A stretch of 62,960 bases of DNA, counting the filler. It is 12 parts of 12 records of this genome, joined end to end, with 100 filler letters (N's around TTAATTAATTAA, not from the genome) between each part and the next. Parts side by side here need not be neighbours in the genome. Positions count along the whole stretch, not along the records: positions 23,916 to 37,663 come from SRR7504441_7771; 11 more parts are not named here. One strand, given 5' to 3'. Shown here one piece after another: positions 1-62,960 of the stretch (positions within the stretch are counted from its first letter, which is position 1; each line of letters starts with the position of its first letter). The notes beneath the pieces were generated by a model. That model searched no databases. It saw nothing but the letters and a program-made list of their open reading frames with translations, and was not told the DNA's origin. The translations under genes and the position numbers were made by a program.

Positions 1-192
1 ACGTGAGCCAGCTTCTTGCTGAATGTAGTCATCTAGTACGTATGTGCGATCTTACTGTACTACTAAAGTACTATTTTGTACTGTTATTTTGTACTGTACC
101 TGCGATTGGTACCTGTATACTGTACTGTACTCGAGAACTTGAACCCGGGAACCGGGAAGGGCGGTGTGCGGACGTCGACTGCTAGTAGGCAA

Positions 193-3100
193 ATGTCAGC
201 TGCTGCCAAGCGGAGCCGGCAGCCTGAGGCCACGCCGGTCCGGTCTTCCACCTCGCTCGACGGTGTGGGCGAGCGGTGGGTGCCTTGTGCCGACGACTGG
301 CCGACAGGCAGCACAGCAAAGAAAGCTCGCGCTGAGCCACTGTGTGTATCCTGCTGGCACACCCGGGCTCAGCAGCTCCTTGTGCAGAGCCTTCCTTCAG
401 GGTAGTATCGTGCAGATCAAGCTCAAGAACTTCATGACCTACGACGATCAAGTGCTGCAGAGCGGGTGCGGAGCTGCGCGGGTTCAGGCTCAGTTCACGC
501 AGGCCGCGCATGAACTTCGTAATCGGTCCCAACGGTACCGGCAAGAGCAGCCTGATGTGCGCAATCGCCGTCGGGCTCGGAAGTTCCACCTCGGTGCTGT
601 GGCTCGAACCCAGCGGCTGAGTGCTCCAACCCTCCAGGTGCTCGGGCGCGGTTCCAAGGAGGATAGCTTCGTGAAGCGCGGCAGAGATGCAGCCTTCGTC
701 GAGATCGAGTTGAAGAACAACACTGGGCCTAATTTTGTCATCCGGCGGATTTTCCAGGCCGCTAGTGCTGCCACCAGTTACACACTCAATGGTCGCCCCA
801 CGCCTTTACTGGCAGCCAGACTGTCGACTCGTTCAGTGCTGAGCACTGACTAATTCGGCACAGGCGCACCCGCTACTGCCAAGGATGTGGCTGGGCTGGT
901 CGACCGGCTCGGAATCCAGATCGATAACCTATGTCATTTCCTGGCCCAGGACAAGGTACCTGAATTCGTCCAGCTTTCGCCTCAGGTGCACTAGTGCTAG
1001 TGCCAGTAGTTGGCAATCGCGGGCAGGATCGGCTGGTGCACACAGCCAAGGCGGTTGGCCGTAAGGATCTTGTGGAGATGCAGCAGAGCTTACAGAAGCA
1101 GCAGGAGACAGTGGACAAGCTACGGCAATCGGTGGCGACTGACGAAAGCAGCATTGACACTTTGGAGAAGCAAAACAAGGACATTGAGAATGACCGGGTG
1201 CGGTTGATGGAGTGCAATCGGAAGAAGCGGGACGCCAATGTGCTCAAGGCAGCTGGCGCGGCTTGCTGGGGTGTTGAGTGACAGGACAGGTGCAGTTGAC
1301 AGCCATCCAGGCCAAGGACCAGAAAGAGAAAGCCCGGAGAGAGCGTGAAGCGCTCAAGACTATAGATACTGACCTCGAGGCGGTCAACGATAGGCTCAAG
1401 GCGCTGCAACAACCGCAGAAGGAGCAGAAAGGGAAGCTTGAAACACTTGAAAAGGAGCTGGACAAAGCATGGAAGAAACTGGAGTGACTGCGTGTTCGGT
1501 ATTGGTGTGCTGATTTGCTGCGGGCTGCAGGAGTGCGCAGAAATCGTGCACTTCAACCGGAGACAGGCTAGAGGAGGTGGAGAATGAGATCGAGGATCGA
1601 GAAAAGGACAAGAACAGCCTGGAGAAGGACGTGCAGAAGGCCCAGAAGAAGATTCAAGACAAGGAGAAGCAACGGAAGGATTGTGTCCGTAAGCTCGACG
1701 CACTCAAAAATATTAATAGCGCCGAGATAAAGGAGCGGATAAAGGAGCTGTCGTCCAAGATGGAAGTCCTCAAGAAAGAGATCCGTACTGCTTCGAATGA
1801 AGAGCAGCGTATTTTGAGCTCGCTGCCGGAGCTCGATCAGCAAGAGAGTCAGCTCAAAGTTGAACTGGACAAGCTACAGGAGAGAAACCGAGTAAAGCTT
1901 CAGACGCTCAGCCGTGAACGACGCGGGGGGGTGCAGGGGACGGAAATTGTAGAAGCGCACCAATGGATCCAAGCGCATCAGGAACTCTTTGAGCAGGAGG
2001 TGTTTGGGCCACTGCTGCTGAATATAGAATTAGGAAATCCGCAGGATGCTGCAATGGTAGAGGCCTCCATCGGTGGTCTTCGCTCGCTGGTTGCGTTTGT
2101 CGCACAAACTGAGGCGGACAAGAATACGCTACTGAATAAGGTGTACAGGCAGATGCATAAGAGCATCACTGTTTGGATGGTTCCCAATCAGCAATTCAAA
2201 CGTGTGCAGGACCGCGGTACATGGAAGAAACTGCGGGATGCAGGAGTGCAGGGAACTGTTGACGAGCTGTTTCAGTGCCCCGAGCCAGTGATGCAGGCGC
2301 TGCGAGCCCAGTACAGTATACATGACAAGCTCTATGGTGACGATAAGGCCATGCGGGATCAGAAGCTGGTACAGAGTGGGATCCTGCCAAATTTGGTCAC
2401 CCGAACTCAGATGATGAGTTCTGTCACGTCCAGATACGGGAGCAGGAATGTGAGCACAAACTCCAGGGCTCTCGGGCCTGCTAACTTTGTCCATCTCTGT
2501 GTGAGCACGCGCGACGAGGAGCGTCGGCTGGCAGAGCGCATGCAGACGATCCGCGAGGAACGTCAGTCGAGAGGTCAGAAACGTCAGAAAATAGCCGAGG
2601 AGAACACCGTGAGACAGCGCGAGATGAGAGATATGAAGGAAGAGAGGGCAGGGCTGCAAAACCGTGATCAGCAAAAGGCCAAGCTGGAGGGCCAGGTCCA
2701 GTTCATAGATGAAGAGCTAGACGTGCAGAGAGGTAAGCTGGATATCTCGCAGCAGACCAAGCAGTTGGATAGAGAGATCTGCAAACTCTCCAAGAGCAAA
2801 GTGCCACATGTAGTAGCCACAGTTGGGAACATCAAACAGGTGTGTCGGGCCTGGTTTGGCTTGGCTTGAGTCATGGCCAGGTTCTAGAGAGCTCAAACGC
2901 CAAGCTGCTAATTGAGATCGATAAGAAGAGTGTGGAGCAGCAGCTGCAGCGGCTCCAATCAGATGTGCGGCAAGCGAAGGTACGTTCTAGTTGATGATCG
3001 CTGATCGCCCTGTGACGCAGAGGGACAAAGAGATAGTAGAGGAACGGAAGAGAAACGGCGAGAATCACGTTCGAGCGCTGGACCGAGAAGCCAAGACAAC

Positions 3101-4069
3101 CGAGACCATGGCTAAGGATCTGCGGAAGGAAACCCAGAGGACCCTGCGCGCCCAAGATCCAAATGCCCCTGACCTCGAGATGGCGATAGAGGTAAGTTCA
3201 CAACCTAGAGCAGAGCGCTAAGGGGTGGTGCGGTGATAGGAAGCTATGAGGCAAGTGCCTGAGCCTAAGAGCCCGGATGAAATCGAAAACTACATGGGCA
3301 AAGTGTCGGCCGAAGCTGAGCTGATTTTTGTACATAACCCGAATGCAATAAAACAGTATGAGGAGCGTAAGACCAAGCTGCTGCAGCTTCGTGCTGAGAT
3401 GGAGGTAGATGGCCATCTGGGCTACTGGTGAGTAGACCTTGTCTCAGGGAAAAAAGAGCCAGCTGGCTGCGGAGGAGAGCTCTTTGGCCAGTGATCAGAG
3501 CTACTGGAAGTCCGAGCTCTCTCCGATTGTGGAGCAGATCGACAAAGTATTTGCAGAGCACATGAAGGTGGCTGCTGCAATATTTATACATTCCATAATC
3601 GGCTCGGGTGTGTGCAGTCTCTTGAGTTTGACGGCGCAGTCTGCCTACAGGAGCACCCGTCTGACTTTTCAATGTGGTGCATCGACATCAAGGTGCTGGG
3701 CCACTGTCGGCCATCTCATGGCATGGGCAGGTGCGATATAAGCCAGGACAAGAGATCAGGACTCTAGACAGCCAGGCCCAATCCGGCGGGGAGAAGACAA
3801 TGGCCACGATTATCTACCTCACAGCGCTCCAAGAGCAGGCCAGGTGCCCGTTCCGGGTGGTGGACGAGATCAACCAGGGTGTGGATGAGACCAACGAGCG
3901 CAAGATTTTCAAGGTAGTCTCCAACAGCGCGTGCGAGAAGCCACACGTTCCACAAATGTTTATGATGTGCCAGAAGGTGGTGACCGGATTGGAGTACCAC
4001 CCTAACATCACTGTGCTCAACATTTTCAACGGGCCGTTCAACTGCACTCAACGCGACTTGTTGCTTTGA
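193..4069 (+). CDS. SMC5: Structural maintenance of chromosomes protein 5 (multi-exon, many short introns)
   Basis: Spliced reading gives GSIVQIKLKNFMTY..GPRMNFVIGPNGTGKSSLMCAIAVGLG (Walker A), LGIQIDNLCHFLAQDKV, coiled coil/hinge, and QSGGEKTMATIIYLTALQEQARCPFRVVDEINQGVDETNER (signature/Walker B typical of SMC5). GT-AG introns of about 37-70 nt. Confidence 0.96.
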
Positions 4070-4264
4070 TATATAACTCGGCTTACTCGTACAAGTGCAT
4101 TTCGAATGTGCGTTGTTCACGGTTGCCAGCACATTTTGAGATCGGGTTTCTTCTTGATAATATGATTAGTAATGTTTTTAACTAATTGATATTATCTTGA
4201 TGAATAAATCCTTACGTATTCGATAGAATAGAACTGTTAGCTGCCGGTTCCCGGTAGCTCGCGT

Positions 4265-4364
4265 NNNNNNNNNNNNNNNNNNNNNNNNNNNNNNNNNNNN
4301 NNNNNNNNTTAATTAATTAANNNNNNNNNNNNNNNNNNNNNNNNNNNNNNNNNNNNNNNNNNNN
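4265..4364. other. Artificial contig spacer N44-TTAATTAATTAA-N44; identical spacers at 13136, 16597, 19979, 23816, 37664, 43626, 47274, 50881, 55276, 59118
   Basis: Identical 100-bp N-flanked linker with stop codons in all six frames, repeated 11 times; genes are truncated at these points. Confidence 0.99.
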
Positions 4365-5746
4365 CGCGGGCTGCTGGGCGGACACGGCGAGCTGATGCCG
4401 CAGGGGCTGTTCTTCCTGCCGGGCAGCGACCGCCCGCTAGCGGAGGAGCGGGCCTGCGGCGAGCTGCTGGCCGGGCGGGGACGGGTGTGGCTCGAGATGC
4501 CTCACCGGCCTGGCTCGGACCCGACCAAAGAGGAGATGGAGACTTGCCTGCGGATAAAGCAGGCGATCCGGCCGCTGCTCGAGGCTCGGCTGGGGGGCGA
4601 GCCGCCGCTGGCCGAGCTGCGGGCGCTGCTGCTAGAGTCTGAGTACATTGCCACCGGGATGCTTTGCCTCGGCCGGAACGACGGCACTCGGCCGGGCCAC
4701 CTGACCTTGGTCGGGCTCGCGCTGGTTCAGCACGCCCAGCAGCTGGCGGCCAGCCACCCACGCACCCCGATCAAGCGGCGGGCCGCCCAGGCGGCCAGGG
4801 CCGCGTTGGCCCGGGCGGCGGTTGCGGCGGCCGGGGCGTGGCTGGTGGAGTGGCCTGTCGCGCGCCGGGTGTGCAGCGCCGTGGGTGAGCGGCCTGCTGA
4901 GTCCGGGCTGGTGCACGAGATCGGGCCCGGGCGGTGGGCCGGGCTGGGGGCCGAGCTGTGCGGGCGGGGGCTCCTGGTACTCGAGGATGTATTCCCGGCC
5001 CATCTGCTCTGCCGGATGGCGAGCGAAGCTGCGCAGCTGGATGGAGAGAGGCTCCGGCCGCCGGTGCTGCTCCACAGGACCCAACCGGCGGCCCCGGGGG
5101 CCCAGGCCGGCCAATTCGAGGCGGATCACCACCTGCGGGACAGCTCGGTCCGCGGGGACAAGGTGTGCTGGCTGGACGGGTGAGCCACTGGCCTGCTGGT
5201 GCTCTCACTCCGGGCAGGTGCGATCCTGGCATCCCGTGGCTCTCGCAGGTGGTCCAGTGGCTGCGGCAGGAGCTCGGGCACCTGCTGGCCGAGCAGCTCT
5301 ACCAGCTCAGCCGCGGCCGGTGCGCGCTGCAGGCGCCTTCGCTCTCGCTGCAGCTCGCACAGCTGGCGAGATATCCAGGAGACAGCACAGCCGCATTTTA
5401 CAGGCATACCGACAACATCGGATCTGCCGACGACAAGAGGGTGGTCACTGTGATTCTGTACTTGAACGAGGGCTGGCGGGAGGCCGATGGCGGGGCGCTG
5501 CGGCTGCACCTGGTGCGTGCGGGCGGGTTGCCGGCTATTGAGATTGGGGCACAGCCGGCCGGTGACCGCGACGTGATCCCGCAGCTCGGGACACTGGTCT
5601 GCTTCTGGTCGCACCTGACTGCCCACCAAGTGCTCCCGTCGGGCCGGGACCGGCATGCAATATCGATGTGGCTCTCAGTGGATGATATGAGTCAAATGGA
5701 CCTGAGCAGCTGGGAGCTTGCCCACTTTACACAACAGCCCGGATAG
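4365..5746 (+). CDS. 2OG-Fe(II) oxygenase, EGLN/prolyl-4-hydroxylase-like (5' possibly partial)
   Basis: VRGDKVCWLDG, QLARYPG..FYRHTDN (HxD), RVVTVILYLNEGW..DGGALRLH, FWSHLTAHQVLP..RHAISMW; one intron at about 5180-5217. Confidence 0.85.
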
Positions 5747-5793
5747 CCTAAAAGTAGGTTACTGCACCTGGATCTAGTCAATCTAATTTTTAT

Positions 5794-6704
5794 TCACGCC
5801 ATTTTGGCAACATTTAGACACGCCATCGCTGCAAACTTGGGATCCTTGCAGTAACGGCTGCTGCAACCTTGGAGTTTCTTCCAATCTTGATTTTTCCATT
5901 GAAACTTGCAAACCTTGTAGCATCGGACCTGCTTCTTGACGTCACACACTCTCCCTCGGCACACCGTCTCTTTTCTCATTGCGCAGACTGGTGTCATGAA
6001 CCCGCCAGAGCCCTTGACGTCAGCAAACCAGCTTTGAGCATCGAGGTCCGGCAAGCCAGTCACCCTCACGAGTGATGTAACCAGACCGGCCTTGGTGCAG
6101 ATCGAATTGTTGCTAAAGGCATTAGCGCCATCAGGGCCACCGTTCCAGTAGTCACCATCCAGAGTTGCACACCCGATGCGCCCACCCTGCCTTTTAATAT
6201 TATTGAAGTGCTTGCACTGCCCGGCTTTGCTGGTGTGATATTGAAGAAAAAACGCGTAATTTTCATCGTGGCAGCTGGTGCAGGTACAGTAGGGTCCGCT
6301 CATCTTATCTTGGACCCTCCCCTTGCCCCAACCCTCGGTGTCGGCCAGCGTCACCTTGACTGCGGTCTTGCAGCCGCAGGCCCGAGCATTTCTGCACTTC
6401 TTGCTTTTGCACGACTTAGATGGTATTAAGTTTCCCTCGTTCGCGGGGAGCTCCGACCCGGCGGAGCTGTTGAATGCTCCTTCCCACCCTCTCCCGCCGG
6501 TGGCGCTCTTGTTTGGGGCTGTGAGCGGGGCGCTGGAGTCTCTGTTGCCCCCCAAGCTGTACTCCTGGGCCAAGTCAGAGGCGAGCGCCGACTGGGACGA
6601 GTCGCTGCTCCGGCCTGCAACCCCCGTCAGCCCGACCCGTCGAGCCGCTCACCAGGATATGCCAGCGCCGCCAGCACCGCCACGACAACCCGAATCTCCA
6701 CCAT
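5794..6704 (-). CDS. Secreted cysteine/lysine-rich protein of unknown function
   Basis: Signal-peptide-like MVEIRVVVAVLAALAYP, one GT-AG intron, then ORF 5794-6573 with about 20 Cys. Confidence 0.7.
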
Positions 6705-6892
6705 GGCTCACAGGCCAGCCTGCTCAACGGACTTGCAGACGCTCCAGTGAAAAGGTCAGGACACGGTGATTCGTGACTTACTCGTACAACTATGCCGCAC
6801 GTAACAGTATGATTGTACATGCGGTATCAAGTTGGGTAACTTGCGATCGACATCAAGTGATGTTGGTTAGATGCACAGAGCTATTTATTGAC

Positions 6893-8537
6893 TTATTTAG
6901 ACCGTTTGAGCAGCATGGCCTCATAGTTCTGGACTTTCTCTAGCAGCTCAGAGTTCTTATCCCGGCTCTCCTTGAGCTTGCCTTCCAGCTCACTGATCCG
7001 GCCCTTGGCCGCGCTCAGCTCGGTCTTCAGATCTTCCTCCCGCCTGCCCTGCTCGGCCTTCATCTCGGCCGCCGCCCCGTCGCTCTTGTTCTGGCTCTGC
7101 TGCAATTTCTTGCTCATAGCCACCAGTGAGCCGTGCAGCTCACGCTCCTTCATCTTGGCCGCGTGCGCCTCCTCCGTGCGCAGCCGCTCCAACTCGTCTA
7201 CCTTCAGCCGCAGGCTATCGTCCTGCGCCCGCTCTCAGGCGCCTGCCCGGGCTGCCCTGCGCACCGTCGACAGCCTGGCTGCCTCTAGTTCTTCCAGCCG
7301 GGCGGCCAGCTGCGCGGCCAACTCGATCTCGGTCCTGTCCGCCCGGGCCTCCAGCTGCTCCAGCTCGTACTGACAGCCTGCCCCCGAGCTCAGCCGGGTC
7401 GGGCGGCTCATTGTCGCCCCGGAGCGCGTCGTGCTTGGCCGCTCGCTCTAGCATCGTCTTCTGGAGCTCGGCCTCTAGTGCGGCCAGCTTGCCCTTCACT
7501 CGGGCCAGCTCCTCCTTGTCGTGCGAGCGCTCCTGCTCCAGATCGAGCTGCTCTGCCCGTCGCTGCTGCCGCACGCCCAAAAGCTGCTCGGCCGCCTGCT
7601 CAGCCGCCTGCTCCGCGACCTCAAGCTGCCGCTTGAGCGCTGTGTTCTGCGCGTGCAGGCCCAGGCAGCGCTCCTTGAGCCCCGGCAGCTGGCTGGTGAG
7701 CAGCGCCTCGGCCTTCTCTTCCCGGAACTGTATCTCTGCCTTCTCAGCCGCCTGCACCGCCAGCTCCTCCCGCAGCCGGCTAGCCTGGGCCTCCAGCTGC
7801 TCCTTGTCGTGTGACAGCGCCTCAAACCGCTCAGCCAGCCGGCCTGCCGTATCCTGCTGGCCTAGCCTGGCCGCTCGCTCCTGCTCGGCCTCTATCCGCG
7901 CCCTTGCCGCCGCCTGCCCCGCGCGCTCGGCTTGCTCAGCGAGATCCACCGCGCGCGAGGCCGCCCGCTCTTCAACTAGCCGCCGCTCGCTCTTCTCCCG
8001 GTCGCACTCGGCCTGCAGCTGGCCCCTCTCGGCCAGCAGGCCCTCTATCTCCTGGGCAGCCTGCCGCCTGAGCGCCTCCATCCGGTGGGCCGCCCGCTCG
8101 GCTTGGGTCTCCAGCTGGCCGCCCTGCTCGGCCACTGTGGCCTGGAGCAGCCGGGTCTCGTGCAGCAGCCCCTCGAACTCCTTGGCGTCCTCCCGCTCAA
8201 CGGTCAGCTTGTCCATCCGCTCCCGCTCCAGCACCAGCTTGAGCGCCGAGCTCTCCGCCAACAGGCTCTGCAGCCGGCGGGCGGCGCTCCGCTCCTGCTC
8301 CTGCTCCCGCTCCCGCCGCTCGAGCTGCTCCTCCCGCCGCTCCAGCTCGGCCTGGCCCTGCCGCTGCACGTCGGCCTGCCGCTGCGAGAGCAGGTCGGCC
8401 TGCCGGTCCCGGACCCCCTTCGCCTTCCGCTCGCGCGCCAGAGCGGCCTTGAGCTCACGCGCCTCCTCGGCTAGCGCTTTTCGGCTGGGAGGCGGCTCCA
8501 TCGCCTCCCACAGCCGATCGCACTGCTTACGGAGCAT
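6893..8537 (-). CDS. Long coiled-coil protein (start uncertain, possibly 8598)
   Basis: E/Q/R/A-rich heptad ORFs 7215-8540 and 6893-7192, joined by a probable 40-nt GC-AG intron near 7380-7420. Confidence 0.7.
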
Positions 8538-8692
8538 CAACCCGCCACTACAGTAGCCCCACCTCCACCACCCACCACCCTGCTGCCCGCATCCACATCC
8601 AATCGAATCAAGAATTGCGCAAGCCGTTGGGCCAAGGTTTCCCCTGATGATCCAGATGCGTAGGGTGGCCCTTGGGGGGTTTCCTCACTAGG

Positions 8693-11600
8693 ATGCGTAT
8701 TGCCCTTCTGGCCGTGGTGCTGGCGGGGCTGGTCTGGCCGTCGGCCGGCCGGCGGTGCCTCCTGAATGAGACAACGTACCCGGCCAAGTGGAGCACCAAG
8801 CCGAGCTTCGAGCCGATCTTCCAGATATCTTACTGGTGGCTATGCGCCGGGGCGGGCTCAGCCGGGGGGCAGGGACTCGCACATGCTGGTGACCCACGCG
8901 CTCAAGATCCTGGCCGAGGATCTCTATGGGTACAACGTCACGCTCTCCCAGCTCCGCACCTGGGGCGAAAGCATCCTCGAGTCGATGGACGCCGACCAGG
9001 TCGATTTGAACGCTGAGGCCTGGCGGGTCGACCAGCCGATGCTAGCCAAGTACATCACGAAAGCCCTGCCCGCCGGCAGCATCGGGTGCGCCCCGCCGAC
9101 CTGATCGGGCTGAGCTGGCCGCAGCTACTCGGCGCTGTCCGGTCCGCATGTTATTGGTAGTGACCTGCCGCTCGAATATGATAAAGTCCTCTCAAACTAC
9201 AAGAGCCTCCAGACCACCAAAGTGACCAGCTTCCCCTCGGCGGCCGACATCCCCTCCAACGTCAATTGCACCTTGTCCTGGTGCATCGAGCGCGGGGCGG
9301 AGGAACAATACAACTGGGCCGACACATGCGAGGCCGACCCGGCCAGCTGCGGCGCCCTCGGTGAGTAAAAGCCAGCAGCCCGCCGGCTGACACCGGGACA
9401 GCGGTCCCAGAGTGGGCGTATCTGGGCACTCACGCCCAGCTGCTCCGGAACGTGAAGCTCAACCTGACCCTGGTGATATCGCTGGCCGAGCTCGGGCTGA
9501 CTGGTTGGCTAAGGTGTACCGGAGCGACGTGAAGTCGCTGGTCCAGGAGTACTACGATAACAAGAGGCCGTTCCTGTTCTACTGGTGGCAGCCCGAGCGG
9601 ATGATCGAGAACACCGACGCCAAGCTGCTCACGCTCCCCAGCTACAACAACACCCAGTGGAGGACTGCTGATAGAGATGACTGCTGCGCGCCCGACTCGA
9701 TCATTGCCTCGGCCTGGGACTCCGAGCTGCTCTACAAGATCGTCTCGACACGGCTCACAAACAACGCGCCCACGCTGCTGGCGCTGATCCAGAACATGAT
9801 GCTTGGTCGGGGCGAGATCGCCGACATGCTCGCGATGCTGCCAGCCGACAGCCCGGACGACTTCAACCCCGACGCGGAGGAGACTGCCTGCCGCTGGCTG
9901 CTGGAGTACCCGTGGGTGTGGGAGTCCTGGCTGCCCCAGCTGTACTGCCAGAGCAACTATAAAGTGAATCAAACTGAACAAGGCAGAGAGATTTGCGAGC
10001 CGTGCGAAGCCGGCAAGGAGTCTTCGGCCGGGTTTGGGACCACGAGCTGCACCGACTGCCCAGCCGGCACGTACAGCTCCCAGCCGGGCCAGGGCTGCCA
10101 GACCTGCCCGCTGAGCTCGTACGAGCCAAACACGGGCTCCACGCAGTGCATCGCATGCCCTGCTGATTCTAAGCGGGACCTCGAAAATTGCTTCCCCGAC
10201 CCTCATACTGGATACTGCGAGGCCGACAGGATACAGCAGTGCATGTGCGAAAAGGGCACATACATGGTGGCAGACGGCAACGGCTTCACCTGCAACCCCT
10301 GCCCGGAGACCAGCCTCGCATTTGGAAGCGAGAAGTCAGCAGAGTGCCAAGGCATGTACACTAACCCATACAGCAAGCAGAAATACTGGGCTAGCCAAGA
10401 AAAACCACTCGAGTTCTTTCGGTGCAACTTTGGTTCGTGCGTGGAGGGGCAAGCCACGTGCTTTGGCACCGCTACACCTGGCTATCCACAGTGTAGCGAC
10501 GGTAACTACACTGACGGAATACTTTCCCGGTGCGAAGACCACTATCACGGTACCCTGTGCGCCCATTGCGAGTCCGACTACTTCAAGTACGGCAGCTATT
10601 GTCAAAGCTGCCCGGATGAAAGCTGGGGCTGGCTTTTGTACATTATTTCTCCTCTTTTCTGGGTCTTCTTCTTCTTTCCCATGTTCAAGCTGCTGATCGG
10701 CAAGAAAATCACCCCGTCGCTGTTCGTGTCGCTGCCGTTCGTCCAGATATCTGCTATTATTGGCACATTTGGGTTCGACTGGCCCGATTTGGTCAAAGGT
10801 ACGTTGTCACAATTCAAGTTGGTTAACTTTGATATCAATCTATTGCTCTTCGACTGCTGGGCTAGCGAGGATCGGACGGGAATTGACCGAGAATTCCTCG
10901 GGCAATGGCTGTTTGTCGAGTCTTTGCCTCTCATGTATGCCGCACGATGTGAGCTGCATGCGCCAAGCGCAGGGGGCTGAGCCTGTGTGTTGCAGATTTT
11001 GGATGGCACTATGTTAAGAAATATATTCTTAAGAGCTTCAAGCACGACAAAGGAGTCGACATCGATGGAGATGGAGCTGTCGATAACTCGGCTGAAGCGC
11101 TCTCGTGGTACAGGGCTCTTAAAAGTACGGGCTTCTTGACAAATGTGACTGGCCAGATCTTTGGCCCTGCCTCTGACAGTTGTGCTGGATGCAGTTGCTG
11201 TACATTGTGTTGACTTCAACTTGGATGCAACTGTACAACTGTACGGAGATCTATGAGGGGTACTCAGTGCTGACCCTCGACCCGCGAATCCGGTGCTACG
11301 AGGGGCAGCATCTGGTCGCAATGGTGCTGTCGGTGTTCCCGATGTTTCTTTACACGATTGGCTGGCCGGTGTGTCTCTGCGTCATGTTCTACGTGGGTTC
11401 AAACAAGTTCAAGCTCAACGATCCAACGTTTGAGCTGTGTTTTGGCTATATATACAAGCGGTATGAGGCCGAGTGGTTTTGGTGGCACATTGTCGTGATG
11501 GGGTACAAGCTGGCATTCGTGCTGATTAGAGTATTCCTGTTCCAGACTTTCTGGCAAGGGCCAGTCGCGTTGCTAGTTGTATTTGTGCTAGTGATGACCC

Positions 11601-13135
11601 AAACATACGCCCGACCGTTTGAGTCGGATAAACTCGACAGGATGATGACCTGGGTCCAGACTGCGCTTTTCATTGAGATTGTGATCGGGATCCTCTTCTG
11701 CACCGACTTCGGCGAGAGTGACATGAAGACCGGATTAACTGTGCTGATCATGGTCGTTCTGTTCGGTACTCTGCTCTACATCCTCGCCGAAATGTACTTG
11801 GATGTGATGAGATTTAGGACCCAGCAGTTGCTGAACTCCATTTTTGAACGCGAAATCTCCGCAGGGCGCGAAAGCACCTTCTTGGACGCCAACATGTTCA
11901 CTCAGAAACGCTTCGCGAAGTGGGTCTTCGAGGCAAACGACGACAACGAGCAGTGGCGTTTGTTCGCTCGGTTCAGCAAGAGCATGAAGAAGAAGGCGTA
12001 CAGGCTGCCCGAGCACCTGAAGGATCAGGTGCTGAGGATGATCAAAGGCGCCCCGGAGCTGCTCGATCTGGCCTTGTACAGCACCGACGCCAAGATCATG
12101 TGCAAACCGCTCGGCGTACGATTGTGCGATGAGCTCGCCAATCGATATCACGGTGACCTACTCGCGAATCAAGGGTGCGTGATGCAAGAGGAAATACCGA
12201 CACACCCGATCGGGATAGCCAGCTGGGTGATCCGAAGTATGAAGGAGAAGTACATGGGAGAAGAGACGCTTCAGTTGCCAACTTGGTTTGGTGGAAGTAA
12301 GATCGAGATGGTGGGAGGGATTCCAGCTGACATGGCAAAGACTATTTTCAAGCAAGCACACTGGGGGCGCGTATTCTGGTACTTGTGCCACTGCGATAAG
12401 GATGAGCGGGTGCTCGCCTTCGAATGCTTCCTAATGATGTTTCACCGCAAGTTCTTTAGCGAGCAGGAGTGCCGCAGCGCATATCAGAAGAAGGTGGCCA
12501 AAACGAATGTGGATCACAAGGTCATACTGTATGCCATCAACGACTGGATAGAGAAAACGAAAGCATGCAAGGCAAAAGAAATTGGCAACTGGTTTCTTCA
12601 AACTCAAGCCAAGGCAAAGGAACCTGAACTCGAGCAAAAGGAGGATCCTGCCGTCGGGGTGCCGCCTGGCGCACATGACGACAGCCAGTATTCGTCCAGT
12701 GGCCCCCACATACAAGTGGAGCTTAATCCGATCCAGAGTCTGCCCATCTATGCGAACACAAGCACGGGGCCAAGCATGGCCAGCACTTGCCGGCGGTACT
12801 GGGACAGGTACGATGCGGACGGGGTGGGCAGGTTGGCCAGTCCGGAGGACTTGGAGATGCTCCTGATGAATCTGATCGCCCAGACCCAGTTCGCCGAGCT
12901 CACCCGCCAGCACGAGTATGACTGGGCTGCCCTAGAAGCTAAAGTGGCGAGCTCGCGAGCAGAGATGGAGGCGGCGGTGCAGCAGGACAGACAGTTTAGT
13001 GTCTCGCTCAATGGATTCGTCACCTGGTTCGACGCCAGCTTCGTCAAGAATCAAGCCGTTGCGTTGAGCGAGGCGAGAGCAGCTACACCTCAAAAGACCA
13101 GTGAGGTAGAAGGTACGAGTACGCCTCAAAACAGC
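8693..13135 (+). CDS. Multi-pass membrane receptor-like protein: signal peptide, periplasmic-binding (ProX/OpuAC-like) ectodomain, Cys-rich ephrin/TNFR-like repeats, multi-TM region, EF-hand-like loops (3' partial)
   Basis: MRIALLAVVLAG signal; LKILAEDLYGYNV, VDLNAEAW, PFLFYWWQPE, ACRWL..W.SWLP (betaine-binding-like motifs); CxxCPAGTYS repeats; LTLDPRIRCYEGQH, FGYIYKRYEAEWFWWHIV, YARPFES TM motifs; DIDGDGAVD and DADGVGRL loops. Confidence 0.8.
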
Positions 13136-13346
13136 NNNNNNNNNNNNNNNNNNNNNNNNNNNNNNNNNNNNNNNNNNNNTTAATTAATTAANNNNNNNNN
13201 NNNNNNNNNNNNNNNNNNNNNNNNNNNNNNNNNNNGTGTTTTGTAAGATGTGGTGACTATCCGCCTAAAATCTAATCTTTTTTTTTCCAACCTCTTTTAG
13301 AACGACACAACCAACTCGCCCGGCAGCCGAATCCTCCGACGGAGCG

Positions 13347-16344
13347 ATGAACATAGATGACATCTGGGCTGAGCTGCAGGCCGAGGCGGCCCCAGCGCCG
13401 CGCCCGCGCGCACCCCGCCAGGTCGCCCCGCCTCCGACCGTTGCTTAGTCCCACGCGCAGGCGGTCAGCGACGTGGCGCGGGCTGCCAAGGTAGAGAAGG
13501 TCGCTGCAGAGCTCGCGGCTGCGCCCACTGAGATGGCGGTGGACCCACCGGCCGCCCCGGTCTCCCTGGAGGAGTGGGCTCGTCCGGTGCAAAACAACTG
13601 TTGCTGAGTCTGTAACGCACGGCCATAGGTGCGCCGGGAGCTCAACCGGGCAACAGACGAGGCCATCAACAAAGCCGACCGGCTGGCTGGGCTGCGGGCA
13701 GTCCGTCGGGCGGTGGCGCCGCCGAGTGGGCCGGAGGGCCAATTGGCCGACGCTGCGCTGCTGGAGGTTCGCCACTGGGTTGAAATCGAATCGTTTGACG
13801 GCGGTATTGGCTGCAGGTGCTACTCCGTCCTCTGCTGCAGCTCCTCTCGGACCCCCTCGAACCGTGCCGAGAGGCAAACTGCGCTCCCGGCCGAATCCTG
13901 AAGCGCTGGCCGCAGGGCGCAGCGGGTGTGCTGCTGCTGGCCGTCACAGCAGCAATCGAACCGGCCGCAGCACTGGGGCTCACGCTGCCTGTAAGTCTCG
14001 GGCGCCGGGCTAGCACTCACCTGTCAGTTCAGGTGTTGGCCAGCCGGTTGGTTTACACGGAGGGGGTGCCGCTCGAGCCTGCCGAAGAGGTGCTGCGCCG
14101 TGCCGGCAGGGCGCTGAATGGCAACAGGTGCGACTCAGCCTGGTGTCGCTTCTTGAGCTTCTGATGAGGAAGTCGCCGGCAGACCTTTTGGCCCCGCACG
14201 CCCACGCGGCACTCGGGGCGGCCGGGCGAGCTACCTCCAGCGATCCGTTCCCAGAGGTGAAGAAAGCCGGCTGCGCAGTGATGGTAGTTGTCGCTGAGCA
14301 GCAGCCAGACCCGACCCAACTGCTGGCCCCGGAGCTCGCTCGTGCGCTCCAGCCAGCGGTCACACACCAGCACTCCAAGCTGCGTGGGGCGGCACTGTCG
14401 GCTCTCACGGCGATCTCGTGCTGCGGAGCGGCCCCGGCGATCGTGTTTGAACCCTCTGAGATGGTCCAGCTGGCTGCTGGGCGGTGCCACGACCGATCAG
14501 CCGCGGTCCGGCAGCAGTTAGTGGAGCTGCTCGGCACATGGCTCCGACTGCGCAACGGACGGCATGGCGGGAAGGAGCACACGACCACCGCGCTGCTCAA
14601 GGCGGTGCTTGAGCTGCTCGGGGACGAGTCGGCTGCAGTGGGCGAGGCGGCACTGGCTCTGCTTTGTGAGACGGGCGAGGCGTTTTTGACCTCAATGCAA
14701 CAGACCGTGGTGCCTGCGGAACCGATGGCAGAAGATGTCAAGGTAGCGGCGGTGGCAGCTACCGTGACAGTTGACTGTCTGCCTGTCCAGCCAGGTGGCT
14801 CTGGGGGTCGAACAGTGGCGGCGCGTGCACAGGCGCGGCTGCCGCGATACCAGTCTCCGCTTACCGGGCCTCCACCGGATGGGGCAGTCGCGCTGGTGCA
14901 GGCGCATCTGCCCGCCATCATGCCGGGACTGCTCACAGAGCTTGGGGAGTGGACGGAGGCTGGCCGGCGCGGGGCACTTCGGCTACTGGCGGCACTGCTG
15001 CCTCTGGCAGAGGGCGAGCTGGTGGTGTGGGCCGTGCCAGCACTCCAAGGGCTGATCCAAGCTGTGAGCAGTGGCGCGGCCAACGTGCATAAGCAGGCTT
15101 GCGAGTGTGCCTGGATGATCGGTTGCTTTGTGGCTGCTGATGAGACGCTCCCAGCAGTATCTCGATTGGTGCCCTCAGACACCGGAGCGATTCAAGTGGC
15201 AACCCAGCTACTCATTGCAGCAGACGAGGCCTCACAGCAACTATCTCAAAAGGTCTTAACCCGGCTACTGTCAGCGGCAGCGGCAGCTGTCGACGCAGAG
15301 CTGCCCAAATGCGGCGAAAGTGTGCTAGGGCTATGCTCGGTGCTGGTTAAAGTTGGTGTGGAGCCTCTAGGGCCTCTGGTGGCACTGCTCACGCGGCTTG
15401 GAGTGCTCGAACAGCCTGGGCTGGCATCGGTAGAATCGGCGCTGGCTGCCAGGGCCGGGGTAGGCGGCGTTTCGGAGCTGTACAGCAAATATGCTGACGA
15501 GGTGCTCGCAGAGTGTGTGCGTGGCGGTTGTGCTGGGTGGACCGCATCTTGCCTCTCGTGGCGAGCATTTAGTCTGGTGCTTCAGCGAGCTGGACCGGCT
15601 GTGTTGCATACCAACCAGGTTGTCCAGAGCACCCTTCTTGAATGCACCCAGACCTCGAGGGACGGCTCGCTGCGGCTTGCAGCGCTGGACCAGCTCAGTG
15701 AGCTACTGCCAGCCGGGGGCGTAGCAGCCTGGGATCCCCACCTATCTGGACGGCTGCTGCTGGAGGCAACGATACCAAATGCGGTGTGGAGGGCTGGCCG
15801 ACAAGCAGCACAGGTCAGGGCAGCTGCGCTCGGAGTGTTGAGGCAGCTGCTCGCTCGGTTTGACGCCAGTCACAAATCGAACTGGCAGCTGGCGGTGAAT
15901 GAGCCGCGATTCGGACTGTTGGCTCTGCTAATGTCGGCCCTCCAGGACGACGAGGTCAAGCCACGACTGGTGTGCTGCGAGGTGCTTGAACAGTTGTTCT
16001 GCCGCCTGGATCCAGCCAGTTTCTCATACGACCAGGTTCGCACTCTGATACCAGAGGTGCTCAAGCGACTCGATGACTCACGCGACCAGGTGAGGCACGC
16101 AGCGTTGGCTGTGGTCCGAGCCCTGGGAACCGTTGTGGAGCACCTTCAGGTGTCGAGCTATGTGGAGTATCTAACCGATGGACTGGCACCGTACCTTGAC
16201 GATCTTGGCCTGAAGGAGGACTTAATCGCCACAATCAAGAGGTTTGCAAGTGTGGACCTTGAGGCATACACCAAAGCGATTGAAAAGCTACAGAAGCGCG
16301 GGATTCCGGCGGACGTATGTGCTGAGCTGATGGCCATGCTATAG
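13347..16344 (+). CDS. DNAAF5: HEAT-repeat protein, dynein axonemal assembly factor 5 (HEATR2)-like
   Basis: HEAT repeats with LLRPLLQLLSDPLEPCRE, SDPFPEVKKAGC, HQHSKLR, CHDRSAAVR, IPNAVWRAGRQAAQVR, PEVLKRLDDSRDQVR, matching recalled HEATR2 motifs. Confidence 0.8.
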
Positions 16345-16696
16345 GATGTAACCTGGGTGCAGTGTCCAGTCACCCTGGTGCTGCGCGCACGATGTAAGGC
16401 TCCTTGTAATTGTCATGAGCAGCCAAGGATAAGCTTCGCTTCCTATTCTAAGGTTCCGATAGTTTCTAGACAGCCACGATGAATAGATTGAATCCACTAG
16501 TATGTATAGAAGTACCAAGTGAAGTACCAGCTCTTATCTTACAAGATTTCATGTACTAACTTAAAGCGTATATAAGTACATTTATTAGAAAGTCGGNNNN
16601 NNNNNNNNNNNNNNNNNNNNNNNNNNNNNNNNNNNNNNNNTTAATTAATTAANNNNNNNNNNNNNNNNNNNNNNNNNNNNNNNNNNNNNNNNNNNN

Positions 16697-19265
16697 CCCC
16701 CCTCTCCAGCCCGGGGGCCCTGCCTGCTCGGCCAGCGGCCAGGCCCTCTCCTGGCTCTGGACCTCCAGCTGGACCTGAACCGGCCCGTCCGGATCCGTCT
16801 GCGGGTGCTTCTGAATCGCTTCGTACAGCCGCTCCTCGTAGTCAGTGAGCAGTTCCTTGTATAACCACACCCGGCACTTGACCAGCTCAGCCCCAAACCT
16901 GGCCGCCAACTCCTGCCGCAGCTGACGCACGTCCTTCCCCACAGAGAACGCCAGCCCGACCGGCTCACCCAGCTCCGGCTGGTCGCCGTGCACCAGCTGC
17001 ACAGCCAGCAGTCGCGGGTACCATTCAATGTCCAGCCGGCGATTCTCTCCGTACGCGAGCACTTGTCGCGGGATCGGCGGTCCGTCCACCGAGTGCGCTT
17101 GCTCGATCAGCCGCCACAGCTCGGGCGGCACACTCACGCAGTCATACAGGGAGCTACTGCCCGGCCAGTCAGCTGCCTCCCGGCCCGGCCGCACATGCTC
17201 GAGTCGAGCGCCGCGGGGACCGCCGCCTTCCTGAGCCTGTCGAGCAGCACCACAGCCTCCTGACTGGCCAGCAGAGCGCCGGTCCGGACCTCGGCTGCCC
17301 CGGCATGAGCAGCGCACCGGCCGGGCGCACCGGGGAGAGGGTCGGCGGCCTGCCATCGGAGCCAGCGCCAGAGCCACTCGCCGGGGACTACAAAGCGCTC
17401 GGTGTTCTCGACCAGTTTGTCGTGCTTCAGAATCGAGACCGCCGCCCGCTTGGCCGCGGCAAACCTTAGCTCCTGTGCCCGAGGCTCAATGCTGCCAGAG
17501 GGGGGCGGACCGGCTGAGGCGACTTGAGGTCAGGGTCTTCAGGCTCCGGCGACTGCTGCGAGGTCGGGCTGGGGGTCGGACTGTCGTAGTCAGTGCTCAG
17601 AGTGACGTCCGCAATCGGCACAAACAGCCCAGCGAACCTGTCGCACTCAAACAGCCGCTTGCCGGTGATGTCGGAGGCAGCCCTGTAGGTCCCGTCGGTG
17701 TCGCCCAGGAAGGTGCCACTCTCGCGATCCCAAGAATCAAACAGCTCCACCCCCACCCAGACGCCCTGCTGGTCCTCCAGCTGGCCAACCCAGGCCACGC
17801 GAGCACTCGCCGAGCTCCCCGCCGGCTTCCGCAGCCTCACCTGGACTATCGTGTTGATGGGCAGCGTGTCGGCCGCGGGCTCGGTCTGCTCACTCGCCTC
17901 GAGCTGCAGCTCTGACAGCTTGACGTACAGCCCATCGTGGCACTCTCCGGCGTCAAAATACTTGACTCCGCCGCGCTGCCACTCGCCGGATGTGTTGCCT
18001 ATCGGGTAGTAGGTCTTGGGGCAATATTTATCCAGAAGCAGCAGCCCGGCCCATTGCTCAGAGTAGCCCGGCGGCGTCCCTATCCACTTGACAACTGCCC
18101 GGGCCAGCTTGCTCTGGTCGCACCGGGTGGAGGGCTGCACCCACACTCAGCCGGCCCGGGCAAGCCGCGGCACCGGCCGGACGAGCACTTGGGTCTCGAG
18201 CTGGATGGCAGGCGGCTGCTGCAGCTCGACTCCCATCTCGTTGTCGACATACACGTCCTCCAGCGATACGAACGCCCCGTGCCCATCCGTGCAGCGGAAC
18301 AGCCGCTCGGGCGGGCCGGATCGGGGCTGGTACTGGCCATCGGTGTCGCCCAGGGTGCCGCCCTCGGCTGTGTAGGGTTCAAATATCTCGACGCCCGCCT
18401 TGGTCACCCCATCCAGCTCACCCAGCTGCCCCGACTCAACCGGTGCAGCCGGCGGCCGCACCCAGCTGAGCAGCCCCCGGACTGGCTCAGCCGCCCCCGG
18501 CAGCGCCACCAACACCACACTCCCAACCTCCGGCGGCACAGTGTACCTGCCCCCGGCTGGCGCCACTCCCCAAGGGCGCACCGCTGCAGCCCGTGCACCG
18601 GGGCTGGCTTGGGAAGCTCCGGAGGGTCCGGCTCAGCCGGCGGAGGCTCCCCGAAGTCAGGATGTGGCTGGATTCGATCAGCTGCCACAAAGAAGCCGGC
18701 GCCCGGGTCGCATCTGAACTTGCGGAGCCCGGCGCTCCAGCCCGCCTTGAGCACTCCGTCCGAGCCTTGGCCATTGAACGGTGGCCGCCAGCACTCCACC
18801 CCGTACACGACGCCATCGTCCTCCGTCCCGACCCAGCTGCCCTTCCGCTCCGCTTTGGCCGCCGCGGCGGGCACCGGACGACTGCATCGTACCAGTCGAG
18901 CTTGGCGCGCGAGTAGGAGGTCTGCGCCGGGTGAGAGGGCCCGCCGGGCGGCACCTGAGGCAGCTGGACCTGAACCACCGTGCCCTCCGAGAAGGCCGCC
19001 GCGGACGGTTCGCTCGGCCCCGCCGCGTTGGCCGGGCGGGGGCGGGGCAGCGTGAGCGATCGGGTGGACTGGGGCTCCGGCTCCGGGGGGACCGGCTCGG
19101 GGCGATACTGGTCGGGCCGGACCACTGGCCGGCGGCGGATCCCTACGCTCTCGGCCCGGCCCTGCCAGCGGTGGGTTCCGGCGCGCCAAGGGGCACCTGG
19201 CGGAGGCGGGGGTCCGGGGGCAGGTGCCTCTCGGGGTAACGGAAAGCCCCGGGCCGGTAGCTCAT
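16697..19265 (-). CDS. Four CAP-Gly domains + DUSP + Ubl-like domain; probable deubiquitinase (3' partial, start uncertain)
   Basis: Four repeats of W(V/I)G..GVE..G.(T/S)DG..(L/K)F.C..G.FV; then RFVVPGEWLWRW..PGAPG..DCVSVPPELWRLIEQAH..GPPIPRQV..DIEWYP (DUSP) and FSVGKDVRQL..CRVWLY (Ubl). Confidence 0.75.
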
Positions 19266-19457
19266 CCCGTTCGGGGGCGCGCGCCCTGCCTTCTCGCCAA
19301 CAGGTACCCGCAACTTGGTGGCCGTTGCCGTTGCCACCGACAACGGCCAAGCCGGCCAGTCAGAGCCGCAGAGCCGTATCTAGAGCGGGGCATAGAATGA
19401 AAACGTGTGCCCTATGACTCTATTTATGCAAATACTAGCGCTCTATGACAAGGCTCA

Positions 19458-19978
19458 TCAGTTCCAGCCGGCGGCATGGTCGAAGTACTGGTACCTGCAC
19501 ACCAAAGCTCTCAGTGACAATCTCAGCATCGCGGGTCACCCCTCCTCTTTAATGCGCTTGATCTCGGCCGCTTCCTTGGCCGACACCTCCGCTTGGATCA
19601 CGAAGTCCTCGTCCTTGGGTCGCATTCGTTCCCAGCGCTCTTGATCCCTCGCGGCCTCCTCCGCCTTGGTCTCCGCCTCCTTCCTCGCCGCCTCCGCCTC
19701 CGCGGCCGCCTCCTCCTGCTCCTCGATCTGCTGCTTGAACTCCTCCAGCGTCAGCTCCTCCTGCGCCCCGGTCCCGCCCGGCCCGGCGGCCGGCCGACCA
19801 TCATCGACATCTCCCTCTTGATACACTCGTCCTCGTAACACTCGAGCAGCTCTTCATCCTCCTCCGCCTTCACCTGCGCGTCCTCCACCGCTTTTTTCTG
19901 GCCAGCCGTCAGCGCCGCCTGCCCAGCCCGCACCGAGGCCTGGGCCACTTGCTCTTTCCGATCCTCGTACATCCCCGC
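19458..19978 (-). CDS. Acidic coiled-coil hypothetical protein (5' partial)
   Basis: ORF pieces 19751-19972 and 19536-19841 join via short introns; ends YQYFDHAAGWN*. Confidence 0.55.
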
Positions 19979-20078
19979 NNNNNNNNNNNNNNNNNNNNNN
20001 NNNNNNNNNNNNNNNNNNNNNNTTAATTAATTAANNNNNNNNNNNNNNNNNNNNNNNNNNNNNNNNNNNNNNNNNNNN

Positions 20079-20584
20079 ATGCGGTCATTCAACGCAGAAG
20101 TCACATCGGCCAAAGATCTTGGCAAGCAGGGAATCGCTGTGACAGTCGCGTGCCCACAGAGCGGCTGCGCTTCAGTATCGCGTGATAAGCTCAGTGATGG
20201 TGGCCCAACCAGCTCAAAGAAAGACTTGAAATGGGGCTGCCAATCTGAGGCCACGGTCTACACAGAAGCGTGCCAAGGATGTGCATGCAAAGATGGGAGT
20301 GGCTTCAAAACGTTTGCAAAGGTTTCGCTACAGCACAAACTTGTGAAAGGCGCCAAGAAGAAATCATGTGCTATTTGGTTCTCTAGGGTGAGTTTTCCCG
20401 GCAACTCACTGTGATTGATTGTCATTACTTACAGGTTGACGCCGCCGTAAAGCAGCTTGCGGAGGCAGTCAAAGCCCAAGCACGCAGCATCAAGGCCAAG
20501 CAGTGTCTTTCCTCTGGAACCGAGCCATCGGAGACAAAAGTGGGTACAATTCCTTCAAAGGAGGAGGAATTCGAGGAATTATAA
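20079..20584 (+). CDS. 3' end of a Cys/Lys-rich hypothetical protein
   Basis: Open frame from the contig start, GT-AG intron about 20388-20433, ends KEEEFEEL*. Confidence 0.55.
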
Positions 20585-20709
20585 GTAAGCTTGTGATGTG
20601 CTTTCATTTTTTAAATCAATAAAATGATATGTCAGAACTGTCCAGCTCAGAACGGGTGCACTTACCAACGGCGCGTACAGCACATTCATATAACTATTCT
20701 TTAATGATC

Positions 20710-21578
20710 TTATATCCACAAATTGGGATGGTTGATTTCGGGCTGTTCCCTTTGTTGACTTCCGAGCATTCTGCTTAGGCGATAGAGCAGTGTTGCTAGC
20801 TGGTCGTGATAAACAGACGCCAGCATCAGCGAAGATACGGTCTTCTCACGCCAGCATGCTACATTGCACGCCATGGCATAGTTGAACCACCTGTGCATGA
20901 TGCAAACCATCTTTGTCTGGTCTGATGGCCCTGAGCGTCTCACGAGCTCCCTCCATTGGGCGGCACACCAGCCAGCCAACTCAGCAGCGCACAGCTGGTC
21001 GCACCCGCACTGGGCTCTCCAGCTACAGAGAGCTTGTAGCTCAGCGCAGTGCTGCCATCGCTGCATCACAAGCCGACCCACAGGCTGCTGCGCCACAAGC
21101 CGACTCAGCCCATTCTCCTCCGAACCCTAGACCACCCAGGCGGTCAGCCGCGTGCCAGCCGGGGCCGGGGCGCCTGTCTGCTGATGGCGCGCGCCCGGAG
21201 CCCAAGTTGCCTGAACTGCCAAATGTTGGTGATCAGCTCCAGTGCGAAAGCCCGGTCGGTGAAAGAGAAGAACTCGTGGGTCTGGCAGCCGGCGCGGACG
21301 GCCACCCCCGGGTTGATGAAGGCCTGCACCGTGGCCTGCACCTCGGCCACTTGGCTGAGCGGGACGAGCAGCTGGGTTACGATCCCGAGGATGTTGGAGT
21401 AGAAGCACAGGTGGCTGTACGTCACGTACAGGAATCCGTGCATCAGGATGGTCTGCTGCAGCGCGCACGAGAAGTAGTCGATGCAAACCTCGTCCTCCGG
21501 CACCGCGAAGGTGGCCCGGACAAACAGGTCGTGCTCCGACGGCTGCGCCCCGGCCCAGTCCTCAGATTCAGTCGCCAT
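20710..21578 (-). CDS. GRAM-domain protein
   Basis: FAVPEDEVCIDYFSCALQQTILMHGFLYVTYSHLCFYSNILG..FFSFTDRAFALELI is a typical GRAM domain; one intron near 21130-21190. Confidence 0.85.
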
Positions 21579-21815
21579 GTCGGGTCCTGCCCACTCGGCG
21601 CTGGAGGGTTGCTCGCCTCGCCGATCCAGCAACTTGCGAGGCGCCGTGCTCGCCTCCCCGCAGGATGAGCCCGGCCGGCGAGGCTGCTGCTCCTTTTTGG
21701 CTCGCCGCCGCCCGGTGCACGTTCCAGGCCAGCCGGTATTGATCATAGATCTAGTGAACAGCTGCAGCCGCCAGGCGTTGTGATTTCAGGATCATTTGGC
21801 GCTGTTCCCTGTTCA

Positions 21816-23464
21816 ATGGCTCGCTTAGTTCTTCTGTGGCTCTCGGCGGCGCCGCTGTGCTGCCTGTCGTCACTCGCGGCGCGGACCGTGTACCAGCCGG
21901 ACTGGCCCAGTCTGGACCGGCGCGGCACCCCGGACTGGTGGTCCGAGCAGAAGTTCTCTCTGTTCATGCACTGGGGCTTGTACAGCGTGCCCGCCTTTTG
22001 CCCAGCCACCCCAGAGATGCACACCTGCTACGCGGAGCATTTCTTCGACCAAGTGCTGCCCTGGTCCCACAACCCCGACACCCCGGAGCAGGCCTACCTC
22101 AACCGCACGTTCGGGGCCGGGTTCGAATACCCCGACTTCGCCCCGATGTTCAAAGCCAGCCTGTTCAACGCCACCGCCTGGGCCGAGCTGTTCGAGGCCT
22201 CGGGCGCGCAGGGCCTGACGATGACCTCCAAGCACCACGAGGGCTGGACTCTCTGGCCCAACTCGCGTCACGCTGACTGGAACTCCGTAGACACCGGCCC
22301 GCACCGAGACCTGTTGCGGGAGGTACGGGATGCGGTCCGGGCGCGGGGGCTGCGCTGGGGGGTGTACTACTCGCTGCTGCAGTGGAACCGGCAATGGGAT
22401 CCCCGGATGGGCTGCGACGAGGCCTGCCAGCAGAGATACGTGCGCGAGGTGCTTTTGCCGATAACATAGCTGCAGTGCCGGCTCTATCGGAGCAGGGCTA
22501 ATGTTGAGGGCGCAGGTGATGATCCCAGACCTCAAGGAGCTCGCCTCTGAGTACTTGCCGGACGTAATCTACGTCGACGGCGAGTGGGACAGGGACTCTG
22601 ACTTCTGGCAGACCAAGCCGTTCCTTGGTGCGCAGTGCAAGGGGTCTGGCTCACGGTGGGCAGCCTGGCTGTTCAACGAATCGCCTGTCAGAGACTCTGT
22701 GGCAGTCAACGATCGCTGGGGTAACGAGACGCGCGGCAAGCACGGTGGTTTCTTCGTTTGTGAGTATTCTGGCGAGACCGATGGGAGCTGCATAACTGAC
22801 AATCCGACGCACGCATGGACGAGCCACGAAGGGATGGGGAAGAGCTTCGGGTACAACAAGCTTGACATCTACAACACCTCGAGCTACTTTGTAAAGCTGC
22901 TGGTCCAGTCTGCAGCCAATGGTCAGAATACTCTCTAAGTTTGCTTGTTCTTGTACACCGAACCTTGCTTAATATTTTGGTGCACTGAGTCTCTCAACAG
23001 GTGGCCATCTTCAGTTGAACGTTGGTCCAGACTGCGACGGCCGAATTCCGGATCCTCAACCCCAAATCCTCCGCGACATAGGCAGCTGGCTCGCCCTCAA
23101 TCGACAGGCCATATACAACAGCTCGGGGTTTGCTTTGGGCGTGAAAGCAGGCGGCTGCAGCAGCACCATCGGAAACGGGACAGAAGTTTGCCTCACGCGC
23201 GCTGGGACGACTGTGTTTGCAATCGCAATCGGCTGGCCCAGCAGCCTTGTCTTCAAGACAGCGCTGCTCAGACCGACTGCGAGTGCTCGGGTGAGCATCC
23301 TCGGAGTGCCGGCGTATCAGGATCTGAAGCTGGTCAGCTCTGGGGTGGAGACACATGTGGAGGTGCCAGTGGTGCCAATCGTTGAATTGCCGAGCATCGA
23401 TGTCAAGGTCGAAGCTTTTGTTTTCATAATCCGCGGGCTCGAGAATGGCATACTTGTGGCATGA
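21816..23464 (+). CDS. Alpha-L-fucosidase (GH29), secreted/lysosomal
   Basis: YQPDWPSLDRR..KFSLFMHWGLYSVP, TSKHHEGWTLWP, GVYYSL, YVDGEW (nucleophile Asp), AVNDRWG, LNVGP..DGRIP; three introns. Confidence 0.95.
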
Positions 23465-23915
23465 TAACTTCCAGCCGACTGTTTGCGCACTTCAACAGCC
23501 GTCTAGATCTCTGATGCTTTCCAGACTTCTAATTACCTTCTCAATACGTTGATGCGTAGTACTCAATATTTAGGCCTACAAATGGCTTTAAGAATGTCAA
23601 GTGAATCAAGAGTCAACACGAATGACGGAATTAGAATGAAAAGAATTGCTTCGTTCACAAACAATTCGTGAGCCGTTTATTAAAATAATTATCTATAAAG
23701 GACTGGTGTGGCTTCGGAGCTCTTCAGGAGGCCGGCAGGCTCTGGCACCGCCAGGCGGGTGCTGAGCTGTCCTGGGTTCGTGTATGTGGCTGAGGAGGAC
23801 AAGAGAGTGCGAGACNNNNNNNNNNNNNNNNNNNNNNNNNNNNNNNNNNNNNNNNNNNNTTAATTAATTAANNNNNNNNNNNNNNNNNNNNNNNNNNNNN
23901 NNNNNNNNNNNNNNN

Positions 23916-26400
23916 CGGATTTGGCTCGGAACAACAACGTGCCTTGTATGCCCGCCGTGATCGAGAACGCGTTCTTGGGCAAAGCTGTGACAACATAGGC
24001 GTGCTTATCTTGACAACACGGCTTCCGCAGCACCCGCTGTATCATAAACTTGACGACTGTTTTCTCTTTGCGCTGCTTGCCCTTTGGGCCTCGATATAGA
24101 GGATTTGGGACGTTGAGTGCAATCGGCTCGCAAAGCAGCGCAACGTCGCTCATCAGGATGAGGTGACAGCGTTCAGTGAGTCTGTCTCCGACGTTGCTGC
24201 TGTCCGCTGCTTCGGCCGCATCCGACCTTTTGACGCGACTCAGTGAGTACAAGTCGCCCTCTCGGCAGACCTGCCTGTTTTCACAGACGAAATACTCGGA
24301 CGGGTTGTAAAGCGTGTCATGAACTGCAAGGAGCTTCTTGAATTCGGCACACTTGCGATCCACAAAGCTGTTCATGCCCGTTACCACTTGCAGTGTCTCG
24401 TCGAGATCGGAATAGTTGATGTGAGCTTTCGGGGTGAGTTTCTTGAGACGCTTCAACAGACTCTCCATGTTGGTGGCACACTGCAGCACCCCGAATAGAT
24501 AAAAGTCGGCAGGGTTTTTGTTGGCTGGAGGCGGCTGCGACTGCTGCAATTCCCACACGAAATCCCTCATCTTCTTCCCCGAATCGGCCTTCATGCCCTT
24601 GTCCTTGACCAGTTTCATCATCTTGGTGATTCGATTCATGTATTTCACCAAGTGTTCCTGCGAGCCCTCGACAATTGCCCTGTAGAATTGACTCACTGCT
24701 AATAATCTGTCACGGCTGCTTTCTTGCAAATTGGCACAAATCTCCTCCTCAAAAGCAGGGATATGTTGGTCATGCACCTCTTTCAAGCCACAGACCGCTC
24801 GCGAGAACACACTAAACTCGTGATTGATCCAGCCGTGAGGGTCCTTATCGCCCCCCACCCCAGCTGCAAGCACACTCCGCTGTATCGGATCCAAGAAGTG
24901 CGCATTCAGAGACCCAAGGTCCCTACTAAATCGACACGCCACCTGCACCATCTCCTTCAGCACCGAATCGGCGGTGGCCATGTTCTTAATCCGTTTCTGC
25001 AGCCGACACCCGCCGAGCCCCTTAAGCTGGTACGCCAACCTGAACCTCTGCACCCTCCGCTTGATCAGCTTGATCGCTGCCAGCCGCCTCTGGCCGAGCA
25101 GCGCGTGCATCTCGTCGGCTTGCTCCTCGTGCTCGGCTATTTTAGTCTCGGCTTCGCCCAGCTGCTGCTTGATCTCTGACAGGGCGCTTAGGAACTGAAC
25201 GGACCATTCGTGCCTCTCCTTCTGTCGGTGCTCTAACAACAGCACAACAAGGTCCGAAGGCGAGCTAGCTTTGTTGACCTTGCTCTCAAGCTTGGCCGCT
25301 TCGGCACGCCCAGCCGGCTGCCGGAACCAGTTGTCAATCTGCTTTTCAAGTTTGGCCATCTGGCCTCCCGTGAGCCCCTCGACTGGCCGATCCCCGAGAG
25401 GTGTCCGACTCAGCCTGTAGAGGACTAACTCCTTCTGCCTGGCCATCTCAAACGCCATGTCCAAGGCCAGCTTCCGCTCTAGATCCTTGGTCGCACTCAA
25501 CTGCTCTCTCAGCTGGGATTCAAGCCGCTCTGACCGCAGCTCCGCATCAGCACGGGCCCGCTGCTCGGCCTCAAGCTGCACCTCTAACGTCTTGTTCAGC
25601 TCGCCAAGCTCCTCAACCAGCCCACTCTCCCCAGCCGGCGCTGGAGCCTCGCCGTCCACGCCCCCCAGCTGGTCCTCCAGCACGGCGTTCTGAATAAGCG
25701 CCTCGCTCATTGCCTTGAGGCCGCTCAGCTGGTCAAATACTCCTTGAACGATCCCCACCTGCTCCGCCCGCTCGCTCTTTGCCCACTCCCGCCGAAGCAC
25801 ATCCCGCTCCAGCCGCTCCGCCGACGGCGACCGCGCCAGGTGGGTCGGCCTGCCCGCGGCCCGCAGTTTCAGCCTCTCGAGATCCGCCCGGCACCGGCTC
25901 AGCTCCGCTTCCTGGCTCTCTATCACCACTTGGTCGGCCGCGATCCGTTGGAGCGCCAGCTCGAGCGCGGCCGCGGCCTGCTGCAGCCGGTCGGGCGCCG
26001 ACTCGGGCGCCCGCATGTGCGCCGAGAGCGCTGCGGGCGAGGTGGCTCGCTCGAACCGGCGGGATTGGACCGCCCGGTGCCGCCACTGCCAGCCGGGCTC
26101 TTGAGCCTCCTCCTCGGGCTCCTCCTCGGGCTCATCCTCGACCGCCCGACTGGGCTGTGGACTCGGCCTGTCGGGCCTTGGGCTCGGCTGTGCGCGCGCC
26201 CGCTCCGGGGCCTTGCGACTGCTCGCAGCCGGCACTGGGCACGGCCGGGCCGGTCGCTGCCACGGCGGCTCGCGCACCAGCCCACTCGCCCGCTCGCTCG
26301 GGCGGGTGCGTCCGGCCCGTCGACCCGCGCCGCCGGCCTGCCCACCGGCGCGCTGCCCAGACGACCGCTGGACACTGCCCCCGGCCCCGCAGCTCTGCAT
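23916..26400 (-). CDS. Coiled-coil + RhoGEF (DH-PH) protein (3' partial, start uncertain)
   Basis: SVLKEMV..FSRDL..FLDPI, LLKRLKKLTPKAH..DL..L (DH); RQVCREGDL, RCHLILMSDVALLC, NAFSI (PH). Confidence 0.75.
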
Positions 26401-26473
26401 TGGCCAACGACTTCTGTGGGCCGCATCGACCGGGTGAGGGTACACACAGCCTGGGGGTGGTCGCTGGCCGAGG

Positions 26474-27012
26474 ATGAATCGGCCGGAGCGGCAAGAGCTG
26501 CTCACCCTGCCCGAGGGCACCCGCAAGTGGCCGCGAGCCGCGAGCCGCGGGCTGAGCGGCGGGCAGGGTGCTTGTGAACAAGGACACAAAGCTGCCGAAC
26601 GCCGCCACCATCACCATCGAGCGAGAGGACCACACCGTCGGGAATCTGGCCCGGATGTGCCGCCCCGCGCGCGCCCGGCGGCGCTGACCGATCGGGCAGG
26701 CAACTGCTTCGGGACAACCAGGTCCTGTTCGCGGGCTACAAAGTGCCCCACCCTTTAGAGTACAAGGTGCCCCCCGACGGGTCCAGGCCTGGAGCCGGTG
26801 GGGGCGAAGGTGATGCTCCGAGTGCAGACGACTGCTGAAGTCACACCAACCCAGTGCACCAGTAAGGCGCTGATGGATTTGGTATCCGAGCTCACCTGGT
26901 TCGAGAACAAGTTCAGCGCAGAGGTGGGCCAGCGGGTGGGAGGCGCTCAGCGGGGGGCGGACAGGTGCAGCGGAAGCGCAATCCGGGGGCCATGGAGTAC
27001 ATCATGAAGTAG
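26474..27012 (+). CDS. RPB11: DNA-directed RNA polymerase II subunit RPB11 (5 exons)
   Basis: [55 protein letters not shown]; four GT-AG introns of about 40 nt. Confidence 0.96.
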
Positions 27013-27387
27013 TCGACTCAAGCGCTGGTTCGCGCAAGGCGTTTAGCATAGCTCAATTGAACTACGAACTCGAGTCCGCACGCAATACGTACAATTGAAC
27101 TGATTTGAACATTGTTACGTACACATTGATACTACATTGATACCTAGGCTTTGGGTTGACTTTATACTCGTACAAATTTCAAGTCACATCTTAAGAATCC
27201 GGTTTTCGTACAGTTTTCATTATTAATATATATCAAATGTCGGTTCCCTAATATCTGGACATTAGTGCAAGGCTGTGGGGGGTCATTTGGCGGCCGCTAC
27301 GCCAGATATTGATAAGATATTGAGCTGATTTGCAACCCCACCGGCCTGTGACTTGAGGGGCGAAACCATAGCCATGCATAAACAAAG

Positions 27388-30300
27388 CTACATCCCGTCG
27401 CGGAAAAATCTAGCCTCATAAAAGCCATTGAAGTCGAGACGAGCAGTCAGGTTAGAGAGGTGTGGGTCCCCTTCTGATGACGAAAACCTCTTCAGCGCCT
27501 GAACGCACGCATGTTAATCCGATTGGTTGCGGTCGGTCTAAAGACCTGAATAAGGTAATGCAGTGTCTGGTCGAAGGACTTCTCCAGCTTGGTGATGGTT
27601 CCAACAAATCCCTTGTCCTCCATCACTTTCTTTGCGCGCTGGGTGCCACTCCTGCAGTGCCCAGACAGCTCAGTTATAAGCGATTCGTGATGTGAGACCG
27701 TTGGTTCTCTTCACGGCTAGCAAAACGCTCGTATAATGGCACTTTGTATACTTCGGCGCCCTCGACATGGTCAGGGCAGAGATCCTGCACCGGGTGAGTA
27801 ACTTGCTTCTTAGCACAGAACAACCTTGTGCACCAGGCTGATGTGCTTGGCGAATGCGTTGCAAATGGAGGTGAGCTTAGTTAGAATCTTAAGCAGCCGT
27901 GGATTCCGGAGCATGCACTCTTTGAAGCATGCATCGAGGAACTCGTTATGGTGCTGCAGAGAGAGGAAAGTGATCAGCTGGCACGGGAGCCAATCTACAC
28001 ACCTGGAGTACGTCGTCGATCGAGGATGCTTGCTGGATCTTCTTCTCCATCTGGTGCCATCTCGGCTCCAGCACCTGGCAGGCCTCTACTCAACTAGACG
28101 GCTTAGCTTGAGATCACCTCGTTCATCATATAGTGCTGCACGTTCTGTAGGAAGTGAAGCATACGCTGCTGCAATGCGTATGACTGCCACACGCCTTGTA
28201 AAGCCGGGACCGCATTCGAAACCGGCGACTGACCTGTACGAAGGCTTTGCGCAGATGGAAGTGCTTCATTTCCTGGTGATTGAGCCAGGTCTTGCACAAT
28301 TGCCGCTCGACGTTCTGAAAAGCAGCCAAGTGTCAGCGCATGCACTGGACAGATGCCTGACCTTGCAATGGAACAGATGCCTGAAGATGAGTTGATACTT
28401 GACAAGCACCTTCTTTGACACAACCAATGACAGCGGCCATTGCACCTGGCAGCGCGAATGAGGCCAGCTTGCGTGAGCACTGCCACCTTGTATGCCAGCG
28501 TGAACAGATCCATCCCAGTGAGACTGCTGTAAGCCGAGGCTGTGACTGGCGATGCCTCCGGCGAGGCGGCTGGAGCCGATTCAGCTTTGCCTTTGCCGTC
28601 GACCCCGACAATCCCCATGATGTGCTTGATGAGTGTGTAAGGCTCAAGATCACACATCAAGTCGTCTTTGTACGGATCCTGCATTGCACCGAATCAGCTC
28701 ATTGGCCCGATGCGGCGGATGACGTCGTTTGCAGAAGATGTGCGCAGCGCGAGCTCCAGCAACGAAGCAAGCTTATTCGGAGAAATGTCCTGAACATATT
28801 TGGCCAGTTCTTCCTCTGCAGTGTCCATGAAGTGGTTAATGAAGTCTCCCTGAAGCCAGCCAGTTGGTCAGCTCGCAGTCAGCTGGTACACCAGCACCTG
28901 GTCAATCAGGAAGTAGTGCTTGATTGATCGAAGCCGAGCCATCAGCTGCTGATCGTCCTTTATCATGTCCAACAGAATCTGGCTCGAGTACGTGTACGCA
29001 GTCTCGATCTTCTCCATATAGTCCCTGACCAGAGCAAATTTGCGTCAAAAGGAGGTCACTAGAGCCGGTGACCGATCCTGAAGCGTGTAGGAAATGGCCG
29101 CCTTGTGCGGATTCTTCACTGTGATCTGGCATTCTCTGATCACATTCAAGTACTTGCCGGCCCTCAGGATCTTGTCAGCCACCTGCATGAGCAGCTCACC
29201 ACTGTGCTGGCGGTGTCCTGGTCACCTTTGCTAGGAATGGCGGCTTCTGTGACTCACGGATTGTGTACCGCTGGGACCAGTAGTTATCGTATACGTTCTC
29301 GCTCAGAATTTCCTTGCGCATGTCGACACGCTCCTCGATCATGAATTCGCCTGCAGCCCATTACACGGGGCATGCAGGCCAGAATGACCGTACGGATCGC
29401 GTATCTCGCCATCGTAGATCCAGTGCTCGAGCATCTCAAAGTATGGGACCGAGGCTTGCTGCATCAGGTGGAAGAACAGCTCCTGGGCCTGCCGGTCTCC
29501 GCCATATTTGATCCCCCTCTGCTGGATCAAATTGAGCAGCGCTGCACCGACCGGCTCAGCGGATCGAGCTCAGCGGTGACTCACCGCCGCCGGTTGCGAA
29601 GGTCCGAGTAGCCTCAGTGGTGAGTGCTTGCAAGATCTGCATTACTTGCGCTGAAGGCTGGATGTAGAACCAGAGGCGCTGCAGTGTAAGGTTCCCGGCT
29701 CTATGCTGCAGGCAGGACATCAGCTCGAGCCGAGCGGTGCCGCGGCAGCACCTGGGTCTCCAGCTGGGCAATCAGAGTGAGGTACTCCCTTGTGAGCCAG
29801 CGGACAGACGCAGAGAATGCATGATTGACCAGACCACACCTGTCAGCGAGGTCAGCGCTCAGCTTGCCAGACTTCACACACCTGAAGAGCGAGTTGCTGT
29901 CCACAAACCGGGTGACGTCCACGTAATAGACTCCCAGCGGAGAGATCCGGTCCGCTAAGTTGGCCAGAGACGGGTCCAACGAGGGGTCGACTGCAACAGT
30001 GAGCTTGGCTGCAGGAGCGTCCTCGCTCTTTGGGAGAGAGTCGTCCATGGTGAACTGGAGGAACCGGCCGTCCAGCCCCATCATTATGTGCAGCAGGTCC
30101 TCCACCAGCAGCATCTCCTGCACGTCCACCTATCGAGCAATCACAACCCCGCGCCAGTACTATCCCCACCGGGTACTCGGACAGCTTGGTCTGCTCGTTG
30201 GCTCGCTTCACTGAGAAAGGCGATTCCACGATCGCCTTGGAGGCTTGCGTGGTGGGTGACAGCGCGCTGAGGTACTGGCATCCGCTGAGGAAAGGTCGGG

Positions 30301-31110
30301 ATTTGATCCACTCCGGAGGGGTCGGGATTGTTCCACCGCTCTGGTTTGATCCCCCGATCCCTTCGAGCACAGAAACGTCCTTACCGGCCGCGTCACGCGC
30401 CCCCGAATGCCCGGTCGCCACCGCGTCCAGCTTCATCTTAGAGACCGGCGAGAGCGCCACCTCGGTGCTGTTTGAAGCTGCCGTGTGCGCGCCCACGCGT
30501 GGCGTCGCCTTGAGTGAGGCCCTCTCCACCAGCGAAGCCCGCTTCTCGCCCGTGGGCTTGTCCAGATCGGCGGCGCGAGGGGTCTTGGCCGGGGTCCGCC
30601 GAATGCTCGGAGGGTCTTGTCGGGTGGAAAGCGACTGGCCCAACATCACCACCAGCGCCTGCGCCCGCAGCTCAGCACCCATTCCGGCAGCCGAGCCGAC
30701 CTTGTCGTCCAGGATCTTGGCCAGCAGCGTGACGAACCGGTCCAGGTCGGCCGGGTCAAAGTTGGGCGAGCTCCGCAGCTCATCGTACCTGCGGAGCCGC
30801 TCAGGTCGCGCCTCCGCCCGCCGACCCACTTGGCCATGGTCTGCGGGGGGTTGGCGCTGCGGTCAAAGAGCTTGCGCTTGACGGCGCTGCCGGGCGGGCT
30901 GCTGGCACCGGGGCCCGGGCGATGGCCACCTGATGGCCACGTCGGAGACGGCGAAGGAGGGCGCGATCCCCCTGGCAAGCTGGCGCGCGTGCTCGTCGGG
31001 CTTGCTCTCGACCTGGCCGGCGCCGCCTGGGACCAGACGGCTGGTCGGGCGGGCACCTCGACGATCGAGAGCAGCCGCTTCATCAGCCGATGCAGCCGCT
31101 CGCCTTCCAT
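27388..31110 (-). CDS. TUBGCP2: Gamma-tubulin complex component 2
   Basis: [116 protein letters not shown]. Confidence 0.93.
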
Positions 31111-31187
31111 CTTGCTCTGGCAAGGGCTGGCGTCCTCGGGGAGCTTCAAATCAACAACGGCACTCAGTGAGTCAGGCTTGCCAGTGC

Positions 31188-32636
31188 ATGCTGTTCGTCT
31201 TGATGAGAGCCACCGGCGCGCGACGGGCTGCCTGGTTGATCCTCCCGGCGCTGCTCGGGTCGGCGCTGGCGCAGATCGAGCAGTGCGATGGCTCCAACTA
31301 CACCCGCTGCCGCCAGGGGCTGTGGCGGCAGGTGTTCAACACCACCACCGGCCGGCTGCCGTCCCGCTCGGCCCCGGATTTCGTCGAGGACTGGTCCAAC
31401 TGGACGATGGAGGGCCTGCCGGGGCCCGGCCGGGGCACGGGGGTGGGGAACGTGCAGTGGCGCGTCGGGCTGCAGAAGCTGGTCTGGACCATCGGACGGG
31501 CCGGGGGCGGGATGAGGGCCGGGATGCTCCGGCTCAACTCGACGGTCTGGTACTCGCGCAACACCACGGGCGATGCCCCCGCAAACTCGCCCCCGGCAGG
31601 GTACGGGCTGCCGGCCGCCGATGCGACCCACTGTCCGGACGGCTCGCGGCCCGGGTTCGAGAGCTGGCGCGGCCAGTCCGATACGCTAGTCATCCACCAC
31701 AACGGGCACTCCGGCTGTGCAGGCGCGGCCCGGGTGACCGATTGCTCAGACTGTACGCCCAACTACGATACGACACAGGACTGGCTCAACCAGCTCGGGT
31801 ACGATGTGATGGAGATCGCCATGCCGCTGCACGGCTGCAACCGAATCGCTGGCAACACATCGTGCGCTGAGCACTGTGTCAGCGACCCGTCCCGGGGTTT
31901 CGACTGCTCTCAGTGCGTAGATCTGAGCGCCACCGGCTCGCTGGTTGGGTCGCACCAGTGGTTTCGCCAGTTTGAGGATCAGGGCGATGAGGTTATGCGT
32001 TATTTCCTCGAGCCGGTGGTTCTAGCGGTCAATTACGCCACGAGTGTGCTCAAATACCGCCGGATTGTTATGGTAGGGCTCTCGGGCGGTGGCTGGACCA
32101 CAACAATTGCGGCAGCCATCGACCCTCGCATCCAGCTCTCCATGCCGATCGCTGGATCAGTGCCCAAGTTCCGGTCGTTGCTGTATCCAAAGTGGATACC
32201 TGACTTGCCTGAAGGAGGCCACGCACGCAGCGCCAGCGGGGGGTACGTGGAGGGCGGGGGAGGTGACTTTGAGCAGAACGCGTCGAGGCCGTTTTACACG
32301 GCATGTGGATGGGCCTGCTTGTACACACTCGCTGCGATTGGGGAGGGCTCCGAGCCACGCCACTCGCTGCAGATGCTGCATGAGCACGACAGCTGCTGCT
32401 TCGCCACGGCTGGGCTGCACGCCAACATCACCGACTACAATCGGTTTGTCCAACGACAATTGATTGAGCACGGCCAACCGGGCTGGTTCCAGACAAGCGC
32501 CAATTATGGCAACTGGCACGAAGTCAATTACCGAGACAAGTCTGTGCTCGCGGCCATGATCGAACGACACCGGCGGCCTGGTGGCATCAAGCGTGCACAC
32601 TATGAAGATATACCATTCAACGTCTTACCTGGCTGA
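31188..32636 (+). CDS. Secreted alpha/beta-hydrolase-fold protein, apparently intronless
   Basis: Signal peptide; HHNGH, FLEPV, IVMVGLSGGGWTT (GxSxG nucleophile elbow), DPRI..PIAGS, DSCCF. Confidence 0.7.
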   Translation: MLFVLMRATGARRAAWLILPALLGSALAQIEQCDGSNYTRCRQGLWRQVFNTTTGRLPSRSAPDFVEDWSNWTMEGLPGPGRGTGVGNVQWRVGLQKLVWTIGRAGGGMRAGMLRLNSTVWYSRNTTGDAPANSPPAGYGLPAADATHCPDGSRPGFESWRGQSDTLVIHHNGHSGCAGAARVTDCSDCTPNYDTTQDWLNQLGYDVMEIAMPLHGCNRIAGNTSCAEHCVSDPSRGFDCSQCVDLSATGSLVGSHQWFRQFEDQGDEVMRYFLEPVVLAVNYATSVLKYRRIVMVGLSGGGWTTTIAAAIDPRIQLSMPIAGSVPKFRSLLYPKWIPDLPEGGHARSASGGYVEGGGGDFEQNASRPFYTACGWACLYTLAAIGEGSEPRHSLQMLHEHDSCCFATAGLHANITDYNRFVQRQLIEHGQPGWFQTSANYGNWHEVNYRDKSVLAAMIERHRRPGGIKRAHYEDIPFNVLPG

Positions 32637-32822
32637 AAACAACCTTATTACATGTAACGTTTACTATAAACATTACAGTCATGATTACACCAGGTTTGTC
32701 CGGACTTCCTTACAATAATTATGCTATAGATCTCATAAATGCTGATTCAATGCACGAATGCTCATATCTAGCTGCACGTTTATGTATTTCAAATCGAATG
32801 TCTATCTTAAACAACTATACAT

Positions 32823-34623
32823 TCAGGCTATTTGGAACCCGGCACCGTCAGTGTGGTCGAATACCTCTCTAAGCATTGATGCCATTGTCTCTTCGGAGTC
32901 ATACTCTGGTAGGTCGAGCTGGTAGAAGCAAGTATGCGCTACAGGCCGGCGCTGTTCGCCTTGAACCGATGGCAGAGCGGTGATAGTAAGCCGTCCGGGT
33001 CCTCCCGCTCTATTTTGGTTCGGGGTCGGGAGTCCGCCGTCTGGGATGTGGTCATACTCTGTGACATAAATCAAGAATTTCCTGAGCATCTCATTAGACA
33101 TGCCCCGCAGGACAGACTCGAGCATCTGGCGGACACGGATACTGCGTGGATCTTGCGGGTTCTGGAACTTCAACAGCGCAATCACGCTCGGGGCATCTAT
33201 GTGCTCTTGGCCGTGAACTGGATTGTAGACTTGCCTGAAGGAGGCGCAGCCACGCAGTCCAGGATTCGGGTGGAACGGGTGGAAACGATGGGCCAGTCCG
33301 TGGTAAAAACGATGGGCCAGTCGGTGCGAAACTCCAGCCTGGCAGTGCATGTGCTTGAATCAACTTCCAAGCTTCGGCGGCTCAGGGAAACAGTCGAACA
33401 AGGGATTGAGCTGCACGGATTGATATCAGATGGTACTGTGCCTGCAGGGTTGAAGTTCCCTGACGAGGACGAAAGAAGGTTGCGAGAGGCAAACGACAAG
33501 CTGAGGGCAATTGCTGCAAGCGATGATGATCTTTCTGAGAAGGGTGAGCTCGATCTTCGCGGCCGGCGGTGCGTGTCCTTGCCCTTCCGTACCGAATTGG
33601 TGTTGCAGGTTGGCACAGCTCAAAGCAATCCGTAAAGGATTTGTGGAGGCCCAGAGGGCACTCGGTCTACGCGAACACATGAAGATGCTGTCGTACGTGG
33701 TGTGCCTTTTAGTAAAGGCCTTCTCATGAGCTTGAGATGCAGGACTTCAAGCTGTTGGCTTGTGGCTTCGCAAGGACAGGCAAGAGCTCGGTCTAGGCTT
33801 AAACAATAAGCTCGTTCCGTACCCAGGTCCGACTTCTTCTGCATCTTCCACCATCCACATCTCCCGCGGACTAACCAGACGTCACCACCGCCTTCCATGC
33901 AGTACGCTGGAGCTCCGTCGCGTGCACTGCCGGTGAGCGCGTAAATTCCGTTGACAACATCGATTGCATCGCTTGTCAACGCGTTGACTGTTGCCCCGCT
34001 GACCTGCACTCGGGTAGGCATCTTCAGCGCCCGCCCCCCCAAGTTGGCCCGTTCTGCCTGCAGCTCCCGCCGTTGCTCTCCTAGTGCCTGCAGCACCTCA
34101 TTGAACGTGCTGAGCACCTCAACGCGGATCCCAGCCTGCGGCTCAAACACGCCATCGGCAGTTGCCACCTCCCAGCGCGTTATCTCCCACAGGTCAGAGG
34201 CTGCAAGGTTCGCAGCCTTGCAGCAGCACCGCCCCAATTGAAACCCTGATTCCGGTTGGATTCTCCAGCGCCCGTCCGCAAGCGCCAGCACTACGCCCGG
34301 AACCCGGTCGTTATGATATGCGCACCGCCCCGTCAGTGTGTAGACGCCATTGATCTCTCCGGCGAAGGGGCCGGTCGCCCCGCTGATCCGCGCCCGGGCA
34401 GGCATCTCGAGCAGCAGGTCGCCTATGACGGACTGCATCTCGCGCACCAGCCGATGTCGCTGCTCGCCCGGCAAAGCTCGTATCTGTCGCGTTTGTGGAA
34501 TCAGGTCAATTATATAACTATGCATCCTCGATGTCTGCAATATCTCACTCGACGCGCTCACCTCCTCAGGCTCCTGTGAGCATCCCGTCTCTCTCTGTGC
34601 GCCGTTAAGTTCGACTCCTGCAT
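32823..34623 (-). CDS. HECT-domain E3 ligase-like gene with an internally inverted segment (pseudogene, scrambled allele or assembly artefact)
   Basis: C-lobe RKFLIYVT..P..GL..RPVAHTCFYQLDLPEYDSEE..GF on minus 32823-33209; N-terminal two-repeat region on minus 33764-34623; the linking part is encoded on the plus strand (next feature). Confidence 0.85.
33210..33766 (+). other. Inverted internal block of the HECT gene (exons 33213-33568, 33609-33699, 33743-33766; GT-AG introns 33569-33608, 33700-33742)
   Basis: Plus-strand spliced reading AVNWIVDLPEGG..RLAQLKAIRKGFVEAQRALGLREHMKMLSYVDFKLLACG joins in frame to minus-strand ..CPCEA upstream and QEHID.. downstream; ends are GCC (33210-12) and GGC (33764-66). 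Confidence 0.88.
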
Positions 34624-35003
34624 GGGGTGTGTTTGTCTACCGGTAGAATTTATTTTTGATTAAGTAGGGGTCCCTAGTCTAATATAATTTAATCAAGGTA
34701 CGATCAGAGTAAGGTACTATCAGAAGCGACGGAGACGACAAACCGACGACAGGCCTACGCAAGAACCCGCGCTTGTTCTTCTTCTTCGTCCACTTGGACT
34801 TGGTAAACTGCCCACCAAACCGGGACCTCATGACTTCAACAAACCTACTGTATACCCAACACGCAATGATAACGGAACTTGTCCACAACCAGGAACCACT
34901 TGACTCGCCTCAAGGAGACAGGCACACCAAGCACATGAGGGCGACATTAGATTAATAGTAAATGCGAATGGTATACATTCGTACGTAGAGGTGCACATGC
35001 TAT

Positions 35004-36927
35004 TCACGATGACTCAAACAAGGAGCGATAGGCACGCTTATCCTTTGATGCTCGCTCCCGCGCTGCTCTCCTAGTCTTGGCTAACCTATTTCTGATAGAA
35101 GCGTCACTCGGGGCAAGTTCCAATGCCCGCCTTAAGTCGGCAATCGCCTGCTCATACTGTCGCGTCTCGCTCCTAGCGCAGCCCCTCCTGAACAGCGCTT
35201 TGGGCTGGTCTGGCTCATCGGCTAGCACAGCGGTGCACAGCGCGACGGCCCGATCGAACAGCTCTAGCTTCAGGCAGCACGCAGCCAGGTTCAGATTGCA
35301 AGAGACCAGAAATTGCTGGTGCCACTTGGCGGTCGCCGCGGCCTGAGTGACCGTGTCGGGCTCCTCTGTCAAAGGCACGCTCATGGCCTGATACAGTCGC
35401 GCATGGCTACCTTTTAACGCCTGGCCTGCGTAGCACACGGCCTTATCATACTTATCAACTGCCAGCCTGAACTGGCAGCCCGCATAGAGCTGGTTCCCCC
35501 GCTCCTTGATGGCTTGCGCGGCCGCAATTGCCCGGTCGCTCCCCCCAAACGGCTCGTGCAGGTCCTCTAAGTAATCCGGCCACAAGTCACAGCCGTCTGG
35601 CCCAGTCGCCCTGCCGCCCCTCGCTGCCCGGTCAAGATGGGCGCACCTTAGAGCCCGAACATTTGCGATAAAACTCTCCACACACGCTACGTGGTCGCCG
35701 CACGCGCCCTCCACGACCGACAGCTTGTTCTCCTGCCCTTTGTTCGGCGCTAACAGGAGGACCGGCACCTCCAGCACCCGGAGCTGGTCCTTCCTGCACA
35801 CTGTCGGGAGCCCTGCAGTCGGCGCCCACACTAGCACTCTATCCTCGAGCCCAAACGAGGCCAGCAAAGGCAGCCGCGGGTGCGCAGCCGCGCCATTAGC
35901 GATCTGGGAGTCGGCCCGCAGCAGGTGCACCAGCTTGCCGCTTCTTCTCTCCCAAATCTGCCACGGCCTCTCAGCCCGCACACACAGCACGTACCCAGAG
36001 GTGCCCGCTGTCGCTGCCACTGACAACGTACTCATCTTGAGGTCCCCAAAACGTCACAGGCTTGCAGAACGTCTCGTGATTCAGGTGCCCTCCGTACTGC
36101 CTCACCACGCAGCCGCTGTCCATCCCGAAACTGTATATCTGATCGCCCTGGTACGATACTAGCAACTCACGCCCGCAGCACGAGAAGCAGCACCCGCTGA
36201 CAGACAAAGCCGGGTACATTGCAAGTGCCAGCGGTTCCTCCGCGACCGCTGCCAGTGGCTCTGGGACCAGACGCATCAGCGCTCCATGCGAGGCTCCACT
36301 TTGACCACCTTGTGCACCCCACTCCGCCCCGGGCGGCTTCCTGACATCAAACAGATACACCGCCGGCCCGACACCGCCCACCGCCAGCTCCCGCAGGTTG
36401 GGCCGGACCGCGACGCTCTTGACCGGCCGCTCGCGCTGCAGGAAAACCGCCCCCGGCTCGGGCTCACGCAGATCCACAAGCCGGACCTGCCCGTCATTCT
36501 GCGCAGTGACCACGATCGGCCGGTCCGGGTCGAGAAGCTCGAACGTGTGAATCAGCTGCTCGCTACGCACCGCCACCCGCGTCGCCCCGCCGTCGAGCGC
36601 CGTCACCCTGAGCGTGCCGTCCCCGGCGCAGCTGACCGCCTGGTGCTCGTGGCTGCCCTGCAGGAACTTGGCATCAAAGATGTTGTGGCGGTGCCCCGTG
36701 TCAGCCTGAGCGGCCAGCCGGTACTCCTCCCCCCAGAGCCGGAGCACGCAGTCGTCCCCGGCGGTGAGCAGCCGGCCGGACTCGGCCCAGCGGCAGGTGT
36801 TGATGCAGCCTCGGTGCCGGATACGCGTCCCCGGCTCCGGCCGCAGCCGCTGGACCAACGCCGGGTGCAGACCCAGCCCGGCCCGCCCGCCCAGCTCCCT
36901 GTGCGCGGCCCATGACTGGAGTGCCAT
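35004..36927 (-). CDS. WD40-repeat (DCAF8/WDTC1-like) protein with C-terminal TPR domain
   Basis: HRGCINT..W..GRLLTAGDD, TGHRHNIFDAKF, ELLVSYQGDQIY.F, YGGHLNHETFCK..F.G..EYVVSGSDSGH.WIW; TPR KERGNQLY, LNLAACCLKL, KALFRRG. Confidence 0.85.
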
Positions 36928-36974
36928 GCCCCAGACGCGTCCCTGTGACAGGTGCCCAGCGCGCCAACTGACAC

Positions 36975-37663
36975 ATGCCGTCCTCCCGTCGGAAGCGCAG
37001 GGGGAGCCACACCGAGGTGATGGTCAAGCCGGACGCGGCGATCGCCGTCGAGAAGCTAAGCACCACCCCGGATGCCGACCCGCGGGCCCCGCCCTCAAGG
37101 CAGATCGGCAGCCTCGAATGGGGCCGGCTCTACAACCCACCGGATCTACTCGCCCGCCCGAGCTGGGTGGTGCGACACCCGGTGTCGGTGCTGGCCGCCC
37201 GCGAGGCGGAGCTGGCGGCCGAGCAGCAGGCGCTCGAGGCGGAGCTGTCCCTGGCTCAGCACGAGGCCGCCATGCAGCAGCGGGGCTCCTTCGGGGGCCT
37301 GAGGCGGCATGCAATCGCCGAGTCGACGCGCTACCCACCAAGCGTCCCGCGGGCGACTGAGTCGGTGTGGCCTTTGGCCGGGCCGGCGCTGATGGTCGGG
37401 GACAGGAGGAAAGGATCGCGAGTCTGCTCCGTAGGGCGAGCCAGTTGCCCTCGGTGGGTGGTTCGGGGCCAGGGCGGAGCCGAGCGGCTGGACAGGCGGT
37501 GCAACTGTACCAAATCCAGTCCGAGGAGAGCTTCGCGCTCAGCCATGCCCAGTCAACAGCCTGGACGGGGCAGACGGCCGCTGAGCAGTTCCTGGAGGTA
37601 ACCGCCTCGTAGTTTGGAGGCTGATCGGGCCGCTGCAGCTTGTAACTAACAACGATCTGTTCG
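36975..37663 (+). CDS. Hypothetical protein with short coiled coil (3' partial)
   Basis: ATG 47 bp from the divergent WD40 gene; frames 36975-37364 and about 37405-37597 join by a GT-AG intron; another donor near 37598. Confidence 0.5.
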
Positions 37664-37763
37664 NNNNNNNNNNNNNNNNNNNNNNNNNNNNNNNNNNNNN
37701 NNNNNNNTTAATTAATTAANNNNNNNNNNNNNNNNNNNNNNNNNNNNNNNNNNNNNNNNNNNN

Positions 37764-37850
37764 AAGGCTAGTATACAGCAAGGCTAGTATACAATAAGGC
37801 TAGTATACTAGTATACAGCAAGGCTAGTATGTAGTACTAGTTAGTAGGGC
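37764..37850. repeat. Intronic ~16-bp tandem repeat (AAGGCTAGTATACAGC-like, about 4 copies)
   Basis: aaggctagtatacagc / aaggctagtatacaat / aaggctagtatactagtatacagc / aaggctagtatg seen directly. Confidence 0.85.
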
Positions 37851-39891
37851 CCTACTATATAGCGGCTGACCGGTTTGACGGGAGCAGCTGGTGCAGCGCG
37901 TTGTGTCCGACTGTGAGCAGCCGGGACGGGTCAACGGCCTTGATTGCCTCAATCCTCCAGCCAAGGTACTCTCCCCACATCTGATCCATCCCAGTAAACG
38001 CCTCGGCCGCCCGGATCGGCATCGACGACACGTCCGGCGGGATCGGTTTACACGCACTGAACGTGGTGGACCAGCCCCCGCACTGCCACCGGACGTATTC
38101 GCCTGCAGCCGAGCTGAGCCCGCAGCCAGTAGGGCAGGCGGACTCCAGTTCTTGGCGGCGGGGTGCGCGTCCCAGAGGGTCTGGTTGGGCCCGATGCTGA
38201 TCGCCCCCGGGAAGTCATACTGGTCGTCCGGCTCGTTGCATAAGTCAAACCCAACCACCTGCCACGCCCGTCACGGCACAGCGCAGTACTTAGATAGTAT
38301 ATACTACCCAGCTCTCGTTCTTGAGCAGCGCAGCGTCGTGTGCGGCGGCGGCGATCACAGCCTGCTTGGAGTCAGTGGCCTATATACTGTATACAGTACT
38401 ATATACAGTACTATATACACAGTAGTACTAGTACTAGTATAGTAGGGCCTGCTTGGAGTCGGTGGCCGGCACCCGGGCGCCCTTGTAGCACTCGAGCGTC
38501 ACCAGCAGCCTAAACCTCGACCTCAGCCTCGCTAGATTGATAGGGAGCCTCGACCTGAGCCCGGAAGCCTGGTGGAGCGCTCGGATCATCCGCAGCACGT
38601 CCGGCTGGGCCCAGGTGGCCGGCAGGATCCCATACACCCGCACAGTGTTGAGCCCGTAAGACACAGCTGCACGGCCGATCATCAGCGCCTGGCACCCACG
38701 GCCGGATGGTGCCTGTGCCCAGGTCGGACGCCAGGATGCTGCCAGCCAGCGCTCAGTGGACAGAATCTGCTGAGCTAGACCACAGGGCTAGTAGTAGAGT
38801 GTGGCACCCAGGGGCTGAGACCTGGCTGAGACACGTCCGTTGGGCTAGTACATAGTAGCATATACAGTACTATATACAGTACTATGCACAGTAGTACTAT
38901 ATACAGTATAGTAGGGGCCGACCTGGCTGAGACACTTCCGTTGAACGCTCCCCGGAAATAGTTGGCACCCAGCATGAAATACCGCTCGCCTGCACCGCGG
39001 CTCGAGCACCAGCTCCCGCCGTACTATACTAATGCACATACATACTTGTAGTATACTATTCGAGTACCGGTGCTGTAGACTAAGTGCCCGTCGGCCACTC
39101 GGACTGGCCCGCCCGGCTTGCTGCTCCACGCCCCGGCCGCACTGGCCCGGCTCGTCTGCACCGGACGCCCATTCTCCCCTGCCGCGGCCGATCACCACGT
39201 GCTTTACTAACTAATCGTACCAGCAAAGTGGCTGCTGAGTAGACTCAAGATCGGGCTACTCATGTAGAACTCGGAGCCGGCCACCCCACTCAGCAGCCAC
39301 CGGCCGTGCCCGAACACCGCCCCGGCCCTGAACCGTCCGTTAGATGCCGTTGGCGTCCGTTGGTGACCTGTACTGGCTCACGGCCCACCCTACCGACCGG
39401 TTGTAGCTATCCACCGCCTCCGCCCAGGGGACCAGCGCCGCGTCCCCGGTGACCCACCCGACCGCGCTCAGCCCCGTCACTGGTGTCCGCAGCTCGAACC
39501 CGGGGCCAGGCGCGCCCGGGCTGGATCGCACCCGAGCCGTCCCCGCGAGGTGGTACGGCTCGTATGGAGAAAGGACGTTAATCGGGAGCTCGGCGGCGGT
39601 GGTGTTGATCCGCGGGGGGCGGCCGCCGAGCAGACAGAGCGTGCCGCCCCGCCGGGCGAAGGCCAGATAGTTTGGGACCGCGGCGGGGGTGAGGGCGGGG
39701 GCGTGGGCCAGGAGCAGCCCAGAGAGGTCGTGGAGGCCAGACAGGTCGGCGGGCAGGATCACCGCGCCCAGCCGGGCGGCCAGGGCGCGGGCGAAGCTGA
39801 TGTTTGGACCCGGCAGCACGCCGATCGTCGGCTGGACGGCGGACGCCCAGGCCGACAGCCAAACGGCGAGCAGCGCTGTGGACCGGTGCAT
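37764..39891 (-). CDS. Secreted clan GH-A (GH5/GH2-like) glycoside hydrolase (3' partial)
   Basis: Signal MHRSTALLAVWLSAWASA; spliced GHLVYSTGERYFMLGANYF, DLGTAVSYGLNTVRVYG, SWVVGFDLCNEP (acid/base NEP), TVGYN. Confidence 0.75.
38360..38467. repeat. 21-bp direct repeat (38360-38380, 38447-38467; 1 mismatch) flanking a TA-rich filler; forms an 87-nt intron
   Basis: gcctgcttggagtc(a/g)gtggcc twice around tatatactgtatacagtact...tagtatagtagg. Confidence 0.9.
38819..38943. repeat. 24-bp direct repeat (38819-38842, 38920-38943; 1 mismatch) flanking a related TA-rich filler at an exon/intron junction
   Basis: gacctggctgagacac(g/t)tccgttg twice around ggctagtacatagtagcatatacagtact...tatagtaggggcc. 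Confidence 0.9.
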
Positions 39892-39908
39892 CGGCAGTTG
39901 TTTCTGCC

Positions 39909-39938
39909 GTTGTTGTTGTTGTTGTTGTCGTCGTTGTT
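39909..39938. repeat. (GTT)n microsatellite just upstream of the GH start codon
   Basis: gttgttgttgttgttgttgtcgtcgttgtt. Confidence 0.9.
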
Positions 39939-40046
39939 TGGGCTGCCGACAACGTGAGGCCGGCCCATAGGGTCGGGCGGCTAACCGGGCGCGGCCAGGT
40001 GCTGCAGAACCACCAACTGCACTGCTTGCTGGCGGTGGCCGTTGGG

Positions 40047-40585
40047 ATGGAGGATGCCAAGCGTAAGGCGGACTGCTTGCCGTGGCCCTATGGGGCCGCG
40101 CCCTCCTCGGTGCTTAAGGCGAATGCGGCGAATGGGCTCAGCTGCTTCCTGGAGCTTCGTAGGCTCCCGCTGGGTCCTCCCAAGGTCGGCGATGTCCACC
40201 CTTAGCAGGTCCACGAGTGGGTGCAGGCGCTCCTCGCAGAGCCGGCGCCACGCGTGCCCAATGCCAGCTCCTCCAGCCTCCTCCTCCTCCACCTGGCGAG
40301 ATCCAGCTCTTGAACCGACTGAGTTGCCCCGAGTTGCCTCGAGGCCGTGCTCCTATTTCTTCTCTCCAACAGCATCACAGAGGCCCTTGTCCCACAGCCA
40401 CCGAACGTTTACCTTCTCTTTCTTTAAGCTTATAGGGTATAGCTGAGCCGGTGCATCATTAAGTCTTGTAGTTGCAGTGGGCATACAGTGGGCACAACCA
40501 TTTGCCTCGGGTGATCATGAGCCAGGCTGGTCAACGCTTGCATGGCGGACTTGCATCCAATGAAGCTTCGGTAGGACTGGTGTAA
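40047..40585 (+). CDS. Small multi-exon hypothetical protein
   Basis: Short open segments can be joined by plausible short introns (MEDAKRK..VHEWVQALL..AVLLFLL..LQWAYSG..GLV*); no homology recognised. Confidence 0.3.
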
Positions 40586-40679
40586 GTTGTACGAGTAGCG
40601 CGCTTCGCGCGCTTGCTTCTTGGGCAATGATCTGACTTTGGCGCGACGTTCGATTTGAGACGAATTTTGAGGCATCATA

Positions 40680-41655
40680 ATGCCGTCCGCCGCGGCTCGA
40701 GCGGGCTTTGTGCCGCTGTCCACCAGGTGGGCGCCACGGCTGGGGCCTGGGGCTCACCCGGCGGGCGCAGCGACGTGGACCCGGCAGCCAGTCCGATTCC
40801 GCGCCCGGTAGCCCCCGCCCTCCCGGCCCCTCACTCAGGACAGGGGGCGCTCGCCCGGCGAGAGGCCAACACCCCCACACCAACCACCGGCCGGAAAGAG
40901 GCCCGGCCACCGGCGGCGGGGGAGGAGGGAGTGGATGAGCGCGAGGAGCGCAGGAGCGCCGAGGCGGCCGGGCTTTTGCAGCTGATCGCCCGGGCTTCGC
41001 AGTGGGTTAAACCGCCCGTCGCCGGCTGAGAGGGGGGCAGGAATAACGGGGAGCAAGACTTTCAGGCGGCCGGCGCGGGGCGGGCGGGCGGCGAGCGGGC
41101 GGCAGGGCTGGCTGGCCCAGCAGCGCGGGGACATGGACGGGATGTTCAGTCAGCTGGACGCCAAACTAGACCTAAGGTACCCCCGCGGTGGCCGAGGCTC
41201 GAGCCGTGGGCCAGGAGGGCTCAGCTGGAAAAGATGCTGGCCGATTCGCAGCCGGCGCCGACGAGCAGGTTTATCGGAGCGGCGGCGGTGCTCGGGCTGC
41301 CTGGTAAGTCTGCTGCTGATGGTTATTCGGATTGAATAGTGTGGATCGAGGGCTGATCTTGGCGGGGGCAGAGGACACACCGCCCTCCACGCTGCGGCGA
41401 GCCGAGTCGCCGGACAGCCCGGCGTCAGATTGCGACTTAGAACGGTGGGCACTCCTAGGTTTTGAAGGGGTTTTGCTGATTAGCGGTGTCAACATGCTTT
41501 GGCACTTAGCCTGACAGCGAGGTGAGAGGGGTCGTACTTGCAGATACATTGGACACTCGAATAGCTCGACACCAGCCAGGCTGCCGGGCAATCCGCCCAA
41601 CACTGTGGCGCTTAATCTTGATCAACCCACGTGCCAAGCGTGTAGCGTGATGTGA
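40680..41655 (+). CDS. Small multi-exon hypothetical protein ending in a CaaX-like motif
   Basis: ATG 40680, several short GT/GC-AG introns, last exon predicted ..PTCQACSVM*. Confidence 0.5.
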
Positions 41656-41799
41656 TGCTTTATACGTGCTTCGTACGCACTACTTTAGTAACGTTTGAAA
41701 AACATTGGTAAACATCCGTGTGGTCCAATTTAACGCGCTCTATTCAACGCTCTGTATGATTTTTAATTAAGAAAATAATACCTAAGTAAGCTACGGGAC

Positions 41800-42337
41800 T
41801 CAGATTTCTTCGACGTGGCTTGGCAAGCTTCCGGGCCTGGGCCTGCCATAGAGCTCTTCATGGCTCAGCTTGCCGTCGCCGTCCGCGTCGTGGATGTCAA
41901 ATCGCTGCTCCGTCTTGAGCTTCCCGTGCTGGTGATAAAACTCTCGCACGTCGATCATCAAGTCCCCGTTGCTATCCATCGCATCAAACGCTTCAGTCGA
42001 GCTCCCCTGGCGCATAGACGTGATCAGGCTGGCTGAGCTGTTGCTTGTACAGCCTGGCGTACTCACTGAGACTCACCGCCTGGTCCCCGTTCAAGTCGAT
42101 CAGCCCAAACAAGTCCGCCAGCCCGTGCTCGACCATCTCGTGACGGTCGAGCTGGCCGTTGGCGTTCGAGTCTAGCACTACGAACTCGCGCCGCACCGCC
42201 GGGTCGGGCTGCCGCTCCGGGTGAGGGTCCTGCCGGAGAGCCACCAACTGGTCTAGCGAGCCGGACGGGAACTCCGGCCACTCGCTCAGCCCCGCCGCCC
42301 ACCCGGCCAGCGCCAACACCAGCCCCCCGCACCGCAT
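41800..42337 (-). CDS. Secreted/ER-luminal four-EF-hand protein
   Basis: Signal peptide; DSNANGQLDRHE, DLNGDQAVSLSE, DSNGDLMIDVRE, DADGDGKLSHEE; C-terminal VEEI. Confidence 0.85.
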
Positions 42338-42414
42338 GCTGATGACCACGCGATGAGATCACCACATGGGGGGCCTCTCTCAAAGTCCGTTGCCTCAATA
42401 ACGGAATTATCACG

Positions 42415-43487
42415 ATGTGGCGGCCGGGGCCGCGGGAGGTGCTGCTGGTCTCCTCGGCCGAGGAGCCGGATCTCATCCCGGACGACGTGCACCTGCTGGC
42501 CGCCCTGGCCCGCCGCGGGGTCCGCCCGGTGATCCGGCTCTGGGACGACCCGGCCGTCGACTGGCCGGCGGTTCGGGTGCTGCTGCTCCGGTCGCTCTGG
42601 TCATACTCGCGGCCGGGCCGGTTCGGGGAGTTCGTTAGGTTTCTGGACCGGCTGCAGGCCGAGCCGCGCGAGGACCTGGCCAACATCAGGCCTCTGCTAA
42701 TCATATGCTAGTATATGTAGCACTGGGCGGGAGGCTGGTGTATATTGGGCGATGCCAGCACTGAGCCGCCGGCAGGTGGCACGCGCACAAACGGTACCTG
42801 CTCGACCTGGCCGCGGCCGGGGTCCCCACAGTGCCCACCCTGCTCGCCCGCGCCGCCCCCGTCATCCCGCCGGCCGACCCGCGATGGGATCCGTCCTGGA
42901 CCGTCCAGCCGGGCGGCCGCTGGGAGACTGTCCGCGTGGCGGCCGAGCGGCGGGGCTGGGACGTCAGGGGGGACGGGCTGGTGATCAAGCCAGCGATCGG
43001 GTCTGAGGGCGATGGGGTGCGGAGGGTGCGGTTCGGTCGGGCCAAGCGGGCGAGGCTGGACGTGCCGCTGGATGAGGATGTGCTGGTGCAGCCCTTCTTG
43101 CCACTGGTGAGGCAGCTGGGCGAGCGATGCCTGCTGTACGTCAGAGGCAAGTTCACGCACGCCATCCTCAAAGACCCGATTGAGCTGGCCGGCACCCCAG
43201 GCCCTGAGACCGCCGTGTTCCCCAACAAGGCTAAGGCGACTACCCCGACTGCTGAGCAGCTAGCGGTGGCCGCGGCCGCGCTTGGCGCGATGCCGGGCGG
43301 TCTGCCGTTGGTGGCGCGGATTGACCTGCTCCCGCGGGTGGGGCCGGGCCGGGTGGACTGGCTGCTGAGCGAGGTGGAGGTCTTTGGCCCCGAATTGTTC
43401 TCCAGAGTCGACTCGGCGGCTGCTGAGGCTGTCGCTCACGAGATCGACCGGCTGTTGGTCTCGTCAGAGCCGGACGACGGCTCTTAG
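42415..43487 (+). CDS. ATP-grasp ligase, RimK/DcsG-like
   Basis: WDDPAVDW..LLRSLW.Y, W..HKRYLLDL..GVPTVPT, VIKPAIG, VLVQPFL..GE..L..G.FTHA..K, ARIDL, LSEVE..PELF; one GC-AG intron 42690-42775. Confidence 0.85.
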
Positions 43488-43725
43488 CATCGGGTGCGCG
43501 GCTTTAATTAATAATAAATCAACTAGGCGCCGGCGAGCTGCACGTGCAGGACCAGCATCTCAGCAGCCCGCGGATGTAGCTCGCCTACTGCCTCCGGCGG
43601 CACTCTCGTGTGCGGCAGCCCAGCTNNNNNNNNNNNNNNNNNNNNNNNNNNNNNNNNNNNNNNNNNNNNTTAATTAATTAANNNNNNNNNNNNNNNNNNN
43701 NNNNNNNNNNNNNNNNNNNNNNNNN

Positions 43726-44439
43726 GCGGGCTCAGATGGGCGTGGCATGCCGGGAGGCATGCTCGCGTGCCGAGGTGCGCCGGCTGGCGGCCGAACAGCT
43801 GCCCGTTGGGCTGATTGTGTCTTGCGGTTCGTCTGTCTTCTTGACGTGGGCTCGCATCGGGGCCCTGGCTTGAGCGGGCGGCAGGCGGCCAGTCGAGATC
43901 GAGGCGCATGTCAGCAAGACATCAGCGGCCATCTTGCAGTGGCCCAGCGCCCCAGTGGTCGGAGTGTGCTTCGGGATGCAGTTGGTAGCACAGCTGTTCG
44001 GCGGAGCTCTCCAGCAGCAGGATGGCCATCCATCGCACTGGCACTCGCTAACTCGCGCGCCGGATAGCAGGCTGCTCAAACGGCTGCCTGCCCAACCAAT
44101 GTTCTGGTACGCGCATGCGGGCTTTGCTCCGAGGGCTGGCTGAAGGTGCACCAACTGTGTATTCGTAACTGAGCTTCCAGTGGGGTGCTGTTGTCTGACG
44201 ACAGCAGGCTGATCCAGGCACGCAGGTTTGTGGCGAGTGCGTGGGACGCTGCTGGGCGGGTGATGGCCATGGAGCACACGGAGCAGCATGTGTACGGTGT
44301 GCAGTTCCATCCCGAGGCTGCCGTCTCACAGTACCCTGATGGCCAAGCAGTGTTGCTGCAAATCCAGCAGCTCCTTGGCAAGCACAGGGCCCGGGTGGAT
44401 TCTAGACTAGATTCTAGACAACCGGATGGCGTAACATGA
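43726..44439 (+). CDS. Class I glutamine amidotransferase domain (5' partial)
   Basis: PVVGVCFGMQLVAQLFGG (catalytic Cys) and VYGVQFHPE (His-Glu). Confidence 0.88.
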
Positions 44440-44631
44440 TTCTTTCGGCTCATCCCGCCCCGTCCAAGTAAAGGATTATCTAAAGTTAATCTAATGTTAA
44501 ACTGCAGTACGATTACCCCGGCATCTACCCGGCATCACTGAGTTATGATTCAGTATTCAAACTGAGTTTGTACTGATTCATTTCAGTATTGCGTACGAGT
44601 ACCGAATCTTCGACGCTGTCTTATGGTAGTC

Positions 44632-47044
44632 TTATGGTGGTTTATCAGTGCCCACTCCTGCTGTTGAGAACCGGGTCTCCTGTTGTCGATGCAGCTCGTT
44701 GTTCATCTCTAAGGCCTCTTCAGTCTGTTGAAGGTTGCTCCTCAGCTGCTCTAACCGGCGCAGCGTGCTCTGAAACACCAGACACACCCACTGAGCCACA
44801 TGCTATCAGCTACGCGGCACCTCTTCCATCGATGGGCCTCTAGTTCGGCTCGAGCTATGTTGAGTTGGAGCTGCTGGCCAGGGTCAGTCGCATCCCAGCG
44901 CTAACCCTAACCCTAAAGGCAAGCCAGAGTCAGTCGCATCCCAGCGAGCACAGGACGGGCAGGCTTACAAGCCCAAGCCAAGCCTGCTACCGTGCTCTTG
45001 AGTCGGGTCGTTCTCTCGAACTTGCTTAGATGGCGCCTCGGCCGCCTGACCCTAGACCGATCGATCAGGCTACACCGGCAGCCACCTCCGGCTGCAGCTG
45101 GGTTGGGAGCGCAAGCTCCTCTGCCAGGCTGGTCTCGATCTCGTGTGGCCGTGGCGAATCGACCGAGGCTGTGCTGCTGCAGACCGAGCCGGGAGAGCGG
45201 TGCAGCTGCAGCTCGGTGGCCAGGACGGCCTGCTTGGCCTGGAGCGGCTTAGCTGAGCACACTAGCTGCCACCTGCAGGTGAGTGATGTATCGGCTGTGG
45301 TCTTGACACAGCTGGTGGTAGGTCGGTCGCCTCACAGCGTATCTCAACACTAGTATATCCCGATCAGATATGTACCCATCCTGCCCGACCCTCTGGCCTG
45401 CCCTCTGCCCGGCCGCTCACCTGCACTAAGTGCTCCACCCGCGCAAACCTGTTGTAACCCCAACACTCTCCCACCTGACCAGCGTACGCTCTCAGGCATC
45501 CCCCACGCTCGCACTTCAAAATCGGAGCCAAACTCTCTGGCAACTAGCGCGATGTTGGTGTTGGGGAGCAGGTCGCCCATCTCGATCCGATACTCGTACT
45601 TGGACGGCCCGCCTATCTCGATCGGGCTGGCCACCATCTCCAGGAAGACCGACAGGTACACCCCGAGTGCCACCCCGTTCCCGTTAGGGTAAACCTGATC
45701 CTGATCGGGGATGCTCGCTCGGCAGGCACCTTCAGGCGCCACGAGACCCCATTTGAGCCGTGCAAGCAGTCGCTATAGAGCACCTCGCCGCGCTCGCGCT
45801 TGGCACTGAAGTCCTGAATAGCAAACTCGCCAAACTCATACGGCGGCACCAGCTCCGACTGCAGCCCTGACACAAGCTCGGGGTGCCGCCAGACTGCACG
45901 CACCGTAGCGACCCTCTGGCTCGGCCGTGGCCAGCGCCCACTTGGCTGCCTCCGGATGCTCCTGTGGGCTGTGAGCGCGGAGCTGGCTGACCCGACCGGC
46001 TCGGTGAGCAGCGAGTCAAGCTGGTCCTCCAGCTCGTCCGCGATAGAGGCCACAAACTCATCCCTTGGCACCCCACTCACTCCCTCCTGCACCTGCACCG
46101 CCCGATTGCAGCACACCGACCGGCGCAGCCGCGCCTTCTCCAGCCCGGCCTCCAGCCGCTGCGACTCGGTGAGCAGCTCGGCCTGGGCTAGGGTCTCAGC
46201 GGCTGGGCTGGGCCGGCACCCTGGTGGCTAGCAGCTGGAGCAGCTGGTGCTTGTGCTCCGCCTCCACTCTTCCGACCATCGCCTCTATCGTGCTCCGCAC
46301 CTCAGCCAGCCGCTCCTCCTTGGACTTTGCGAGCAGCTCGATGTTTGATTCAACCTGCTCTCTGCTCACCCTAACCCTAGAGTGCTCTGGCCTGTTCGGT
46401 GGCCTCTGTGAGCAAGCTGAGCCTCTTGAGCAGACGGGACGACTTGGTGGACACCGCGTCCAGTCTGTGGTTATAAAGCTCCTGCAGCTGGCTCACTTCG
46501 TGCCCACGGTGCTCTCCGAACAGCGCGCAGTCCGAGCAGATCGCCACCTGACACCTCCAATCTGCTCGGACCGGCCCAAGGCCCAGGGCCGCACTTGCAG
46601 CACAGGTACTGGACCGGCTGCGAGTGCTGGGCGCACAGGTTCCAGGCCGGGGGCGGGCTGGGCTTGCATACAATCTCGTCGCACAACTGGCCGAGGATGA
46701 GCCGGGCAGCCCAGCCGGCTGACCTCATCCACAAACCGGCACTTGACCAGCCTGGCGCCGGGTCGGGCCGGGCAGCCAACGGTGGCACCCGTCTATGCTG
46801 AGCTGCTCGCGGCAGTGGGGGCAGTGGTCCTGCTGCTGGGTGAGCCAGCGGCTGATGCAGCTGTAGCAGAATATCTTGGAGCAGTGCGGGCATAGTCTGG
46901 CGGCCTGGACCCGGCCGTAGCAGATGCAGCATTTGATGATCTGCACACTGCTCGCCCCTTGCCGCCCACCGCCCCCACCTCCTCCAGCGCCTGCGGGTCT
47001 ATGCCCCCGACCGATCCGCTGTCCTCCTCCACGGTGTGCTCCAT
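44632..47044 (-). CDS. TRIM37: TRIM37-like E3 ligase (RING, B-box, coiled coil, MATH)
   Basis: [104 protein letters not shown]. Confidence 0.93.
44877..44946. repeat. Telomere-type (CCCTAA)2.5 insert flanked by a 24-bp direct repeat inside a TRIM37 intron
   Basis: gccag(g/a)gtcagtcgcatcccagcg at 44877-44900 and 44923-44946 around ctaaccctaaccctaaaggcaa. Confidence 0.88.
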
Positions 47045-47243
47045 CCCGCCAAAGAAAAATGTGCTCCAACAACAACGTGCATGATTGAGGGTTTGAGAGC
47101 ACGCTCAAGAGTAGTAGCCTGGGGGCGGAGTTGCGGGTTGTCTCGGAGCATGGCTGGGCCGACAGGGCATAATCGAAATAGCCGGGGAGGCTGGGCGCCA
47201 TGGATTTTTGTGCGGTCGAGCCCAAAGCAGCGGGTGGCTGGAC

Positions 47244-47248
47244 AAAAA
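47244..47248 (-). terminator. Pol III oligo-T terminator after the tRNA
   Basis: TTTTT one base after the tRNA 3' end on the minus strand. Confidence 0.65.
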
Positions 47249-47249
47249 G

Positions 47250-47273
47250 TGCCCACCGTGGGGCTCGAACCCA
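47250..47273 (-). tRNA. 3' end of a tRNA gene, probably tRNA-Lys (truncated by contig end)
   Basis: Minus strand TGGGTTCGAGCCCCACGGTGGGCA: T-loop/B-box GGTTCGAGCC plus an acceptor arm typical of eukaryotic tRNA-Lys; anticodon not in the contig. Confidence 0.75.
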
Positions 47274-47373
47274 NNNNNNNNNNNNNNNNNNNNNNNNNNN
47301 NNNNNNNNNNNNNNNNNTTAATTAATTAANNNNNNNNNNNNNNNNNNNNNNNNNNNNNNNNNNNNNNNNNNNN

Positions 47374-47984
47374 GGCATCATGTGCCCGGCCTGGCCCTCG
47401 AGCAGCGTCGATATTCCAAAGTCGGCTACCACCACAGTGTCGGTCTCCTCGTCCCACAGCAGGTTGGCCGGCTTCAGGTCCTGGACCAACACCCCTTCGC
47501 CGTGCAGCTCACCCATCGCCCGGCAGACTTGCGCCATATACCGGAGCAGCCGACCAGCCGGGAGCGCCCGCCCAGGCATCCGACCGGCCAGGTCGGCCAG
47601 GCTGCCCGAGTACAGCCGCATCACGATACAGAGCCCGCCCTGATGCTCGCAGGTACCCAGCAGCCGGCATACACCGTGGCAGCGGGTTGACGCCCTGTGC
47701 AGGCAGCGGAGCTCGTCCCGGAAGGCACGACCGAGCTCGCCCACCGCGGAGGGCAGCCGCTTAACCGCCACCCGCCGGGTTGACCCGTTGGCGGCGTCGC
47801 GCAGCTCGGCCTCGAACACCTCGCCTAGGTTGCCCGAGCCGACCTTGCCGAGCAGAGAGAGCCGGGACGGCGCGATCTCCCAGCCCAGATCGAGTGCCGG
47901 CTCCGACGGCCGGCCGGCCGGGGGCTCCGGGGGCATCTGCTGCCAGCCGCTCTCGGTGAGCGGCTGAACCACTGGTGTCGGCAT
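47374..47984 (-). CDS. Protein kinase, TKL/KEG-like kinase domain (3' partial)
   Basis: VGSGNLGEVF, RVAVKRL, GVCRLLGTC..LCIVMRLYSGSL, VQDLKPANLL, VADFGIS. Confidence 0.9.
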
Positions 47985-48058
47985 GGTCCCCCACAGTTTC
48001 CCTCAATTCTTCCGTTATTCCGAGAATAACGAACAATCCGGACACAACGTTCAAGAGC

Positions 48059-50612
48059 ATGAAGAGCTTCGCCCTGCCTCTCCTCCTGGTGTTCGGATCG
48101 ATCAATGCGGCGCCGGTGGCCAAATCCGGAAACATGAACGGTGACCCCCTCCCTCCTGCGTCTCCCGGCGTCCCGCCCTGGTGTCAAGCTGTTTCCTAGA
48201 GACGGGATGTAGTGCTCACGATCGTCCGCAGGCAAGTACGCGGTGACCTCCGTCGGGGACGTTGGCACGGGGTTCAACGACGACTACGCCTCCAAGGGCT
48301 ACGAGTACTTTGACGTGTGGGCCCCCGAGATTGCTACCCACTACGGCGAGGTGTTTTGGACGGACCAGGGCTCCAACCCGCTCCCCAAGGAGATCGTGGA
48401 GCGGTTCGACGGGAAAGTGATCGCGATCATGGGCTACGAGCAGGACCAAGTGATGGTCCAGCCGGCGGGCCAGCCCGGAGCCAACCCGGCGCAAGACGTC
48501 TCGGTCCCGATAAACTGGGCGTACAACCACCACTACTGCGGCTGGATGACCAGTAAGCACGCTGAGATGCAGGAGATGCCCACCCCGCCCGACGCGTACG
48601 CCAGCGGGGCGCATGGCAGAGAGCGGATGATGGTGGCCGTTGACAAGCTGGACCAATCGGGTAGGAAGTTCGCGGATGTTGCGCAGACAAGCTGGTTCAT
48701 CTCGGAGGGCAACGGCGGCGAGAGCCGGAAGTCTTACCACGGCTACCCGCGCGGATATGCCCAGCTGATCGAGTCGCCTCAGGCCTGGCATCTCACGCCG
48801 ATGCAGATCGACACCCGTAACCGGGAGCACGGAGTCGGGCCTGAGTCTGTTACCAACTGCACCAATATGACTGAGTGCGCCGGGTATGAGCCGCGCCAGG
48901 CCCGGTACGGCCGCGGCTGGGGCGGTGTCTCTGGCCAAAACAAGAACGTGAATGGCTACTCCGGAATCCTGGAGTGCCCCTGCAACGGCCGGCATGGAGG
49001 TGACCCTGAGTTCTACCCGGACTCCAAGACCAAGATCGTGACCCAGTCTTATGCCGCTATTGCAAACGGTTCGTGCCCAGTCAACATCCACGGGGCGCAG
49101 GGATGCTTTGATGCAGTGGCCTCGCTCAGATTCAACGCTTCCAGCATCGCCAACAAATCCACCAGCCAAGCCAACTTGCCCTCCGGCTGCCTCTTTGTCA
49201 AGAATCAGGACGGCTCGGCCGTGGCAGCTTTCAACACCGCCGGGCAGGCCTCAGGCTGCCCTGTCGTTGGCCTGAAGCAGGCTGCCTCTACATCCGATGT
49301 CACGGGAGTTCGGGTCGGCTTCTCTCTGGAAGCGTCCTCCAGCCTGGCCACAATCACGTTGTCAGGACCTCAAGACCGCTGGTTTGCAGTCGGGCTCAAC
49401 GCTGGACTAATGTCCGACCAGCCTTACACTCTGGTGGTCAACTCGTCGGGCGTCACCGAGCGCAAGCTGGGCACGTGCGGAACGGAGGCCGATCACTGTC
49501 CAGGCACTGTGCTGGCCAGCTCCGTGAAGACGCTCTCCAATACCGTCACCGCCGGCACCCGGACACTGGTGCTCACTCGGCCGTTTGCTGGGGCCAGCAA
49601 GGACCACTACTCATTCGAGCCTGCCTCAGTCGGCACTCTCAAGTTCATCACGGCGGTGGGCTCTTCCGAGACGTTCGGATACCACTCAAAGCACGACGCA
49701 CAGCAGCTCTCGTTCAGCGCCCCGACTGGCCCCACCTGCGTCTGCGACTTGGGCAGCAGCGGCACTCTGTGCGATGCCAACGGAACTGCCTGCAGCAGCT
49801 TCACCAAGAACTGTGTGGCGCACTCGCCCACTCTCGGCGCCAAAGGCGAGGACTCTGGCGATCTGCTGTCCACACGCAACCCGACCTGCAACTCTGGCCA
49901 GTACGCTGGCGGCCTCACGTGCTGCAAGCATGGCCGTACAATGCTCGATGCTGACCAGACGCGGTTTGACAACGGCCCGTTGCTCCGTTACCACATGAAG
50001 TTCCGTTTCTGGTTCCAAGAGTATGTGCCCGCGGTCCAAAGCAAGAGCAACGCGTCGCACATTGACCTGCCCCGCATCTACTGGCAGACCGAGGGCAACG
50101 CCGGCGAGTACGACATCCCTCCGGCATTCTACGTGGAGGGCCAGCCAAAGATTGTCGGATACCCTCAGCTGGGGCCGTACCCCGAGCTCACTCCAGGCAG
50201 CTCTTGCACTGGCAACTGCCCGCACGCGGACGACTGCGAGTGCGAGCACACAATCACGTTCAACCACACCGTCTCCAACATGCGGCTGATCTACGCCGGT
50301 GGGCACTGCCACGCGCCCGCCTGCCTCGGGATGTGGCTCTACCGGAACGACCCGGGGCACGAGATGGAGCTGCTCTGCCATATGCAGCCTTACTATGGCA
50401 ACGGCACCGGCGCCAACTCCGAGTCGGGGATTTACGATGAGGCCGGCTACCTTGCGCTCCCGCCATGCCTGTGGGGCGACGAGCCTGGATTGCACCCATC
50501 GGTCTTGCTGCCTGCAAACACCGAGCTGGTGTCGATCAAGAAGAACCGCAACACCTGGGTCGGCCATTTCGGTGAGATGGCCTCCTGGCAGATGCGCGGC
50601 GTCAGTTTCTAG
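48059..50612 (+). CDS. Secreted SURNod19-like / copper-monooxygenase-like protein with inserted DOMON-like domain
   Basis: Signal peptide; WAYNHHY, GNGGESRKS, PMQIDTRNR, LECPC; ITLSGP..WFAVG..RTLVLTRPF..H (DOMON-like); YAGGHCHAP, P.YG.G..DEAGY, HFGEMASWQM. Confidence 0.7.
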
Positions 50613-50980
50613 ACCTCAAGGACAACGCTTACTGTACCATACGAGTATGCACACTCTACCAGTACATCCTTCTGCAAGAATTAGTTCACCTCTTGAATAC
50701 TATTCAGTGCAAGTTTACATGTACGAGTACTTACTAATAAGGCTTGCACGCACTTATTGTACAACCACGAGTACAGGACTACAGGTAGACGGTTGAATAA
50801 CTTGAATTGTATAAATATGAAATATTGAATAATGAATGATTGAGAATACGAGTATATAATTATTGGTCGGCGCTATCTCTNNNNNNNNNNNNNNNNNNNN
50901 NNNNNNNNNNNNNNNNNNNNNNNNTTAATTAATTAANNNNNNNNNNNNNNNNNNNNNNNNNNNNNNNNNNNNNNNNNNNN

Positions 50981-53900
50981 AGGCGATGCCTGGACCAGGC
51001 AACCCTGAACGAAGCCGATACTCTCAAAAATGGTCTCGAGCTCGCTCGGCCGGACCAGGACCCCAGTGCTGGTCGAGCATGTCGCTGATACCTGGCTCTC
51101 ACCAGTCAGGGACTAGAGGCATCTGCGTTACCCGGTCAATCAGCGTGAGGAAGCGTGTGTTGTCAACCATCCCAAGGTCTCCAGTGAGGTACCATCGCCC
51201 AACAGGCAGTGGCGGAGTTATTCCCACAGGGCACGGCTGGTCATCAGTAACTGTGATAAACGCGGCAGCTTCCTTCTCTGGATCGCCAAAATACCCGAGG
51301 CACAGGCTTGGGCTTTTCACCGCTACCTGGAAGGCAGCACAACAATGAGTTTCCAGGGCTAGGCAAACTGTTTGGCGACACCTCTCCTCGAGGGAATGGC
51401 TTGTCGGCAGTGGTGAAGCCAAGCTCCGAGTGATCTACAAGTCGCATCTCGATCTCGTCGAACTTGTTGCCCATTTGTCTTCCGTCGGATGTGATCGCCC
51501 CAGCCTCAGTCGCACCTGGCCCTCACTAAGCCAGATTCCAGACAAAACAACGTACCATATGAATTCACAATCGAGCACTGCGCATCATAGCAAACGTCTT
51601 TTGCAAAGTCCATGTGCAACTTTGGAGTCGGGGCGCCGCCCGTGGCCACTGCTGTGATCCTTCCACCAAACATATCTATGATTCGCTGGCGGGCAGCTGC
51701 TCTTGCGTCGGTGTCCGACAATCCAGCTTTGGACAGCTCCTCCCAGCGCTCCACGTACTTATCGTAAAGGCCGGCCCAGATGTTTGGCGGACATGAGATC
51801 GACGTGGGCCTGACTGACTTGATCTGGTGGAAAAGGCAGTCGATCGGAGAACTATACTGGATCATAGCACCTGCCAGGCCACCCACTCACTCGTTTCAGA
51901 TGTCGTGCTAGACCTTTCTTGTCTTTCTCATGTGCTTCCCAGTGATGAGCCGAGAAGAAGCAAAACACCACTCGCCCACCCCACACAACATGCTCCCAGA
52001 CTTTGTACCTGCCACCAAATTGGCTAATCACCCTCAGGATGCTTAACCTGTCAGACGAGTGCGAGAGAGGAATATAGGAGACGGTCAACGATTTGAACAC
52101 AGCGCCACCAGAGGACTGCATAACATGGAGTGAGATGCTTCGACGATTTAAAAAGAGGATGGACCTTGTCGCCTGAAATGTCGTGCACAAAGGCGTCCAC
52201 ACCCACGGCAACTGCCTTCGGGCTCCCTGAACTGCCGCTCGTGAACAGCAATGTGGTCATATCCTCTTCAGTGCCATCGAGCATCCTGTACTTGGCTCCT
52301 CGAGCCTCAAATGGATCCGGCAACAATCCACCTTGATAGCTACTTAATGAGACCCAATCAAGGAACGACGCTGCATCATGGGCCGGCTCCCAGCCTTGCT
52401 CGCGAATCGCCTCCAGAGTGCCATCCATCAAAACTACTGCACGGAGCGACGGGCACTCCAATCTAGCCACGCACCATTGCTCTTCAGAATCGTGCGGGTT
52501 CACCCCTCGAAGTACAAGATTTTGCATAGTCAGCAATGCGACGCAGTTGGCTTTGTTGATTACGCTAGAAGCGTCGATCTGGGAATAAGTAGTGTGAATG
52601 CCGACTGAAACAAGACCAGCCCTGGCGATCGCAAAGTCGGCAACCATCCATTCAATATCATTGTAGCCCGAGATTGCGACTACCTCGCCATTTTTGAGAC
52701 CCAGCTGGATCAATCCCATTGCCACCCTGTGGACCAACTCCCCCAAGTCTGCATAAGAAAGCCAACCAAAGCCATCCCGCTGCCAAAGTGACATGCCGGC
52801 TGCATCAACGAGCGAACTTCTAGGCGATGACCGAGGGAGCATCCAGTCAGGTACCATCGCATCCATTGCAATCCCAAAGACTGGCCGGTTCGCATATGCG
52901 TCGCATGCCCTTACAACCATGGAGGCTGGAGTATCCCGCTTTTGAACCTCGACACCGTACTTGACCCAACGCTGGAGCCAATACCTGCCCGACCTTGGCT
53001 TAGAACTCAGTTTGACCGTCCATAGTTACCGGTTCTGTTTATCCTGCGACCACATATCATCCTTGTAGCTATCAAAGCTGGCCATGATTTCGGCCGCCTC
53101 CTTTGCACCTGGGACTGAGCGCTTGAGGGCCGTGGTCACCGAATGGTGCAAAAACTGTAGCAGCTGATGGTACTGAGGCAACCGATCGATGCCAGAATCG
53201 ATCGAGTGATACCTCGCACCCTGACGGTATGGCAGCGGATCGCCTTCAGCGTCAGGAAATAAATATGTATCCTCTTGATCAATACAGATGCCGCACACAT
53301 CACAGATGGCAGCCTGTTGACACCGATTATATGCGTCAATGGCGGCTATCAGGCACCTGTGAGCCACCCATTGCAGTTCCAGCCCCTTTCTCCTCTTCAA
53401 AGTCGTCAGGCACGATACCAATCACAGAATCGCAAGGGCTCCCGTCGAAATTGTGGCAATGTGCAGTAAGCTCATCCTGTGCGCACACTTACTCAGTGCT
53501 CGCGGGTGAAGGTGCCTGAAAAACGCGCCGTCCACACACAAAACAGTCCATTGTTTTACGAACAGTCGGCGGCACACACCAGTCAAGATCTAGTGTCCAG
53601 GTGATCGGCAGCATGTGGACATCCACGTCAGTGAGGTCTCCAGCATTCAGCAGTCCCTGAATCGCACCGGACAAGGCTCTGTACGCCCGGTCCTCGTCAG
53701 GCTCTCGACCCACTGAGGCGACGCCTTGATGCAGATGAAGCACCTCCAGATGGCCTCTGGTGATGGCAGACAATAGCGCCAGTAGCCCTGTCACAAGCGG
53801 TGCCCGTTTTGGTTGGCCCTTCTGGATATTCTCGAGGAAGACGCACGCGGTCGAGCTCCTCTTGAGCTGCCCTTCGTCCCCTGCGACACTGTCATCCGAA

Positions 53901-55275
53901 AACAGTAGCGAGGCCATCTCGGGCGTGGCTGCAGCCATCTCGCGGCCCCAGATACTGGCGTACGATCGTGCCAGAACTCCGGATTCCATCTCAAGCGCCG
54001 CGAGAGCTGCCTTCAGCCTGGCTTCTGCAGTCTCAAGCTTTTGCTTGCGCATTCTAGACCATTCGGGTTGCTGTGTCCGGATGTCGAGCCCAACCTTCTT
54101 GATGTTGTCCAATGCGCTGTTCAGAATCATGCTGTGCTCTTCGCTCAGAGGCTGGAACGCGTCCTCAGCAGTGCAAGTCTTCATCACAACCACGATCGCC
54201 GATCCTTGACAGATTCCAAGTGCCGCGAGGACCTGACTGGTGTCCTGCAGCATCTGTCCCTGCCAGATCAGCTGGAGCTGGAGCAGCGGCACATTCAGCT
54301 TTGCCGAAACTCTGTCTTTCAATCGCTTCACAGAATCTCTTGAGTGGACAGCGAGTTCAGGCTCTAATTCGTTCCCACCAAGACCCTTCAGAGTTACACT
54401 GATGTCACTTTTCCATGATGGAGGGACCGAAGCGACATAGTCCGTATCTACCATGTTTCCTTCAGCGTCAACCAGTTGCACGTTGCCAAAGCCAAATGCA
54501 GTTTCTCCAGCAAGCCAATCACGCCCCCGCGAGTTGACTGTGCTCTTTTCATTGCCGTCTGCGTCCACAAATCTGACGTCTGGAACGCGCGAGCCTTTAT
54601 GATGCGCCGCAGCTTCTTGTGACTCCGAGTCGTCCCGCTTGAAATAGCTTACCTGCTGTCTATTAAAGACTGTGTCGGCTGCCTCAGTCTTAAGGTCACA
54701 CAAAAGGCGCTGGCCAATCGCAAGAACTTCGCTTGAGCTAGTGGACTGGGCAACCGTCGACTGTGAGGCTGGTGACTGCGCGGGAGCCCCAGGCTGTCGC
54801 CGGGTCAGCTCCCAGAGGCCATACAGGTGATATGCTGCATCGCGGTATGTGGCCTTGATCTGGCCTCGTTTTACCTTGCCTGTGAGAGTCAATAGCCCTT
54901 CGTGCCCATCAGACCCGACTTCAGTCCACTGGCGCCACTCTAGCACCACTGCTACTGGTATCTCATATGGCCGCAGCCCAGCCTCCCTTCCAGCAGCCTG
55001 CCTCGACCTCAAGCTGGCGAAGCAGGCGGTGGCACCTGGAGCTGTGCAAGCACCGAGCTAGACAACGCCTCTGGAATATGCGCTAATGCTTCAATCGATC
55101 CGATCTTCGCGTTCGCGCTGCTATTCAAGCCCCATCGTTGGCACACAGACTGTGAAAGGGCCACAATCGCCACGATGCCATCCCGGTTCCTGTCTGGAGC
55201 CGTGATAACACAGTGATCGACCTGATCGAGCGCGCCGTACACATTTGCCTCGAGCTTGGTGGCTTGAAGCCAGTA
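50981..55275 (-). CDS. Multidomain ANL (long-chain acyl-CoA synthetase/CAR-like adenylation) protein: end of one A domain, ubiquitin-like domain, Cys clusters, second A domain (partial at both ends)
   Basis: AGLRPYEIP..GLLTLTGKVKRGQIKATY (A10); SVKRLKDRVSAKLNVP..QLQLIWQGQMLQD (Ubl); CFVC, CDVC; YANRPVFG, WLSYADL, LFTSGSSGSPKAV, YIPLSHS, TGGAP, DKPFPRGE, WYLTGDLG, LIDR. Confidence 0.85.
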
Positions 55276-55495
55276 NNNNNNNNNNNNNNNNNNNNNNNNN
55301 NNNNNNNNNNNNNNNNNNNTTAATTAATTAANNNNNNNNNNNNNNNNNNNNNNNNNNNNNNNNNNNNNNNNNNNNGACCTACTTAGGTTTCTGATATATC
55401 CGAAAGGTTCCCTGGCTCTAAGGGATACGGTACATGTACGAGTAGATCTATAGCGTACTCCGGTACTTGTAGTGGCAACGGCATCGACCAAGGCG

Positions 55496-58400
55496 ATGAG
55501 GCGGAGCTTCGGCGGGGGTTCCTCCCCGACGGGCTCGACCCCGCGCACCCCCGGGATGATGAGCAGCAGCATGAGTCCCACCACGCCGAGCATCGGCGGC
55601 TTCGGCTCGGCGGCCCGAGGTGACCGATGGCGGCGTGATAGATGGCTGGCTCATAGATAGCTCGCTGGCGAAACGCGGGGGCGAGCCGGGCCGGGCAGAG
55701 CGGGTCAAGGTGCACGTGCGTCTCCGCCCGCTTAACCACAACGACGAGCGACGCGGCGAGAGCGGGAGCGGCGAGGGGATCAACGTGGGCCTTTTGGGAG
55801 AGCCGGGGGTGGAGCCGGGGCAGGTGGCGCCCGATGGGGAGATCAGCATCAGCCGGGGAATCGGGGACGTGAAGAAGTTCCGGTTCGACTCGTTCTTGGG
55901 ACCGACCGCCTCGCAGGCTGATGTGTTTGACGCGGCGGCCTCGAGCATCGTGGAAGACGTGATCAACGGATACAACGGCTGCATCATGTGCTACGGCCAG
56001 ACGGGGACTGGCAAGACCTACACGCTAGGGAACGACGTGACCGAGGGGATGGTGATAAGTGAGCAGACCATGGGGATCATCGGTCGGGGTCTGCGCAACA
56101 TCTTCAGGACCGTGCGCGAGGACAGCTCGTGCGACTACCAGGTGTCTCTCTCTTACGTGCAGATCTACATGGAAATGATCCAAGACTTGCTCGAGGCCAA
56201 GAACGACCAGGTCCGGTCCCAAGCCCGCCCCCGACCGACCCGGCCCGCCCAGGTCCAAGTGCGTGAAGATCCGGAAAAGGGAGTGTTCCTGCAGGGCGCA
56301 GCAGTGTACCGGGCAGACAGCGAAGCCCAGTGCCGCGAAATCATTGAACACGGCAACCGGAACCGAGCTACTGCCTTCACTGAGATGAACGCAAGCTCGT
56401 CCCGCTCGCACGCAGTGCTCTGTGTGATGGTGAGCACTGGGCGGGCGGTGCTGGTCGAGCGGTCGGAACAGGTCCAGAGGAGGACTGTGCCTAAAATGAG
56501 GGAAACAGAGCTCAGGGAAGGGGTCACCTCCACGGAGCAGGTATCTGGCGCATTCTCAGTTGGACGCAACCGCCTGCTTGATGCTGGTTGTGCAGGACAC
56601 AGTCGCAACCAAAGCGACTGCTGGCAAGTTGTTCTGTGTGGACCTGGCCGGGTCCGAGCGGGCCAAGAAGAGCGGGGCCAAGGGTGCGCCGGCGCGGTCT
56701 CGGCTCGTAAGTTGGCGCGCAGGCACCCGGATGGAGGAGCTAAAATCAATCAACATGTCACTCTCAGCTCTCGGCAACTGTATCTCTGCATTGGCAGATG
56801 CATCTGCGGGCAAAGCTGCGCATATTCCGTTCCGGGACTCTAGGTTGACTCGTCTGCTGCAAGATTCACTAGGCGGCAATGCCAAAACCAGCCTGGTTGT
56901 CACAATCGGTGTGCATCTGTCCTGTGGACCGGGCTCATGAGATGGTGCAGGCCCGTCAGTGGAGCATTTAGCAGAGACTGTGAACTCGCTCATGTTTGGG
57001 CAGCGCGCTATGCGTGTTGTGATGCACGCCAAGGTGGGCAGCAGCTGTGTGGACTGGGCTGGCAGCTGATTTTGTCTCTGTCAGGTCAACCAAGAAGTTG
57101 ACTACAAGACGCTCTGCATCCAGTTGCAGGCTGAGCTTGACACCAAAGACGACATTATCCATCACCTCGAGAACCGGTTGAAACTGGCAGAAGAAAGAGT
57201 ACGTGCTAGCTTATCTAGACATGAGAGTGTACCTGAGAATGATTTGGAATCTTTGTTGCAGGCCAAAGATAGGCCGCAGTTTGAGGATGTGTCAGCGCAG
57301 CCGGGAGCAGTTCCCTCAAGGGGCGGACCCGCTCGTGCCATCGGGGGGCACGCTGACCTGGAAAGGGAAAGACAGCACATTCAAGAATCAGCCAATGCTG
57401 ATGTGAGAGCTGCTGAAAAAGCTCTAGAAGATGAAGTTGAGCGTGTTATTGCACTCTGGAAAGGCAAATTAGCAACCTCCCAAATGCAATGCGATGTGCG
57501 CTACTCTCAGATGGAAACCATGCTAACAAAAGAAGTCGAATCATTGAGGGAAGAGCTAGCCAAAGCAGGTTCTCGTGTTGCAAGCTCTAAGACAGTAATG
57601 GACCGGCAGCGCAAGGAGATGGAGAACGCACAGGAAGAGCTCAACAAGCTTGAGAAGGAGCATTTCTCCAGGTTGCGTGATTTGCTAGAGAAGCAAGAGG
57701 ATCTTAAAGCTCAGCTCAAGGAAAAGTCGCAAAAAGTGACCAGCCTGGAGAACTGTTTAGAGAATTCGAGCAGTTCGCAGCAGGCAGACCTTCAAAAAGC
57801 TACAGCCAGTGCAACACTGCATGCTGAAACTAACAATCGCTTGGAGGAGCAGATCAGAACTTCACAGGAGACCATACTTGTGCTCCAGAAGAAGATTTCT
57901 GGAGCTGATTCACAAGCCCAGGAGGACAGTCGCACAATCAGCTCTCTCAGAGATGAGGTGGCAAAGTTGAATAAACAGATCGATCGTGAATTGACCGAAA
58001 GAGCATCTGCCAATTCAAAGGCAGAACAACTTGTGAAGGAGAAAGAGAAGGCAAAGGATTCGGCTCATCAACAGATCAAGGATGTGCAAACACAGGCAAT
58101 GGCAGCAGAGAGGCAAGTAGCAGATTTGAAGTTGCAGCTGCAGCATAAGGAATCAGAAGCTGCACGAGCTGAAAAGACAAAAGGCAAAGCAGAGGCCCTT
58201 GCAGAGGATCTTACTCAGCAGCTTGCAGCGGCCAAGACATTGACAAATGAGTCTCAACAAGTTGCTAAGACCCGTGCCACTGAAATCAGCAAGCTTGACG
58301 CCTCTGTCAAGGAGCTTAAGCAGAAGCTGGACAGGCAGCTAGATGAGACAAATACACTCCAGGACAAGCTGAAAAAGGAGACCCTTCGGAATGCTGATCT

Positions 58401-59117
58401 CATTAAAACCAAGAATGTGGAGAGCGATGCAATTGCACAAGAAATCGACAAGCTTCAGGCAGATTTTCTCGCAGCACACACACAGGTGAACAGCTAAAGC
58501 CTACTTGATTTCGAGCCAGATGAGCCTTTGCTGTGGTTGTCAGGCAGAGGAATCGACATCTAAATTGGAGAAAATGTCGGCCGAGAAAAAGCAACAAGCG
58601 CTTGAAACTCTATCATTAAAAGAAGATCTGAGCAAGACATGTGCCTCACTCGAGCAGAAGAGCACGGAGGTTTCTCAGCTTAAGCAAAGGTATCCAAGTT
58701 GTACTAGCATATCAATGATATATTACTGTAATCCTATCCCCTCCTGTCACTCTCATCTGAAACACTGTGTCGGATCTCTGACCTCAATCCTGAATCATCA
58801 GCTATGTATTTGCTAAACATGGATGGGACAAGCATGCTTCTCTTATGATGTTTTCTCCCTTTGGCAGAATTGCACAGGTGGAAGCCTCCAATGAAAAGTC
58901 TGTTGGTCATCTGGATGCTCGATCCAATGAACTAAGAATTAAAGAGGAAGAACTCGAGCAGGTCCATGAAGATTGCGCAGCTGCCAAGGTGGAGGTTCTT
59001 TCTCTGAAGCAAAAAGCATCAGACCTGAGGCAGAGTCTTGATACTCAATCTAGTGAATTACGAGCTACAGAGCAAGAGCTGGTGCAAAAGTCGGAGGACC
59101 TAGCACGTCTCGAGAAG
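55496..59117 (+). CDS. N-terminal-motor kinesin with long coiled coil (3' partial)
   Basis: [81 protein letters not shown]. Confidence 0.95.
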
Positions 59118-59378
59118 NNNNNNNNNNNNNNNNNNNNNNNNNNNNNNNNNNNNNNNNNNNNTTAATTAATTAANNNNNNNNNNNNNNNNNNNNNNNNNNN
59201 NNNNNNNNNNNNNNNNNTTAGAGTTAATAAAGACTAGCTCGTTCGTGATCTCATGGTGTATCGCCCAATTAGGTATACCGGTAGCTAACCGGTGGCGAAT
59301 AAGTTACGAGTACGGTCTCGACCGAAACTCGTATTGTAGGGTTCCGCGTGGGTTTCATTTAACAATTTCCTCGGCTAT

Positions 59379-60273
59379 TTAAGACAATGGTAACCGTGTA
59401 GAGCAGGCCGAGATTCCTAGCCCGTCGCCGACCGCCTCGGTCAGGTAATAAGTCAGCTTGCCTGAGCTTCGGTGCAGGTAGCAACTCTTGCCCTCGGCAT
59501 CGACCAGCTGCACCCAGCCCGAGGCCTCCAGCCCCCGGCCCGTCGAGCTCCGGATGTCGCCCACCTCGAGTGAGCCATCTGCACCCCGTCGGCCGAGCCC
59601 GGGCCGGCCATCCACCTATGTTCCGCCAGATCTTGTGCGAGTTCACATCCTCGTCGGCTCGCTCCGTGGCCACAGCCGGCTGACTGCACGCCCTGGCAAC
59701 CATCGCTGCTGCCGCATCCCGCGGGGCCCGCTGCCGGCCGAGCGCCTCGATCTCAGCCGAGGCCGGGTACTGGTCGGCCCGCGGCCTGCCCGGGCTCGGG
59801 GCGTTCGACCGTTCTGGCTGGGCCGGCAGCCGGATTCCGCGGGCGCTGGGCGGCGGGTGGCGGACTTTCTCCTCCGGCCCGAGGTACGGCCGGTTCCTTC
59901 TCTTCTGGTGCTCCCAGACGGTGTACGGCTGGGCGCACAGCACCGGCGGGCTGCAGTAGGCGCTCTCCAGGTCCGAGTCCTGGCTCAGCTGCCGGTGCGG
60001 GCTCTGGCCCCCCGACCGCCGGGCCTGGTTGAATCGGCTGGGCCCGTCCGGGAGCGGCGAGGCGGCCGGGGAGGCGGCCGGGAAGGCGAAGTGCACTGGG
60101 CCGCTGGGGGGCTCAGGGCGGGGTTCGCCAAGCGCGTGAGCCCTGCGGAGCTGGTCGCCGCACCACTCGATCGGGACCGCGAAGTGGCCCGGCGGGATCT
60201 GCAGCCCGACAGGCTGCCGATCCCGGTGGGGAATCACCCCCCGGGCGTGGCATGGGTCCACGAACTGCGGCAT
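59379..60273 (-). CDS. Hypothetical protein with C-terminal WW-like domain
   Basis: Last exon LEASGWVQLVDAEGKSCYLHRSSGKLTYY resembles a WW domain; upstream low-complexity exons. Confidence 0.5.
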
Positions 60274-60404
60274 CAGCACAGCCAAGGGGTGCAGTGGCCT
60301 GGCACCCAAAACGGCCGCAAGGGCTGCAGCTGCAGCAGGCCGCGGTGAGGCGGTCCGGCCTGCAGCATGATGAATGCTGGCGGCTGCGGCAAAGCGGCGG
60401 ACTG

Positions 60405-62879
60405 ATGGACAGCAGTGAGGGCTTCCTGGCGGGGAAGGCGAGGGCCTACTTTGGCGGCCGGCACGACTTCATCGCCCGGCACTCGCACGGCAGCAGGCGA
60501 GAGCACTACGCCGCGATCGGCAGGGAGCAGCCGCGGCGCAGGACAGAGGGGGCAGCCAATCGCGAGCTAAGGCAGGCGGAGCGGGCAGCGGAGAAGGCGG
60601 CAGCCAAGGCGGCGGAGGCTGCGGCAAAGCGGCGGGCAGCTGAGGAAGAGGCTTTGGCAGCCCATGGGGTGGCGGACAGGGCGAGGGAAGCGGCGGCTGA
60701 GGCAGCCAAAGCAATCGCTGCGCGGGAGCGGGCGGAGAGGCAGGCTGCGGCTGCGCGCCAGGAGGCGGAGGCACTGCGGGCCGAGACCGAGGCGCTGCGG
60801 GAAGCCGCGGAGCTCGAGGCCAAGTTGGCCCGGGCAGCTGCGGTCAAAGCAGCCGAAGCGAGCAGGCTGGTCGGCGGAGGGGGTGCACCGGAGGGGAAGG
60901 TGCAGCAGGTTCGTCGGCAGGCGCGCGAGTGGAAGCTGCGGTCTGTGCACCAGGCGATGGATCTGTGGCAGGCCGGGCACATAGAGCAGGACGAGCTGAT
61001 GGCGCTCGGCAAGGCTCGGCGGATCCTCGGACACAAGACCGGCGAGTGGACCGCCGAGAAGAACCTGCAGCTGATGCGCGAGTTGGACACAAACCAGAAC
61101 GGGAGAGTGTGCATGCCCGAGTTTGTGAGCTACTTTGAGCGGAGCCTGCCAGCCGACCCGGACTTGTTTGAGCAGGCCTGCCAACAGTTCCACCAGGTGG
61201 CTGCGCACTATCGCACCATGCACGTGGCCAGGGCCCTCCGGGTGCCGTTCGCCCTTCTGACAACCGCAGCCTGCACGGAGCGGTGCAGGGCGGCAGTGCT
61301 CGCTATGGCCAGGCAAGCTGCTCGCGCCCGAGCTAGCTGCATCTCCTTGGCTGAGCGGCTGGTCTCGCTCCGGTGCTGTACTGAGGCGGCTAGATGCCGG
61401 GTTTTTGTGTGGCGCTGCGGGGCGTTGACCGAGCAAAGAATGCAGCAAGAGCAGCAGCTCGTGGCCCACCGGCTGATTGTACATAGGCAGCTCAAGTCAG
61501 CCCAGCAAGACGAGAGCCAGCAGCGGATGCTGGCGCTCCGCAGAGCTCTGGAGGTGGTCGCTGACCGAGAGCGCCTGCAGCTCTCTACCAAGGTGAGCCA
61601 GTGGCGGGCCGATGCTGCGTTTGATGCGGGTGTTGCTAGAGCCTCGCCGAGCCTGTTCCGCGACCTCCAGCGAACCCAAACGAGGCTGAGGGCGCAGCAG
61701 ACGAGGCAGGTGCTGACCAGTTTGTATCATATCCAGTCAATTCAATTGTTATCGGTCGTAGTGCGTGCAGTGTTCAGTTGGCGCATGGCAGTCGAGGAAA
61801 CGGCAACTTTGCTTGATGGAACAGCCGATTTCCAACCACCATCACCAGATGTCAGGACCGAGCTGCGTGATACCTTCATTGCTGAGCTTGGGGTGCTACT
61901 CTCGCAGCTTGGTGAAGCAGTGGACCAGCACCAATTGGCGAATGTGGTTGCGGCAGCCCAGGCGCAATTGGCAGCCCACCATAGACTTGAGCGAGCTCTG
62001 CTGGTCTGTACACTGCGCGATCGGAGTCTCGCCTTCTTGCAGGATAGCCTTGCAGCGCTACCTGGCTGTGCCAGGCAGTTGTGGCAGCAAGGTGCCTGTC
62101 AAGAGGCCAGCTCGATGATGGCTCTGCGGGTGGCTGCCCTCACGCTGCCAAGAGAAACTTCACTGGAGACGGTTTTAACAGAGCTGCGAGCACTGTGTCG
62201 GTGCCTGTCGCTCTCATATGTGTTGGACAGCAAGTCGCAGGCCAAAGCCGAGCAGTGCTTGGAGGCATTGTGCTGGGCCAAGGAAGCAGAGCATGCGACT
62301 GACCAATACCTAACTAGGCTGGACAGCGCTGCAATCGCAATGCAGCATAGGGTAGACGAGCTAGCGACTGAGGGCATGGTTCGACTTGTTGGACGTCTCT
62401 TGGTTGCAAGCAGCACCATTTTCAGCTCGCAGTCTGATGCACTAGATAATGCCTTGGCTCTGCGCGGTAGTGGATGGGAGACTGTCCATCAAGCTGTGAA
62501 GGAAGCAGCAGAGCTCAAGGCTGTACTGACAGTGCAGTACGATGAGATTGGATTCGAACAAGCACTTGGACGGGTCAGAACCATCCCAGCAGACTTAGCT
62601 GCAGGTCTTCCGATCTTTTCTAGCTCGTGGAGGGGAATCTCTTCAGCAGATGTCGAAAATCAACAGCTCGCGCAGAGCATAGAGGAAGGAGGAGATGCGC
62701 ATGAGCAGCTAGTCCGATGCCTAGAAAGGGAAGTCCATGAACTGCGGAGCTCCAAGCGGAGTTTAGAGCAATCTTTAGTAGCTGAGAGAGAGAGAGCCGA
62801 CAAGCTTGCGGGGTTATTGAGTGATAGTAGGCGCCGTGACTTGAATGGCTTGATAGCGGCTGGAACAATAGGTACTTGA
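60405..62879 (+). CDS. Coiled-coil protein with EF-hand pair
   Basis: Long ORF; DLWQAGHIEQDE and DTNQNGRVCMPEF loops; A/E/R-rich coiled coil. Confidence 0.65.
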   Translation: MDSSEGFLAGKARAYFGGRHDFIARHSHGSRREHYAAIGREQPRRRTEGAANRELRQAERAAEKAAAKAAEAAAKRRAAEEEALAAHGVADRAREAAAEAAKAIAARERAERQAAAARQEAEALRAETEALREAAELEAKLARAAAVKAAEASRLVGGGGAPEGKVQQVRRQAREWKLRSVHQAMDLWQAGHIEQDELMALGKARRILGHKTGEWTAEKNLQLMRELDTNQNGRVCMPEFVSYFERSLPADPDLFEQACQQFHQVAAHYRTMHVARALRVPFALLTTAACTERCRAAVLAMARQAARARASCISLAERLVSLRCCTEAARCRVFVWRCGALTEQRMQQEQQLVAHRLIVHRQLKSAQQDESQQRMLALRRALEVVADRERLQLSTKVSQWRADAAFDAGVARASPSLFRDLQRTQTRLRAQQTRQVLTSLYHIQSIQLLSVVVRAVFSWRMAVEETATLLDGTADFQPPSPDVRTELRDTFIAELGVLLSQLGEAVDQHQLANVVAAAQAQLAAHHRLERALLVCTLRDRSLAFLQDSLAALPGCARQLWQQGACQEASSMMALRVAALTLPRETSLETVLTELRALCRCLSLSYVLDSKSQAKAEQCLEALCWAKEAEHATDQYLTRLDSAAIAMQHRVDELATEGMVRLVGRLLVASSTIFSSQSDALDNALALRGSGWETVHQAVKEAAELKAVLTVQYDEIGFEQALGRVRTIPADLAAGLPIFSSSWRGISSADVENQQLAQSIEEGGDAHEQLVRCLEREVHELRSSKRSLEQSLVAERERADKLAGLLSDSRRRDLNGLIAAGTIGT

Positions 62880-62960
62880 ATGGGTTTTTTAACGCATTAA
62901 GGCTATTAGACGATCTAGAGATCTCTGCCAAGTTTGTAGGTGCATGGGGACTGAGGAGCC

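Follow-up and report, generated by a model that had tools for sequence, protein, structure and literature searches.

The window analyzed here is a stretch of 62,960 nt made of 12 contigs of 3.3 to 13.7 kb joined by spacers, and the locus of interest lies on the 13.7-kb contig. It contains a HECT gene in which an N-terminal part and a C-lobe, both encoded on the minus strand, flank a coding block of ~0.55 kb that is encoded on the plus strand. The DNA is GC-rich and standard stop codons are used. The three segments (N-terminal part, block, and C-lobe) abut, with no extra base and no noncoding spacer between them. The features are as follows, with positions counted along the whole window.

32823 to 33209, minus strand: HECT C-lobe with the catalytic-cysteine motif AHTCFYQLDLPEY and a TGA stop, matched by Pfam HECT.
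33210 to 33216, no strand: left breakpoint zone, GCCGTGA, with the break between 33209 and 33210 (original prediction) or between 33216 and 33217 (RNA).
33210 to 33766 (limits of the original prediction) or 33217 to 33759 (RNA-supported limits), plus strand as assembled: inverted middle block, whose flip restores the frame.
33210 to 33568, plus strand: block exon 1, holding the end of repeat 2 (NWIVDLPEGG..IRVERV), a tandem duplication, and a linker.
33569 to 33608, plus strand: intron 1, 40 nt, GT..AG, spliced out in an RNA contig.
33609 to 33699, plus strand: block exon 2 (..LAQLKAIRKGFVEAQRALGLREHMKMLSYV), the HECT N-lobe helix that precedes the LLxCG motif, covered by RNA.
33700 to 33742, plus strand: intron 2, 43 nt, GT..AG, missing from the RNA contig.
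33743 to 33766, plus strand: block exon 3 (DFKLLACG), 24 nt, of which the last 7 nt belong to the flank under the RNA-supported breakpoints.
33760 to 33766, no strand: right breakpoint zone, TTGTGGC, with the break between 33766 and 33767 (original prediction) or between 33759 and 33760 (RNA).
33767 to 34525, minus strand: N-terminal coding part, an ORF of 253 codons from the first Met, identified also by codon usage.

The basic reading of the locus on which the original prediction was built could be reproduced in full. The minus-strand ORF runs as ..LDRALACPCEA to 33767 and then turns into nonsense, with 48 unrelated codons that are followed by a stop at 33620 to 33622, so that the gene as assembled would encode 301 aa from the Met at 34525. 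The plus strand from 33210 reads AVNWIVDLPEGG..IRVERV.., and the minus strand resumes at 33209 as QEHID...AHTCFYQLDLPEY, which matches Pfam HECT. Flipping 33210 to 33766 does give one stop-free frame once the introns are removed, with no base gained or lost, but the length of ~562 aa given for the product did not hold: the flipped gene encodes 539 aa from the first Met and spans 576 codons between stops. Its 539 codons are free of stops, and each of the four splice sites is intact. The flip of 33217 to 33759, a block of 543 bp instead of the 557 bp of the original prediction, is equally in frame and loss-free. Block exon 1 carries an 8-codon tandem duplication at 33278 to 33325.

The N-terminal part consists of two degenerate copies of a ~100-aa repeat (ISGATG..INGVY..W.I/V..), the second of which is cut by the right breakpoint. 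No Pfam family matches the N-terminal 290 aa, and searches for relatives yielded none among 2,130 candidates of similar length and a single one among 6,936 longer candidates. This only relative found, P0001, is a protein of 1,373 aa with 12 such repeats. A protein atlas returned weak leads only (0.87 to 0.88), in unnamed eukaryote clusters in which Haptophyta or Foraminifera were the commonest labels, and these were not used for taxonomy. The gene fuses an unnamed ~100-aa repeat domain to a shortened HECT domain, the repeat domain being otherwise found here only in the environmental protein P0001.

The identity of the C-lobe is clear. It matches Pfam HECT (PF00632) with an E value of 2.5e-17 and 63.9 bits (cut-off 23.9), from about position 187/193 to position 303 of the 306 in the profile, and it also matches 40 solved HECT chains, including E6AP, HUWE1, NEDD4, and Rsp5. 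Its AHTCFYQLDLPEY motif lines up with HTCF in E6AP and HUWE1. For the rest of the domain, we compared the gene with two HECT sequences, L001 and L002, recognized by Pfam at 2.8e-36 and 1.7e-93, respectively. The original prediction held that flipping restores the order of HECT motifs. This is borne out for the last N-lobe helices plus the C-lobe but not for a whole HECT domain, since the similarity of the flipped gene starts near profile position 106 to 155 and runs to 303 (local alignment to L002). The gene thus shares with the HECT E3 ligases E6AP/UBE3A, HUWE1, NEDD4, and Rsp5 both the catalytic cysteine in HTCF..L.LP.Y and the Q..A...GF ... LLxxG helix before the C-lobe. Unlike in these enzymes, the match to the Pfam HECT model is limited to roughly its last half, and two unnamed repeats, also present in P0001, replace the first part of the N-lobe. 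With respect to membership in the HECT family, the C-lobe with its catalytic cysteine is present, while a complete N-lobe (profile 1 to ~150, E2-binding) is not; the assembled sequence lacks a HECT region that is collinear on one strand, and it takes the flip to make the region continuous. Block exon 1 gives no Pfam HECT match at E values up to 1; its linker bears a faint likeness to the HECT N-lobe. Exon 2 alone, which at 30 aa is too short a query, matches no Pfam family at E values up to 10, and its sole match among solved structures is an irrelevant Sel1 protein (E value 0.57).

Wider searches did not bring up an ortholog whose arrangement could be read. For the block, there were no homologs among 1.84 billion representative proteins, and none of the 335 pattern matches in metagenome contigs proved to be a relative. 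None of the 208 longer candidates for the C-lobe passed an E value of 1e-10, but with a query of only 128 aa this threshold was too strict for the database, and the result is uninformative. Three of 151 metagenome stretches passed for the C-lobe, two of them 37 to 38% identical and the third 82% identical over 17 residues only; the corresponding counts were 0 of 93 in prokaryote genome contigs and 4 of 10 in viral contigs (40 to 60% over short stretches). No C-lobe match in these three kinds of contigs was close enough to reveal the arrangement of an ortholog. Within the window, tblastn searches with the three gene pieces for paralogs returned only self and chance-level matches, and there was no Rfam match.

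Codon usage supports coding on alternating strands. The log-odds value of the N-terminal part is +44.9 in its minus-strand frame, the other five frames being negative, and that of 33210 to 33568 is +23.5 in plus frame 0, with every other frame negative. Exon 2 scores +10.4 on the plus strand and the C-lobe flank +14.6 on the minus strand. We then compared the two orders at each breakpoint. At the right breakpoint, the proposed alignment of the plus-strand continuation with the tail of repeat 1 reaches a score equaled by only 10 of 2,000 shuffles, the figure for the assembled continuation being 631 of 2,000. At the left breakpoint, exons 2 and 3 align to the HECT domain of L001 at the expected place, with a score reached by 6 of 2,000 shuffles, as opposed to 983 of 2,000 for the 38 aa that stand upstream of the C-lobe as assembled. 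The matching residues, 186 to 222 in L001 and 271 to 302 in L002, lie directly before the respective C-lobes. Smith–Waterman scores of the gene tail are 203 to 204 flipped versus 146 assembled with L001, and 144 to 156 flipped versus 129 assembled with L002. A profile of the 12 repeats of P0001 was nondiscriminating on repeat 2, because its match (7.7 bits for the assembled form, 8.3 and 6.8 bits for the flipped forms) stops before the breakpoint. By these comparisons, similarity across both breakpoints exceeds chance, and the two breakpoints cut recognizable units, repeat 2 and a HECT helix, that the flip restores.

On the order, RNA is decisive. An RNA contig of 329 nt from a marine metatranscriptome (X2 record 3), ~97% identical to the locus with 5 differences over 179 aligned nt, matches 33608 to 33700 on the plus strand (an exon 2 stretch with 2 differences), continues with 16 letters, and then matches 33216 to 33131 on the minus strand. 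The joint 33216/33700 was classed by the alignment tool as "opposite strands." The letters before the match at 33608 end in the 16 nt of 33552 to 33567. Block exon 1 ends with these 16 nt, from which it follows that this RNA has lost both introns by splicing and that exon 3 joins the C-lobe directly. The two predicted GT–AG introns (33569 to 33608 and 33700 to 33742) are thus confirmed both by the sequence and by splicing in the RNA of a relative. The 16 unaligned letters between 33700 and 33216 have the length of 33744 to 33759, which places the breakpoints between 33216 and 33217 and between 33759 and 33760, 7 nt inside the limits of the original prediction; the contig fits a flip of 33217 to 33759 better than one of 33210 to 33766.

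This contig is the sole junction-spanning molecule seen, and it comes from a relative or a paralog, not from the same strain; its upstream exon is too divergent to align at 88%. The collinear transcript that the original prediction called for was thus found, although from a sequence other than this allele. RNA contigs cover the C-lobe at 33008 to 33159, 32945 to 33155, and 33131 to 33216, and the first of these, the only one that is 100% identical, ends 50 nt short of the breakpoint. There is no RNA cover, for example, at 33239 to 33593 and anywhere above 33736, and the uncovered parts are uninformative either way. A search of sequencing runs for the locus returned no DNA run, and the two RNA runs that it did return had small shares of the words sampled, 0.06 and 0.05. 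These findings show that a close relative expresses the gene in collinear order and that the working form of the gene is collinear. The RNA of the relative, codon usage, and similarity at the junctions agree with the core of the original prediction, namely that a HECT-type gene, otherwise intact, has its middle turned around with respect to the working order, without gain or loss of a base.

We next looked at the breakpoints for signs of how the inversion arose. The statement that they share only 3 bp (GCC/GGC) is true exactly at the limits first proposed, but the case for microhomology is weakened, as GCC/GGC lies off the RNA-supported joints, between which no sequence is shared. The left and right breakpoint zones are complementary at 4 of 7 positions. 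At the ends of the block, there are no inverted repeats beyond 3 to 4 nt and none in register; the longest inverted pair nearby is 12 nt at 83%, offset by 10 to 15 nt from the right breakpoint, and there are no inverted pairs of at least 30 nt in the whole window. An 18-nt repeat (32202/33228) was considered as a cause and rejected, because recombination between its copies would yield another arrangement. A Pfam scan of 22 of the longer ORFs or gene pieces (14 on the 13.7-kb contig and 8 elsewhere) detected no recombinase or transposase, the families found including RhoGEF, gamma-tubulin complex, TPR, WD40, kinesin, and AMP-binding. Finally, a codon-usage strand map of all 12 contigs, covering 63 kb only, revealed no second strand-switching gene: coding that flips minus/plus/minus with no AT-rich spacer in between is seen in 1 of 12 contigs, at the HECT locus. 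The other abrupt strand switch, at 42346/42358, separates two genes that lie head to head and have Met starts.

The reading that we prefer, with a moderate degree of confidence, is a real, recent, and unprogrammed knock-out inversion rather than an artefact. The locus is a single protein-coding gene of an ordinary kind from a marine flagellated eukaryote, composed of two repeats, a linker, a shortened HECT ubiquitin-ligase domain, and two tiny introns. In the contig, the central 543 to 557 bp of its collinear working form (the end of repeat 2, the linker, the introns, and the helix before the C-lobe) stand reversed, probably through a single unprogrammed two-break inversion in the sequenced DNA that was rejoined without loss. 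Because the product of 301 aa lacks the catalytic lobe, the assembled gene is predicted to be a null allele. The event looks recent, since the 539 codons hold no stop and the four splice sites are intact, and the inverted allele may be a knock-out that is very recent or still polymorphic or heterozygous. It looks unprogrammed, since there is no in-register inverted repeat, the segments abut, no recombinase was found, and 1 of 12 contigs is affected; no dedicated machinery would be needed. That both junctions are exactly reciprocal suggests that it is real rather than an artefact. Two-break micro-inversions made by end-joining show the same in-place reversal, reciprocal joints with little or no homology, and absence of machinery, and they likewise split a gene into three pieces. 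The present case differs in that no base is lost or added at either joint and in that it is known from an assembled contig. Such loss-free rejoining is cleaner than in many end-joined inversions.

Possible, if rather unlikely, is that the DNA of the organism is collinear and that the inversion was made during whole-genome amplification, library making, or assembly. The assembly is indeed fragmentary (12 short contigs), the one RNA that spans a junction has the collinear order, and three gene pieces with zero decay are what an artefact predicts too. When a block is without flanking inverted repeats, a graph assembler needs reads over both junction sequences, and here there is no such repeat that would let it traverse the block either way; moreover, the other 11 contigs show no strand flip of this kind. 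Amplification by phi29 makes mostly inverted chimeras between sites less than 10 kb apart, often with 2 to 21 nt of complementarity (PMC1855051), to which the 3-nt GCC/GGC at the first proposed breakpoints could correspond. An inverted join within 10 kb, possibly with a few complementary bases, is therefore common to our locus and the chimeras of multiple displacement amplification (MDA), but those described are single A'C joints with an intervening deletion (Lasken & Stockwell 2007, PMC1855051), whereas here two base-exact reciprocal joints are found and nothing is deleted. Two chimeras that formed independently would not produce joints that mirror each other to the base.

A programmed or reversible rearrangement, in which the block is flipped as an on/off switch or a germline-like scrambled contig is unscrambled in DNA, is very improbable. 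It would account for an inversion that is exact and in frame with every piece intact, for the existence in nature of a collinear transcript, and for the 3-nt inverted match at the first proposed breakpoints, but that match is off the joints at the RNA-supported ones, and the RNA with the collinear order derives from a sequence that differs from this allele. Bacterial switches and shufflons (Hin/Gin/Fim and the R64 shufflon) are flanked by inverted recombination sites and have a recombinase gene close by. Our locus resembles them in that a short segment is inverted exactly and conservatively, with an effect on expression, but it has no inverted recombination sites, and no recombinase or transposase was found among the 22 longer ORFs or gene pieces. 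The reversible switch that had been suggested finds no support, given these absences and the lack of a second case in the 12 contigs. Ciliate-like, pointer-guided unscrambling fares no better. In the ciliate scrambled loci described in PMC9797194, pointers are carried twice, at MDS–IES junctions in the germline, and are typically 2 to 20 bp, longer at scrambled joints. The Oxytricha-type hypotrich scrambled genes presented there also have an inverted coding segment between its neighbors and express the collinear order, but in our case there is no IES spacer, no duplicated pointer, and one segment at one locus in 12 contigs (PMC9797194). The standard stop codons and GC-rich DNA of our locus are further differences. 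That a real invertible element exists in a GC-rich marine flagellate, with both orientations in one strain, or that the contig is a germline-like scrambled copy, is just as improbable.

Least credible of all is that the assembled order is native, through separate genes, splicing across the block, or trans-splicing: in spite of open frames on both strands and a CAG acceptor-like site at 33218 to 33220 on the minus strand (read by hand), a splice to it from the only nearby GT (33745 to 33744, minus strand) is out of frame and needs an intron of ~527 nt as against verified introns of 40 and 43 nt, the plus strand has no GT after 33759 or 33766 that could serve as a trans-splice donor, the C-lobe would stand alone with chance-level HECT similarity upstream, and repeat 2 would be left incomplete.

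Small inversions that break a gene are known and ordinary, and so are contigs in which the orientation is wrong locally. The practical consequence is for annotation, as gene callers will break the locus up into three: a truncated repeat protein, a gene on the plus strand that is spurious, and a HECT C-lobe left as an orphan. Programmed DNA inversion in a non-ciliate protist would be indicated if both orientations turned up in the reads of one strain or if many such loci came to light. An invertible block, if true, would mean a ubiquitin ligase switched on and off by flipping ~0.55 kb without long inverted repeats, and either programmed form, if true, would represent programmed gene rearrangement outside ciliates.

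The inverted-block locus sits on the longest contig of the window (23916-37663), and every element described there by the original prediction is present: a minus-strand frame, a plus-strand block, two introns and a HECT C-lobe. The pieces are listed with their codon log-odds, computed from a codon-usage table trained on 3277 codons of seven ORFs with Pfam support in other parts of the window.

Pieces of the HECT-type gene and their codon log-odds
34525 to 33767, minus: N-terminal frame by ORF reading, starting at Met 34525 and reaching ..LDRALACPCEA at 33767; +44.9, other five frames all negative
33210-33568, plus: block exon 1, begins AVNWIVDLPEGGAATQSRIRVERV.., open throughout; +23.5, other five frames -11 to -37
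33569-33608, plus: intron 1, 40 nt, GT..AG
Between the introns, plus: block exon 2; +10.4, other five frames all negative
33700-33742, plus: intron 2, 43 nt, GT..AG
From 33209, minus: C-lobe, QEHID...AHTCFYQLDLPEY...FQIA and stop; +14.6, other five frames +0.3 and four negative

As assembled, the minus frame runs past 33767 for 48 unrelated codons and then meets a stop at 33620. On the plus strand, introns 1 and 2 each shift the frame of the block, and the reading beyond them gives ..LAQLKAIRKGF..MLSYV and then DFKLLACG, ending at 33766. Flipping the block and removing both introns restores a single stop-free frame with no base lost, as had been claimed, although its size is 539 aa from the first Met (576 codons stop to stop) rather than ~562 aa. 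The C-lobe piece matches Pfam HECT (E 2.5e-17, profile 193-303 of 306) and 40 solved HECT chains, and by this C-lobe the gene is one of the HECT ligases; by Pfam comparison it lacks a complete HECT N-lobe. An unnamed repeat, otherwise found only in P0001, a 1373-aa environmental protein with 12 copies, occurs twice in the N-terminal part (33767-34525, minus); our search returned no further relatives. This domain (~100-107 aa, I.ISGATG..A..INGVY ... W.IK ... W.V.DG) matched no Pfam family. The block also holds an in-frame 24-nt tandem duplication (88% identical, 33278-33325), giving ..ETMGQSVVKTMGQSV.., and none of the three gene pieces has a paralogue within the window.

Three independent lines agree that the plus-strand reading of the block is real coding sequence. 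One is the codon log-odds listed above. In another, the flip completes the units cut by both breakpoints. The plus-strand continuation aligns, as originally proposed, with the final part of repeat 1 of the gene itself (W.V...G....Q..IRVE), with a score reached by 10 of 2000 shuffles versus 631 of 2000 for the assembled continuation. In two HECT proteins encoded on metagenome contigs, L001 (Pfam HECT, 2.8e-36) and L002 (1.7e-93), the residues that immediately precede the C-lobe align with exons 2 and 3. The two alignment scores were reached by 6/2000 and 91/2000 shuffles, respectively, versus 983/2000 and 113/2000 for the 38 aa upstream as assembled. Flipping raises the local alignment score of the whole tail against L001 from 146 to 203-204 and that against L002 from 129 to 144-156. 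A profile of the P0001 repeats scores all versions alike and does not discriminate.

The strongest result comes from RNA contigs. Three records align to the locus, two of them wholly within the C-lobe and thus uninformative on the joints (one is 100% identical over 33008-33159). The third, X2 record 3 (329 nt), bridges a breakpoint: its letters 135-227 correspond to plus strand 33608-33700 (2 differences) and letters 244-329 to minus strand 33216-33131 (3 differences), reported as a joint between opposite strands. Since the letters preceding 33608 end in GATCTTCGCGGCCGGC, which is the end of block exon 1 (33552-33567), intron 1 has been spliced out. In the record, just 16 letters separate 33700 from 33216; the 43-nt intron 2 is therefore removed as well, and a 24-nt exon 3 directly joins the C-lobe. 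A collinear transcript, as the original prediction had suggested seeking, therefore exists in the sea as mature mRNA. With 5 of 179 aligned positions differing and an upstream exon too divergent to align at 88%, this record is not from the window's own allele; it represents an orthologue of a related strain or a paralogue.

The same record bears on the breakpoints. Its minus-strand piece extends to 33216, not 33209 or 33212, and its unaligned stretch, 16 letters, is as long as 33744-33759, so that the relative's geometry corresponds to a flip of 33217-33759 (543 bp), which gives ..LLAHGQEHID.. and ..CEATNWIV... The flip first proposed, of 33210-33766 (557 bp), yields ..LLACG.. and ..CEAVNW..; the two flips are alike in frame, with nothing lost. 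X2 record 3 cannot carry the latter version, since this needs 3 differences within the 7 nt concerned, and only 3 are reported for the whole C-lobe-side piece, 2 of them at 33178-33179. The inversion stands, with both breakpoints probably shifted inwards by 7 nt. The 3-bp GCC/GGC seen as shared breakpoint sequence is found at the original limits; if the RNA limits apply to the window's own gene, it would lie in the flanks, and the joints would have essentially no homology. A 30-nt direct repeat (32190-32219 and 33216-33245; 83%, exact 18-nt core at 32202 and 33228) connects the neighbouring plus-strand gene (..KWIPDLPEGG..) with the start of the inverted block (..NWIVDLPEGG..) and begins exactly at the left breakpoint supported by the RNA. 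Exact 18-mer repeats arose by chance in 3 of 60 simulated windows, and we found no mechanism tying this repeat to the inversion.

The window is not a single molecule but 12 contigs of 3.3-13.7 kb, separated by spacers of 44 N + TTAATTAATTAA + 44 N (4265-4364, 13136-13235 and nine further sites), so apparent linkage across these sites is not real. The DNA is eukaryotic, with the standard set of stop codons, GC-rich coding regions, AT-rich intergenic stretches and genes for kinesin, a dynein assembly factor, RhoGEF, gamma-tubulin complex components, and WD40 and TPR proteins. Genes lie close together in this very compact genome: at 42334-42420, an EF-hand-like protein (minus) and a plus-strand ORF start head to head, no more than a few dozen bases apart. 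At 38378-38902, a 12-nt AT-rich tandem unit, TATACAGTACTA, forms two patches ~470 nt apart. The long plus-strand ORF 30882-32636, which Pfam did not match at E up to 0.001, carries a GLSGGG motif that we take to resemble a serine-hydrolase elbow. A read-run search found small parts of the locus in two marine metatranscriptome runs, so the organism is a marine one; the search found no DNA run.

On balance we lean towards a real inversion, very recent or still polymorphic, rather than an artefact of amplification or assembly, which we consider possible but distinctly less probable. The fragmentary assembly and the gene pieces without any decay would suit an artefact. However, a graph assembler cannot reverse a segment that has no flanking inverted repeat unless both junction sequences occur in the reads, and, as had been stated, no inverted repeat of greater length occurs here: near the block ends, the best pair has 12 nt at 83% and lies out of register, and the window contains none of at least 30 nt. 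Displacement-amplification chimeras are described as having one inverted joint each, with the DNA in between deleted (PMC1855051), whereas this locus has two joints reciprocal to the base. A programmed rearrangement, as a reversible switch or ciliate-like unscrambling, is very improbable: the gene segments abut without spacer, and a scan of 22 ORFs or gene pieces (14 on the locus contig) detected no recombinase or transposase family. The coding-potential strand map of the 12 contigs revealed no second strand-switching gene; minus/plus/minus without AT-rich spacer occurs at the HECT locus only, the one other abrupt switch lying between two head-to-head genes that each have a proper Met start. 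Slightly less probable still is that the assembled order is native and functional, since, reading the sequence by hand, splicing across the block is out of frame and would require an intron >10 times the verified size.

Bacterial invertible switches are defined by inverted sites and a recombinase, neither of which was found in the scans above. The locus also lacks the pointers and eliminated spacers that define ciliate scrambling (PMC9797194). The exotic half of the original interpretation is without support and its cautious half is supported; the rearrangement of the HECT locus works like a plain two-break inversion.

Follow-up and report, generated by a model that had tools for sequence, protein, structure and literature searches.

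How a coding exon comes to hold a short TA-rich sequence between two copies of the same 21 nt of exon, and whether such a unit is an intron whose splice sites came with the insertion, are the questions raised by an 87-nt unit in a glycoside hydrolase gene. The host is a GC-rich eukaryote. The window, i.e. the whole stretch of DNA that was analysed (62,960 nucleotides, filler included), is made of 12 contigs and 11 linkers, each linker consisting of N44, a 12-nt stop linker and N44; coordinates are those of the joined window, and the locus lies on the part covering 37764-43625.

The unit is read on the minus strand. It begins with an exonic copy of the 21-nt repeat (copy 1, 38467-38447), whose final two bases, GC, form the proposed 5′ splice site, continues with a 66-nt TA-rich filler (38446-38381) and closes with a second copy of the repeat (copy 2, 38380-38360). 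The two copies differ at one base (C at 38461 versus T at 38374 on the minus strand), and repeat plus filler give a period of 87 nt, or 29 × 3, with stops in the reading frame inside the unit. The filler, which opens with CCTACTATACT followed by about three copies of a 12-mer (period 12, 2.9 copies in tandem), has a GC content of 0.29 versus 0.686 in the surrounding joined exons. The sequence-only reading of this DNA had spoken of an exon duplication; since the exon sequence recurs in just 21 of the 87 nt, the unit is instead an insertion with a target-site duplication. Pure tandem duplication of the exon is ruled out, the other 66 of the 87 nt being foreign TA-rich filler.

Repeats of this length and spacing are few. 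Direct repeats were counted if their copies did not overlap, were 20 nt or longer, had no more than one mismatch and had a spacing of 25-150; the window has four of them: the 87-nt unit, the pairs at 38819/38920 and 44877/44923, and a true tandem array at 37767. None occurred at a spacing of 151-300 or in any of three control bands beyond 1 kb, such repeats were absent from 40/40 block shuffles, and by our own estimate about 5e-4 are expected by chance per window. The 21-nt repeat around the filler is not due to chance. Larger insertions with similar duplications were sought at spacings of 151-14000, and the eight candidates obtained, at about the chance rate, all resemble coincidences within coding sequence. 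No known RNA family or tRNA was found in the window.

The interrupted gene encodes a GH5-like glycoside hydrolase (37871-39891, minus strand) with a signal-peptide-like start, its ATG being at 39891-39889 and its 3′ end lying beyond the contig. It was read, from the ATG at 39891 to the contig end, by tblastn of the proteins P0002, P0003 and P0005 against the window. P0002 (409 aa), the single relative matched by the exon upstream of the 87-nt unit, scores 25.9 bits against Pfam PF00150 (GH5), for a cut-off of 23.5; among the window's own exon pieces, 0/4 were matched by Pfam. The NEP motif is present in the gene, and the nucleophile region would fall past the contig end. An atlas search with the hydrolase family returned bacterial GH5 clusters, below threshold, and for a kinesin the taxon obtained was Eukaryota only.

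At least nine short introns interrupt this gene, eight of them complete and one cut by the contig end. On the minus strand they include introns of 40 nt (39367-39328), 42 nt (39220-39179), 78 nt (39067-38990), 45 nt (a GT-AG intron, 38554-38510), 49 nt (38307-38259) and 41 nt (38143-38103), as well as the last, incomplete one (37870-37764), which reaches the contig end, is TA-rich and contains tandem repeats of 16/24 nt as well as the CCCTACTA motif within a palindrome of 16 nt. All eight complete models close with YAG followed by G, and seven have a GT donor (GTC or GTA), the donor of the 87-nt unit being GC. The donor junction reads AG/G (a slash marking the splice point) in four of the nine introns, and boundary repeats at the gene's other introns, judged by eye from their borders, measure 0-3 nt. 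The joined exons amount to 1409 nt with zero stops, a GC content of 0.686 and a GC3 of 0.853. The 45-nt intron holds a 14-nt copy (38528-38515, one mismatch) of its own 5′ junction (38561-38548). This repeat was set aside as independent evidence and is not significant alone, because similar repeats number 11 at a spacing of 25-150, versus 1-4 at control spacings.

The 87-nt unit can be cut out exactly in two registers. In register 1, the borders are CAG/GC ... GCAG/GC and delimit a candidate 87-nt GC-AG intron in phase 0 (38448-38362, minus strand), in which copy 2 of the repeat is intronic save for its final 2 nt; in register 2, the borders are CCG/GC ... ATAG/GC (38466-38380). Excision in either register restores the identical peptide. 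No GT..AG register exists for the unit, which offers GC..AG borders only, and GCCCTA is a poor 5′ splice site compared with the usual consensus. Register 1 is favoured because its GCAG/G 3′ end fits the gene's other acceptors and because the mismatch between the repeat copies creates a branch-point-like CTGAC (38375-38371, minus strand), whose A precedes the candidate 3′ splice site by 11 nt. A strict yTnAy is thus found at -11 in register 1 and is absent in register 2; CTGAC is limited to the intronic copy, the exon copy being CCGAC owing to the single mismatch. The branch-point argument is weak, since just two of the 10 intron models tested in the hydrolase gene have a strict yTnAy.

Much of the sequence-only reading agrees with this anatomy. 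It had described a 21-nt repeat around a TA-rich filler, which is confirmed with one mismatch and is absent at control spacings and in shuffles; the stops that it reported in the unit are indeed in frame; and the exact excision as GC..AG in two registers with the same peptide, which it had proposed, is possible as stated, both registers being present and the product being collinear with P0002. Its remark that the mismatch is synonymous is correct if the base is read as part of a codon (ACC/ACT), but loses its relevance in register 1, where the base is intronic.

Homologous proteins provide the comparison across the insertion site. Further searches gave P0003-P0005, and then 141 proteins at E <= 1e-3. 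The spliced model aligns with P0002, its closest relative, over 220 aa with 67.3% identity and 0 gaps, and tblastn with P0002 leaves a 29-residue gap exactly over the 87-nt unit; P0002 is equal in length across the junction, and therefore the candidate intron is exactly the filler plus one copy of the repeat. When 90 residues of the model, taken with the junction at their centre, were compared with the fetched proteins, 30 of these proteins matched, and all 29 homologous open reading frames (ORFs) that cover the junction with 8 residues or more on either flank run across it unbroken, with length differences at the junction of at most 5 residues and with seven alignments free of gaps. No old intron shared at the 87-nt site was seen among these 29 spanning ORFs. 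The search for an allele without the intron, suggested with the sequence-only reading, yielded no empty-site version: near-identical ORFs numbered 0 from eight candidates. Many of the homologous ORFs are short, with unrelated heads and tails. Some of them probably reflect genomic structure, because the short ORFs resemble exon-sized frames from genomic contigs; transcript-derived records would hide an intron. Tails of the homologous ORFs (P0002, P0003, P0079 and others) were also considered as read-through into the element family, and when four elements, translated in six frames, were run as short queries in BLAST on the 141 proteins, nothing convincing came out (best E 0.04). The gene also has several sibling introns at places where none of the examined homologous frames is interrupted.

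These data bear on the idea that the intron is older and that its 3′ end acquired the copy of the upstream exon later, by secondary duplication, gene conversion or intron sliding. Boundary and internal repeats do arise secondarily in young Daphnia introns, according to the part of PMC4202315 used here, and the 45-nt intron of the hydrolase gene contains an internal copy of its own 5′ junction. Against this, 0/29 homologous ORFs are interrupted at the site, the filler is directly bordered by the repeat at either end, leaving no further intron sequence between them, and a like arrangement with 24 nt is found in non-coding DNA (see below), which makes a later origin of the repeat improbable.

A second unit lies about 470 bp upstream of the 87-nt unit in the same gene (38943-38819, minus strand). 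It consists of a 24-nt repeat (38943-38920 / 38842-38819, one mismatch) and a 77-nt filler (38919-38843). The fillers of the two units have 41 nt in common at 92.7% identity (E 8e-10), with the first 12 nt identical and the same orientation, and differ elsewhere; read on the plus strand, they have a common 3′ end and different 5′ ends. Common sequence and a common end, combined with differing opposite ends, point to a common source element for the two related fillers. Insertion of the LINE/SINE type by target-primed reverse transcription would be recognised by long duplications of variable length, a conserved 3′ end with a tail, a variable 5′ end and a reverse-transcriptase partner; the fillers have no A-tail, and a scan of 18 ORFs brought no reverse-transcriptase gene to notice.

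Within the window, the family to which these fillers belong is confined to one gene. The first filler matches nothing but other TA-rich introns, and filler-related copies are located at 38381-38446 and 38843-38919, with motif matches at 37764-37870; none was found in the remaining ~57 kb of the window. The 12-mer (at most one mismatch) occurs six times in the window, always within the hydrolase gene, versus 0.02 expected, and CCCTAY is found inside the first 22 nt of five of the nine introns of the gene, where about 0.13 would be expected by our own estimate. CCCTAY has just 22 matches in the window on both strands, fewer than in shuffles. Because the 12-mer, the CCCTACTA motif and CCCTAY recur among them, the introns of the hydrolase gene seem akin to one another and to differ in age.

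The duplication at the second site does not by itself mark out an intron. When the 101-nt unit is excised (GT..AG, 38922-38822), an in-frame stop remains a few codons on, and so the rule that the duplication equals the intron fails there. In all three homologues compared (3/3), exactly 13 residues separate the two conserved blocks that flank this site, and among the donor/acceptor combinations enumerated by hand, this spacing is reproduced solely by a candidate 230-nt GC-AG intron (38918-38689, minus strand) that begins within the second element and swallows the second copy of the repeat. A 16-nt micro-exon or a loop of 16-17 residues is a possible alternative. The second unit therefore backs the insertion mechanism and not the rule that the duplication delimits the intron.

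Removal of the 87-nt unit by something other than the spliceosome, namely repeat-guided DNA elimination (pointer-like) or splicing of a euglenid-type non-conventional intron with RNA-paired ends, deserves consideration since excision would be exact in any register of the repeat, and since the filler is palindromic and pairs its own two ends in the minimum-energy fold. The folds are nevertheless no more stable than those of shuffled sequence (z = -0.17, 0.27 and 0.35 versus shuffles for three folds of two intron units), and an RNA structure joining the intron ends was set aside on this basis. Moreover, repeat-based excision of the 101-nt unit does not restore the frame, and the gene's other introns have ordinary GT..YAG/G ends. 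Non-spliceosomal removal is thus highly improbable.

A third duplication (44877-44946, plus strand) follows a GATase gene, in non-coding DNA of lower GC content. It consists of a 24-nt repeat (44877-44900 / 44923-44946, one mismatch) around a 22-nt telomere-like filler, and, as far as can be judged by reading either strand, it would not be able to act as an intron. Telomerase may have been involved at this site. Its non-coding position shows that long duplications come from the way in which the DNA was inserted or repaired, and owe nothing to splicing. This telomere-like case, together with the duplication lengths (21, 24 and 24), points to a common break geometry or to insertion of a reverse-transcription type. 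A process leaving duplications of 20-24 bp, as the sequence-only reading had supposed, is in keeping with the two further insertions with 24-nt duplications in the window. The same reading's term 'newborn' goes too far: one mismatch has arisen in every one of the three repeat pairs, and between the related fillers the 93% identity covers no more than 41 nt.

The same single-base differences, one in each repeat pair as between two haplotypes, could be taken as the sign of an artefact of assembly or amplification, in which mis-joined haplotypes or an error of gap filling made false flanking duplications. The assembly is fragmented (contigs of 3-14 kb) and one contig stops inside the same TA-rich repeat. 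However, copies made by k-mer overlap would be identical, unlike those of these repeats, the three cases have different fillers (two related, one telomere-like), and excision restores a conserved protein to the residue, which would be rare for a random mis-join. An artefact is accordingly quite improbable.

The reading that we prefer, with a probability of roughly 0.6, is that the 87-nt unit would be an intron specific to this lineage and born of an insertion that duplicated 21 bp of its target, at a staggered break of about 21-24 bp. A short TA-rich repeat sequence, drawn from a small family also present in neighbouring introns of the hydrolase gene, would have entered the exon at a break where the strands were cut about 21 bp apart; it could have come from a mobile element (DNA or reverse-transcribed) or have been captured during break repair. 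Fill-in of the overhangs would then have duplicated 21 bp of exon, giving the target-site duplication. Because the duplicated 21-mer ends in CAG/GC, donor and acceptor fall in the same register: the upstream copy would give the GC 5′ splice site and the downstream copy the AG 3′ splice site. Removal by the spliceosome of the filler and one copy of the repeat (87 nt, phase 0) would bring back the original frame. A branch point may be provided by CTGAC, which the C-to-T change brought into the intronic copy 11 nt ahead of the AG. In its sequence, the unit has the features of a U2-type GC-AG intron, with 5′ GY and 3′ AG, a restored frame and, with low weight, a branch-point motif within 10-40 nt.

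The main competitor accepts the same insertion and target-site duplication and denies the splicing: the unit would be a recent or polymorphic disruptive insertion, and the gene a null allele or young pseudogene. The in-frame stops of the unit, its borders available only as GC..AG and the second unit, which when excised alone also breaks the frame, all speak for this. It is nonetheless unlikely, considering that the repeat pairs are old enough to have gained one mismatch each, yet the exons run for 1409 nt without stop or frameshift and hold a GC3 of 0.853 and a gapless 67% identity to P0002, and that each of the gene's other eight short interruptions makes a clean intron, GT-AG or GC-AG, with a YAG/G end.

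Beyond the single intron, it is tentatively proposed that a distinct pathway operates in this organism, in which strands are cut about two helical turns apart (21-24 bp) and the gap is filled by short templated sequences, introns resulting where the target has AG/GY. Its fillers would be TA-rich repeat elements or telomerase-type repeats, possibly obtained via reverse transcription. Beyond a handful of species, clear molecular traces of how an intron was born are seldom found. If the 87-nt unit is spliced, it is a textbook-clean case, with an empty site that can be reconstructed to the base and with both splice sites taken from the duplicated target; if it is unspliced, it is merely a small gene-disrupting insertion. 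A telomere-like insertion outside coding sequence has a duplication of similar length, and this points towards one particular geometry of the break or one particular enzyme. If the distinct pathway proves true, it would define an introner-like class with GC donors and by far the longest target duplications reported.

Among known systems, introners are the first to compare. Characterised families, as described in the sections of PMC9860276 drawn on here, have duplications of 3-9 bp and some of them take their splice sites from these; introners derive from many transposon classes (PMC12130899, likewise used in part), and in Amoebophrya their direct repeats measure 3-5 nt in the portion of PMC7789003 consulted. 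The resemblance to introners, within the same parts of PMC9860276 and PMC12130899, lies in a short non-coding insert in an exon, in a target-site duplication that supplies splice sites, in an mRNA left unchanged if splicing occurs and in the shared orientation of related copies. The duplications at the two sites in the hydrolase gene and at the non-coding site are, in contrast, of 21 and 24 bp instead of the 3-9 bp given in those sections of PMC9860276. Introners are also present as many copies in unrelated genes, whereas here two to three related copies occur in one gene of a 63-kb sample.

In Daphnia pulex, the relevant pages of PMC4202315 attribute new introns to the repair of staggered double-strand breaks and report exon-end repeats of 4-12 bp with frequent internal repeats. 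Like these introns, the 87-nt unit has an unrelated filler between direct repeats of the adjacent exon end, and internal repeats, as in young Daphnia introns, are seen in the 45-nt intron of the gene. The repeat is, however, 21 nt long instead of the 4-12 bp given in these pages, and two of the fillers share source sequence. In the dinoflagellate introns known as IRIB, identical boundary repeats of 2-11 bp accompany essentially every intron, according to the excerpted text of PMC5032977. Similarities with that description are an intron that finishes with a copy of the exon's own 3′ end, with an ambiguous splice point, and AG/G at both junctions with a non-GT donor; the difference is that the repeat here amounts to 19-21 nt at one intron and 0-3 nt at the others. 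Identity with dinoflagellate IRIB introns was rejected on the grounds that four of the nine introns have an AG/G donor and that the other boundary repeats are of 0-3 nt.

The tandem-duplication (AGGT) model, in which a duplicated AG/GY gives both donor and acceptor, is treated in PMC3265369 and PMC4974935. The 87-nt unit conforms to it in that donor and acceptor lie in one register and that splicing restores the original message; it departs from it because the intron in that model is duplicated exon, while here 66 of the 87 nt are foreign. Mammalian interstitial telomeric repeats at repaired breaks show target duplications in 4.6-16% of insertions, in the data extracted from PMC2246262, and the duplication at 44877-44946 is likewise a short telomere-like insert with a target duplication, albeit in a different organism and with a 24-bp duplication.

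Finally, a survey reports direct repeats of 4-30 bp near the intron borders of all intron classes (PMC11782384). Duplications of 21-24 bp together with a GC donor are beyond the ranges given for introners, Daphnia and dinoflagellates in the open-access literature covered by a non-exhaustive search, with that survey extending up to 30 bp. The type of event is therefore already known, and it is the length of the duplication together with the GC donor that sets this case apart.

The window joins 12 separate contigs of 3.3–13.7 kb each, and no feature can be read across the joins, which consist of 44 N, a 12-nt linker with stops in all frames and another 44 N (22 runs of 44 N between 4265 and 59217). 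The contigs differ in GC content, with values per 2 kb ranging between roughly 0.51 and 0.68.

Short repeats are found in several introns of the hydrolase gene (GH5-like glycoside hydrolase, 37871–39891, minus strand). The first intron (39328–39367, minus strand, 40 nt) is essentially a 10-mer repeated three times in tandem; CTAAC stands in the third copy, 13 nt upstream of the acceptor. This 10-mer is found again in the intronic copy of the 24-nt repeat (38842–38819, minus strand), and the match includes the mismatch base of that copy. At 38510–38561 (minus strand), a 45-nt intron contains a 14-nt copy of its own 5′ exon/intron junction (one mismatch), located 33 nt downstream of the original. 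Use of the GT of this copy as an alternative donor, with an unchanged acceptor, would remove only 12 nt and lengthen the message by 33 nt (11 codons). The last intron harbors a perfect 16-nt palindrome (37842–37857, with CCCTACTA inside it on both strands), followed by TA-rich tandem repeats of 16/24 nt, within which the contig terminates.

The CCCTAY motif is present within the first 22 nt of five of the nine hydrolase introns (38103–38918 and 37844–37849, minus strand), while across the window it is rarer than expected from shuffles (22 occurrences versus 37). The motif could be a remnant that these introns share from a single element family, or it could act as a signal within introns. Regarding the homologues P0002, P0003 and P0079, their tails beyond the end of homology include A-L-L or A-P-Y and, after it, codon-poor runs of Y, I, L and V. 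These tails are compatible with read-through into TA-rich introns starting like the window's element (the TA-rich filler family of the hydrolase introns); a BLAST comparison lent this reading no significant support.

Outside the hydrolase gene, non-coding DNA at 44877–44946 (plus strand) contains a 24-nt direct repeat (one mismatch) around a 22-nt telomere-like filler composed of CCCTAA/CCCTAAA units plus six other bases. This arrangement resembles what would be left if telomeric repeats had been inserted during repair of a break and a long stretch of the target had been duplicated.

A (GTT)10 microsatellite (39909–39938, plus strand) is located a little upstream of the ATG of the hydrolase gene, probably in the 5′ UTR; translated in the open frame preceding the ATG, it gives a poly-Q/N tract. 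Concerning the origin of the gene, the named protein-atlas clusters closest to the hydrolase family (the gene product and its homologues) are bacterial GH5-like proteins, a match taken as a lead only because all scores are below 0.9. If the hydrolase gene were of bacterial origin, every one of its introns would represent a gain.
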